Shown piece by piece: positions 1 through 64,000 of a stretch of DNA of 64,000 nt; the stretch's first letter is position 1; the number at the start of each line of letters is the position of its first letter. The notes beneath the pieces are model-generated. The model was not told where the DNA came from. It saw only the letters and a list, made by a program, of their open reading frames with translations, and did no database searches. Made by a program: the position numbers and the translations under genes. The DNA lies in contig CM060733.1 of the NCBI GenBank assembly GCA_030704615.1, positions 27,218,001 to 27,282,000 of the forward strand, written 5' to 3'. The stretch is from Takakia lepidozioides (taxonomy: Eukaryota > Plantae > Bryophyta).

Positions 1-1056
1 CTTTTCGAGGAAGTCATCTGATGATGCGTACATTGAGGTGGTTACATCTCCCAACGATCCCGACGGAACAATCCGCGAAGTTTTGGAGGTGAACGCTTCT
101 GGCCGGTCAGTGATTCATGACCTGGCTTATTACTGGCCAACGTTCACACCAATCACGGGTGCGAAAGATCACGACGTAACTTTTCACACTTTCCAAGTGC
201 ACAGGACATGCTGGATCGCGCATTGGGTATGACCTTTAAACAATTCGTCTGTTTGATTCTAGTCTGCTTACACAAGTTTAATATGCCTAGATTGGATGAA
301 GTCCTGAACAACATGGGTTAAATAGAATTTCTTCGTTATGTACGCTCCGTGGACAACATACATATCTCTCATCTCCAGAGGTTTGTTCGTTTTGTAGGTG
401 GGCTATTGTGAAATCCCCTGAGATGGCTAAAAAGATGGCGAAGTTTATTGAGATGACTACCATTGGTGTATCTCAAGATTCTCAGATTCGTGCGACTATT
501 ATGATTCGAGCTGTTGTGAGTGGTTACAAGCGGTCAACCTTAAGCAGGCCTCCTTCCGAGAACCTCACTTTGGACAGCGGAGACTCAGCTTCTTCAGTCC
601 ATATTGAATTGATGAAGAAAAAGCTATTTTTTCATTTTGGCAAGGAGGTGATGGAGGCTCGTTGGAAAGCAGTTCGATCTGCGTTACATGGCAACGCAAA
701 TTTTACCATCCCTGACTTCTCATCGCCTGCTTACTGCACCTTCATGGGGACGACGTACTTTACCAATCCAGGTAGGGTCCAGGTACTTGCATGAGAGTTC
801 ACGAAACTTTTTTGTTTTAAATTGCATTCTATAATAGATAAGTAACTCTTACATCGTACTGTGATGTCTGCTGGCAGCATTTCTATGGCTGAAGAGCAAG
901 GAGGAGGAAGACTGCCGGAAGGCCCTCCTCCGAGCAGGCATTCTTGCACGAGGTGGAGAAGCTTTTGGTGACTCCGCACAGTATTGCAGGGTGAGCTTGG
1001 TGGATCGCCAGCCTGCAGTTGATGCCTTGATTGAAAGGCTTGCCTCCCTACAATGA
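1..1056 (+). pseudogene. TAR: Tryptophan aminotransferase-related (TAA1/TAR, alliinase-family PLP enzyme), 3' part. Exons <1-226, 398-771, 878-1056. Frameshift at ~179, so either a pseudogene or a sequence error.
   Basis: Spliced translation gives YIEVVTSPNDPDG...IHDLAYYWPTFTPIT...DHDV/LFTLSKCTGHAGSRIG|WAIVKSPEMAKKM...IGVSQDSQIRA...FFHFGKEVMEARW...P|AFLWLK...RGGEAFG...RVSL...LIERLASLQ*, which matches TAA1/TAR motifs. GT-AG introns at 227-397 and 772-877. The frame changes at 179, just before the PLP-lysine motif. Confidence 0.9.
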
Positions 1057-1899
1057 CAGAGCAGGCAGATAACGTTCCCTCATGAAAAAATTATTAATGG
1101 GCAGGGGCCTTTTTCAGGTAGTCATGAGTCTAGAAATAGTCATGCCAAGTTCCAGGCAATGTCGATCCAGATTTAACTTGATCAGCCTATGATTGTTACT
1201 ACATTACAGTAGCTGAAACAGAAACTTTGTTGGCCGTCTTGTTTAGTTTCGACATCATTGGCATTTGGTCCACTTCAATAAAGCTTGCTTTCATTGAAGA
1301 GAACACTCCACACAGTCCGTTTTTAGTGCAGGTATTTTCTGGACAGGAAAAATTGCTTCCATGCGTGACTAGCTCTGAATGCACAGGTTGTGAAGGCGTT
1401 GTGAAATGCATTTTCTTCACAGAACTTTTGTCGACTGGATGAAAACACCCGTCTCTGTAGACATATGTGTCATCCTGCACGAGAATAGTTGGGAGGCCAA
1501 AACCCCAACCCCGTCTTTACTTGAGCAGACCCTGCTTGCAGCTCAAGAGTTTATGCTGCCTTCCGGTGTTCCGTTTGATGGCTTTGATTGGCCAGCTTTA
1601 GGTGTGGAGAGGATGGGGAAGTAGTTAGTATGCAGAACCGTCTTCCTTCCGGAATTCAGGTGGTCAGTCGGTGGACGGGTGAAGTGAGAGCTTCAAAAGC
1701 AGATCCGTCCTTGATCGACCTGCTCGATGAACTCCCCAGGAAGTTATCCTTGAAAGTCATCATCGCCGTCGTCAAGCTCCATCTCCATGTTGATAGGTTC
1801 GGTCAACCTCATTTTTTATCTTTTTATCATCTCCCACTGAAGAACCAAGGTCTACTGAACTTTAAATTGGGATATCTTCATTGAATACCACATCCCGGC

Positions 1900-2310
1900 T
1901 GATTCTGAGCCTTCCGTTGCTTCCTCAATCAGCCGGTAAGCTTTAGAATCCAGACTATACCCCACAAAAACACAGTTAGTGCTTTTAGCTTCAAGTTTGT
2001 CTCCAGGGTGGTGTGCATATTAAGCTGCCTGACATCCAAACACCCGAAGATGCCCAACCTGAGGCTTCTAAGTGGTCCACACAAGTAAGTTTCCTCGGCA
2101 TCTTCCCTTCCACCGATTTGTGCGAACTCCTGTTTTCCAGATAAACTGATGCTTAGCCTTCTGCCCAATACTTTAGACCCAAGCCTAAGTTGGTGTTGAA
2201 TCATACATCTAGCAGCCTCCATGCACAATGGTCCGATTCAATCTCGAGCTCTCATGCCACCCCATTCTGCTGAGGGTTACGTAGGGTGCAGTAGGTTGTT
2301 GTTGAGGTCC
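1900..2310 (-). mobile_element. Ty1/copia integrase remnant, highly degenerate
   Basis: The minus strand reads TAPY..PQQNGVA, NRTI, EAARCMI, LRLGIFGC and SKAYRL across frameshifts. Confidence 0.7.
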
Positions 2311-3047
2311 GTGAGCCTTCAGAAATGCTTAAAACTCTTGGAATTGTACTCTCCTCCATTGTCGCTTCTTCAAATTTTCAGCTTCTTTTCTATGTAGCTT
2401 TCAGCCAGAACTATGTATTCCTTGAACTTCATAAAACACTCCCCATTGCTAAATTTCATGAAAACAGAACATCTTACAAGAATAGTCATCCCTACCCTAG
2501 ACTACGAAAAAGTTGGGTACCATGTAGTAAAGGAGGGAGGTAACACATAACACCCTGTCTTTGTAGAATAATAGGGAGTGTGAGAACCGCGGTATAATAA
2601 CAGCTGAGACATAGAGGGTTAAGTAGTAACACTTCATAATTATGGAGGGAACACTTAGAGAGCCATAAACATCCCACACTTTTGTGGGACCCCATACACA
2701 CAGTCTGCCCTGGATAAATGTTACCTCTATAAACGTTAAACTACCATAAATGTTAAAGAAAATTTTACTCCCCTACTTGTGCACACTAGCAAATGTTAAG
2801 TGTTATTTGTTAACAAATGTTTACTCCCCTCTTTGTTAATTTGCCCTCCATAAATGTTAAGTGTACCAAAAAGGCTTCACCTAAGAGGAGAAAGTAGTAT
2901 AAGTTCCAACTAGATTATGATAAGGCTCCATCTTAAAACATAACCAATCAGAACAGAAAGTAAGTGGGAGGTAATACTAAAGTGAATAGATGAAGCAAGT
3001 GCATACGTATACAACATTTCGAGACTTGATAGCCAAGAGGTTATTTC

Positions 3048-3681
3048 CAGTGTTGGGCGGTTATTTATATTTTTTGCTAACAGGTTACATTGGAACTCAA
3101 TATTGAAATAACCTAGTAGGCCGGTTACTTCAATTTATTGACCTTCTAATATCCTGCTGGTTGCGGTTAAGATTTAAAAAGTAATATGGAATTATAGCTT
3201 AAACTAGTATCAATCATAAATATATTTTCAAGCCTGCACTAGTACAATAGAGCCGGCCTGTAGATATATTTTAGATATACACATGCATCTAGAATTATTA
3301 AATGGATTTCAAAAAATACAATGTCCTATCATAATGTTTCAATGTGCTTCAAAATATGAAGCCCTAGCAAGCTCAATCATGGATTTAGCCAAGGACTCAC
3401 ACCTCATAACCACCACTCATAACCTTAGGTTATTAGACCCAATATATATATTCAATATAACTGTGCACTTAAAAAATACCCAACCGGTTGTCTACATCAA
3501 TTTTTTAAAATTTTGGCCTCCACCGGTTACTATTGGGACTGGTTATTTGTATGCCTACACTCTGCCGGTTCCTAACGGTACCGGTTATTTCAAATTTTCA
3601 TCTCCTGCAGTTATATATATATATAACCGGATAGATAACCAACTGTTATTAGAGACAAGATTAAATAACCGCCCAACATTG
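3048..3681. mobile_element. hAT-type MITE, 634 bp
   Basis: TIRs CAGTGTTGGGCGGTTATTT and AAATAACCGCCCAACATTG. 8-bp TSD GTTATTTC at 3040-3047 and 3682-3689. Internal CCGGTT/AACC repeats. Confidence 0.9.
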
Positions 3682-4049
3682 GTTATTTCTGAGATACAAC
3701 GAATGTATGTTCAGCATTTTGAGAATTGACATGCAAGATGTTTTCCAAAGACGAGATCACTTTGTACCCCCAATTCATTTGGCCAGTTTGGGAAGGTCAG
3801 GCAACTCAACACTATGGGAAGAGCCAATCTATGGGGTCATGGGAGGCTTGGAGATGAAGGAAGTGGGTCAATGGGAGTAGACAAATGCACTCTAAGGTGG
3901 TTGGAGTGGCCAATGGGCTTGCAGGTAGGAGTGCATGCGAGTGTAGTTAAATATTCTTGAAATACCTATGCAGTTTTCTTTTTGGTTGTTGATAGGTAGG
4001 CGCACCCACATATGATTAGATAGATGTGTGGTACTAATAAGTTGATTAA

Positions 4050-5011
4050 CCCTTAAGAGCCCGCCATTGGGCAAATTTCACCCCTAAGAAAATAACCTCT
4101 AGTTCGTTAACTTAGGCTACACACCTACCCTATACATCCAAAAAAATGAACCTTACCAAGTTTATCTTGTCTACCATATACATCTACTCAAATTGTGGAA
4201 AAATTCACGGTAAATCATGAGAGATTTGTGTTTTAGTGAGAGGGTTTTTTTTTTTTGGGGGATTTTGTAAAGTATAGAATTTGAGCTTTGACCAAACTAT
4301 TTAGGTGATGGGTGGATTTTTCCTGTTCCTGTCTCCCACATAGAAATGTGATATGTTGTCATAGCCAACTAATGTGGAAGTTTCAAATCAAACAACCTTT
4401 CTTTTTAATAGGGTCCTTTGTATGTGTTTGAGGTGAGGGCAAAATATTTTCCATAGCTTACTAATTCAAAGTGAGCCCTCACAGGAAATCCACTCCTTGA
4501 TAAAAAGATGTTTCACTCAATTGCTATGATGAGGGTGTGACATGTAATACAATACAATAGTGAGCTTAGAAAAAAAGAAACTAGATCCACCGGTACAATC
4601 TACAAATGTGGGCCCCCAAGTGGGCCAAGTTACTTTCTTGCCCACATGCCTGCAAATTACCTATTTCGATAGAGGTTTTCAGCGACTGTTGAAGGGCCAC
4701 CTAGACTTTCAACTTCCATCTGCATATGGCAATTTGACGGCTAAACGTGTGCCAAGTATATCTCACCACGCAGATGGTCAACTCTGCGTGGGCCCACCCC
4801 ATGTTCCAATATTATGACCCCTGCGTTTTCTAGAAAATCTACATGTCAGAGAATTTATTAGAATGTACTGCTTTCAATCTGAGAAGGAGGGCCATGTTGC
4901 CAGAATATTAATTGTAGTTGAAACCATTGAAAAATATTAAAGATCTGCAAAAAATAGAGAAAAAAATTTACTTCCTCAAAACCTGAATCGGGTCTCTTGG
5001 GCCCTTAAGGG
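4050..5011. mobile_element. piggyBac-like non-autonomous element
   Basis: TTAA|CCCTTAAGAGCCC ... GGGCCCTTAAGGG|TTAA: TIRs match at 12 of 13 positions, termini are CCC/GGG, and TTAA flanks both sides. Confidence 0.65.
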
Positions 5012-6579
5012 TTAATAAAAATAAAAGACAACTCACAAACAAAGAGAGAATAGAATACATTACACTTTATTTCATAAGTGTTATTCTCATAATTTTTATG
5101 TAAATGTTAGGCCCCCGCCGCACCGGGCTGTTAGCGTAGAACACCTGCTAACGGTTAGCAGGCCCGTTTTCATAACAGTTGCTCCAACTAACAATATCCC
5201 TGCCACACCAACATTTTAGCTTAACATGTTTTAAGTGCATATTGTTAGTTTTAAACATGCGTTCGCCTGCCCTGCCCGACTTCCTCTCGCCATATTATCG
5301 CGCATCCTTTCTTTTCGCCATAGCCAAAGGAGCGACGAGACAAGACGAGACAAGATCATGAGCTAGGAGCACAATGCTGCACATTACTCAAGGCTTTCAA
5401 TGGCGAATGGGAATGGCGATGGCAGAGAATGGCGTGGGCATCTGCCCAAAAACGGCGCGCCTGTTTAGATTTAGCACTAGGGGCGGGGGTAGTGCTAGAT
5501 TCGCTCTAAAGTAGGAAGGAAGTTTTTAGGATAGATAACTATAGTTATGGCTAAAACATTTTAAACATGTTAGTGCGGCCGCAATTTTCTATGTAGCAGT
5601 AGTTAGTAGGAGTGTAGCAGGCGATAGCAGGCTGGTGCGGGCTACACTAACCCCTTCATAAACTGTTAATGTGTTAACCTTGTCTAAATGTTATTTTTTT
5701 CCTACTCCCGACTGTTAACATTTATCCAGGGCAGACTGTATGTCGGAAAAACTCTGTCGCCCTCGATGCATGGACACACTTATCCCAAATATAAGCCTGC
5801 TATCTTCACAGTTATCCAAGTTGGATGTGGGCTTTACTATGTGTCACAGACGTACAACTTTTGGCAGGACGTTGGGAGACCATCTGAAGGTGAAGTTTAT
5901 GTGATCGAAGATTGAATCAATCATATGGACATTGTTGCACACAGATCTTGCTTGGCCTTCTCCCTCTCCCTCTCCTCTCAGACCAAGCTTCAAAATTGAG
6001 TCCAAATCGATGCTTGAACATGTTCTTTGTATGTCAGTCCGTCACTGATCTCCTCCCCTCTCTCATGAACACAGCTGACTATTCCATCCTCCAGTATCTC
6101 AGTGTACACAAACTACACAGACCCACCACCTTGTGCACCCACAATGTAGTCAAAAGTATTTTATATATAAACCCATGGTACAGGTACCTGGAAACCGTAG
6201 TAGCAACAGTACTCTATCTATACAATACCACGACAGCCCCTTATTTTGTTGTGGTTTTCTTTTTCGAAAGGAGAATTAAGGGAAGCATAAGCCCAGAGAC
6301 CTTCTGGCAAAGCCCTCACTGCCCCCTCACTGAGCGGAGCGTTTGCGTCATCACACACTATTCCACTCGTACAATCTCATATACGAACTACACAAAAGAA
6401 TATTGTCGAGCTCTGGAAATTCTGGAAAATGCCAAGGCTGCTCGGAAGTTTCAGAGGTAGACTTCTCTATTTCCACTTGATCATGACTATTCAATTGAGG
6501 ACCCTGCAATGATCGGTCCAGCCTTGTCCACAGTTTCAGACGAACTGTGGGGTACCTCATTGCGTTTGATCACGACGAT

Positions 6580-8960
6580 TCAGTCATACAAATGGGCAGG
6601 CAACCGTGGCTCTGCAACAGCTTCCAGTGGTTGTACCCTGCCCAGTGTGATTCCGAAGTGTTCAGACATGTCCAAAGTGTTGGGGTCCTGCCCTTTTGGT
6701 AGAGACCAGTTGAAGCTCTGAAGAAGGCGAGCTAATACAAGATGCACCATGAGTAGTCCCAGGGACTGTCCCAGACATCCCCGTCTCCCGGTCCCGAATG
6801 GTATAAGCTGGAAGTGTTGGCCTTTTACATCAATCTCAGAATGCTCCACAAATCTCTCAGGTTCGAACTCGAGGGGTCTCTCCCAGATAGAAGGATCCCG
6901 CCCCATAGCCCACACATTGACGACCAACCGGGTTCTGGGTGGCAGATTGTAACCCGCAACTTGGCATGCCTCGCTAGACTCGTGTGGAAGCAGCAGTGGA
7001 GCGGGGGGGTGGAGGCGGAAGGTCTCCTTCACCACGACATTCAGATACTTCAAATGTGGGAGGTCTGATTCCTGGACAAGCCGACTGGTTCCCACCACAG
7101 CGTCCAGTTCGTCCTGTACGCGCTTCATGGCATCAGGGTGGCGCAGAAGCTCTGTCATAGCCCACTCTGTTGTGACCGAGGATGTGTCCGATCCAGCTTG
7201 CATCAAATTCTACATTCACATATAATTATAAATACACCAACATCAAAGATATGTCTCAGATCATGTAAACCAATTCTACTTCCTAACCCATCTCATATGG
7301 ATTTCCATTCATGAATCAAGAGCAGAGTAACACAATCAATCATGTTGCATCATGGAGACTGCATCCGTACCATTGCAACCACCTGGCGGCCCCCAGAGTC
7401 CCCTGAATTGTGTTCCCTGGCCTCAAATCAGAGTCAGTTCACGAAAAGCAATTCAGAATCTTACCAGGATCACGATTCGTATGGTTTCATCGGAGAGATG
7501 GCCCTTGCCATCTTCCGAAGGCATAGAGAGCAGAACGTCGACAAAGTCGGCAGTTGATCCAGTTTTACTCCCTGTACGACCAGTTGCCGCTTCTCTGTGT
7601 TCGTCAATCACTCGCTTGAAAAAAATGTCAACTTGGCCACTCAGATTCCTTATTGAGGCGTCGACACCTTGTAGCTTTGACACCCACCGTAAGCTGCGAT
7701 TGAGGTCGCCAATAATGAACTTCCCAGACCATCTCAGGAGCTGTTCAATAATACTCTTGAAGCTTTGCGCTTCTTGCTGGCTTTGTACGTCCTTCGTGAA
7801 GTACCTAAAAGTAGGAACCATGGTACAAAAAATCTCGCATCAATTGAAAGTTGGATTGTTTATTCATGAGCTTTGCAGCGTAATGCACATCAATGTCTCT
7901 TACTAAATTTGGTTCTGGGAAAGATTTATATGTTGGACAGAAAATCTAGTCCTTTGAAAAGTTATAAACAAGCGTAGATCATATATCAGGACTGGAGGCA
8001 TGAGTAATAGATTGAGCCGGGACTGAACTGTCAATCGGTACAAACAACATAGGACCTCTCAAGCATTGCACGATTTGATTTTCCTAGTTTGACAGTCTTG
8101 ATTCTTCCACAGACTTCGTCTTGAGTACAACACAGTCCTTTGGACAGCAAATAAATAGCCTGCGTACAGCAACATCTACTTTGGTTCGTTGAAGTGCACA
8201 AAACATTTGGACCTCCCAATCAAATTGCGTAACTTAACTTAAATTCATTTCACTAGAAGACCGCGTAGATCAACTCGCTCTCGAGGGACAATAAAATTCA
8301 GCAATTCCATGTTTGAACAGAAGTGAAATCAAGCTTTTGAGATTACCTTTTGTTCATCAGCATGCGCGTCATGTTGTTAGCACTGAGAGACCACAGCGTG
8401 AAATTAAGGTCCACCACTTTCCCCTCCTGCGACTCCTGAAGGATGATCTTGATTGCGGTCGTTATCTCTTCTGTTCTCCCAGGTTGGAACGAGTCCAAGC
8501 GTTTCTGAGTGAAGAGCTCAAGCAGGCACTGCTTACGCAAATGCTTCCACTCGGCGCCATTAGCCATCACCATCTTGGTATCGGGACTGATTATATTCGA
8601 AACCAAAGCGTCTGGTCGGTTGATAAACACTTGATCGTGGGTCCTCAAAAACTCTCTTGCCATGTCTGGGGAGGATGCAACGACAGTGTGCGTGGTTCCG
8701 AGCCTGAGGTACATCAGCGGCCCAAACTTCTGAGCCAGGTGCGCCAACGACTGGTGCGGCATGTGATCCAAGAGTGGAAGATTGCCTACGATCGGCCATG
8801 GGCGTGGTCCGGGAGGTAGTCCAGATGGCTTTCTCACGAAGAAATAGTGGATTGCTATTGCGCCGAGAATGCTGGCCAACACTAGCAGCCCAACACTGTC
8901 GTGAGCTCCCCAGTTGCTGTGCTGAGGTAGCTGGACGGATGCTTCCACGCTTCCTCTCAT
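6580..8960 (-). CDS. Cytochrome P450, CYP71 clan (A-type). Exons 8960-8347, 7804-7465, 7209-6580; about 527 aa, intact.
   Basis: N-terminal membrane anchor, LPPGPRPWPIVGNL hinge, WxxxR (WKHLR), I-helix AGSDTS, ExxR (KETFR), PERF and heme motif PFGTGRRGCLG. GT-AG introns join into one 1584-nt frame. Confidence 0.95.
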
Positions 8961-11900
8961 CTCGCTCTCCTCTTACTTTATCCACCTCGATCTCTATCCC
9001 TCTCTCCGCATCAATTTGGATCAATTTCGTGCTCTGCTGTCCACAAACCCTGCGCAATGCCGTACACTGAAGTCTGCAAAGCCACTTCTCAAAATCACGA
9101 GCTGTAATCCACAGCAAAGCAACGGATGTCGAGCTCCCGGGCAGCTCCGCAGCGAAACATCACACCACTTGTACACTCGCTTCTCAAGCGCTGCCCTGCC
9201 TCGCACAGCTTTTATGGCGCCTCTCTGCGGGGCACATGCGGAACTGATGCCATCCGTTGCCGTGCAAGGCCCCTCGTCGGTTCCAGGGACCTTCGGAATG
9301 TGAAGCAACCAACTTATCACAGTGTCGAGATCCCAAGCCCCGAAAAAGCTTTTTATATAAAATTAGAGGTAATATAAACAGCCAACTTTCATTGGCGGAA
9401 CTGAGTACATTGTCAGGGTGTGTAATCTTGTTCGTGTTGGCATAAGACAAGGTAGCAAGACAAAAATTAAAATTAGGCCGGGACGAATTTTCTCAAGGCC
9501 CACCACCTGCTTTCCTTCCACATAATGAATAGAGGAGCATCTATGTCAAGACGAATCCATCCTTCCACAGGAAGTGGATGAAAGTGGATGAGTGTTAATG
9601 TGTCCGTGCAGGCTTCACTAAATGATGGGGTTTTCTCCGGGGAACTTGGGGAGCCTAAAACTATGAGCATGGGAACACGCACGTGTTGTAATGTACTGCG
9701 ATCGTCTTTGTCGGACGCGTGATGCTCTTGATGGTCTCTCGAATTTGTGGTGACTAACTACTTATAAATAAAGTGAAGGATAAGAGGCAAAATGAGTCAG
9801 ATTTTGTTCACAATGTTAAATCGCAAAGTGGAATGAACACACAAAAATGAGATGCATGTTGCATGAACAAAAAGTTTAGATACATGTCACATGTCTCCAA
9901 GTTTCTTGGGATCACATGACCACCTTGTAGCGCGGACTTTCTGCTTTGGTGCAAACATCATACTTCATTTTTGTCTTCTTGCCACTCTCTGACCAATATG
10001 AGTTCACATGTTAGTTTAAGTTTAGGGTTCACAGGTTTTCGGGAGTTCTCTGTTTTCCTCCTCGTTTAGTTCACTTTATGACGTCTCATTTGCAAGTGTG
10101 CATTGGCATACACCTCCAAAACCATCGACTCAAAAAGAATGAGGTGGCCATGTGCAGCCATGCATGTTGTACCATATCACTTTATTTTCAAATTTTTGTT
10201 TGTTTTTCTGATTGCTTGTTCTTCATTTGGTTCATTGATGGAACTGTCCGCTAGACATGTGCGACCCTGTGTACCACCCCGAAACGCCAACACACACTTA
10301 TTCTGCAGTGTTTAATTTTTTTTTATCCCTAGTTTTGACAGGCTGAAAGACATATGTACGTTAATGCATACTTGTTGTGCAATAGCATAATCGGATTTTT
10401 TTTAATTATTTTTTTTTTAATCTGGTTTTGACATGGTCTGGAAAGCAATCGTGCATTAACGATTGCTTTGCAGCAGTCCAACCGGTTTTTTTTGTTTTTG
10501 TTTTTTTTTTGTCTTTGTTTTGTTTTGACGGGGGCCGGAAAACAACTGCGTTAAACGCACGCTTGCTTCCAATAGCCCAATGGGAAAAAAAAACAAAAAA
10601 CAAAAAACAAAAACACAAAAAAAAAACAAACAGTTTTAACAAGGATTGGAAAATAAGTGTGCGTCAACACACACTTCAGCAACCCAATATCTCTCCCAAC
10701 GTTTTACATCCACGAATTATTTACTTCTTTTGTGCTGTAAATTCATGAGGTGAAATTTTCTTGCCAAAAAATTTTGTTTCAAAGTTGCTGGATGGAATCT
10801 TTAGTGTACAACAAGTATGTAGCATCCATCCATTTTTCCCTAAAATGTCGGGACTTGTGCAGGCGGCGAACTGAAGGCAAGCAGGCTCGAGAGTCTTCCA
10901 CAAGCTGGACATGGTTGCTCTCAGTCTCTGGGCATAGAAGTATGACAGCTAGAGTTTAAGATTTCGACTGTATTAATGGTGGAAGCTCTTGCCATGGGAG
11001 TTGGCACAGTTTTGGGGTAGTGTGGCTAGATGTTGTGACAGGGGGAACGATGGCAATACGAAGGGAATGAAAAGACGGCGATGGGGATTTAAGCCAGGAA
11101 TAGAGAGTAGATGAGGGCTTTTTGGCTGGTAAAAGATGAAATGGGAAGCTGAGAGGAAAGAAGAAAAAGAGGGGATGGTTCCAGGTGCTCAAGTTGATTC
11201 CAGAAGAGACTATGTATGACTCGGTTATTCATCTTCTTTGGGGTTAATCTTACCTGGAGTATATTGATACATGGATAACTGACTTTCCACTGATCCTCAC
11301 CCATTCATTTCTGATGTTTATTATCCATTTTTTAATGTAGGATTTGTGGTTTAGCTCTAGGAATTATGTGTCACCTCTGAACTACTCTTTTCACTTTGCA
11401 TTGCACAATAGAGTACAACATCTTAGTAGCATTTCTCTATGATGGTTATGCAGCCCTAAGTCTCCTTATTGTGCGACCTTGCATTTTTCTAAGGATAAAT
11501 CCTCAAGTGACATAAGTCATAGAAGCATAATCTAGAGTATTTGGTCCCTGCTCATAGTGAGAGAAAAATGTTGGGGTTGGGGAGAGACAATGAGTTCATG
11601 AGCTTTAGGCCAGATAGGCATCCACCATATGAAGAAATTTGGGAAGGTGATAGAGGATATCCATGTGGTGCTTGCATTTGAAGACTAACCATGGGCAGCC
11701 TTTTTCCTGGGTGGTTTTTCTGAAGAATGTTTCAGGACGAAGTTGTAGTATGCAATCATGAATAAAGATTTTGCATCACGAAATGGTGTCACTAAGAATC
11801 ATGTCTGTGTTTTCTTCTTCCGCTACAACATAGGCAGGATCGTGTAAGAACCTCTGATCATGAACACTAGGTCATGGGTAGGATCTATGAGCGCCCATAT

Positions 11901-13652
11901 TTTCACACCACACCTTCCTCCAATCGGTTTTTCTATTTTTCCATATACTCGGGAATAGGGTCATACGGTTCAGATACCATCCACGGTTATAGGGTGTTTT
12001 TTACTATTCTTGAATCATCTTCCAGCTCAAGCACCACGAATCTTGTTTTGTTGTAGGCTCACCGCTCGCAGGCTCACGCGAGTCTGCTCACCAAATAGCA
12101 ATTCTGTCATTATATGCACCTAGGATCTTTCATGAGTCAACTTCTTGACTCATCAATCCCAATTCTCACATCGCAAAGACGATCAGTAGAGATCATTTCT
12201 AACAAGCAAACGACCGCTCCAAGGAAGAAGGTCGTGAAACTAGAAGCAACTAACTTGAAGGACGAAGGTGAGGAGAAAAAGTGTGGCGGTTCATGGAAGG
12301 TTCATGGAAGGATCATTGGGTTATTCATTTGCTAATGTTACGTGGCGAGATGCCAGATGTATTTTCCGCTTCACCAAAACAAGGTGAGTGTCGATACATC
12401 CAGCCACGATAGGATTTGTTCTTTGTGACTCGCTTATAACCGACTACGTGACACTGACTGGCACCGTCGAGAAGATTGTCTGGACTTGAGGCCCTTTGCG
12501 ATTAATGGATCATATGACACATATGTCTTTTTAGTTCTGCGATATGAAAGGGTTACAAGAGTAATGTAAAACCAGATCTTGAATTCAGGGCTTTAAGTTT
12601 TAGTTTGATGTACACATAGGTAGGACTAATCTAACCCAAAACTCTTCATGTCATTGGCTGGAGACCAATTGATTTAAGCCATGTTGTGACACACCGTAAA
12701 GACGATGCCCACGGAGCACTGCAAATTGACATGAGACCATGACACCATGATTGCATAAGAAAGTGAGCCAGAAAAAGAGCCAGGAAGTGTGTACATGTTC
12801 TGAACTTTGAACACATAATAGCCAGGATGTGTACATACCTTGTCCATTGATTGTGGTGAAGAAAAAAGGGTTGAATTTTTGGTAAACGATATGAAATACA
12901 TATTAAGATAAAGTCGAATTGGTGAAGGAGGTAAGAACCAGGGGCTGCATTTAGGATAAATGATTTGAGATTGATACTAAGAGAAAAAATTCTTGAAGGA
13001 CAATAACAATACATGGTAACACAAATATCTTTCCATTGGTTGTGGCAAAGAACCAAGCTTGGCTGAATCAATAGCAAATGATTATGAGTTCTAAATTCTG
13101 TGTTCTGAATTTGGGTTCCACATCATGAATGTACTATGTTTAGTTTGAGGACTCGAGGCTCTGGTTGGTTAATGAATCGCTAGGATGATTATGTGTCTCT
13201 TCAATGTGAGATGAAAGGGCAAGACTTTCATCATGATTTGTCTGGTTGTAAGAAACAGGGGTTGAGCAATTTAGGGCCCGGTGATTGCAGCCTACAGTGT
13301 CCATTTTTTGCTGTCACAACACTGGTTTTTCCAGACATAGAATAATGGTAAATTATCATACTCCTACATGACAATGCCATCAATAAAAATGGACTAACAT
13401 ATAGAGGCTCATCTACATATACTCACACTTTTAAATCTCATTATCAAAAACCAATATCTCTAGGTATTACGGACTTTTAAAAAGTCCATAAGGAATTGGA
13501 CAATCACAGTCTATAAAAAAAGACGTTATGGACTTTTTTTAATATAGGAGTTAAAACAAAGTCAAGAAAAAGGGAACTTGCTTTGGAGAATGAGGAATCT
13601 GGAATGAAAAATATCATTCAAAAATATGAAGTTATTCGTGTACTATTTTGAG

Positions 13653-14200
13653 CACTAAAAGAAAAATGGGACTTTGCTACTGGGCTTACTACTCATTGTA
13701 AGTAGTAAATGACACCCTACTACTGGTCGAGTCGGAGTTACAAAGAACCAGTGGATTCGGACAGTCTAGTAGTAAAACTCATGACATGGCATGAGTAGTT
13801 TATTCTAGTAGTTACCATTACTCCGATGTCCTTGCCATGTGGATGCTAACATGGCACAGTTGTCTAACCACCCAGTATTGTCAATGATTGGAGACAAAAT
13901 CCGACGTGGCTGTTAGGCATTGGAACTTCTACTGATACACGTGTCTCCTATTGGTGGCTTTATTTCTAGATTAATTATGTGGCATGAAAAAACTGTCTAA
14001 TATAATATTACTCAACTCAAATATAGTATATCAAACCACTGTCTCAGTAGTTAATATTACTACATAGGTAATGAGGCTCTAATTTCAGATCACTATATCA
14101 GTCGTTTTAATAAAGTTAATAAATTACTTCACAAGTAATTCTTATTCAGTTGTTTGGATTATTGGTTTAGTGGGGAATGTGCAGTTATTTTCAACTGATT
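13653..14200 (+). mobile_element. CACTA element left end, same family as the end at 29517
   Basis: CACTAAAAGAAAAATGGGACTTTGCTACTGG is homologous to CACTACAAGGAAAATGGGATTTTACTACTGG at 29517. Both are followed by TACTACTC/GAGTAGT subterminal repeats. Right boundary is approximate. Confidence 0.6.
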
Positions 14201-14668
14201 GAGTCAACTGAAAGCAGGGTTGCACATGTCACTGACGTCACGTCACGTCGGACCTGACGCTGACGCGACCAATGTCACGTCAGTTTTGCCGAAAAATCAA
14301 TAAAACGTGAGTTAGATGAAAAATATGCCACGTAGGTGGACACCTTGTATTCCAAGCGACACCTTGGCAAGTGAATGAATTGTTTTATAAATTACTCCAT
14401 CCGCCAGTATTTGAGGTCATTTTTAAATCATTATTGTTAAATTGGTACGACCTCCAAATAGTGGTGGTTGCAGAATTTATTTTATTTTTTAATAGTTGCG
14501 ACCACCAGTAGAGGGGTTGTCGCAGCATTTTTTTTTTTTAAAAATAGACGCGACCACCAGCAGGGTTTAGGGTATTTTTTTCTTTTCTTAAACAGTTGCG
14601 ACCACCGCTACTGGTGGTCGCACAATTTTTATTTTATTTGTAATAGGTGCGACCACCATCAGGGGGGC

Positions 14669-17600
14669 TTTTTCTTTTTTCTTTTTTGCAAACAGGGGGT
14701 TATATCCCTGATATATTTATTATAAATTATTTGATGGGGAAAAAAATTAAAACCCCGGTTACACCATGAGGTACACACATTGTGATCAGTGTAGTTCGAG
14801 CCAACCTCTCTGAACGGAGATAAAGTCTAGGATACGAAAATAACTCCTATCTGACTCTTCAGTAAATGCAAAAAGAGCAAAGATTATTTTTACGAACCAA
14901 ATAGCCACTCAGTGGGCTAATCCAGGAGACCAAAAACCCGGGCACACTGCCCTAGACCTGAAACGAAGCTTAGGAGAGACGAGTGTCTTGTTGGACTTTC
15001 TAAGACTGTCGAAAAAAGCAGGGGAGGAGTGGTGATGAGAGTAAATAGTCCATTGACCTTCTCCATGATAGAGATTGCGAATCTATATGTAGTGCAGCTT
15101 GGAAGCTGTCGAGGAGGGCTTCAGATGCTTCCAGTTAATGTCTCTTTCAAATTCGGGGGAAAGAGTGAAGTGGCAAACGGAGATCTCGCCAAGCTGCTGG
15201 GGGGAGATCGTTCCAGTAACATCGGTCCTGCACAGGGATACTGCATATGATCCCCTGTCTACCCCAGGTGTGTTGAAAGTTCATGTGGATGGCGTCCGCG
15301 TTCCTGGCATCCCGCTGTATGACTGCACATATTTTGGCCCACGCCTTCCTAGCTTCAGTTTGTAAGTCAAGAAATACAGCAGCCAGGAGGGCGGATATGG
15401 AAGTGGTCTCTCCTAGAAAGGTATTCTTGCACCTTAGTTTCCATAGATGCCACAAAGCTGATGCTCTTAAGGTTTAAAAAACAGGGCAGTTAATGGCTCT
15501 GTTTTTAGTGGATAGATCATAGTTTAAGAGAATGATAGTGACTGAAAGAGAAGAGGGGTTCCAGTTCTGATAGAAGACTTTGATATGGGGCCAAATTCTT
15601 CCTGGGGCTTGGCATGAAAGGAGGCAATGTTCTATTGATTCGATTACTGCAGTAGAACAGCAAGCACATAAAACAGAACCCTGAAACTGTAGCCATTCCC
15701 CAACTTTGAAAACCCTATTTACTAACTGCCATAGAATGGATGCAATCTTTGAAGGGCGGGATTTAATCCAAACTGAACCCCAAATAGTCTTCCAGTTTTC
15801 ATCACAGAAGTTGTACAATCCCCATTTGGCTTCCCATTTCTTGTTCATAGATTGAGACACAGATAAAGCTTTGTATCCCTTCTTAGTTGTGTATGCAAAG
15901 AAAGGTTCTAGAGCATTGTTGAATTTCCAGGACCATTCTTGGGGGTCAGTATCCATCTCTGCGAGAGGTCTACCTAGAATCCATACAAAGGTGTTAGAAA
16001 GAAGCCAGGACCTGGTTGTGGTTGTAAGGGGTGGTATAGGATCCATGGCTTTATCTGGGGCTGTCCAGCAGCAGATTCTCACCGGCGTTAGAGTCATGAG
16101 ATTCAAGTGAACTGGGTTTGGGTTTGTAAGTGTAAGCCTAAGAGAGAAAGAGTCAATAGAGAAGGTGTATACTGACATATCATTTTGACTGAGTTCATCT
16201 ACATACAGGATGGTAAGCTTGTTTTGCATAATGACTAAAGCCCATGAGTTGGGAGTTGGCTGCGAAGGGCCAAGTGTCAGGGTGGCCAGCCACTATGGTG
16301 GGATAGTTTGAATAATATCTTGGTATCCCTTGGATGCACGAGGCCTCCCCACAATGAGGGCCAACTCCTCTTGAGAGCTTAGACTATCTCCCGACCATAT
16401 GTTATGAATCTGTCTGACCCCGAGGCAGTCCCATTTGGACCATCTCATAGCCTGGTTTTTCTGAGGAGCAGTTAGAGGTATGTCATTGAGAAACAGATGT
16501 TGTCTTTTGATTTCATAGAAGTTGCTTGGCTGGGCTTTCGTGAGCAGTTTTCTGAGCCTTCCCCAGGCCAACCAGATATTGGACCAAAGAGAGGAGCTCA
16601 CAGATTTAAGGTTGAAGCCTTGAGTGATCCAGCGCAATGATGGGGTCCAAGGGGTGTTTTTGAGTGGCGAGGAATTGGCAATGTGGTCATAGACCAAAAA
16701 TTTCCAGCATCCTCCTTCTGGTCCAAGAAAGCGCGGTATCCATTTTCCAAGGAGGGCTACTATCTATAGTTCAAGGTCTAGCACCCCCAGCCCTCCTTTT
16801 TTTGTAGGTAAACATATTTGAATCCAAGCTACCTGTGGTCTCTTGTTTTGAATGGAGCAATCTGCTCCCCATATGAAGTTCCGGAGGAGACGTCTGATTA
16901 CTTGCATCTATTTAGAGTTAGGGCGCCATGAGGAGGCATAGTACCATAGACCAGCTGAATGAATCTGATTCACCACTAAGGCTCTACCAACGAGAGAGAG
17001 ATTTTTTGACCCCCAGTAGGTCAATTTTCTCTTTAGTTTGGATAATGTGGAGGCAAAGATTTGCTGGTCTGAGAGGTTAATACCAAAGGTATATCCTAAC
17101 AAGGTGGTTGTTTCGCCAGGCTGGAGCCAACTAAGACCCTGATCCACCCCCCAAGAGGGTGGTGAGCCCATATTGGAAGCCGTTAGGTCACCAACGAGCA
17201 AGCCTGAAGTTTTGTTCCAATTAATTTTGAATCCTAAGGCTTTGCAAAAGGTACGCAGAGTATGTCCTGCTTGGTCCAAGTTTTCTGACTTTGCACTAGA
17301 AAAGTGTCATCCACGAACATAGAGTCAGTCAGGTAGGTGTATTGGCCCGTTATATAGTTTGAGACTCTAAGGCCTGTTATGAATTGGTTTTGCTGCAACA
17401 TATACCCAAGGGTATCTGCCACTACCAGAAACAGAACGGGTGAGAGGGGACATCCCTGTCTAACCGATCGCCGAAGAGGGAAGGAAGAAGACAAGTGGCC
17501 ATTAACAGTAACCCTATTGGATGAAGAAGTAAGAAGAATCTTGACCCACTTACAAAAGGAATGAGGGAAGCCAAATTTTACCAAGGCTGCAAGCAAGTAA

Positions 17601-20580
17601 GACCATTCCACCCGATCAAAAGCCTTTTCAAAATCCAAGAGAAGAAGGGCAATGGCCTGATTGGTCCTTAGGGCATAGTCCGGTATTTCCTGTGCAAGGA
17701 GGAGGTTGTCCAAAATATACCGTCCTTTAATAAATCATGTATGGTTGGGTCGAGTAATGAATGGAAGAAGAGGTTGAAGTCTAAGGGCAAGAGCCTTGGC
17801 AATGATTTTGTAGGCGACATTTAGAAGGGTTATAGGGCAGTAATTCGAAATATTCGTTCTGTCCCCCATTTTGTACATCAAGGTAATTACCCCTTGAGCC
17901 ATTGAAGGTGGCATCTGACCTTGCTGAAACAGATGGTTGGCCATAGCTGTAAAATCCCCTGAAATCTCTGGCCACAATGCTTTATAAAATTCAACAGAAA
18001 TGCCATCTATACCAGGCAATTTGTTGTTCTGCATCTTAGATAGAGCTTCTTCTAGTTCCCGGTCAAAGAAGTCTCCCTCAAGCTGCGCGGCGTATTCGGG
18101 AGAAAGCATGGTAGGAGTGTGAATCAGACAGGCTGTCTGGTCATTAGAAAGATCTAGGGAGATGTTGTCACTGTGAAAAAGGTGTTGGAAATGGTCCCCA
18201 GCATGGGCTGCCATCGATTTAGTGTTTGTGTTTGAGATCCCGGATGGTTGGGCAACAAGTTCAGAGATGGTCTGTGAAGCTCTTCTCAATCTGGTCTTGT
18301 CAAAGAAGTATTTTGTCATCTTTTCCCTTTTTGTTGACCAATTAACCCCCGCCTGTAGCTTCCACTTTCTTTCCTGGATTTTATGGTGAATGTCAAGATT
18401 GTTTCTGGCTTGGATATAAGTTTTGTAAGTATCTTAATCGCAATGACTGGATTCCAAAGCAGATTGGCATACTTTGAGGCATTTAGATAATGCCCTAACC
18501 TTTCTCTTTCGGATGAGTGCTAATTCTCGGCTCATTTTTTGGCTTTCTGTATTGACCACTTTTAGCCTGGCCAGGAAAAGCTCAGTTGGGTTTAGGTCTG
18601 GGTTTCCAGCCTGAGACCAAGCCTGCAAAATACCCTGTTTGAAGGAGGGTAATTTGAGGAGGAGATTATTCAGCTTGTAGAGGCCTCTGCCCCATTGGCA
18701 TGAATGAGGGATTGAGATAGAAAGGGTGATTGGTGCGTGGTCAAATCCCAAGGGAATGGGTTCCTGCGGGGCTCTTTTAGAGAATTGTACCAAATTGAGG
18801 GAAAGGTAAGCTATGTCAAGACGAGCCATACTAAGGTCGGTGAGGGTTCTATTGTTGGTCCATGTAAAGGTGACATTGGATGCTTGACCGAAAATAGGTG
18901 TTGCCTCCTTGAGACTATGTGTTTGAGCACAATTGAACCATTGGTCCATCTCCTCTGAATTTGGGTTGAAGGTTCCAGCCCCTCGCCTATCCTCCTGGAC
19001 TTCAACCATATTAAGATCACCTGCTACAATCCAGCTGTCTATGTTTAGTTGATCTTTGATTTTTGCATTGAGAAGTCTCCAAAAATCTGACCTTTCCGCA
19101 TATGAGTTTGGTGCGTAAGTGTTCACTAATCCAATCGAGCCAGCGGCATTGGGTGGGGTTATTGCGCAGAATTGCAATCTGCCAGGTATCCAGATATCTT
19201 CTGCTGCGAGAAAGGGTTGTAAAGATGGGGATAATAATATCGCCGTCCCTCCCTTGGTGCCTGAAGAGGTTGGTTTCCAAAGAGAGTTTGTTAAAGGCCA
19301 TAGATAGTCTGAAATGTTGTCTATATTGGTCTGGTCTAGCTTGTGTTCCTGTAGAAAAATTATAGAGTCACTGGAGAGGAAGGGAGCCATCCAAGTTTTG
19401 ATTCTCAGCCTTTTGAGAGATGAAGGGTTTGATCCAAGGCCCCTGATGTTCCATGAGTGAAGGTTAAAGGTCATTGGTAGGGTATGGAGGGCCTGGACTA
19501 GAAACCAGGTTTGATAGCCCTTTGGTATGATATACGAATTTTACCCTATGATCCCTAGGTCGCATTGAGTTGACCCAGATGAAGTTGTTTGGGTTTTTGC
19601 GGGTTTTGTTGTGGATGGTTATGAATACACCCCTAGCTCTGCATGGATATTGGATGTCTGGTATTGGTTGAAACTGCTCCTTTGAAACAGTGGAAATAGT
19701 AACAGTCTGGGTAGTTACTCCAGCCGGGAAAAAAACAGCTAAAAACAGGTGCTGGAGTTCTGGATATCTTTGGAGAAGAGAACCATCCGAAGGAAGATTT
19801 CCAGAGGGAATGTTGTCAGGCAAATTGCATGCCGGTAGGATGTGTCTCCTATCCTTATTTTGGCTGAGATGCTTACTTTTACTACACAAAATCCAGCATC
19901 TGTTAGTATTTCCTGATTGCAGCTGGTAAATGAAACAGGGTGAGGGTGAGATGGGCACCTGAATAGGGGAGGGTAGAGGGGTAGGTGTTAAAACCCTTGG
20001 TGGAGAGGTGACTTGCGAGCTGGCCTGGGAGATGAGTTGAGTGGAGACCGGTATTGGTGGAGGCGATATTTGCAGACTTTCGACGGCATGGTTGAAGTTG
20101 CTGCTTTCCTCCTGAGTTTTGGTGTTTGTTGATTCCTCCTGAGAGTCCGAGGACTTGTTTAGGGATCCGAATAGCTTGTTCTTGTTGATGTGCTCCCTGG
20201 GTCTTTAAATTTCCATTCTGTAATTGTCGTGGTCAACCTCGGAACCCAGGTGAGCTTCAAGCAGCTGGAATCCACTGACTAATGTGTCCTGATTACGGAT
20301 TTGCAATCTGTGGCTTCCTCCCGGAGCAAACAACCATTATTGGTAAGTCCAAATTGCCTCTATTGGCGGCGGTGCAGAGTAGATTTCTGCATCCTCTACA
20401 AGGGCAAGAATATGGGTTGAAGGTTTGACACTTAGCCCTGGGTGTTCCTCCAAATATGCTCCCCAGGAGATTTTTGTAAATGGTGAAAGTGAATAGTGGG
20501 GCTGCGACTTGTGGAAGAACTCCTGAATTTTGTATTTGAACAATATCTCAGGGCTGCTGTTGGGAGGGTTTGATTGCAGG
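14669..20580 (-). mobile_element. L1-clade LINE, degenerate: ORF1 remnant, AP endonuclease, RT and zf-RVT
   Basis: APE at 18434-19474 (SWNIRG, FLQE, YAPN, GDLN, ARLD, DHAPI). RT at 17234-18319 (PGIDG, PITLLN, LDFEKAFD, RQGCPLSP, FVDD). CCHC motif CACCSTAVIESIEHCLLSC. T-rich tract (A tail) at 14669-14687. Confidence 0.92.
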
Positions 20581-21178
20581 AAGAGTTTTTTTAATAGGTG
20601 CGACCACCAGCAAAGGGGTGGTCGCAGCAATTTTCTGTTTTTTTATATCTGTGACCACGAGCATGGGGTGGTCGCAACATTTTTTTTTTTTTTAATAGGT
20701 ACGACCACCAGTAGGGGGGTGGTCGCAGCAATTTTCTATTTTTTAATATCTGCGACCACCAGCATGAAGGTGGTCACAACAGTTTTTTAAAACAAATAAC
20801 ATGCGACTTCCTCGTGCGACCTAGAGCGGTCGCAACATTGGATTCTGATTCGTCGAGCGTGTGAGGCTTGGAGGCTGGAGGGTATATAAGGTGGTCACAA
20901 TGTCTCTCACTTTATTTTGTGGCAAACACTTTTGTGGCGAGTGAATGTTCTCTATTCCTTGAGCAAGAGTGTAAGCCCAAGAGGAGGGTGCGGACCGTTT
21001 GCTGTTGTGGCTTCCACCAGAGCCACTGCAGCAAATTGTCGAAAAGCACAATACTACATAGTGCATTGATCCACTTGGATTGATGTCGTAGTATTGGGTC
21101 ATTGCATTCTGTTCTAACTTCTATTGTTCTTGACAAATCTACCAAGTACACTAGTATTCTTCGTTCAACCTTAAGTCT

Positions 21179-21875
21179 ATGGTTAGGGTTTTGGGTGTGA
21201 GGATGAGGGAGGGGTGGATCCCTTGGGTCACCGTAGACCCGCACAAAAAGGACGGTGTTCAATGCAATCTCTGTGCATTGAAGCTGGCGGGTCGCAAAGA
21301 TCGCATGTTATATCACCTCGGCTACAGAGATGGGAAGAATGCAGGGGTTAGTTTGTGCCCAAAAGCTTCCATGCGAGTGAAAGCCCACTTGGAGCACGGA
21401 CAATAATATGGCCGATATTTTGATGGTACGATATCCCCATCTATATTACCAAAGGTGTGCTGCTCATATCTTTGATCTCTTTTTGGAGGATTGGGGAAAA
21501 GAATCATGGATGAAACAACTAGTAAAAATGACAAAGTCAGTTGTGACGTTCATTCGTACACATCACATCCCTCTGGCATTGTTTAGAAAGCATGAACCCA
21601 AATACAGCCTTAGGAACCCGGGTGAAACCCGCTTTGCCACAAACTTTTTGATGGTGGATCGATTGGTGACTATGAGGGCGGGTCTGGAGCAAGTGCTCAT
21701 TGACCCTCAATGGGATGCGTATGTGGGCACCTTACACGACTCTCGTAAGTTCAAGTCTTTGAGCAAATTGCTTTGCGGGAGTTTGATGGAAAACAACCAA
21801 TAATGGGTAAAGCATGGTTGATATTGGAAAACCTTGAGAAGCACATGCAATCCTTGAGGCGTCCTCCATATGTAG
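21179..21875 (+). pseudogene. hAT transposase N-terminal part (BED finger plus DUF659/DDE core, with an internal deletion)
   Basis: CNLC...HLG...CP (BED finger), CAAHIFDL, PGETRFAT and LREFDGKQPIMG. Confidence 0.85.
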
Positions 21876-22360
21876 AACAGTTTCATTCGGGCCATGATTC
21901 TACAATGGTCCAGGAATTACTGTGGCCCAGGAATTAGAGTGGGGCGCCTATGTAGGAAGGCCACGTGTATTAAGGAATGAGATGAGGGGGTCTAAGAAAA
22001 GAATGAAGAAATTGGCTAAATTTAGAATAGGGAGTCCTGTAGGGTTAACATGTGTCCAGGGTCTTCTAGAAAGCTCCCGGGGCAGGCTTCTAGAAGGGTC
22101 CTACCTCCCTGAGATGCTATATAAGCGAAACCCCCCCTCTTACTATGTACTAACTTATTACCTATTAAATCAGTAAATAGGTGCAACTACCAGCAGGGGG
22201 GTGATCGCAACATTTTTCTTTTATTTTAACAGTTGCGACGACTGCTACTGGTGGTCGCACAATTTTTAAAAAAAAAATATGTGTGACCACGAGGAGGTTG
22301 GTCCCCCTGCACCTGTATGTATGTTTGGAGAGGCAGATGAAAAGCACATGTATCGACTCC

Positions 22361-23156
22361 TCATGGATTTGTGAAGGGGAAGATGAATGTTGGGAGCTGC
22401 ATCAATTGGGATGACACCATGTCGCAGCTCATCAACAACAAGGTCATCGAATGATGGATGCATTGCAGCATCATCGTCATTAAATTCATATGGGTCATGT
22501 GGAGGATTGCCCCCACATCATCGGACCCATCCCAACCGTCGAAGTCGGAGTCCCTCGCGGCGTAAGTGTCATCATTGTTGCTAGATTTGACCTCTGAGGC
22601 AGATTCTTCAGACAACAGATTCTTCTCGTACCATGCAGATGCGTCATTTGTTGTCCTCTCTCGCAGTAGCCTACAATTCGTGTAGACATAAACCAATTTG
22701 TTAGCCCTGGCAGGATTCAACCTGTTGCGAATCTTGTTGTGAACAAACGAGTAACTGTTCCAGTTCCGCTCACATGACGAGGCAGAGCACACTTGAGCAA
22801 GAATATGCTTTGCAATGGGAACTAACGTTCTTGCTCCAGCTCCAATCAGATCCCACCATTCATGTGGCAACATGTTCATTGCTTTTGGATCCGGCTTGTC
22901 ATGCAAAAGATTCTGCCGAGAAGCATTGGTACTCGGACAAAGTTCACTCTGCGATGTTCAAGGGCGCAAGTTGCATGATGACCCGTACAAACCCGACATT
23001 GGCATCCACATCGTCTTTCAAATCCGTATTGTTCAACAAAAATGGATTCAGCAAGGCTCCCGCATAATGCAAATCCTTGCGAACCATCCGTTTGCGGTCG
23101 TAAAATGCATCATCGGTCCTTGCCGCCAAATCATCGTCCATAGAATTATTCGCATC
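22361..23156 (-). pseudogene. hAT transposase C-terminal part (hATC dimerisation domain), inverted relative to the N-terminal part
   Basis: LHYAGALLNP and EWW...LAQVCSASSCERNWNSYSFVHNKIRNRL...LVYVYTN. Confidence 0.9.
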
Positions 23157-23407
23157 TATTTAACAAAAAGAAAAATGGTCCGACCACCCCCCTACTGGTG
23201 GTCGCAGCTATTTAAAAATAGAAAATTCTGCGACCACCCCATTGCTGGTGGTCGCCCCTAAAAAAAATGATGCGACCACCCCCCCTGCTGGTAGTCGCAG
23301 ATATTAAAAAAAAAGAAAATTATGTGAGCACCCCCATGCGAGGACCCCCCTGCTGGTGGTCGTACCTTAAAAAAAATGGTGCGACCACCCCCTGTTGGTG
23401 GTCGCAG

Positions 23408-23625
23408 TTTTTTTTTTTTTTTTTCGGGAAACACCTGGGAGCGACAGCTCACAAATCAGGCCCCTTAGTAGTGAGAAGAGAAAATAACCTCTTTCATTTA
23501 TGCGCCATGAGGCGTAGGAATGGGGCATCACCCACGAACCATACCACACCCATCAAGTAGCAAGAATTGACCCCAGAATCGTCCGGGTCGCACTCAGTGC
23601 ACTTAACCAACTAAGCTACTGACTG
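23408..23625 (-). mobile_element. tRNA-derived SINE
   Basis: The minus strand shows a Pol III A-box (TAGCTTAGTTGG), a B-box-like GGGTCAATTC, a ~150-nt body and an A17 tail (T-run 23408-23424). Confidence 0.7.
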
Positions 23626-24085
23626 TTGGTAGATATTAAAAAATCGGAAAATTATGCGACCACCCCCCTACGACCACCCCCCTGCTGGTGGTCACATCTA
23701 TCAAAGAAAAGGAAAATAGTGCGACCACTAGCAGGTGGTGGTCGCACCTATTAAAAAAAAAATAAAAATATGCGACCACCCCTGTCGCACCCATTAAAAT
23801 AATAATAATAATAATCTGCGACCACCCCCCTGCTAGTGGTCGCACCTATTAAAAAAAATAAAAATTCTACGACCACCCCCCTACTGGTGGTCGCACATAA
23901 TAAAAAAGAAAAAAAATGATGCGACCACCCCCTGCCGGCGGTCGCAGCTATTACTAGCGTGCGTAGTCATGATGACAGCGCGCGCCCCGAGTGTGGATGG
24001 GGGCTTATAAGGCCTTCGAGGCCATTCTTTCCCTCACTTTTCTCCACACCAGGACTTGGTGGGCGAAAGGATGTTGCATTCCTTG

Positions 24086-24435
24086 TGTCAAGTTAAATAA
24101 ACACAGTGTGAAACTAACTAGAATAAATCTAGTTATTTGTATTTAATACTTGGAATTAGTTCAAGTGTTAAGTCAGGTGTCAAGTTTAGCTTGACACCTG
24201 AACCATCTTATCTTCACGAGCTCGTCAGTTGTGCGGCTCATCTCTCTCGAGTTGAGCCTGCACGACCGAGCTCCCTCGTTGCTTAGCATCCGAGTGTACT
24301 TATGGAGGGAGAGTAAGATGTTGTGGGGTGGAGTCCCCATAGCTTGGGGTGCCCCTGGCTCGACTCTTATTTTAACGAGTGATTGTGTTGTATTTCGTGT
24401 TTCTGTGTCAACAATGTGAGTTTAGTTTTCATATC
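24086..24435 (+). repeat. ~350-bp LTR-like dispersed repeat, with an inverted copy at 49610-49957
   Basis: Near-identical to the reverse complement of 49610-49957. Begins TGTCAAG. No TSD seen. Confidence 0.85.
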
Positions 24436-27254
24436 ACGAGAGAGAGATGGCTTGTGTCTTTTAGTACGATATACGAGTCTTAGTTAGCACTAGTGTCTTG
24501 TTTTTGTGTTTGAAGCTTCCTTAAGATGTCAGCTCAGTTGAGTGAGTGGAAGATTGAGTGGAAAAAAATTAGCAGTTGAAGGGATTACTCATGTCGAGAA
24601 AACCTGTAGTTAAGAGAAAAATGAAATTTTGAGAAGAAAGATTGGTTTGTTTACGTGCTTAGCTGCTGATTTCTCTGTGACGGAAGTGATGAAACTGAAT
24701 ACAGATGGCATGTGAGCAGTATCGATGGAGTTTCAGCACCGTAACAAGTGAGCATGTGGCGAAGGGATGAGGCAGTCTGCAACTCCTAGGTTGGGAAAGT
24801 GTAGCCTGGAGGCATTAACTACTTTGTGCAGGCACGGTATGCGTAGACAGCGGCCACTTCATACTGACTAGTATCGGCTTGCGGACAACTTTACTCTTGT
24901 ATGATAAACCAGCGACGTATGATGAACCAGCAAATTGCCGAAGAAGAGGAAGGCAGTATCGAGGGCAACAACTCGCTCAATCACGAACGTCAGAATTTGA
25001 TTCAACTGGAGGTGGTGAACGACTGAGTCCGGTGCCATTGGTGTTAGGTGCAATAGGGCATTGAAAATGTAAGGGCTAGAACCAGATGACCAGCAACGCC
25101 CTAGCAACGCTCCGAATGGTGTAGCCGTTGCTGCCAAGCCGTGTTGGAACCAGCTCATGACCTGCAACATCTAGCCTGTAATATGCCAGGGATAAGCCAC
25201 ACGGAAGAGTATCTGCAAGGGTTGATGTTGGCCGATCTTGTAAGCTAGGAAGCTGATAACAACACATGACCGGGCTGACCGCAACGTAGCCAGTTGGTTG
25301 GCGTCGATATGTTTACAAGGTACTTGCAGGCTGGTGCTTAAAAACCACAATGACAAGCAGAATATGGAGTGGCTTACTGGTAACTGAGTTAGCAAATATT
25401 ATGAAAATCCGCCACTCAAGTTTATGGTTGTTAAGAATAGGAAGAAGCGGGGAGCGGCAGTGTCTCGGTCGAGCAACCTGACAGTAGAGATGTGAAGAGA
25501 AATGGAGCACGGTGTGAGGCCATGTTGGCTGGAAGAACTCAATGAATGATTTGCCATCAGAATATTGGGTTCGTGGTTTGGCGGCTTCCATCGACTCGAA
25601 CAAAAGCTGAACAGACCAGACCCTCGTTTTGTTTTCATTAATCATATCCAAAGTCAACCTATCGGGCTGGAGGCTCTAATGGAGGACGATTAGCTAGCTC
25701 CATCGACGAACTCTGCAATGGTGGAGCTGCGAACAGAAGCTTGAATCAGAATTAACTTGAGCAATCGGCACTACTGCTCAGGTAGTCCTGGTTGGGATGT
25801 CCACTCGTCCATCTGTAGGTTTGATAAATCTACGGGGGCGATGTCATAGCGCACCTAGGTAGTCTTCAGTGACACCTCAGTGACACTTACGTTGCTGAGA
25901 AGGTAAGGTATTCATGATGGATTGACGTCAGTGGCAAGATGAACATGACGGATCTTGAGACTGTTGGAGACCTGCGAACAGTGGAGTTTGGATGGCCTTG
26001 ACTCGAGAAAGGTGTGAAGAAGATTGACAAACTCCTCCGCCGTGACCAGGTTGTGGTGATCTCATTAATCTCTGTATTTTCCATGGTGGGCTATTTGAAT
26101 TGGAACTGATCCGGGTTCGTTTTGCCTGCCATTCGAATACCAACATTCAACGATATGGCTGGCCACCACCTCAAGGTGAAGCTGGATTGAAGTTAGAAAA
26201 TGGTGGATGGCTGTGAAATTGATTAGTCAATTCAAATGAGGGCCAATTGCTCTTGAATCGCTGGCCGAAGGTGGCGTCGGGCTCTGAACAGCTGGGGGAT
26301 TTTGCGGGCACTCGCATGGCACTATATTTTTTAACTTGATGGGAACCTACAGGGAATCGCAAAAAAAACAAAACAAAACAAAAACGTGGGAACGAACCAA
26401 AAGAAACTAATTGAAAATAGTTTTTCCTTGTATTTGTTTCCATTTAAGGTCATATATTATGTTTAGAGAGCCCGTTTGGCCACATCTTTGTCAAATGAGC
26501 TCCATTTGACGCAGTTTTTGGGGAGATAGCTGCAGGAAGGGGAAATCTACCAACTCATATTCTAAAAATTGGTTTTAGTTTTTTGGACCTGACCAAAAAT
26601 CTATAGAATTTTAGGCAATGCCATAAGTTTGAAGGGGGACCCCATTATCTATTCAATGAGCTTAAGGCTAATCAACCTTAACCACAGGGAGTAATGGCAA
26701 GTTAAGCAAATCTGACTGACCCAATTTTGGTCTATATTATACGACGCGAGGGTTAATTTGATGGAGAGTGACTGGTGTATTAAAAAATGCCCTTCTACAA
26801 ACACATCCTTCAGATGAAGATTAAATTGGAAAACCCCCTAAAACATAAGCCACATAACTGGACACATTAATTAATTCTTCCATGGTGGTACTGCCGCTTT
26901 ATTAACAAGTTACAAAAAGGTACAAAAGGTGGAAAACAGGTCTATACAATGCAGAGAGGACTAGCTAGAAGGCACAATGCCTACGACTAGATTGAAGAGT
27001 AATTGGGATGTAGTGTGGCTGCAGTCTGTCATGATTATGAATAGCACTCAAACTTTGCGAACCGTTACAGTTTGATGAGAGTGTCGTGACAACAACATTT
27101 TTGTCAACTCTTGTAGCCCCCAAGTCTTGAAGCCTAGAGAAAGCAGATAGGCCCTCAAAGAAAATGCTGACTATGTCAACCATGGTAAGCTCATTGGGTA
27201 CTGAAACCATAGATTTCCAGATGGATGTGGATCTTTTGTAATCAAATTGCAAGG

Positions 27255-27660
27255 GGTTTCATTCAGTTTTACTTCAGGGAATAGTTACAAGTAAGTATAT
27301 ATTTTGGGACTATGACATAGGGTGGGCTGATTCAATGCATGATGCAAATCTCTAGGGTCGTACAACAATTGTGAAATTTTGTGAAGTTGGAAGATTAGCA
27401 CCGTATGCTTTGGTTGGGGATGCAGCTTATCTTGCACGTCCATAGATGTTTCCACCATTCAAAGGTCACAAGGATGGTCTTTCCAGAGAACATTACAATT
27501 GGAACTTCATACAGAGTAGCACCAGGATGTGCATAGAAAGAGCTTTTGGTCTATTAAAGGGCCAATGGAGAATAATACTGAAAAGTTTAGATGTGAATCT
27601 CAAGTTAGTCCCTGAAATTGTTGAAACATGTCTCATTTTACATAACATGCACGGATTATC
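27255..27660 (+). pseudogene. PIF/Harbinger DDE transposase (HARBI1-like) remnant
   Basis: LQGIV...IGWADSMHDA, LVGDAAY, NFIQSSTRMCIERAFGLLKGQWRI and CLILHN, with internal stops. A possible PIF left end (TTA|GAGAGCCCGTTTGG) lies near 26466. Confidence 0.9.
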
Positions 27661-28339
27661 CATGGGGACAAATTCAACAACAAATGGTTGGCAGAGGCTA
27701 CTGCAGAAGTGCACGATTATATGCAAAGTTTTCTCATACGTGGACAATCTCGTGCAAAAACGGATGCCATAGCTGGAAATTCACTCTCTAATCTACGTGG
27801 AGCTGAAGACAACTCAAAGGAGGAGCTCAATGAGCGAATAAAGAGGAAGCGGCAAAAAAATATGAAGTTGTCATGCAATAAGGAGGGAAAAGTACAAAGG
27901 ACTTAACAGCTAGAAGAGAATGCATTGCCAAATCGTTGTGAAATTCAAAGAAGAGAACATGATTGGTTGATGAGATATTCCCTCCCTATTCCCTCACAAC
28001 ATGCAAGACCATGCTAGCAGCGAATGAACCATAACAGCGATTGATCTAGAGTTTCTCAACTAACTTCTTCATTGTCTCTTGCATGGACATCAATAAAGAT
28101 ATTTTGATGTCCTCATGTGATTTGAAGCTCTCCATCATTTGTTTTCCGCTCTCTGCGACTTCTTCGAAGCAATGCTTAAGAAAATGGTCATTTTTCTTTT
28201 TTTTCTCTACTGATTTTTCACTGCTTTCTTTGCTCTCTGCACTGCCATGGTCACTTTCATATTTGTCTCTTGAGAGCTAGTAGTGGGGTCAAGGCATTGT
28301 GGTCCTTCATGGTGCACTACCGTATGCATGAGAGACCAC

Positions 28340-28600
28340 ATTTGCTCTATCATGCATAGACTCATCTACCAAATCATACTATCGACATTTCTCTGACATA
28401 TTACTCCCAGACGTGATGTTGCATGCCTTATCCTCTTTGTAGTCATTGTAGATGGATCTCCATTTTTTCTGCATGCCTCACTGTCCTTGTTGAACTTTGG
28501 ACAAATACCCACCAACCGGGCATGAAGCCTACTCCAATTGTCAATCCCTACAATCTCCCATATCAAAATTCCACTAATATATTACTGGTACCGGATTTGT
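28340..28600 (-). pseudogene. Harbinger Myb/SANT (trihelix-like) accessory protein remnant
   Basis: NW..LHARL...KDSEACRKK/WRSIYNDYKEDK, convergent with the DDE gene, which is the usual two-gene Harbinger layout. Confidence 0.7.
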
Positions 28601-29516
28601 ATGGGACAAAACAACAATTCCATGTTCTCATCCAAACCCTAGAAAGTAGAGACGAAATAATACACATATAACCGTGTGTTTGAGGACAGATAATTGCACA
28701 AACTATCCATGACATAATTGAAATGCACATTGGGACAGTTCATACGTTCATAGTTCATACTGTAGCCACACAAAGAGATACTACAATTTGTTCTGCTGGT
28801 TATTTCCACGAGTCCAACGCCGTAGCCATGTAGAATCGGTATAAAATTTGAAGGCCTATTAGACAACTTCCACTCTAGTACTTGGTTTTGGGTGTCATTG
28901 GATCTCGCGTAAACACAATAAGCATGATTGTGTTATGGTACAAAATATGCATAGGATTGAACGATTGAACCAAGAAATCCTCTCAGCCTCTCATCTGAAT
29001 TAGTTAAAGGGTTAGGAGATTGAGTCCTACCTTTTCATATCTCACCTTGAAGAGACAAATGAAGTTTATAGCAATTGATGAAATTCCTACCCTTTTCATC
29101 CCCCCATTGAAGAGACAAGTTAAATCTTATCCTGAATTCAGCCCATGGTTCTTTACCTCATTTCTTTCACCAGTTCGACTTTCTCTTAGTATCCATTGAT
29201 TCAAATCGTATGGGTGATTGCAAACTAGAGTGGACCCAAAACGGCAGATCATGAGTATATAAAGAGTACACAAAAGAGGATGTGGTGAATCCTCAAACAT
29301 CGGATTTGGTTCAACTGACAATCTGACCTTTTTGAATGTTAAAACCAAGATTTTCAAATTACGATATCTAATATTAATTCATAAATAATTTTTTGAAATT
29401 TGATCATACTCAACTGTGCATTTATGGTGGATGAATGCGTCTAATGAAAAAAGTTTTGTTATTTCAAAAGAGTTTAATCATAAAGAACTTTATGAAAATA
29501 GCTATTTTTTAGGCTC

Positions 29517-30843
29517 CACTACAAGGAAAATGGGATTTTACTACTGGCCCATTTACTACTCATGTCTCAAACTACTGCATAAACAACTGACCAATGGTTG
29601 TAACTACTGGCCATTTATTAAATTAATTATTATGTCATGGTATAAGTACTCTTAAGATTTGGGTGAGAGTAGTTTCTACTACTCATGGTGACACGTGGAT
29701 TTCACATAATAATAATTATTTAATACAATGCTCATGTGGATATTTACAAGTAGTACAATGTGAGTGATCAAGGACAACACAATGGTATTCAATTTGGGTG
29801 TGAGTAGTTTAAACCACTACTAATACGACGTGGATTTAAATTATTAAATATATATCCACAGTATTATGATGTGGATGTGTGTAGTGGTATAATACTGGTG
29901 GTTAATATTTAATTAGTCATTTTGAATACTAAGATAGTCGTCTTAAGTGCCAAGTGCTGATATCAGATGTATTTAAAATTATAATTACAATTGTGACGTG
30001 GATACGTGCACTAGTATAATATTAATATTCTTTGTGGACTCGGTAGTAGATATGACTAATTAAGTGATAGTGGTTATTCATATGGTTAAAATCTTTATTT
30101 AATAATATTGTCCACAACTGGATAAGTCATACAATATATGGATGGTGGTGTCTACAACTCTGTAAGTATTGAATAACTACTCTACAAGTATTGAGTAACT
30201 ACTGTAGGTCATTCATGCAAGGTTAAACAAATTCAAAAAGTTACTTCTAGGGTTTCACTACAACAGATCCCGGCTTTAACGTCTGCCACATTTACCCAGT
30301 CGTAGCATATATGTCTACAAAATGCAACGGGGTAGTGCTGGTTGCCAAAAATGACCACCACGAGTCATATATGTCACCCAGTACCTCCGCCACATCAGGA
30401 TCTGCGGCCAAACACATTTGACCAGATAGAAGAAGATGGTAGATACGACTACGAGTCATGGCCAAAATTGCAACAGGATGACGTGACATGGGAATGTATG
30501 ACTGCACTAGTATTCACAACTACCACTACAGCAAATGGGGGGTTTTGCGACGCCAGCCGCGCCCCACGCCTCGCGCGGCGCTTTTTTGCAACGCCCCGGC
30601 GTCGCAATCCCCGCTGCAACACCATTACGACGCCCAGCCGTCGTAAGGTGGCATGAAGGGGGAAAGAGGGCCCTCCTGCGACGGATTTTTTTTCTTGCGA
30701 CGCCCTGACGTCGGAAATCCAAACCAAAAAATTAAATAAATAAATAAATAAAAATTGCGACGCCTCGGTGTCGCAAAAGCGTCACTAAGGGCGCCCCAAC
30801 GCCTCTACGACGCCAGGGCGTTGCACTAGCATCACACAGTGGG

Positions 30844-30874
<31 letters not shown>

Positions 30875-31900
30875 GGGCTTTACGGCCTTCAACTTCACAA
30901 AAGCGTCGCTAGGACGCCCAACGTTGCGACGTCAGGGGGTCGCAACGTCGGCACAGGGGGTCGCAATGGTGTTGTGGTCAGCTTAGGTCCACACAATGAC
31001 GTCGCTTGAGGCACCTGGCGGTGGGGGGTACGACAACGGCGACGATGCTGGGGTTGGGTTGGGTTGGGCACTAAGGTCGTGGAGGTTGCAACTCCCCGGC
31101 GTCACAAGAGAGACCCCCTTAGAAGGAACTTGAAGAAACTTGAAGGAAATCTTTATATGTATATATATATATATTTAGATTGTTTTGTGATATATAGATG
31201 TAGCGTAGGTGTGTTGGTTAGTTTGTAGTGTCTAGAAATGTTAACGTGGAGGTCTTAGGTTCAAGTATGCATTGCATGATATATGTAGAACAATGAACAT
31301 ATCGCCATTAGACAAAACTGGAGTCAATGGTCAACAAGTTTTTGAACTTCAAAAATTCAAATTCAAATTTTCCCGCCTAAATTCCAAATGTACCCCCTTA
31401 AATTGTGACGTCCGGGCGTCGCACTTTGCGACCCCCGGACGGTGCTAATTCTGCATTGCAGAGTAGGTTTTTTTTATTTTTTTTCCGACGCTCGAGCGTC
31501 GCAAATCGCGGTTTCGCATATTTGCGACCCCCATTGGTCGCAAATTTGCAACGTTTTTTTGGCGACGGGCTTGCGACGCCCGGGCATCGCAAATTTGGTT
31601 TTTTTTCCCGCCCGAAAAGGGCTATTTTACGATGCCGCGGCCACGGCGTCGAAACCCCCCCCCCCCGAAATTTTCCTGTAGTGTACACGTGGCAATTGTT
31701 GGTTGCCCAATGAATGTCTATGTGGACAAGATAAATAGATGAAATAGAACGTGGATGTGACTGCAAATGATGACGTGTCTACATATCATTGCTCATGTGG
31801 TTGAAATATTGGGTGGTGTATTGGATGCAAGTGCATCTAACGGCTGCAAATGATATGACTTCGAGGGTGACGTCGACTTACTGGTGATTTATTTTAAATT
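29517..31900 (+). mobile_element. Old CACTA-family element hosting a younger CACTA
   Basis: Starts CACTACAAGGAAAA. Repeated ACGTGGAT motifs resume after the nested element. Right end not resolved. Confidence 0.55.
30524..31683. mobile_element. Non-autonomous CACTA element, 1160 bp
   Basis: Termini CACTACAGCAAA and TTTTCCTGTAGTG, 3-bp TSD TAC on both sides, and subterminal GCGACGCC/GGCGTCGC repeats. Confidence 0.9.
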
Positions 31901-32034
31901 GTAAGTGGTTTCAACAACTTCACTACCAACTCCACAATTATATTTTAAATTCATGTAATTTAAAATAGATATTAGTTTTTAAATCGAATATACATTCATT
32001 TTAACTACTCATTTAATGACTATAAATATATATA

Positions 32035-32298
32035 CCGTAGCCTCCTATGCGGTCCGACACTTATTAATTGCAAAAATGAGAAGTTGAAATATCTGAAAAT
32101 TATCAAGCTCAAGTGTTGAAATTTTCAGATTTTATTTTTCATTGTTTTCACATAAAATGTGCTATAGAAACTGAATTTTATGAACATATTATGACTTTGT
32201 TGAAATTGTTGAAATTAAGTTTGGAAATGCCGGACCTCAATTCTTTCAAAAAATAATTATTCCGGCACCAAGGTGCTGAACCGCATAGGAAGCTACAG
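32035..32298. mobile_element. Tc1/mariner-type MITE, 264 bp
   Basis: TIRs CCGTAGCCTCCTATGCGG and CCGCATAGGAAGCTACAG, with TA on both flanks. Confidence 0.8.
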
Positions 32299-32513
32299 TA
32301 TATATAAATATATTAAGCTAAAAATACCTTCACATACTAACATGCACTATGTAATCATTTTATATATTGTTAGGATGCAAAACGTTCAAAAACTTCAAAA
32401 AGTTGGCTTGAATTTAGGGTTGCTAGGTCGCAGAGTGCAGGGCTGCAACTTAGTGTTTTTTTGTCGTCTTCTTAGTGCCAAAGCATCGTGATAACAAGTC
32501 GTGTTTCAATTCT

Positions 32514-33276
32514 CACCTTCTTCTTCGACCTGTTTCAGCCTGTTTTGCCCTCTCATCAGGCTCAGCCCTGAATTTGCGTATTGAATGATGTAAGTTAGCT
32601 CGTTGGGTGGATTTGTGGTGAGGGCACCTTCTTCCTAGACCTATTTCAGCCTGTTTTTCCCTCTCATCAGACTCAGCCCTGAATTTGCATGTTGAATTCT
32701 GTAAGTTGGCTCGTTGCAAAGTGGATCTGTGGTGAGAGCACCTTCTTCTTCGACCTGTCTCAGCTTGTTTTGCCCTCTCATCAGCCTCAGCCCTGACTTT
32801 GGATATTGAAAGATGTAAGTTAGCTCGTTGGGTGGATCTATGGTGAGGGCAGGTCTTTTTCTTGCACCTGTTTCAGCCTGTTTTGCCCTCTCATCAGGCT
32901 CAGCCCTGAATTTGGATATTTAATAATGTAGGTTAGCTGGTTGGGTAGATCTGTGGTGAGGGCACCTTCTTCTTGGACTTGTTTCAGCCTGTTTTGCCCT
33001 CTCATCAGGCTCAACCCTGAATTTGCATATTGAATGATGTAGGTTAGCTCGTTGGGGTGATTTGTGGTGAGGGCACCTTCTTCTTGGACCTATTTCAGCT
33101 TGTTTTGCCCTCTCATCAGGCTCAGCCTTGAATTTGCATATTGAATGATGTAGGTTAGCTCGTTGGGTGGATCTGTGGTGAGGGCACCTTCTTCTTGGAC
33201 TGTTTCAGCCTGTTTTGCCCTATCATCAGGCTCAGCCCTGAATTTGCATATTGAATGATGTAAGTTAGCTCGTTGG
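32514..33276. repeat. Tandem minisatellite, ~7 copies of 111 bp
   Basis: Units start at 32514, 32625, 32739, 32850, 32963, 33074 and 33185. Confidence 0.95.
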
Positions 33277-33344
33277 TGAGAGATTGGTAAGTCCCTACCT
33301 CATGCACCTCCCTATAGTGATATTATATCATCAATCAACTTCTC

Positions 33345-33890
33345 GAGGATGCCCTGGAGAAGGGCAAAGAGGTCCATGGTGACATTGTCAAAGCTGGAAC
33401 TGTACCCAATGTCATTCTGAACTCTACCCTGGTGGACATGTATGCCAAATGTGGGAGCATTGAGGATGCGAAAAGAGTGTTCAACACTATGGCTGAACGA
33501 GATGTGGTGTCGTGGAACGCGATGCTTGCAGGGTATGCACAACAGGAGCGCGGGATGGAGGCCTTGGAGACGTATGAGCAATTGATGGGGGAAGGGGTGA
33601 AGTGCAACCACATCATGTTTGTGTGCGTTTGCAATACTTGTGCAAGCCTGGCAGCCCTGGAAAAAGGAAAAGAGGTGCATGGTGACATCGCCAAAGCTGG
33701 AATTGTACCAGGTATGATTCTGAACAATACCCTCGTGGACATGTATGCCAAATGTGGGTCCATCGAGGATGCAAAGGCAGTGTTTGATAAGATGGCTGAA
33801 CGAGATGTGGTATCATGGAACGCGATGATCGCAAGATTTGCCCAGCAGGGTCACGGGATGGAGGCTTTGGATACCATGAGCAAATGATGG
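33345..33890 (+). pseudogene. PLS-class pentatricopeptide repeat (PPR) gene fragment
   Basis: LEKGKEVHG..., LVDMYAKCGSIEDAK.VF..MAERDVVSWNAM..GYAQ repeated. Truncated at both ends and frameshifted at the 3' end. Confidence 0.9.
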
Positions 33891-35334
33891 GCGAAGGGTA
33901 CCACTGACAATTTGGATGCTGTGATGGATGCATATGTGTGGGAAAAAAAAAACGAACTGATAGAGTGTGGGTCCAAATTCATCCAAGAGGGCCAGATTTC
34001 AAGCACAAGATTACCTATGATTCCCTGTGGATCAATAGCTACAAGAAACCTGCATGGGTAGATGCTCTATTCCGTGGGGCTCAATCTGTCATTGAAGACT
34101 TCCATTACTCACAGGGAACATTATATCATTTTTGTAAAGTGCTAACATTCCTCGAGTAGGGAGGGCGGAGCTCCGCTCTCCCACCACCAACCGCAACTAA
34201 ATCCGGTAGTCATGACTAATATTTAGGGATCTGCCATCTTACCGGTCCTGTAGTCTCATTTTTCTCAATTTTTAGCAATGCCACTACTCTAACCCTTACT
34301 TTCTTCTAGCTACAACAGCCGCCATGGCGCGAGCTCCAGCTCGTTGCGCAGCTACGTAGCTACCTTGCTGCTCTTCTTCCTTCTACCTGCTCAGAAAGAT
34401 CAACCTCTTTTCAAAGCTCCGTTTAAGCTATTTTTCCATAGTTCTCTCCTGTTGTTTTCTTATCCTCTTGTTTTCAATGGCTGTTCACAATCGGCTGTCC
34501 ACCCGTCTGCATGCTCAACCCGGTCCCAGGAGTCCTCTGTGTGCTACGACACCAAGCTACTCAGTTGGGATATCTCCCATCCCCCCTCTCTGTATCAAGC
34601 TTGGAGCCCCGCTTCGATTGATCTCCCTAAGGCGACACATCTTTACCATCGACCAGTTCAGGCTGCCAGCGAGCTCTATAGTGTGTCTTGGAAGACCTCG
34701 GGGCGCCTCACCTTCAGCACCCAATGATGATCTATACTCACAACGGAAAGGTTACTACCGCCCCCACGCACAACATATTCATTATCCCAAGTGGCGATCT
34801 TGAAAGTATGAGGGTTCTCTGCCCTTATGGTTCCTCCAGCGATTGCATGTCGGCAGTTTCACAACCTTTATGTTTGCTATCACTTTCGAATGCGGGGTGA
34901 CTTCTTTCCATTAGGATATCCCCCCTGTGCCTCCGCTTCAATGATCTATAGGACAGCCCGAAGGCAAGCATATAGGACAGAACACTTCAGGGTTACATGG
35001 CATGCCCACGTAGCGGAGAGCGCGCTTAGCCTTCTTGCACGGAGAGTGCCTACCACTTTCTGGCTCACGACAACACCTTGGCGAGCTCGGAGGCTTCACC
35101 CCTATCTCTGGCGCCCTTTTGACCTTCAACCGACGAATCTGACTTCAGAGGCTACCTGCGTGAGGAGTTGGAGCTCTGATCACCGTAGTTCCCTCACCTC
35201 ATACCACTCCAACTAGCTACATGTAGTAATACCCAGGCAACATCCAACCAACAGGTCTTCACTCCTTCTTTGTTATGGGCCCATCCCATTATGGATGTTC
35301 AGGAGCTCCCTATTATAAATGATTCTTAATACCA

Positions 35335-37070
35335 GGAAGCTGGTGGAATTGTACCAACTTCACTCTGAACAATACCCTGGGGACTTGTATGCAAAATGTG
35401 GGTGCATCGAGGATGCACAAGGAATGTTGACACTATGGCTAAACAAGATACGGTGTCGTGGAATGCAAGGCTTGAAGAATCTGCTTGCCGATTTGTTGTA
35501 CCAAATGTCATTTTGCACACTACCCTGGCAGATTTGGACAAGGGCAATGAGGCCATGGCGACATCTACAGAGCTGGATTGTACCAACTGTTACTCTGAAC
35601 AATACCCTGGCGGAATGTATGCAAAATGCGGGTGCATCGTGGATGCAAAGGGAGGTTTGACACTATGGCTGAACGATATATGGTATCGTGGATGTGATGC
35701 TTAAAGATTTTGTTGTAGTTGTACCAAATGTTCACTCTACACACTGCCCTGGCAGACCTGGAAATGGGCAACGAGGTCCATGGAGACATCTTCAGAGCTG
35801 GAATTGTACCAACTGTCATGCTGAATAATACCCTGATGAACATGTATGCAAAATGTGGATGCATCGAGGATGCAAAGGGAAGTTTGACTCTATGGCTGAA
35901 CGTGATTTGGTGTCGTGGAATGCGATGCTGCAGGTGTTGCATTGTAGTTGTACCAAATGTCACTCTACACCCTGCCCTGGCAGATTGGAAAAGGCAAACA
36001 GGTCCATGGAGCATCTTCAGAGCTGAAATTGTACCAACTGTCACTCTGCACAAACCCTGGTGGACATGTATGCAAAAGTGGTGCATTGAGGATGCAAGGG
36101 AGTGTTTGACACTATGGCTGAACGTGATCTGGGTCGTGGAATGCGGTGCCTGCAGGGTTGCTGTGCTGTACCAAATGTCACTGCTACACACTGCCCTGGC
36201 CGATCTGGAAAGGGCAAAGAGGCCCACGGCGACATCTTCAGAGCTGAACCCAATGTCACTCTGAACAATACCCTGGGGGACATGTATACAAAATGTGGGT
36301 GCATCGAGGATGCTAAGGGAGTGTTTGACACTATGGCTGAACGTGATTTGGTGTCGTGGAATGCGATGCCTGCAGGTGGTGCTGTGGTTGTTCCAAATGC
36401 CACTCTACACACTGCCCTGGCAGATCTGGGAAAGGGCAAAGTGGTCCATGGCGACATCTTCAAAGCTGGACTCAGTATGTGTACACTCTTCCAGCCCTAG
36501 GAAAGGACAATGTGTCCATGCGACATAATCAAAGCTGGAATCTCACCTGATATCAGTCTGAAGACTGCCTTGCTAATATGTATGCCATGCTCACCAGCTC
36601 CCTTGGAGGCTCAACCTCTTGTCATGATTCTCATTATGCTTATGGCCCTCTAAGCAAAGATCTTCTTGCTGATTTATCCCTGCCTCTGCACCAGAAGCGG
36701 CAGGCCAAGTTGAATGGCCATGTCAAAGCTGGAATTGTTGTGGAGACCTATGATCAAATGATGGGGGAAGGGTTGCCAGCCCAACCACATCACGTGTGTG
36801 TGCATTTGCCATGCTTGTGCAAGCTGGCAGCCTGGAGAAGCGCAAAGATGTGCATGTTGACATCATCAAGCTGTGGAGTGGTACCAAATGTTGTCTCCAG
36901 CCTCTAACTTGCACATAAGTTGCCAGGTATGTACACGTTCCCTGAATTATCAGGCATGGAGCTTCATGTTGTTATCATCAAAGCTGGCATTATGCAAAAT
37001 GTCAATCTGAAGACTGCCCTCTCTACCATGTATGCCAAATGCGGGAGCTTGAATGATGCCACGCTTAAAT
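35335..37070 (+). pseudogene. Degenerate PPR-derived tandem array (~5 copies of ~230 bp) plus further PPR remnants
   Basis: The unit ATGTATGCAAAATGTGGGTGCATCGAGGATGC...GACACTATGGCTGAACG is repeated with many indels. Confidence 0.85.
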
Positions 37071-39499
37071 GAGCTAGGTTCTTTTGGAGTACAATGAATG
37101 ATTGGATTATGCTGAAATGGATGCGGTACAGTGGCTTTCTTGAACTCACGTCATTGGAGGCCCTTGATAGAATTTCTTACAAATTATGAGCTCAATCACA
37201 GGAAGTTGATGGGGCAGCTACTTGATCGTGGTGTTATATTGAGAGATGGCAAGAACTCAGTTCTACTGTCTCCCATCCTGTTCCATGTATGTCCCTCCCC
37301 AGGTTCTCTTGCTTATGGCCTCTTGCTATGCATAACTGCTGCCTATACAATGCAACCTCCCCTCCTCTGTTTCTGCCCCAGAGACCTATGCCCTAAATGC
37401 TGGCAATGAGGCCCTTTTAAATGCACATAGGCAGGATTATGAACAGCCAGCCACATTACGCAGCCATACAAGCCTTACTGGGATATGACTCGACCAGTCT
37501 TGTACGAGCACATTCTTGCTGAGGTAGGCTCCTGGCGAAATGAACCTGGACAGGTCATGGTTGCATGCCATGCTAGTGCAAAAGACTGTGATATGAGCGG
37601 GGTTTGTGTCATCAAAATCTGCCTCCACATTCGAGACACCATCTCCAGCATTTGTCAAGACCTACCTAAACCCAAGGTTGCAAAAAGGTGGCCCAACTTA
37701 CTGAAGAAGGTCGGGGCCTGCACTGATCGGCCTTTGTCTATGATGAGAGCAAGGATTCAAGCAATGAAGCAGCAGAATAAAGATCAAATATGCCACAGAT
37801 CCGGACTGGGAGAGGTAGTTAGTTTGGAGAAGTGGGAGGGTAATTGCCCTGATCACGGTGCCGGCCATTTATGCCCCTATGTGCTGGATATATCAGCCAA
37901 CACGTGACTACCTACATATAACTCTCCATCATGCACCAACACCGCAAGTCAGACCATCCAGGGAAGTCACCTTAGACGTCTGTGTGCTGCCAACTTTACC
38001 ACCCACTCCTATTGTCGAATGCCACTGTATGTGCTTGATACTTATAACATGAAATCTCAAACTCCACATTTCTATGTTCCAGGAGCCTATACCTCCAATG
38101 CTGACATTATCCTATCGACATCTGATACGACAACTATTGTTGTTTATGCGTTGGTGCAGCTGACCACTTCTACAAATATCCGCCAACAATCACCAATATG
38201 CCTACAACTCTCCAGCTTGCACCAACACCACAAGACATGTCATCCAGGGAAGTGACCTTACATGCTCCAGTTGCTCCCTACACTGCCCCTAACTATAGAT
38301 GTCAACTGTTGTTGTTCGTACTTATAACTGGTCCCATGAAATCTCACACTGCACATCTCTATGTCCCACGAACCTACACCCTCAATGCTGCCATCATCTT
38401 GTCAACTATTGGCTCCCTTTCCCTTCGCCTGAGAGAAAGCTACAACACTGCCATCTACCCTAATTTCTGGTGCATTGTAGGATGTCTGTACTGCAGCCGC
38501 ATGTGGATCACAACCCCGCCAAAATCAATTTCTGTTGCAAGCTGCTAGCCCCCTTCGACTTTGCCGATTGGAGTCCATGCCTACCACCTTGCTCGTGTAC
38601 TTCCCCGACTCGCTGCGCTCCCTCACATGCGCCAACCTACTGCGAAGCCCCGCGGCTCAATTTCGCTGCACCGACCACCTATCAGATCATAGGCTTGTTA
38701 GATATTGAGCTGCTGTTATCACTAGCTTATGTTGTAATTCCTGAGCACCCCCTCTGCTCACATTTATTCTTTTCAATATGCCCAACAAAGTCTTGGCCTC
38801 TCATCATATCACAACGCTATACCCTTACTGGCTTCACTCACAAATCTCCATCTCTCATCCTCCACAACTTCAGACTCATCTTGTATTATATTTTCTTCCA
38901 AATAAGCACCCCAACAAGCTTCTCATCTCATCAAAAAACGCCCCTCAGGTGTCATATATCTGCCTATCTACACCCTCACATTTTCAGCCCCCTACCTCAT
39001 CAATTCTTGTGATATCAAATCAATCACACGGTCTCTCATCACCCCCTCTAGCATCCTATTCCTGACAGCCATTTCTCCTCAACCTTCCCACCCTCTCAGC
39101 TGCCAAGCATCTACCACAATCCAGATTTACCATCACCCAACCCTGCACCACTCCACACTGTACCTCTATCCCACTATCTATATCAAGGCCCGCCGAACTC
39201 ATTCATCCATGGATGTTGGCCACTTATCCTCTTTCCCCCACTCTAGTTTATTATATACTCTCTACCCACCATACACCCATATTAAATTTTTATCCCCATC
39301 ATGAGAGCTCATGTACAACAAACCTCCTTCATGACCCCAGACGAAACCACACAACTAACCCACCGCAATACCTTCCCCCACACACACACAAGCAACTAGC
39401 TCCAGTAGTACCACTATGCTAACACCAACTCTACCCCCCTCATACACTTTCTCACACAACTACCCCAAGCACCACCCACTCACCCCCTCAAAATCCAAC

Positions 39500-42400
39500 T
39501 TATAACCACTGCCCACATGGATGATATCACCAGAGACCCCTTGCATCCAAACATCATCTCAACACCCACCATCCCACTTTAAGTCCTATCTACTTGCCTA
39601 TGAAACGCTTACACTACTTTGCTGCGGCAACATCCCACCAAACCCAGGCCCCTATACCATCACTAGCATCATCAACAAGCTTCCAAAGGATCATAAGACA
39701 GATATGAATTATACTTCCAAACAGACACTATCACGCTCGTGCCTGCATATCAACACCTTAGTGACCACTTCTCTCCCTTTTTCCCTAACCCTCCTACCAA
39801 TAACCGTAAACCCACGCACCCAATTGCCACATTTGGGCTCCCTACTTGCGAACACCCATCCCTAGTCACTGCCACCCATAAACTTAGCACATACCGCTCA
39901 CAACACCTACTACTCTCACTAATCGTTGTCATCTCTCCATCCCCTCAATATGCAATGACTACTTTAGAACCCAACAGACATACACATACGTTTGCTACTA
40001 CACCCAACTGCATGAGCTACCCACACTACTCATAGATACCTAGCACCCCCACACTACCTACCAATCTCCACGAATCCCTTGACCTACTACAAGCCAAAGC
40101 CGGAGTAGTTCACAAGATGCTTGGCGAACACCTAGCGCACCCAACTGCTACCATACACGAGCTAGATACTCTCACCAACAAATTCCCATTCCTTTCCAAA
40201 AATATTCTCACTGCAACCCCGCCGCACCCTTCTCTTTATCAGACATCAAAAAACTTGATAAAAGTATTATCCAGCTAACAAAACGTGTATGTGGTCTACC
40301 AACTAGCACCCCCAACGCCCTCACACAACTACCTACGGACCACTACGGCATTGGTTCGAGCCCATTAATCATCTCATATGCTCGCACATTAGGCACCCAA
40401 TTAAAAGAAGTACTCAACGATCCTAGGTGTCTAGGTATCATTTATCAGGGTCTTCTCAAATACCTTGCATCTAAATACAATGGCCTATACTCACTATCAT
40501 CCTTGCACCCACAAGCATGCCTACACTCCCCCACTACACGCACACTACTCATCCTACGCCACATGAAAATTAGCATACAAACTGATCTGCCTAACTATCC
40601 TAACACCTCATCATCCTTAGAACGCGCATGGCTTACAAGCCCTTCTCTACCACAATTTGACATTTCTTATCCCAAACAAAAGGTCCCCATCCTCACATAT
40701 TTCAAAGAACGACACATCACCACCCTCACCCAACTTACTACTGCCATTGGCCATAGACTTTTAAAACTTAGCGAATTCACTCTTAAATTCTCTCGAGCCA
40801 CGACCAAAACCAATCGCTACCTATATCAACTTCGTACCCTCTTCTGCCATCCCTCGACCGCCTGCACTCTACAATGTGACCTCCCATGCCTCTACTATCC
40901 GCATACGGCTCAAGACTTGCTCCCCCAGTAGCGTTCTACCCCTACTACCTCCATCTACAAAACACTCAAAAATGCATATGCCACCAATACCCATACAGAC
41001 ATAGAATCTGATTTCCCCTCTCAAGTAACTAACACACAACACCCTGAACCTATCCGCCACTTGCATACGCATCCAATCCCTCACCTACAAGGCAAGATTC
41101 CCACACCCCCCTAACCACCGCACCATCCCCCCCATCCTCACCACAATACGACGACAATAACAATGCTTACATCATTAAAGCTATACTAGGAGTTAAAACC
41201 CAAACGTCCATTGATGCCTTTGGAGCCACCTGCATTGATACATACTATCATTGTCAAAGGGTTGGGTACTCTTCCGCAGACAACACATGGCAGATAGAAG
41301 ACGACCTCTTCGGCCTACATGACGATGCGACCCCGAACACAATCTTGCCCCTCCTCACCACCTTCCATAAATAAACCAAACACCAACTATCTAACACACA
41401 TGCACCAACAACACACCACTCCCGCCCAACCTACAGATAAGAAGATAATCAACCACCTTATGCCCCCAACGTGCACATCTGCATATTGAATGTAATCCTG
41501 ACAAAGATGTCAAGCATGATCAACCTCTAATCCACATGGGCCCCCGCCTTTCCAACATTTACACTCAACACGGCTGCTTCATTGGCCTCATCCCCAATAC
41601 AAGACTGACGTGGCTCTGGGAGAAATACTCTACTACTACCTCATCCCACAATCGCTACAACCCCCGAAACAAGACTTTGCTACCAAATTATATTGGCTGG
41701 TTGATCGCTACCTCAAAGACACTCCCCCCAAGAAACCGCGGTCCCTTACTAAATTGGAAACAACCTGTGCGCACCATACTATACCCCAAAGATATTCTCT
41801 CCTTACTTATCAACACATTCCAGCTTACTCACTCATATTACTCCAACCCACTGACATGCCCTATGGCATTGCCCACATTCTCTAGCCCGCACCACAGAGA
41901 CTGTATCTTTGGAGCCACTGGTACTGCCACCCAACACACCTGGGAAGGCCGGGGCCTTGCCCACCCTCCACCTGGTTTTCCTTCTCACGAAGCTCTTCAA
42001 TGGGCAAATTTGTTGCGCACTCCTCTCCTATTGCATCCACAATTCTCATCCTCACACAACAAAACACTCCTAATATCTCTCACCCTCTTCTACAACTCCC
42101 AGAAGGGGTCAATCTACTCGCCACAATTGACCCAAACCAGCTTAAGTATATTCACACCCCTCCTCTTCCCAAATATCTCAAACGGAAGGAACCCACCATA
42201 ACCCTGATTTAACACATCCAAAACCCTCGGCATACAGCCATACCGCCATCTTTCTTTTCTCAGCTCGAACAATTGCTCACCATCACTCATAAAATAAAGG
42301 CCACCATCCATTATCCAACCATCATCTCCCACACCCCTACACCCACCACATTGTCCTGGATCAAAACCAACAAAGCTTGGAACATTGCGACACCACGCCC

Positions 42401-43766
42401 TTCCCAGGTCGCGCCAACAACACCTCTACCCCCAATCCCTGCAATATATCAACAAATCACCATCCCCAAATACCCACTAGCCAATTCACATTACACTGAC
42501 GGATCCCTCACCAAACCTAATGCAGGGTATGGAATCTATCACGCCGGCACCACAGTCAGGTGTTGCCTTAGGCTCCCTGGCCCACATCCTCCGGCGAACC
42601 ATGGATTGATGACGCGGGCTCATTAGAGCCTCCACCCCCCCCCCCTGACACCCCCCCCCCCCCCACCCCCCCCCCCCCCCCCCCCACACTACACCCCCCC
42701 CCCCACACCGACACCACCCCACACTACATCTCACGACCTTACCTCACTATTCCATTCGCCACACCCTCTCCACCCCTCTGTCCATCATCATCACCCCAAC
42801 CGCAACCTCATTACCGCTATTGTCCAGAGGGCCATCTCCCTAGGCCACCCAGTCCATATACTCAAAGTCCGTTCACATACTGGCATCCATGGTAATGAAG
42901 AAGTAGACCTACTCGCCCAACTCGGCGCCTCCCAACCCATAATTGAACCCTTGATTGACCCTATTCACATCGCCCACACCCATCCCTTCTGGTTCATACA
43001 CCCCGTTCCGGACCCCCCTGTACCCAGACCAGTCCGAAACCTCCTGACCACTCTGACCAGAGAAGCAAATAAACAAGCGGCAACCTCCATCAGCCATACC
43101 AAAGTACACATCCAAAAATGGACTCAATCCAATGTTCTGCACCATAAACTCTCCAATCATTTCTGGCTAACCAAAGCCACCACCGACGCTCAAATCCGAC
43201 AAATACTCAAATTCCGATATGCCCAATACATGGGCCACCAGCGCAAACAAATCTTCTGGCCACATCTGTTCCCATCCCCATACTGCTCGTTATGTGCAAC
43301 CACCTACCAAACTCGTGACACTTGGCCACATCTCCTCAGCCAATGTACACACCCAGTTATACATGGCTTGCATATCACGCGTCATAACCAGGCAGTCTGG
43401 CACCTCCATAAGCTCTTTCTAAAATGTGCTGAAACCCGTTGGTTCTCGCTCATGAATGCAGGCACCTACCAGGGACGGCCACCCGACCACACAGTACCAC
43501 CATGGCTACTACCATGCATATGTACCCGATCACCATGCTCGTGCCCTGCTCGACTTTGCCCGGACATACTCCTCGTCCAAGGTCTACCTATCAACACTTT
43601 ACCCCCCACCTCACCATCCCCACAACTCACCATCCATTTCATTGAATTCACATTTTCCATGATCGTTATCCAAACGATTCAATCTTAGGAAAACGTCAAA
43701 AATATGCCCCGCTTATTCTTGCACTCCGTAGGCGTGGCTGGAAAACCGGCCCGTTAACCGTCATAG
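39500..43766 (+). mobile_element. RandI/Dualen-like non-LTR retrotransposon, internally deleted: 2A-like motif, post-RT region, chromodomain, adenine-MTase-like domain, RNase H, CCHC and RLE
   Basis: PFSLSDIKKLDK...CGLPTSTPN...LP...YGIG (post-RT). RNase H YTDGS...KVRSHTGIHGNEEVD. CSLC...HLLSQC, RHNQAV, PDIL...IEFT...KRQKYAPL (restriction-like endonuclease). The RT core is absent. The 5' boundary is approximate. Confidence 0.75.
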
Positions 43767-44334
43767 AAACTTGTAGACCTCTGACTGTATTAAATGATTC
43801 ATGATTGAAAATTGGTTGAAAGGTTTAACGAGTCGTTCGGGGGGCAAATGATTTTTTCTTCGCTTGCAACTTTGTGTATGTGATTTGTACGTACTTAAGC
43901 ACATATGGACCAAAGTTGAACCTCAACAAAGTTGTTTGAATGGGTTATTCAAATTCATAACGGAGGTATGTGTCGTATAGACGAGAAATAACCTTTCGCC
44001 TGCACATGAATTGTTTTTAATTCCATTTTGAAGCCATATGCTTGATAACAACATGAAGAGTTGCATGCAAAATATCACCATGAACAGACATCGTCTGCAT
44101 CCAAAACACATTTTATTCCCTCATTTGCACTCCAAGGTGAAGTTACTTCAACTTCATGCACTCTTCATAGAGAGTTCTGCAATAGTGAGCATAGAGCAAA
44201 GGATGAACGTTTTTTTTCAAACATTTTTCTTTCGTACATTTTTTGGCAAGGATGTGGTGGTGTGTGGGTTCAACTCACAGAACAAAATCAAGCCAAAAAT
44301 AAAATCATTGCGCCCCACAATCATATGCCCTCTA

Positions 44335-44445
44335 AATTGGCAATTGAAGCCCCTGAAATGGCAATTTCAGCCCCTCAAACTGCAAATCCAGCCCCTGAAA
44401 TTGGCAATTCGAACTCCAGAAATGGCAATTTCAGCCCCTGAAATG
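44335..44445. repeat. ~21-bp tandem repeat, ~5 copies
   Basis: AAATGGCAATTTCAGCCCCTG-like units. Confidence 0.8.
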
Positions 44446-44449
44446 CTAT

Positions 44450-46640
44450 GGGTGAACCAATCATTCCCCTACCAAATGATTTTGGATTGATTTGAAACTT
44501 TGCGAGTGTCTTGTACATGCCCTCTTAAAGTTACTGGACAAGTATGATGTCAATGTAAAATGGTTCAAAGGGTGAACCAACAGTTTCCCTATTGGATGAT
44601 TCATGATTAATCGTTAACGATTGATCTCATATTACACTAGGACCTATTAGAGGGTACATTGAACACACTGGCCAAGTTTCAAAGCGAACGAAAATCATTT
44701 GGATGGGCAACCATCTGTTGGCCTATTGAATGAATTTCAATTGATCTCATATTACTCTGGGGCCTCTTCCATGGTACATTGAACATACTTGCCAAGTCTC
44801 AAAGCGATCCAAAATCATTTCGATGGCCAACCATCCGTTGAGCCATCGAATGAATTTCGATTGATCTGATATTAGTCCGGGACCTGTGAGAGGGTGTCTC
44901 GAATAACTAGCAAAGTTTGGAAACAAACAAAAATGATTTGGATGGGCAACCATCCGTTCACCCATTGAATGTATTATGTTGGATCTGCTATTACTTTGGG
45001 ACCTGTTGGACTACGTTTCGTGCGCTCATCTTTTTTTTTTCATTCTGTTTTTGAATGGGGCGTGTAGTGACTCCATATGCAACATGCGTGCCAAATTTGG
45101 GAGCGATCAAAATTCATTTGGACCCAAAACCACAGTTTATTGCCCTTTTTGCCTTCCAAACTTGATTTGTACTCTACTTCATGCACTCTTCATAGAGAAT
45201 TCTGCAATAGTGAGCAAAGAGAACACTTTTTTTTTGGGGCATTTTTTATTGGTCCAAATTTTGGCGGGGGGAGTAGCGAGAGGGAGTAGAGCAATTGAAG
45301 CCGCAGAACAAAATTGAGCAAAAAACAAAATCGATACGTACCAGAAACCCCCAATGAAAGGCAGTGCAAACCTATTTATTGGCTTAAAATTAATTTAAAT
45401 TCAATTACATTCTGGAATGGCTTGGTGTCGATGGAGAGGCAAAAAATTTATTCGTCTGTTGTGTCTTCGTACATGTGTCGCACACATGTTCAAGCACATG
45501 CGGGCAAAAAAAGGGCTTCAACCACATCCGTTCAATGGGTGCAATAGCCGTGCACGCATTGCAGGATTTCTTTTTCACAATGAATAAAAACCAGATGACA
45601 ACTGAACGCCTCATAGGCCCATCGAACGAATTTCGATTGATCTCATATTACATTGGGACCTATCAGAGGGTACATTGAACACACTGGTCAAGTCTCAAAG
45701 CGAACGAAAATCATTTGGATGGGCAACTATCCGTTGGCCCATTGAACGAATTTCGATTGATCTCATATTACTCTGGGGCCTCTTCCATGGTACATTGAAT
45801 ATACTTGCCAAGTCTCAAAGCGAACCAAAATCATTTCGATGGCCAACCATCCGTTGAGCCATCGAATGAATTTCGATTGATCTGATATTAGTCTGGGACC
45901 TGTGAGAGGGTGTCTCGAACAACTGGCAAAGTTTGGAAGCAAACAAAAATGATTTGGATGGGCAACCATCCGTTCACCCATTGAATGTATTATGTTGGAT
46001 CTGCTATTACTTTGGGACCTGTTGGATTGCGTTTCGCGTGCTCATGTTTTTTTTTTCATACTATTTTTGAATGGGGCGTGTAATGACTCCATATACAACG
46101 TGCGTGCCAAATTTGGGAGCGATCAAAATTCATTTGGACCCAAAACCACAGTTCCTTGTCCGTTCTGCACTCCAAACTTGATTTGTGCAAACCAAAATCA
46201 TTTGGAGGCAAATGATTTATTCGTCTGTTCATTTATTCGTGATTAATCGTTAATGGTGAAAAGGATAAACCAAAGGTTCCTTGATAAAAAAAAAATTGAA
46301 TGATTTGAAATTTTGCGAGTATGTTCTACATGCCCTCTTACATGGACCGGACAAGTATGAGATCAATAAAAAATGGTTCACAGGATGAACCAATGGTTAC
46401 TTGATGTGCCGATTTCTGAATTCTTTCAAACTTTGCCATTGCATTGTACATGCCCTCTTAAAGGTACCGGACAAGTATGAGTTCGATTTAAAATATTGCA
46501 ATGGGTGAACCAATGGTATCTTCATTTAGCAATTTTTGATTGTTTTGAAACTTTGCCAGTATATTGTACATGCCGTCAAACAGGTATCGAACAAGTATGA
46601 GATCATTCAAAAATGGTTCAAAGGATGAACCTCGTATTTC
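44450..46640. repeat. Mosaic of ~120-bp subrepeats in both orientations, including a ~550-bp direct duplication (44619-45170 and 45635-46186)
   Basis: The two copies are offset by 1016 bp. TTTGAAACTTTGC...ATGCCCTCTTA...GACAAGTATGA...GGGTGAACCAA and inverted versions recur. Confidence 0.85.
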
Positions 46641-46728
46641 CAAAAATTACGTAGACTATACAGTGGGTTGCACATTTAAGTTTTCGCAACCTGAGACCTT
46701 TGGCCTACTCCCTATGTTTCTAGCATTT

Positions 46729-49230
46729 CTAGTCATCTTCATCTAGATTAATTACTTCGTTGTCGTTATCTCCAGATGTTGATGAAGATGCTCCGGGTGT
46801 AGAGGACGTGCCTCCACCAGTACGGAGAGCTCGAGCCTGGGCTTGAGTGGTCAAAGAGGGACCCAATGTTGTGTGGTCCACCCTTGCCATCATGCGTAGC
46901 GTTCTAGGCGAGTGCTGACTCTCTTCCACATTTGCCAGAGTCGGGTTTGTCGCTCTTGCTACGACTTCGTGCAATTTTTCAATTAAATCCGATATGTTTG
47001 GAAGTGACAAGAACACCCCTGGAATAGAGGCAACTTGGTCACGCCATGTGTTCTGCCAATACTTTACAATACTCGTGATGGCAGCCTTGAAATTGTCCAA
47101 CACCTCCTCCTGCTGGGGGTCTCTGCGCAACTCTGGAGGAAATGGCCCTTCATCCCGACGAGGCACCCAGTACCTCTCATTCATATCATCCTAACGGATG
47201 CTAGCGGCCTCCAATTCCCTCAGAAATAGGTCTCTCCCAATCGGTTCACGATTGTATGGGTCGTTTTCCGTTGGCACCCACGGATCTTCAAGCAGTCGGA
47301 AGAATCTTTGTCTGATACAGCTCCAATGCCCTCCCAAGTTCCGGCAAAAAAGCTCCGTTTGGACTGGGTCCTGTATGCTTCTAGCACACACGGTTATTTC
47401 CCAGTTGGATGTCACCCAAAAGGTCACCGGATCTTTAACCCTGGATAACGTCATAGCATCCAAGGCGTGCATCTTTCTTGGACCATGTCATTGTCTCCCC
47501 CCAGTGCTGACAATTTAAAAAATCGTAAGGCGATACATCCAATGGCATGTTGTACCAGTTGTACTCGTATTCCGTGGGCATATTGTCTTGCAGCCCAAAC
47601 AACTCGTAGAAACATCGATGGATTGGTCCACGGCAGTCAGGGCATTGGCTGGCTCGCATGGCTGCCGATATGAGACATGTGGGGTGGAACAAATGGCCAC
47701 ATGAACCAAGCATATAGCCTCCCTCCGATCCGTAAGGGTTTAGGCACATTGTGCACACCGTACCATTTGTTACCCATGACGCTGGATTGATATCCTCGGC
47801 CTGCTGTCCTACTCCTCTACCTCCAAATCCCAGTTTATGCTCTTATTGGTATCGGAAATTGTATGCACACAGTGCTCAAGCATGACATCCACATCATCCC
47901 ATATGGTGAATCCAGTGTACTTCGACGTGAATACATCACGCACAGTGTCGTGTCTTTGCAAATTAGCAGAGATGCTATCTACGCTTCGATTCGACAAACG
48001 TGCTGCACGTTGGAGGGAGGACAACGCTTCTTCTATCCGTGTTTCCCGCGATGCTAGATGGCCCGTCCATGTCACCCAATTCCGCCAATTCCCCTTCAAC
48101 CATAGCCACGATCAGATTTGCATGACATTTGAGTATCGATATGCAACAGCCCTAGCTTGCTCACGTTCCCCCACAAGCTGCTCTAATTCCTGTTCCTGGG
48201 CCGATGTAATTTGCACGGCTGAACATTCTTCAGTTTCCACTATGGGGTCCTTCCATTTTCTTGCCCTCTCCGTCGCAAGTCTTTCTTCGTCAACCCTCGT
48301 CAGGTCCAATTCGCACTTCATTCCCATGCCCGATTGAGTCAACCCCGTCGATGACGCGGTCAATGTCCATTGGTGGCATATCCAAACACGCCAATATGTC
48401 TTGCTCGTTGGTGATTGGCCTCGGGTCCTGAAGCACACCGCGTACGCTGTCGAGAGTCCCCAACCCCATTCTTTCCAGCAACTTCGCTATTTGTCACCGT
48501 TGCAAATGAACAATGTCATGTAGGTCATTGATGTGCTGTTCATGTGCGGCCAACCGTTCCTCCAACGAAAAGCGTACCTCGCCCCCCTCCACCTCAGACG
48601 TTGAAGGCCCGGCTACGGAGACCTGTTGCGGCGTATAATCTGGAGGTTGGTCCCCCTGCACCTCCCACACCACCACTGCGTCTGCCTTTCCTCATTCTTC
48701 CACCTCGTCATTTCCATCCAACCGTATGATGTCCTGCCCCTGACGTATATACAAGTCTGGGATATCAGAGAACATGTATAGTCTAGTACGCTGTCTCGCA
48801 GTGGTAGTTTGCCAATCCACTGGTCGCAATAAAATCAACTCTGTGTACAACATGGCCGCAAATAAATACGGGACCTTGTTGTTGACGAGCGGTTGATCCC
48901 ACAATGTTGTATGTACCTCCTCTGCCTTGTGGCGGAAATGCGGGTTGGCGCAGGAAGACAAGTTAGCTTGATTTTGTTTGGTTTGTGGATCATGCCTATC
49001 TCTGGGCCACAAACAATTTATGTGATACCAGTCCACAAATTTCCTGCAGTCACCAAGCGACCACCGTTGCCCCAACCTCCAAACTTCCCAACCTGGTTCC
49101 GCAAGAATGTTGGGATCATTGTATATGTCCCAACGAAGTTTGCGTCTCGCCCTTTTCGGTTTTTTTTTGGGAGGTCCAGGTTCATTATCGTCATCCGTGG
49201 GATGACCTCCTTTGTCTCATCCTCCGCCAT
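46729..49230 (-). pseudogene. Fragmented ORF of ~800 codons with a RING-H2 zinc finger, probably TE-associated
   Basis: Consecutive minus-strand ORF pieces. CTMC-x12-C-x-H-x2-H-x2-C-x10-CPDC in ORF 47435-47758. No introns evident. Confidence 0.65.
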
Positions 49231-50299
49231 TTATGGCTCTGGCTTACCCCTACTCGACAGGTGTTTGCTAAGAAAAATGCTCTCCCAACCCTCCTAAATT
49301 GTACCTAATCCTACTCCCTAATGAATCCTCCCCAAGTACTAGAGGCACGTGTCACTCCCTCCGCAGTTCTAAGTGATATGACGCAATGTGCAATGAAAAA
49401 AATGTGGGTGCCAGAGGAGGGCTTCCGAGAGGTACTCAACATCGATTTCGTAGAAACCAGCGGCCCAAAATACCCCCCACCCAACCAATAACACCCCTCT
49501 CCACTCGGACTCAATGACAAGTATCGTGCGCATACGTTTCGCTACACAACTACACCGCTGTCCAAACCACACCACACATATATGCACAATAAAGTAGTCT
49601 GCCACAATAGATATGAAAACTAAACTCACACTGTTGACACAGAAACACGAAATACAACACAATCATTCGTTAAAATAAGAGTCGAGCCAGGGGCACCCCA
49701 AGCTATGGGGACTTCACCCCACAACATCCTACTCTCCCTCCATAAGTACACTCAGATGCTAAGCAACGAGGGAGCTCGGTCGTGCAGGCTCAACTCGAGA
49801 GAGATGAGCCGCACGACTGATGAGCTCGTGAAGATAAGATGGTTCAGGTGTCAAACTAAACTTGACACCTGACTTAACACTTGAACTAATTCCAAGTGTT
49901 AAATATAAATAATTAGATTTATTCTAGTTAGTTTCACACTGTGTATTTAACTTGACAGTTGTCGTGCGCATACGTATCACTACACAACTATATCGCTATC
50001 CAAACCACACCACACATATATGCACAATAAAGTAGTCTGCCACAATCGCCCCCTAGCTGGTGGTTAGATCCCTCTAACTCCAAATAGCTACAAGATGTAA
50101 TAGCCACAGCCGTACTAGTCCTCTATCACTGTCCCTATTGTACTCAAACTCTATAGACCAAGAGGCCGGGTACAAGAGTAGCCCCATCGTTAGTTGCCGT
50201 CTTGCAATCTGTGAACTTGAGCCAGGATCTCGTGTGTTGGTCTCCTAGTACCTTGGCCTTGCATTTCATGTTAGCCTTCCATGGTTGTATCCACTCCCA

Positions 50300-51700
50300 C
50301 TATCCAATGCAATGCGGACATAATCAATCCCCATCAGGAACCATCTCAAGAGGTGGAGTCAAGCATCCCATATGCCAACCTCTAGAGCATCGATCACACA
50401 CCAGCATGGTGGCTGCCCTTCTAGCAGACCCACACAACATGCACCTCAAACTTGCAGGTACCACTGCCAGGTTTGGGTCAATCATGCCATCGACATTCGG
50501 AAGGTGACATGGCACGCAATTACGCACATGGTCCTTCCAAGTCATGCCATCCCGACCCTCCAAGATCAGGACGCCTGAGGGCAATACCTCTCGAACCCTC
50601 AAAATAACACGTCCTACAGTCACATCCAGGGTCGTTGGAGTAGTCTGCTGCAGATAAACATAGTCACCAGGGTGAAATCTCCGAACCCCAGGACGATAGC
50701 CCCCACCACGTATGGTAGCATACCTCAACGTATCACGATGTTGTGCAATGACAAGGTTCTCGAAAGCCATGGGCATGACTTTCTTGAACAACTCCGCGTG
50801 TTGACCACATACATGTGCCCACACGTCCGGATCGTCAAGATTGAAGACTACTGCAACCTCCCTACGAATAGATGCAGGCAAATCTGGCTCTCGGCCAAAG
50901 AGAAGGAAATAAGGCAAGAACGATGCAAGTGATGCTTGCTTGTTGAACCTGTAGTCCATGGCTAATCAGGGTAGCTGAAGGTCCCAATCTCCAAGGTGTC
51001 CCTTCTGCAAGCCATACTTGCGCAAACCCCACTTGCGCAAACCCCTTTTAACCGTTTGCACAACCCTCTCTGCCAAGCAATCGGCCTCAAGATGATCCCG
51101 AGAAGTGGTATGGTGGTCTATCAAGGCCTTGTCACACAACGCCTGAAACTCCCCCAAGAACTCTCTCCCTTGATCCGTGAGTACCTCAGCTGGAGCACCG
51201 AATCGGCTAAGTACACGATCCAAGAATGCATACGGAGCTCCCTCACTGGCCTTATCAAGCAATGGAACCAACTCTATCCACTTGGAGAAGTGCTCCACCA
51301 TCACCAACATGTACTTGTTGTGGCGCATGGTCAGTGGCAACGGCCCCTGCGAAGTCAAGACTCCACCTGTAGCCCAATCCCATGATCGGAAGAGGGTGCA
51401 ATTGTGGTGTAGGGGCGTTGAATGAAGCACGTACCCTGTCACACACCATGCACCTAGCCACAAATTGTTGCACCTCTGTGTGCATACCACGCCACCAATA
51501 CTACCCCTGTAGTAGACTATGAGTGCATCGCACCCCAAAATGCCCCAACTCCTCATGGGCATGCCGCACTAACCGTGCCCGCTGTGTTGGGTGAGGCACA
51601 ATCCTCACTCGACCATCCTCCCACACTTGGAGCAGGTGTATCCCCTCCCACGTGAACCTCTTGGCTCGTTGTAGGATCCAATCCCTCTCCTTGGCAGTCA
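50300..51700 (-). pseudogene. Gypsy integrase (HHCC plus DDE) with a C-terminal PHD finger (50309-50443)
   Basis: HAHEELGHFG...CMVC, WSLDFAG, LTDQG, LAER. PHD reads CMLC...LVCDRC...WHMGC..PPL..VP.GD(W>stop)LCPHC. Confidence 0.9.
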
Positions 51701-51999
51701 TAGTGGTTGTCGTGTCTTTGGAGATAGTCCAACACAACTGAATCCTCATGTATATCTTTGGCACCACCTTGCTCATTGCTGGCCTTAAGGTCCTCAGACA
51801 CTCGGTCTACAGTCGTCCCTATTGTAGGTCCAACCTGGCCTTCCGCTGCCAAGATACACAGAAATGCAGATGTATGCCATCCGGGCACCATCTCCTCGTC
51901 TGTCTCACCATGCCACCGAGCTCCAGTGTCATCCTGTTGGCTCGTGCATGGATTGCGACTCAACCCATCCGCGTGGTATCTATGCAATGGCCTCTACCT

Positions 52000-52700
52000 T
52001 GGTCTGCTGTACCCCCAATCCTCAAGGATATATCATGTGACCCAGATACTCAATCTGGTTGTGGAAAAACTTGCACTTCCCCAGATGTAACTTCAATCCG
52101 TGCGCCCTCAAGCGCTCAAATACCACCTGAAGGTGTCTCTCATGCTCCTCCACCGTAGCACTAAAGATGATGATGTCATCTATGTAGCATCGAGCAAACT
52201 CCACCCCTCCTAGAATCCTGTCCATGACTCTCTGAAACTCTGTAGGAGCATTCTTAAGCCCAAATGGTAAGAACCGCCACTGGTATAGGCAATCCTTCCT
52301 GTGCTCATTGATCCCCCAGAATGTCGTCTTCTGCTTATCCGCCTCCTTGATTGGCAACTGGTGATATCCGGATCGTAAATCCAAAGTGCTAAAGACCTTG
52401 GCATGCCCAATGGCATCAAAGATCTCTTCTGGTGTTGGCATGGCATATCTATCGAACTTGGTCTGACAATTTACAGGTTGGTAATCACCGCACATACGTC
52501 TCTCCGTCCAATTGCCATAGACATCCTTCTTGGCTGGCATCATTGTGGCTGAAGCATACTCTCCACCAGATAGCTCCACCAAACCAGCCTCCCAAGGTCC
52601 TAAGTCCTCATCTGAATCAAGGACCTCTCCATGTCACTGAATCTATAGGGTCTCCAAAAGATTGGCGTGTCAGTGGCCAATTCAATGCGAATCTCTTGAC
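52000..52700 (-). pseudogene. Gypsy reverse transcriptase
   Basis: RMCGDY, FSTLDLRSGYHQL, LPFGLKNAP..FQR, YIDD and YLGH. Confidence 0.95.
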
Positions 52701-53194
52701 CCTTCAGTGCTCCCAAGTCCTTCAAACTGAAGGCAAAGCAGTTCCTGTAAGCCCTCAAGAACCGCCGTATACGTCGTCTCTCTCCTCCGGTGACTATGGG
52801 TCCAACATCAGGCTCCCAGTTGTCCTCCGTGACTGCAACCTTGAGTCCAGTAGGCTTAGAGGTAGAAGACGCGTCGCGTGGTTGCTATGCTGCAACCTCT
52901 TGAGCAGTAACCACTGCCTACTCTGTCAGTGACAATGCCTCATCCTGCCCCATCATCTCATCCTTGAGGACCTCCTCAACCCGAGAAAAATCCCCAACCT
53001 CATCCATCACCGCCGCCTTGGCTACCAAATCCCTCTGAACCTCGAGCACCTCCCACGTGTGCCATGGATGCGGCCTGCACCTCGTGGTCCGCATCTGTTC
53101 ACCCCCACTCGCTGCCTGTACCGTCTCGATAGGCAGAGAGATTATCAAGGGAAGTGTACTCCGTACTCTACGCTGCTCAGCCATAGCCAAGCTG

Positions 53195-54140
53195 ATAGTC
53201 CAGGTCAAGCAATTGAGATCCATTGCTTGCCCGAACACCTGACGACGTGATGCCTCAGAAAAAGATGGCACCGCCATGGTACCAGTGGTAAAATCCATCG
53301 CCTGCTCGCGTTCGTTAGCATTGGGCTCCACTAACTGCTGCAACTAGCTATTCCATAAGAGGCCAGGTCCACTATCCCGGAAAGCATGAGATCTTGGAAA
53401 GCTGAGCAGTGTAGGCAATGCTGCTTGTGGGTGACCCACTTTATTGGCCACTGCCAAAGGTGATCGGTCATCGTGTCTTACACGCTGAGACTGCCTCCCT
53501 ATGTCCAAAATTTTATCCACCGTCAGGTTTGGTGGCCGTTGCACCCCATCAAATGCACGCTTGAGCAGTGCAGGTGGCATCAAGTTGGTCCACCATAGTC
53601 GTGGGCGATGAGCCCGTGACCCCATTGCAGCTGCATCTAGCAACACTGCTGACCCAAGCCAAGACCGCACTTGATGTACACTGGCCATCACCTTGGCCCG
53701 AGAATCACCTATCAATGGCACATTCTCCAAGACATATGCCAGAGAGTCTGTCTGCTGAAGCTGTAAATAGCGTAAGACCCTCAATATCTCCCAAAACAGG
53801 CGTGACCTTGAGTCTTGTAACCCATTGCCATACCCGGCTGATGAATGCCCTTGGTAGGGCCAACCTGCCACTACCAAGTGAATATGGCCAACCCGCTCCA
53901 AATCATGCGCCCCCATCAAAGAGATGTCTGCTGGCAAGGCTTGTTAATATCCACGAACTGCAGACACTGGCAACAAATCAGGGTACTGCTACACCAACTG
54001 AGCAACATAGCGCAATGAGACGTGTCATGCAGTCTCATCCCTCTCCACATACATGTAACGTCGAACTCGTACACCTGCCTGCAGCACTGCAGCCAATCCA
54101 GTGCTGATCCCGCAAAACAAGTCCAGAAGACATATGCCTT
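53195..54140 (-). pseudogene. DNMT3-like DNA cytosine-5 methyltransferase domain inside the gypsy polyprotein
   Basis: Motif I LLDLFCGISTG; II YVERD; III LPADI; IV VAGWP(C>Y)QG; V LQDSRSRLFWE; VI YVLENV; VIII AHRPRLWWTN; IX EREQAMDF; X RRQVFGQAMD. Same reading frame as gag and protease, with in-frame stops. Confidence 0.88.
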
Positions 54141-54499
54141 CATCCGAGCACTGCCACACAAGAGGTGTGGTATCCAATGGCGACAACTGAGGTGGTCCTG
54201 GTGCAATCACCGCACTCTCCTCCTCTCCTGACGGTACAAAGGCCTCTACCCATGCTTGTTGCACCCGTCTATCAGCAGCTTGCTGCAAATCCTTGCTCGT
54301 ACCCCACAATGGAGTGTGAGCAACCATGGCAGGCAACTCCGCCGTACCATGCATGTCATCCTGCTCTACTGGAGGTAGCACATCCTCTGCATGGGTATTG
54401 CCCTCCAGCAACTCTCCAGGCCAACTAACTGCAGCTATGAAGGCTGCTAGTGTTGGCATCTTGCCCCGCTGGGCAGCAGCAACACCCCCAATGAATGTT

Positions 54500-54897
54500 A
54501 CAGGGAGCTGTACACGACGACCATCTCCTAACTGCCATCCAGGCCTGTAGGATGTTGACTCCTCCCAAAAATCCAGGGTGAAGCCCATGGGATACAACAC
54601 TGCCCCACCAACGAGGACATCGTAAGAGACCGCGTCTGTCACAATGGCTTTGGCTCGCATCACTGAGCTATCTATAGGATGATCTAGCTGTAGTCTAATG
54701 GCCAACTCACGCCGTGTCATGCCCCGAGCCTGCTCTGATCCTCCCAGAGATGTCTGTATCTGGAAAAGACAAGGCTCCATATCCGCCTCCATGAGGCCTA
54801 AACCTACAATAGCAGCTCTGCCCAACATCAGTGGTTGAGCTCCCGAGTCCAACAAGACCCGCAGTGGCCGGTACCTCTTGCCTGCCGGTCCACTCAA
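54500..54897 (-). pseudogene. Retrotransposon aspartic protease
   Basis: RVLLDSGAQ...YDVLVG. Confidence 0.85.
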
Positions 54898-55799
54898 AGA
54901 GAAAATGTCATCCTGGTTGTCTTACAAGACAACTCCAGGTGTCACCATGGCGCGCTCAAAGGCTAGCCTAGCTGGCAGCTTCGTCAACCTGGCAGCTGCA
55001 GCTTTCCATGGCGCAGCCGTGGCAGTCGTGACCCTCAAATCCAAGGATCCCTCTGCCACTACACCTTCCACTAGCTCCGCAGAAGATGAAGTGACATCCC
55101 CACTCTCACAGAGTGTTGCTGCTAGTCTGAACACTGCAGCTGGTCTTATCCCCGGCGTCGCAATCATGGTTGCCGAGAACAGTGGGGCCTGACACACAGA
55201 GGTGGCCGCCCCCAACAACACACTGGCTGCACTAGCCTTGGCAGCAGGTGTCAGTGCTGCACGTTGAGCTCTCCCGAATGGCACAATAACTGCCTCTTCT
55301 TTGGTATACGTCGGGCGAGAACTAGGTGCCATGGATGTCGTCAACCCTGTCTCCGCCAAGATTAATGATTGAGGCAACCTAGCCAAATGGCGTGCCTTTC
55401 CACGTTGTGAATTCAACTCCACCTCTGCACCTCGTGGCTCAGGAACTCGTGCTGCTCCTCGAGTGACGGCTGCAACAGACTCCACCTGCACTAGTGGTAG
55501 TGCTGCCCCACACATAAATCCCATACCTCCCATGTCTCCTCCGTCAGGATGACGCTGCCGAGGAGGAACAAGAGGTGGACCCTCAGGTCTTGGAGCTGGT
55601 ACCACCTGAGCTGTGGCCATGGCAGCAAGCCTTTGCTCTAGCTGTTGAAGCCGGTTGGCCATGCCTTGGTCAACGCCCTGACCTCCATGTTCTTGGCCAT
55701 ACTGCGCTTGCCCTCGTCCTGCACCTCGTGCCTGACCACCTCGTCCTCTCTGAGGTGCTCCACCTCACCCTCGACCACCATTGTTCCCTTGGAACTGGC

Positions 55800-57110
55800 C
55801 TCGCCTCAACTCAGGGTGCAAGTCATAACATTAGGCATCTCCATGCCCATACTTGCTACAATGCCCACACTGCAACTGTGCAGGCTGTGCTTGTGCCGTC
55901 CCTTTGCCACTCTCTGGGCAATCTTTCTTGACATGGGGTCCTCCACATTTCCAAGATACCACCCCTGGTTGCTGTTGGCCTGCAAAAGATACTACTGGCC
56001 TCTGCACCTGAGGTCCCCTGTAAGCTCCATGGAATTTGGGTTGGGCAACCTTGCCCCCCTGACCACGCTGTTGGGCAGTCCCTTGTGCCTGTTGGCTGGC
56101 AGCTGCGCCTTGTGCAGGCATGTCCTTGCTAAATCCAATGGTAACAACTCGCTCTTCCACCATGTTGAGCTCAATCCACTCAGCCAGCAGAAACACATCT
56201 GCTAATGTGGGTTGGGCCACTTGTAACAGGGTTGCATCCCGCACCCTTCTCCTGAGCTCCTTGTCCAAAATTCCATACCAGAACTGGACTGCCTGAGCTT
56301 CAGTAACCCCTTGGGTCACACTTATCAAGCGCCTCATACGAGTGTAGGCCTCTCGCAAGCTCTCACCGGATTTGCGTTGGAAATCTTGCAAACTTCGCAG
56401 CTTCTCTGTCCGTACGCCTTGGTAGTTCAGCCGCAATTCCTGGAAGAACTCCACCACTGGGTTGAATCTAGGCACATGTGTTGTAGCTGTGGTAGGAGGA
56501 GTAGTAGCACTTTTTGAACTGGTACCACCTGCAGACGTACCGGCACTACTTGTCCCATTACTAGTGCTGGCAGTGGGAGATATTGGTGCTGATGCAGCTA
56601 CTGGTCGCGTCATGCCTCGAGTAATGGAGATGTAGTCAGGTGACCAATACATCCTCCACTCCTCAATCTCTACTTCATGTCCTCGCCTGAACTCGTGGTA
56701 ATCGTCCATAGACGGGCCTTCCAAATGCTGGAACAGTCCCTTCCACGCCATGAATGGGATGAACAGCTGTGGATTGCGCATCTGCTGCAAATCACACCAG
56801 CTTCGAATTCCTAGATAAAGTCATCCAGCTCGATTGTGCCCACAGCTCCAGAGTACCTACGAGGCCCCTTGGTAGCTCCATACATCTCCTCCATGTCGTC
56901 CCACAATAATGGCGAAGAAAACTGCACACCTGTTGATGAAGCCTCCGAGTCTGTGTCAGACTCTATACTAGTTGAGGGTGGAGGTGAAGGTGGTATGAAC
57001 CGAACACCTCGTCTTGTGAACCCACTCTCACTGCTACTGCCTGTAGCCGTACTCCCCTCAAAACCCTTGGGTAACTCCGTGATGATACTCACATCCTGCA
57101 CCTCCCCCAC
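55800..57110 (-). pseudogene. Gypsy gag with zinc knuckles
   Basis: LQDFQRKSGESLREAYTRM (major-homology-like region). Knuckles WKCGGPHVKKDC and CGHCSKYGHGDA*C. Confidence 0.8.
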
Positions 57111-58269
57111 GTGACACTATAAGGCTCTAGTACTAATTATAATAGTGACACGGGTGGGCACCTGTTGCGGTTTAAGGGTCATATCCCAATGGCTCAGGGC
57201 ACCTGCACCTGCATCCACCCAAAAACACATATGGTTGGCTGGTCATCAACCCAGTCTCACCATAGAAGAAGCACTGGTGGTCTTGCTGGTCATCACTCCA
57301 GCCTCACCACCGACAACATACTTGACCGGTGATCAAATCCGGCCTAATCCCTATGAAAGCAAGCGCCCACACAAAACCAACATGGCGCACAGTCAAGCAT
57401 GCAGGTATTGGGGGGGATCCAAACACAAGAAATCAAAACATCAACACCCCCACACCAAAATCCCTCCTCAGCGCTGCTCCTGCAGAATACCCCAGCCCAA
57501 AAACCCGGACTGACTCTTGCCTCCACCTATGGAAAGGTTTTGGCCTACCGAGAGGATGGAAAGCTATGGGGAGGAGAGACTAAAGCAATTCCTAACCCCA
57601 ACATGTCATCATCCCGACACTCTCCATTTCCTCTCTAGCCATACACTAATGTCAAATAGTGACATGTGTGTTACGAACAGAAAGCTTGGTGATCATCCCT
57701 GACTTGAAACAACTTATTCAATGGACCTCAAATATATGTGGGGAGGATCTAATTGGTGGAATTTTTTACTAAAAGTATTAAATATATCATATCTATCATC
57801 TAAAATTAAATATTTGGATAAATCCCTCAATTTGAGGTACCTATATAGACTTTCATGGAGGAAAAATCTGCCTCTTTTGGTCCACCGTACCCTGCAACTA
57901 CCCATGGAGATATCAAGTTGGATACTTGTTAGACAAGCACATATCTATCATGATTGAGAGACAGAGGACAAATAGAACTAGGACATCTATTTGCAGATAA
58001 GAATAGAACTAGGACTTCAAATAGAAATATCAAAAATTGAGGTTTGTGTATTTATGAAGGCTTTTAAGCCATTGAGTTCATTTCTTTTCGAAATGAGTAG
58101 TATTTCTCCAGTATGAAGTGTGAAACCTGTTTTTGTCTTTGTTCCTACATTACTTGTATGACTGTATGTTGAAGCTAGAGTACTCAGTATCTTTTCTCCT
58201 ATGAAAATCTTGAAGCACCACCATGAGCTCTGGTGCAACCACCACCTTTAGGAGAAATTCAGGTCAATA

Positions 58270-58420
58270 TGTTATAGGCCCCCACGTTCAGATGAGTTAG
58301 GGATTGTGCCAAAGCTCCTTTAGACATTCCCAAAATTTGGTGGTGAAAACTTTCATATATGGAAGTTCAAGATGTCTATGGTGCTGAAAGAGAGGAAGGT
58401 ATGTAACATAGGAAATGGGA
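58270..58420 (+). mobile_element. Ty1/copia remnant: PBS-like site plus gag N-terminus
   Basis: GTTATAGGCCC (copia-type PBS-like) followed by IPKFGGENFHIWKFKMSMVLKERK. Confidence 0.6.
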
Positions 58421-58544
58421 CTGAGCAAACTTGACCTTCAGAACGTAATACTACAAATTGATTCCAGTATGATGAGAGGGATCCGGAGGGCAGAGGCTCT
58501 AGTTGTTCGAAGTTTACATGACTTTGAATGGTCGATGCATGTGC

Positions 58545-58895
58545 ATACAATTACAGTACATGCTGGATTGGTGAAATATGTCGTCTCCATGAAGGTGCAA
58601 TAAGCAAGAAGAACACGAACTACCTTCCAATAAGTTGCCTCCATCACCTAATGAAAAAAAACTTGTGTCCTAATGATCTTTGTCATTGATTGACGAAGAG
58701 TTTGGAGTGGTTGTCCTTGAGATCCTGCTTAAGTGATCCGGACGACTATTGTAACCACTCATAACAGCTTGAATAACAGTCGCAAGGCTCTAAGTGAAAA
58801 GATACCGTACCACTTAATAGTAAGAAATTTCCAAGAACTTCCCAAGAAATTTCGCCATCTTTTAGCCACCTTAGGGGATTTTACCATAGCCCATG
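58545..58895 (-). pseudogene. Decayed TAA1/TAR exon fragment, a paralog of exon 398-771
   Basis: The reverse complement aligns with 398-770 (TGGGCTATGGTAAAATCCCCT..., GCTTATTGCACCTTCATGGAGACGACATATTTCACCAATCCAG), with deletions and frameshifts. Confidence 0.8.
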
Positions 58896-61535
58896 TGATC
58901 CACAAGACCAACAAAGCTGATACATCTCAGAAATATGTCATGTTGTCCATCAGGCAAACCCTCAAATTCGGAGATCCGATAGATCTAGGCACATATATAT
59001 CTAGACTAACCTTTGTCTCAAGACCATGCGCAGACTTCTACATAATAAGTCACATTGAGATTTCCAATTGAATGAATCATCAGAAGGTTGCTATTCACTC
59101 TATATAATTTCTGTTGAATTAACCCTTGACTTCCTACGGAACCGTTTCGGGTTTCATAGAACATGGTATATTAACGTAATTTTTGCAGATCTTAATATTT
59201 TTAGGTCGTTTCTTCAACAATAAATGACCTGACGACATGGCATATCATCTCCAATTGGCAGCATGCCATTTGGAGAAAGTCTGCCACGTCCACAAATCTC
59301 CAAACCCAATGGGTCACAAATGCTCTTGCATGGAGTGAGGCTACATGGCCAATGCTGATTGGACAACACTTCAGGCCACTTTAAGGGGGGGGGGCGGCAA
59401 TTTTTACAATTTTTGCCATTGGATGTGGGCATAATTTGGACCAAGGTGTGAAGAGAGTCAAGACAAGAACTGTACTGAGCGACAGATGGACACTGAACTC
59501 GTTCTTGTGATAGGCTTCTCCCTGGGGATTTTGAATTTGAGCAATATTTCATAGCATCTTTGTGGAGGCCAAGTCCCAATTTCTAAGTCTTTGTAATGAT
59601 GGTAGTTTGTCGGACCCCCAAAGAAACACTTACAAAGTACCCCTATGCTAAACCTAACTTTTGCCCCTCATTTTTTGCATTGACATGGCATTCCTACCAC
59701 AGATTATGAATGTGTGGAGTAAACACTCCACCAAAAATTTAAAAGCCTCTCAAATTAGTTGGTCAAGGCTAAAAAACAATGTTTTCAAAAATAAAAACAA
59801 ATAATCTATCCTCCCTAAAACCATATAATCTCCTATATTTGACGGTGAAACAAATTCATTTTTGGTGAGTGCATGCACCGGGTGGCCCTACGTGTGTAAA
59901 CGTGTTAAAGTGATAGATCTGCAAGGCGTTGTGTGTCACCTTCTGGCTGACCAGTCCCACCGGCCCTCATGTGTTGACCGAGGGTTGGTAAATTTGAAGT
60001 ACGTGCACACTTGCAGTCGCTTACTCAACAATTCGTCAGTGAAACCCACCCGCAGAACGCCACATGTATACTAGTCTATGTAGCAGCTCGGTAAAATGGA
60101 ATGGCTTTCTTGGCTATGGATCAGAATTTCTGGGTCACAGACGAGTGTTTGGAGTTTGGACAGCAGGGCTGTGTCGGACGAGCTTCGAGTAATATCTCAA
60201 TCATTATTAACGGACATAAGTAAGCAGGCCTTCCTCTTCCATTTTCAAAAAGGCAAATCCAAGGATGTACTGTTTAACAGATTACGAGGCTCATTACTAC
60301 CAGGGGACAATCATGCTGCATTTGTTGCCCACCTCTATTCCTCGTGTGCATGCTTACTTAACACAATCAAGACGAAGCAGTTCTAATTAAAAAAACTAAA
60401 GCAACTAGAGTTTCAGTAGACAGAAGGTTTTGTATAATCTAGCTGCTCCAATTCCTCTCATAGAGTTACAAAGTAAGTTAGTGTAGCTTGGTGAAGCATG
60501 TCCATGACAGAGGGAGGGAGAGGATGACATGCAGAGCAGGACCCGAGTAGTTGGGGTGGGCCAAGAATACCCAAGACAAGTGGCTAATCAGACACGTAGC
60601 CACGTGACCACACATAATTCCAAGCTACAATTAGAAAATCCCTGACGAAAAGCTGCAGTCCTACAAGTGTCCCTTGTAGGCCGGGTTTCTGTTTCCAGCC
60701 CAGTGACGTAGCTACACATGGCATCTGCCTCAGCTGTCGATTGCAAGTCCAACCTTCAGTCTCCCTTATATGCCACATGTCCTCTCCAGAAAATTTGAAA
60801 CAGAAACAAGAGAGCGAGAAATGTAAGAGATATATAAAAAAGAAAAAAGGCTGTGAAGGAAGCAGGCGATGGTGGAGTGCACGTGCAGAGAGCAGGGGTG
60901 CCACGTCGGGAGCGTGCTGCTCTGATTTAGACTGTACGTGTTTCTCGAAGCATTCTTGAATGTTTGCGTGCGGATCTCCGGTGTCGGGAGCTCGGTGGTG
61001 CACAGCATCTTAGCTTCTTAGCTGTACTGTATTGGGTCCCCATGTTTTTTCCTTATCTGGAATGATGAATGCTCCATATTTTGAGGATTGGGTTTCTTCT
61101 TGGTTGCTGCTCTTCCTTGTTTGTAGGCGGGGTTTGTAGTGGGAGGAATTTTCCGCTTGAATGATAGGGTAGGGTTGCGTTGGGAGTCTGCACTGTCTAA
61201 GCCCTGCATTGCCTGGACTTAAGCTTGTTCTTCGAGGTCAATTTCCATGCTTTCTAAGGTGGTGAGCTTTTACTCTGACTGGAGGGGAAAGAAGCTGGTG
61301 GATGCGCTGAGAATGAGTGTCGAATCGGTTCACCTCTGTTTCTGAACTCTCGGTGCAGTTTCTCTGATTTTAAGCCGTTTCTCTCGTCATTGTACCTCAC
61401 ACATTGATTTTAACGCACTATGTTCATCGAGGTAAGGAATTCAGGCATCTGTGTTGGGTTTTTGAACCTTTCACCAATTCTTTCTTTCTCTGTTGCTTTA
61501 TCGAAGCAAGTAATAGTAAGAGAAAACTAGCAATT

Positions 61536-64000
61536 ATGAGTGGAGGTGGGGTGCCCTCGCATGGAGCGAGAGCAGGAGTAGCGGAGAGGTGGATATCATC
61601 GCAGGCGGGACCCAACCCGAGCACTTCCCAAGGAAACTCTCCCAGGGCGATGGATGATTCGTCTCCAATGTCACGGTCCTGGACCAACAAATCCCTACCC
61701 CCTACCTCCTCTGTGCCTGTGCAATCTGCTGTTCTTTCGGCGCCTTCGTCGGCGCACCCTTTTGGACGTGCCATGGCAGAGAGCTCTCTGGGAGCTCCGT
61801 CGACGGATTCTCTGTCAGGGTTCGGTAGCCCCTACTCGCAGTCAGGTGCTCTGTCAAATTCTCTCCCAGCCAAATCTGCATCTTCAGGTTTTGGCTCTGA
61901 AGTGCAGAATTCATTCCTTCCTACACACGGTGGACTGTCCCAGCAAGACTACTCTCAGGCTGCATCTCAGGTCTCTCAACAAAAGCCAACAATGAATTTC
62001 TCAGCCCATTCTCCTTCTAGCTCTTCAGTAGGGCTAGCTTCTACTCAGAATGGTTTGGCCAGGCTCCGCCTCTTCCTGCGTGATCACAAGGACGATCCCA
62101 TGGATTCATCTCAACCAACTTCAGGCGCACCCGAGAATAGCTACCCCTCTTCTGGAAACGAGAAGCTATACGAGGCCTACAATGACCTTCACAGCCTAGC
62201 ACAAGATTTCCACAAACCCTTTGATGCACCTGCAATTCTGGTAGTCGGACATCAAACTGATGGAAAGAGTGCTCTTGTGGAAGCTCTCATGGGCTTCCAG
62301 TTCAACCACGTGGGTGGGGGCACCAAGACGAGAAGGCCCATCACTTTGCACATGAAGTATAATGCTTCCTGTACCGAGCCCCGCTGCTTCCTGGTCACAG
62401 AAGATCGGCCACCCAGGGAGGAGGAGAAGAGTCTTGAAGAGCTCCAGGTAAATTTTACTTCCCAACCAGGAGAATTGCAATATAATGTCCGCCAAAACGG
62501 AGAGATTGAGATGAAGAACATACTGTTCATGGAGAGCCAGTGGTGCCAGCAAAGATTCTACTCTTCAGCCTCTGATGGAAGTGGTTCGGTGAAAGCCATT
62601 CACATGTTCAGTGCACCATGGTGACAGTTACCACCTAGGAACCCCTTACAGTCTCTGTGAAAAAAACCTGACTTGGAGAACACTCACACAAGTACTCAGA
62701 AGGTAGGCATCTCATAATTCCCTTAGTTGCACCATGGGTTGCATTACCGGCAGTTTCCCTGTGAATGAAGGGAGCTTACATACTTTCCTTTTGATCAATG
62801 GAACTCAATACATGGCTGCAGCATGTAGATCCTCAGAGGGGAAGTGGGCGACAGATGCTTTGACTACAAAGCTGCCACGATAGTGTGGCAAAGTTGTTTT
62901 AACAGAGGGCAATCCTTGGTGTTGACTATGTTAAGTTTCCACTACAAAGAAAGATCTTGACGGCCCATGAAGAAATCTCCACAAGCTGTACTGACTAGGA
63001 GAGCTGAAATAAAGATACTTTCCCACATATCTAATTTGTTGTCATTGGTCTACTGCTTGTTGTCATTGGGTAGAAAGAGAGAAAGAAAGAAGGAAGAAGG
63101 TCGGGAGAGCAATTATTGATGGAGGCTCTATCAAGCCAGTAGAAGCCAGCGGATGCAAATTCACCTTTCTTCCGTCACGTATGGACAACCATTAGGCAGA
63201 CATGTGTGTAATTTACACAAAACTTGATTTTTTTCAGACAGATCACCAATGGCATTTCTGGATTACATACTAATATCCCAATATCATACACAAGTGTTTA
63301 AGCCTCTTGATGATTTCTATTGGGTTAGTACTCTATGTGATGGTGCAGTTGAACATTCTCTGCACATGATGTCCAAGCACATATGCTTTGTTCCTGTGCT
63401 ATGTGCAAGACAGCCTGCAGTATGGGTTTCAATTAGAGTGTTATACTTTTCTGTTTTCCTTTCACGACCAGCTTATGAACCACTAATTGGAGACCTTGGA
63501 CTGCATTAATGTGTGTTCCCAATGTCTCAATGCAGGGATATATTGAGGCAGAGAACATGCGGCTTGAGCGGGAAGCGTGCCAGTTCTGGGCAAAGGAGAT
63601 AATATTGAAGATAGAGTATAAGTCTTGCCCCAATCTTACAATTATTGACACTCCAGGTCTCATTGCTGCTGCCCCTGGCCGCAAAAATCTCTCTCTTCAG
63701 GTCTGTTAAACCATCCGGAGATTCACTGTGCTACTTTCTAATGGGTACTTAGGTACTTGGATCCAACATGCTCGCTAAATTGCTTAAGAAAGTGGGACAA
63801 GTGATCGCTTTAGATCTTGCTAAAATACAAGCTGGTAGATTAGTTTGAACTTCTGTTGGTGTTTGTCCCACTTCTAAGCTCTCTTTCTTGATGAAATATC
63901 TTTCTAAGTACACTGCTTGATTGCCAAGCTGTCATCTCCCTCTTTCTTCTTTTTCAGTGTCATATTGTTGGTAACAGGCACAAGGACGAGCGGTGGAGGC
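61536..64000 (+). CDS. ARC5: Dynamin-related plastid-division protein ARC5/DRP5B, 5' part. Exons 61536-62447, 63536-63700, 63978->64000.
   Basis: LYEAYNDLHSLAQ...PAILVVGHQTDGKSALVEALMGFQFNHVGGGTKTRRPITLHM, then YIEAENMRLE...CPNLTIIDTPGL, then QGRAVEA. GT-AG introns are in phase. Confidence 0.95.

Follow-up and report, generated by a model that had tools for sequence, protein, structure and literature searches.

A retrotransposon with a methyltransferase in its Gag-protease frame

The 64,000-nucleotide stretch of Takakia lepidozioides DNA analysed here (the window) contains a Ty3/Gypsy-type retrotransposon of a high-copy family, dead in this copy. Its integrase is tipped with a PHD finger, and its first reading frame carries a DNMT3-clade C5 cytosine methyltransferase domain. 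We give about even odds (roughly 0.5) to the reading that in live copies this enzyme would be produced at the level of Gag, freed by the protease and methylate nascent cDNA in the particle, the PHD-tipped integrase then inserting that cDNA.

The methyltransferase domain lies on the minus strand (54,141-53,161), in frame downstream of Gag and protease. One minus-strand frame runs from 56,820 to 52,603 over 1,406 codons, with 9 internal stops and no frameshift, and contains Gag and a CCHC region, then protease and methyltransferase, and finally the first part of the reverse transcriptase (RT). All five ORF starts that a preliminary description had assigned to a single frame (56790, 55662, 54897, 53937 and 53343) fall within it. 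The true gag start is the ATG at 56,894, cut off by a separate frameshift near 56,802. ORF1 is colinear with Marchantia proteins (e.g. P0003, 54% over 1,250 aa) and gives a weak PF03732 match for Gag. That the enzyme belongs to the polyprotein was borne out by its position in frame after Gag-protease, stable across the family; its placement inside an uninterrupted Gag-Pol was not, since a conserved stop at 52,887 precedes the RT and leaves the enzyme in the Gag-protease ORF. The features of the element are as follows.

56,895-57,650, minus strand: 5' untranslated remnant; upper limit approximate, from the drop in contig depth
52,885-56,894, minus strand: ORF1, Gag-CCHC-protease-methyltransferase; decayed by the frameshift near 56,802 and by 8 premature stops
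54,532-54,945, minus strand: aspartic protease (LLDSG; DSG at 54,849); Pfam Asp_protease matches in relatives P0208, P0352 and P0302
53,161-54,141, minus strand: DNMT3-clade methyltransferase; catalytic Cys changed to Tyr at 53,856-53,854, 4 stops
52,879-52,887, minus strand: conserved UAG stop with CAA CCA after it (UAG-CARYYA), a predicted site of readthrough (motif as given in PMC3542737)
52,031-52,749, minus strand: RT (PF00078, E 3e-32); frameshift near 52,594
51,969-51,971, minus strand: site of a ~560-nt deletion (connection and RNase H gone), from comparison with a contig and relatives
50,894-51,590, minus strand: integrase, H2C2 zinc finger and DDE core (PF17921, E 8e-4; PF00665, E 1.7e-10); frameshift near 51,344
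50,309-50,443, minus strand: PHD finger at the integrase C-terminus (PF00628, E 1.1e-07)
50,047-50,058, minus strand: purine-rich, PPT-like tract immediately before B1; kept in 4/4 relatives shown
49,960-50,046, minus strand: repeat B1, ending GACA, then a 2-nt spacer (49,959-49,958)
49,610-49,957, minus strand: repeat A2, starting TGTCA
49,522-49,608, minus strand: repeat B2, the 3' end of the element; 81/87 identical to B1
49,518-49,521, minus strand: candidate right target-site duplication
24,086-24,435, plus strand: repeat A1, probably the displaced 5' end of the element; 96% identical to A2
24,082-24,085, plus strand: candidate left target-site duplication, the same 4 nt as 49,521-49,518 (4-mer frequency in the window 0.005)

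The Pol order protease-RT-RNase H-integrase matches that of Ty3/Gypsy (Metaviridae), the RNase H being deleted here and present in relatives. Contig 27 of sequencing run X8, possibly an RNA run, has 561 additional letters at 51,969-51,971, where relatives encode RNase H. At the other end, contig depth drops from ~1.5e5 through 2e3 to 277 between 57,427 and 58,300.

The domain belongs to the DNMT3 clade

Motifs I (LDLFCGISTG, 54,126), IV (GWPYQ, 53,865), VI (ENV, 53,727), VIII (AHRPRLWWTN, 53,613) and X (GQAMD, 53,232) follow one another in canonical, unpermuted order. Together with a PF00145 match (E 6.6e-08, better than the curated Pfam cut-off), they confirm the earlier claim of a C5 methyltransferase between protease and RT. 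In the window copy the catalytic Cys of the domain is Tyr, and 4 stops lie inside it. All 29 sequence matches in the PDB were DNMT3A/B/C, and a profile built from 30 relatives gave 94-71 bits to DNMT3, 64-53 to DRM and no more than 41 to M.HhaI. For an intact relative (P0024), an AlphaFold model with pLDDT 90 was compared with known structures by Foldseek; all 32 matches listed were DNMT3A/B/C, with a best E of 5e-19. In the ESM Atlas the domain falls with a streptophyte C5 methylase cluster.

Two other identities were rejected. A DRM enzyme is circularly permuted and this motif order is not, and the profile bits for DRM were lower. A host plant DNMT3 gene would stand alone with a C-terminal DUF3444; the domain here is part of a longer frame and has no introns, and a Pfam scan of the window methyltransferase detected no DUF3444. 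The moss genes PpDNMT3a/b, as described in the text of PMC6453930, share the unpermuted catalytic domain but possess DUF3444 and lie outside any polyprotein. The wording "animal-type DNMT3, not DRM" in the preliminary description thus stands as to DNMT3 over DRM (profile bits, PDB matches, motif order), whereas "animal-type" misleads, because non-flowering plants also possess unpermuted DNMT3 according to the same text (PMC6453930). The host plant DNMT3 family would be the likely donor of the domain.

Decay of the window copy and constraint in the family

The window copy is non-functional: the catalytic Cys is replaced by Tyr, the frame is interrupted by stops and the RNase H is deleted, and there are frameshifts near 56,802, 52,594 and 51,344. 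Other family members were read from contigs of public sequencing runs and from metagenome loci. Lesions were checked on contigs over 53,780-54,140, from runs X1-X3 (one sample, possibly the source of the window itself) and X5 (a second study). At the catalytic codon, 98.8% of X1 contig depth carries a different letter from that of the window, and at the three stops covered 95.9-99.8% differs from the window copy. The four lesions checked are private to this copy.

The family is very abundant, with 63,604 contigs aligning on 9 kb and a summed depth, which is not a copy number, of 2e5-1.2e6 as against 277 in the flank. Depth was of the same order over the methyltransferase (~5e5) and the RT (~1e6). 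Among the 27 variable sites listed, 15 of the 16 with a share below 0.9 fell on the third position of a codon (p 8e-7). Sites with a share of at least 0.9, where the window departs from the rest, numbered 11 and were all first or second positions. Of 14 pairs tried for dN/dS, the six bryophyte-type cross-lineage pairs giving a value ranged from 0.12 to 0.19 for the methyltransferase, with 0.05-0.08 for the RT; cross-lineage dS is near saturation, so these ratios are rough. Close decayed copies gave 0.40-0.74. These ratios, which had been proposed as a check at the outset, point to purifying selection on the methyltransferase domain in the family.

Conservation also extends to the active site. 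In 137 aligned distant relatives the motif IV Cys was retained in at least 125. Very distant lineages have preserved it, together with the Glu of motif VI and the Arg-x-Arg of motif VIII. This retention, and the full DNMT3 fold predicted for P0024, argue against conservation of the domain for a role that is non-catalytic or does not involve DNA methylation, such as binding or protecting cDNA ends or methylating RNA. We consider such a role quite unlikely, while noting what speaks for it: 58 of the 137 have GWECQ at motif IV, without the usual proline; no clear CpG signature was seen; and the Klebsormidium enzyme was inactive in a yeast assay, a result that its authors call inconclusive in the text of PMC5890265. 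The observed/expected CpG ratio was 0.49 in the element, 0.51 in a neighbouring exon and 0.57 in the rest of the window. CpG/CHG depletion was uninformative: in CpG the element is no more strongly depleted than the exon and little more than the rest of the window.

A conserved stop separates the methyltransferase from the RT

In all 30 same-frame loci (29 loci and the window), which represent about four lineages and are mostly near-copies of one family, methyltransferase and RT are separated by an in-frame stop, 75-113 codons past the domain. The stop is UAG in 19 and UAA in 11. It is directly followed by CARYY in 28/30, without the final A in 26; the full UAG-CARYYA occurs in two, the window (at 52,887) and locus L001. 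These two share the exact tobamovirus-type readthrough motif, which also works as CARYYA after UAA according to the text of PMC3542737; here, the predicted readthrough stop would divide Gag-protease-methyltransferase from RT-RNase H-integrase. Of 22 Gag-protease-methyltransferase proteins chosen, 21 end without RT and one (P0197) continues into a long tail without assigned domain. RNA folding behind the stop, run without shuffled controls, gave long hairpins in three relatives and no clear one in the window, and is given no weight here.

Because the conserved stop precedes the RT, and UAG-CAA-CCA is a known readthrough motif, the enzyme is likely made at the Gag level. ORF1 would then be Gag-protease-methyltransferase, Pol would require readthrough, and each particle would likely carry many copies of the methyltransferase. 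The cDNA could also be methylated if Pol arose by reinitiation or splicing instead of readthrough. An ATG two codons past the stop in 26/30 loci and the use of UAA in 11/30 are compatible with that route, but the window, L001 and L038 lack the ATG and have nevertheless kept both stop and frame, the exact CARYYA is present in the window and L001, and UAA is no obstacle to CARYYA function; we regard reinitiation or splicing as improbable. Supply at the Gag level is not needed everywhere. In the algal relatives P0269 and P0275, DNMT, RT and RNase H share one open frame without the stop, and the enzyme of chlorophyte relatives is at the Pol level.

Split direct repeats with integrase-type ends

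The 3' end of the window element reads PPT-like tract, B1, 2 nt, A2, B2, and the complete arrangement of split direct repeats, A1-coding-B1-A2-B2, was found in four relatives (L049, L055, L062 and L072). The element termini are TGTC...(G/A)ACA, i.e. TG...CA, and the 5' end starts TGTCA in 22 of 23 relatives as well as in A1 of the window. Among nine loci having both ends, eight have an exact 4-bp target-site duplication and one a single mismatch; L055, where the start of A1 is not clear, was left outside this count, and the window has a candidate pair. A 4-bp duplication is as expected of a DDE integrase.

The preliminary description had called the element a Ty3/gypsy retrotransposon. Its Ty3/Gypsy domain set, TG...CA ends and 4-bp duplications agree with this, but the repeats are split direct repeats and not ordinary LTRs: two complete flanking LTRs, a Ty3/Gypsy feature, are lacking. 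No TGG-starting tract, as for a tRNA primer-binding site, followed A1 in the five of five cases inspected by eye. Membership in DIRS, Ngaro or PAT was rejected on the rve (DDE) integrase in place of a tyrosine recombinase and on the 4-bp duplications. Troyka elements were set aside as well, with CG...CG termini, 3-bp duplications and animal hosts in the text of PMC12440569, against TG...CA and 4 bp here. The NCGN target preference given for Phygy in the text of PMC6317226 was not seen among the target duplications of the family.

Where A follows B, the junction is CA-NN-TG in 6/8 loci and in the window, with TA in two decayed copies; in L032 and L033 the B/A junction is deleted. Staggered cuts after each CA of such a junction would give 2-nt 5' overhangs, as in processed retroviral ends. 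A route in which the integrase cuts this junction is possible. In six of the nine loci with target duplications (L024, L029, L034, L035, L066 and L077) the element ends in a single B. This A...B form may reflect B1/B2 recombination or assembly collapse.

A1 is missing at the 5' end of the window element itself, and an A copy lies on the other strand at 24,086-24,435. It is probably the displaced 5' end, since the same 4 nt precede A1 as follow B2 (background 0.005) and A1 and A2 differ by only 11 transitions. We infer that a ~33-kb segment, from 24,436 to ~57,650, was probably inverted or mis-oriented; contig joints support this neither way. Substitution rates in plants are near 1e-8 per site per year, and the A1-A2 divergence suggests an insertion a few million years old at most.

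Relatives across bryophytes and green algae

The Gag-protease-methyltransferase layout recurs in Marchantia polymorpha (22 entries), Calypogeia fissa (5) and four Sphagnum species (5), with identity up to 70%, and Riccia sorocarpa has one homologous fragment. PCQ is present in 13 of the 22 Marchantia-named matches, many of which are fragments. A search of representative proteins returned 222 clusters (50% identity) at E<1e-30. The best 150 included 144 new proteins: in 75 the enzyme follows RNase H or precedes the integrase, in 16 it follows Gag/protease or precedes RT, 52 consist of the domain only and one is PHD-methyltransferase. Among 30 proteins whose sources were looked up, the organisms named were Scenedesmus, Closterium (three strains) and Klebsormidium nitens; a further search added Haematococcus and Cymbomonas. 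Marchantia, Calypogeia, Riccia and Sphagnum, and among the algae Closterium and Klebsormidium, all have homologous elements. The nearest relatives and the adjacent P450, PPR and dynamin-like genes point, on sequence alone, to a non-seed land plant, likely a bryophyte, as host of the window element. The metagenome loci number 80; 7 have a chlorophyte-like order and the rest belong to the near family, many being near-copies close to Sphagnum proteins; PCQ in 80/80 is not usable as evidence because the pattern by which they were fetched included motif IV.

These data rule out the one-off capture of a host DNMT3 gene by a dying element, for which only the non-functional state of the window copy could be adduced. 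The domain occupies the same position in named liverwort, moss and algal proteins and in metagenome loci, the clusters are numerous, introns and DUF3444 are lacking, and contig depth is similar over methyltransferase and RT. Family copies without the domain, or with it out of frame or split by introns, had been named as signs of such a capture; in relatives the domain is in frame and intronless.

In the methyltransferase tree (43 of 178 rows, no host plant DNMT3 included), the window groups with Marchantia, Calypogeia and Sphagnum (100/99), and the RNase H-methyltransferase-integrase type forms a separate clade (99/88). Green retroelement DNMTs form one clade (99/97) in this tree without host plant DNMT3, with a long Symbiodinium row inside it, and K. 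nitens is not sister to the bryophyte clade. The RT tree, in which no reference Gypsy RT was included, sets the two architectures apart at a single split of weak support (43/92), the same division as in the methyltransferase tree. Six pattern matches in viral contigs yielded one weak locus (L081, 25% identity), and a viral donor was not seen among them.

In chlorophyte relatives the enzyme sits between RNase H and integrase. The order RT-RNase H-methyltransferase-integrase-PHD was observed in L069, L071, L073-L076 and L079 and in proteins P0136, P0308 and P0311, many with GWECQ at motif IV; in L075 a G-tract precedes a repeated unit, resembling a B-A-B end. Fusion directly before the integrase, with which 75 of the 144 representatives are compatible, raises the alternative of a nuclear role, with the insertion site or host chromatin in general as target and the PHD finger of the integrase bringing the enzyme to particular nucleosomes. 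The PHD finger is linked in both architectures, and the host enzyme PpDNMT3b performs de novo CG/CHH methylation in heterochromatin (text of PMC6453930). In the window family, by contrast, the enzyme is in the Gag-protease ORF, parted from integrase and PHD by the stop and RT-RNase H, and the K. nitens methylome is described as ordinary for a plant (text of PMC5890265). We judge nuclear action unlikely, if worth keeping in mind.

Comparison with known systems

The closest known system is KnitGypsy-Dnmt3, described with DIRS-like repeats as an acquisition of the K. nitens lineage (de Mendoza et al. 2018, PMC5890265). According to its text, the Gypsy domain set, an intronless DNMT3-clade domain, the A-coding-B-A-B arrangement and purifying selection are shared; in the window, A-coding-B-A-B is represented by B-A-B and the probable displaced A1, and the key catalytic residues are kept in the family while the window copy has lost the Cys. 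A relationship to the Klebsormidium retroelement DNMTs is supported by K. nitens protein GAQ93235.1 (P0208), presumably one of the elements of PMC5890265, which has the Gag-CCHC-protease-methyltransferase order of the window and aligns over 573 residues at 29% identity. The two systems differ in that the window family is a high-copy one of a land plant and has relatives in various bryophytes and green algae, and in that the text of PMC5890265 mentions no conserved stop, PHD finger, 4-bp target duplication or CA-NN-TG. A review reply in the same source places the KnitGypsy DNMT in one ORF with RT and RNase H; here the frame is the same but the stop intervenes in 30/30 loci. The window element, homologous to the K. 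nitens protein, would work like KnitGypsy-Dnmt3, save for the single open frame.

SymbioDIRS-Dnmt3 (text of PMC5890265) shares the DNMT3-type domain and A-coding-B-A-B repeats and has a tyrosine recombinase, in contrast to the DDE integrase, protease and PHD finger of the window element. Chlamydomonas Gypsy-7a_cRei (text of PMC9940879) is likewise a Gypsy polyprotein with a PHD finger, a likeness of domains, and the domains listed for it include no methyltransferase. The text of a plant LTR survey (PMC6317226) mentions neither PHD nor a relevant methyltransferase, and that of a 2025 paper (PMC12344493) reports DNMT retroelements in streptophytes and dinoflagellates without naming land plants. 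We found no report of a Gypsy element with a DNMT from any land plant or chlorophyte in the full-text literature, a scope that excludes most subscription papers, theses, Repbase and figures. The present elements would extend DNMT-Gypsy elements from Klebsormidium to land plants and add the stop and the 4-bp duplication and junction features.

Proposed mechanism

The preferred reading, methylation of cDNA in the particle by a Gag-level enzyme, builds on the domain order, conserved stop, catalytic motifs of the family, purifying selection, split repeats, TG...CA ends and 4-bp duplications. In live copies, the first ORF would encode Gag, protease and the DNMT3-type enzyme and end at the conserved stop, so that the methyltransferase would be made and packaged at the Gag level, RT-RNase H-integrase-PHD coming from occasional readthrough of UAG-CARYY(A). 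The element's own protease would release the methyltransferase, and double-stranded cDNA would be methylated within the particle, ahead of integration. The DDE integrase would insert the methylated cDNA, probably steered to chromatin by the PHD finger. A new copy would thus arrive pre-marked, which may protect it against host editing or non-self sensing, or silence it from the outset. Activity has a precedent in the Symbiodinium retroelement DNMT3s (SymbioDIRS), which methylate CG de novo in yeast (text of PMC5890265). Points against this reading are that the Klebsormidium enzyme was inactive in yeast, that CpG depletion is not distinctive, that strict CARYYA occurs in 2/30 loci and that the ATG allows reinitiation.

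More tentatively, and with considerable doubt as to the whole, one may envisage an unnamed Gypsy-like lineage spanning green plants and alive from prasinophytes to liverworts and mosses. Its particles would carry DNMT3 at Gag stoichiometry, and it would replicate without tRNA priming, split repeats rebuilding the ends and the integrase cutting head-to-head CA-NN-TG into ready-processed ends; pre-methylated copies would enter PHD-chosen chromatin, and the many intact enzymes might add to host methylomes, e.g. that of Marchantia.

Why a transposon should carry an enzyme that silences it is a puzzle that has so far depended on algae, in which experimental manipulation is difficult. A land-plant family with PCQ gene models in Marchantia makes the question testable in a genetic model; the text of the Marchantia methylome paper (PMC5784723) counts five DNA methyltransferases, the retroelement ones not among them. 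The conserved stop predicts the amount of enzyme and its place of action. Split repeats with integrase-type ends suggest a replication route between those of LTR and DIRS-like elements, and annotation based on LTRs would likely miss such elements.

Other elements and genes

A non-LTR-type polyprotein with RT, PHD, PCIF1-like PF12237, a DNMT3-type domain and RNase H was observed in ENA proteins P0360, P0362 and P0364 (cluster of P0263). We take PF12237 to be an adenine methyltransferase family. The DNMT3-type domain is 33% identical to that of the window, and the two longer proteins of the three have an added OTU domain; the group would be a second class of retroelement with a DNMT3-type enzyme. 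The window itself holds a decayed non-LTR element at 40,083-43,688 (plus strand; RNase H, E 6e-4), in which 41,785-42,152 weakly matches (E 9e-5) the PCIF1-like region of P0360 and no C5 methyltransferase was seen.

Several unassigned ORFs at 46,729-49,500 (minus strand), with a RING finger at 47,435-47,842, adjoin the 3' end of the DNMT-bearing element and probably belong to another mobile element into which it inserted. Frameshifted PPR repeats (PF01535) at 33,321-37,100 (plus strand) form an apparent PPR pseudogene, and a decayed LINE with endonuclease and RT lies at 15,474-19,540 (minus strand). Short dispersed repeats with a GGTGGTCGCA core occur at 14,430-14,690 and 20,586-23,953, around hAT transposase remnants on opposite strands (DUF659 at 21,381, hAT dimerisation domain at 22,361). 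The remaining genes are as follows.

300-794, plus strand: alliinase-like host gene fragment
6,580-8,972, minus strand: cytochrome P450 host gene
61,374-63,709, plus strand: dynamin-family host gene, presumably ARC5-like
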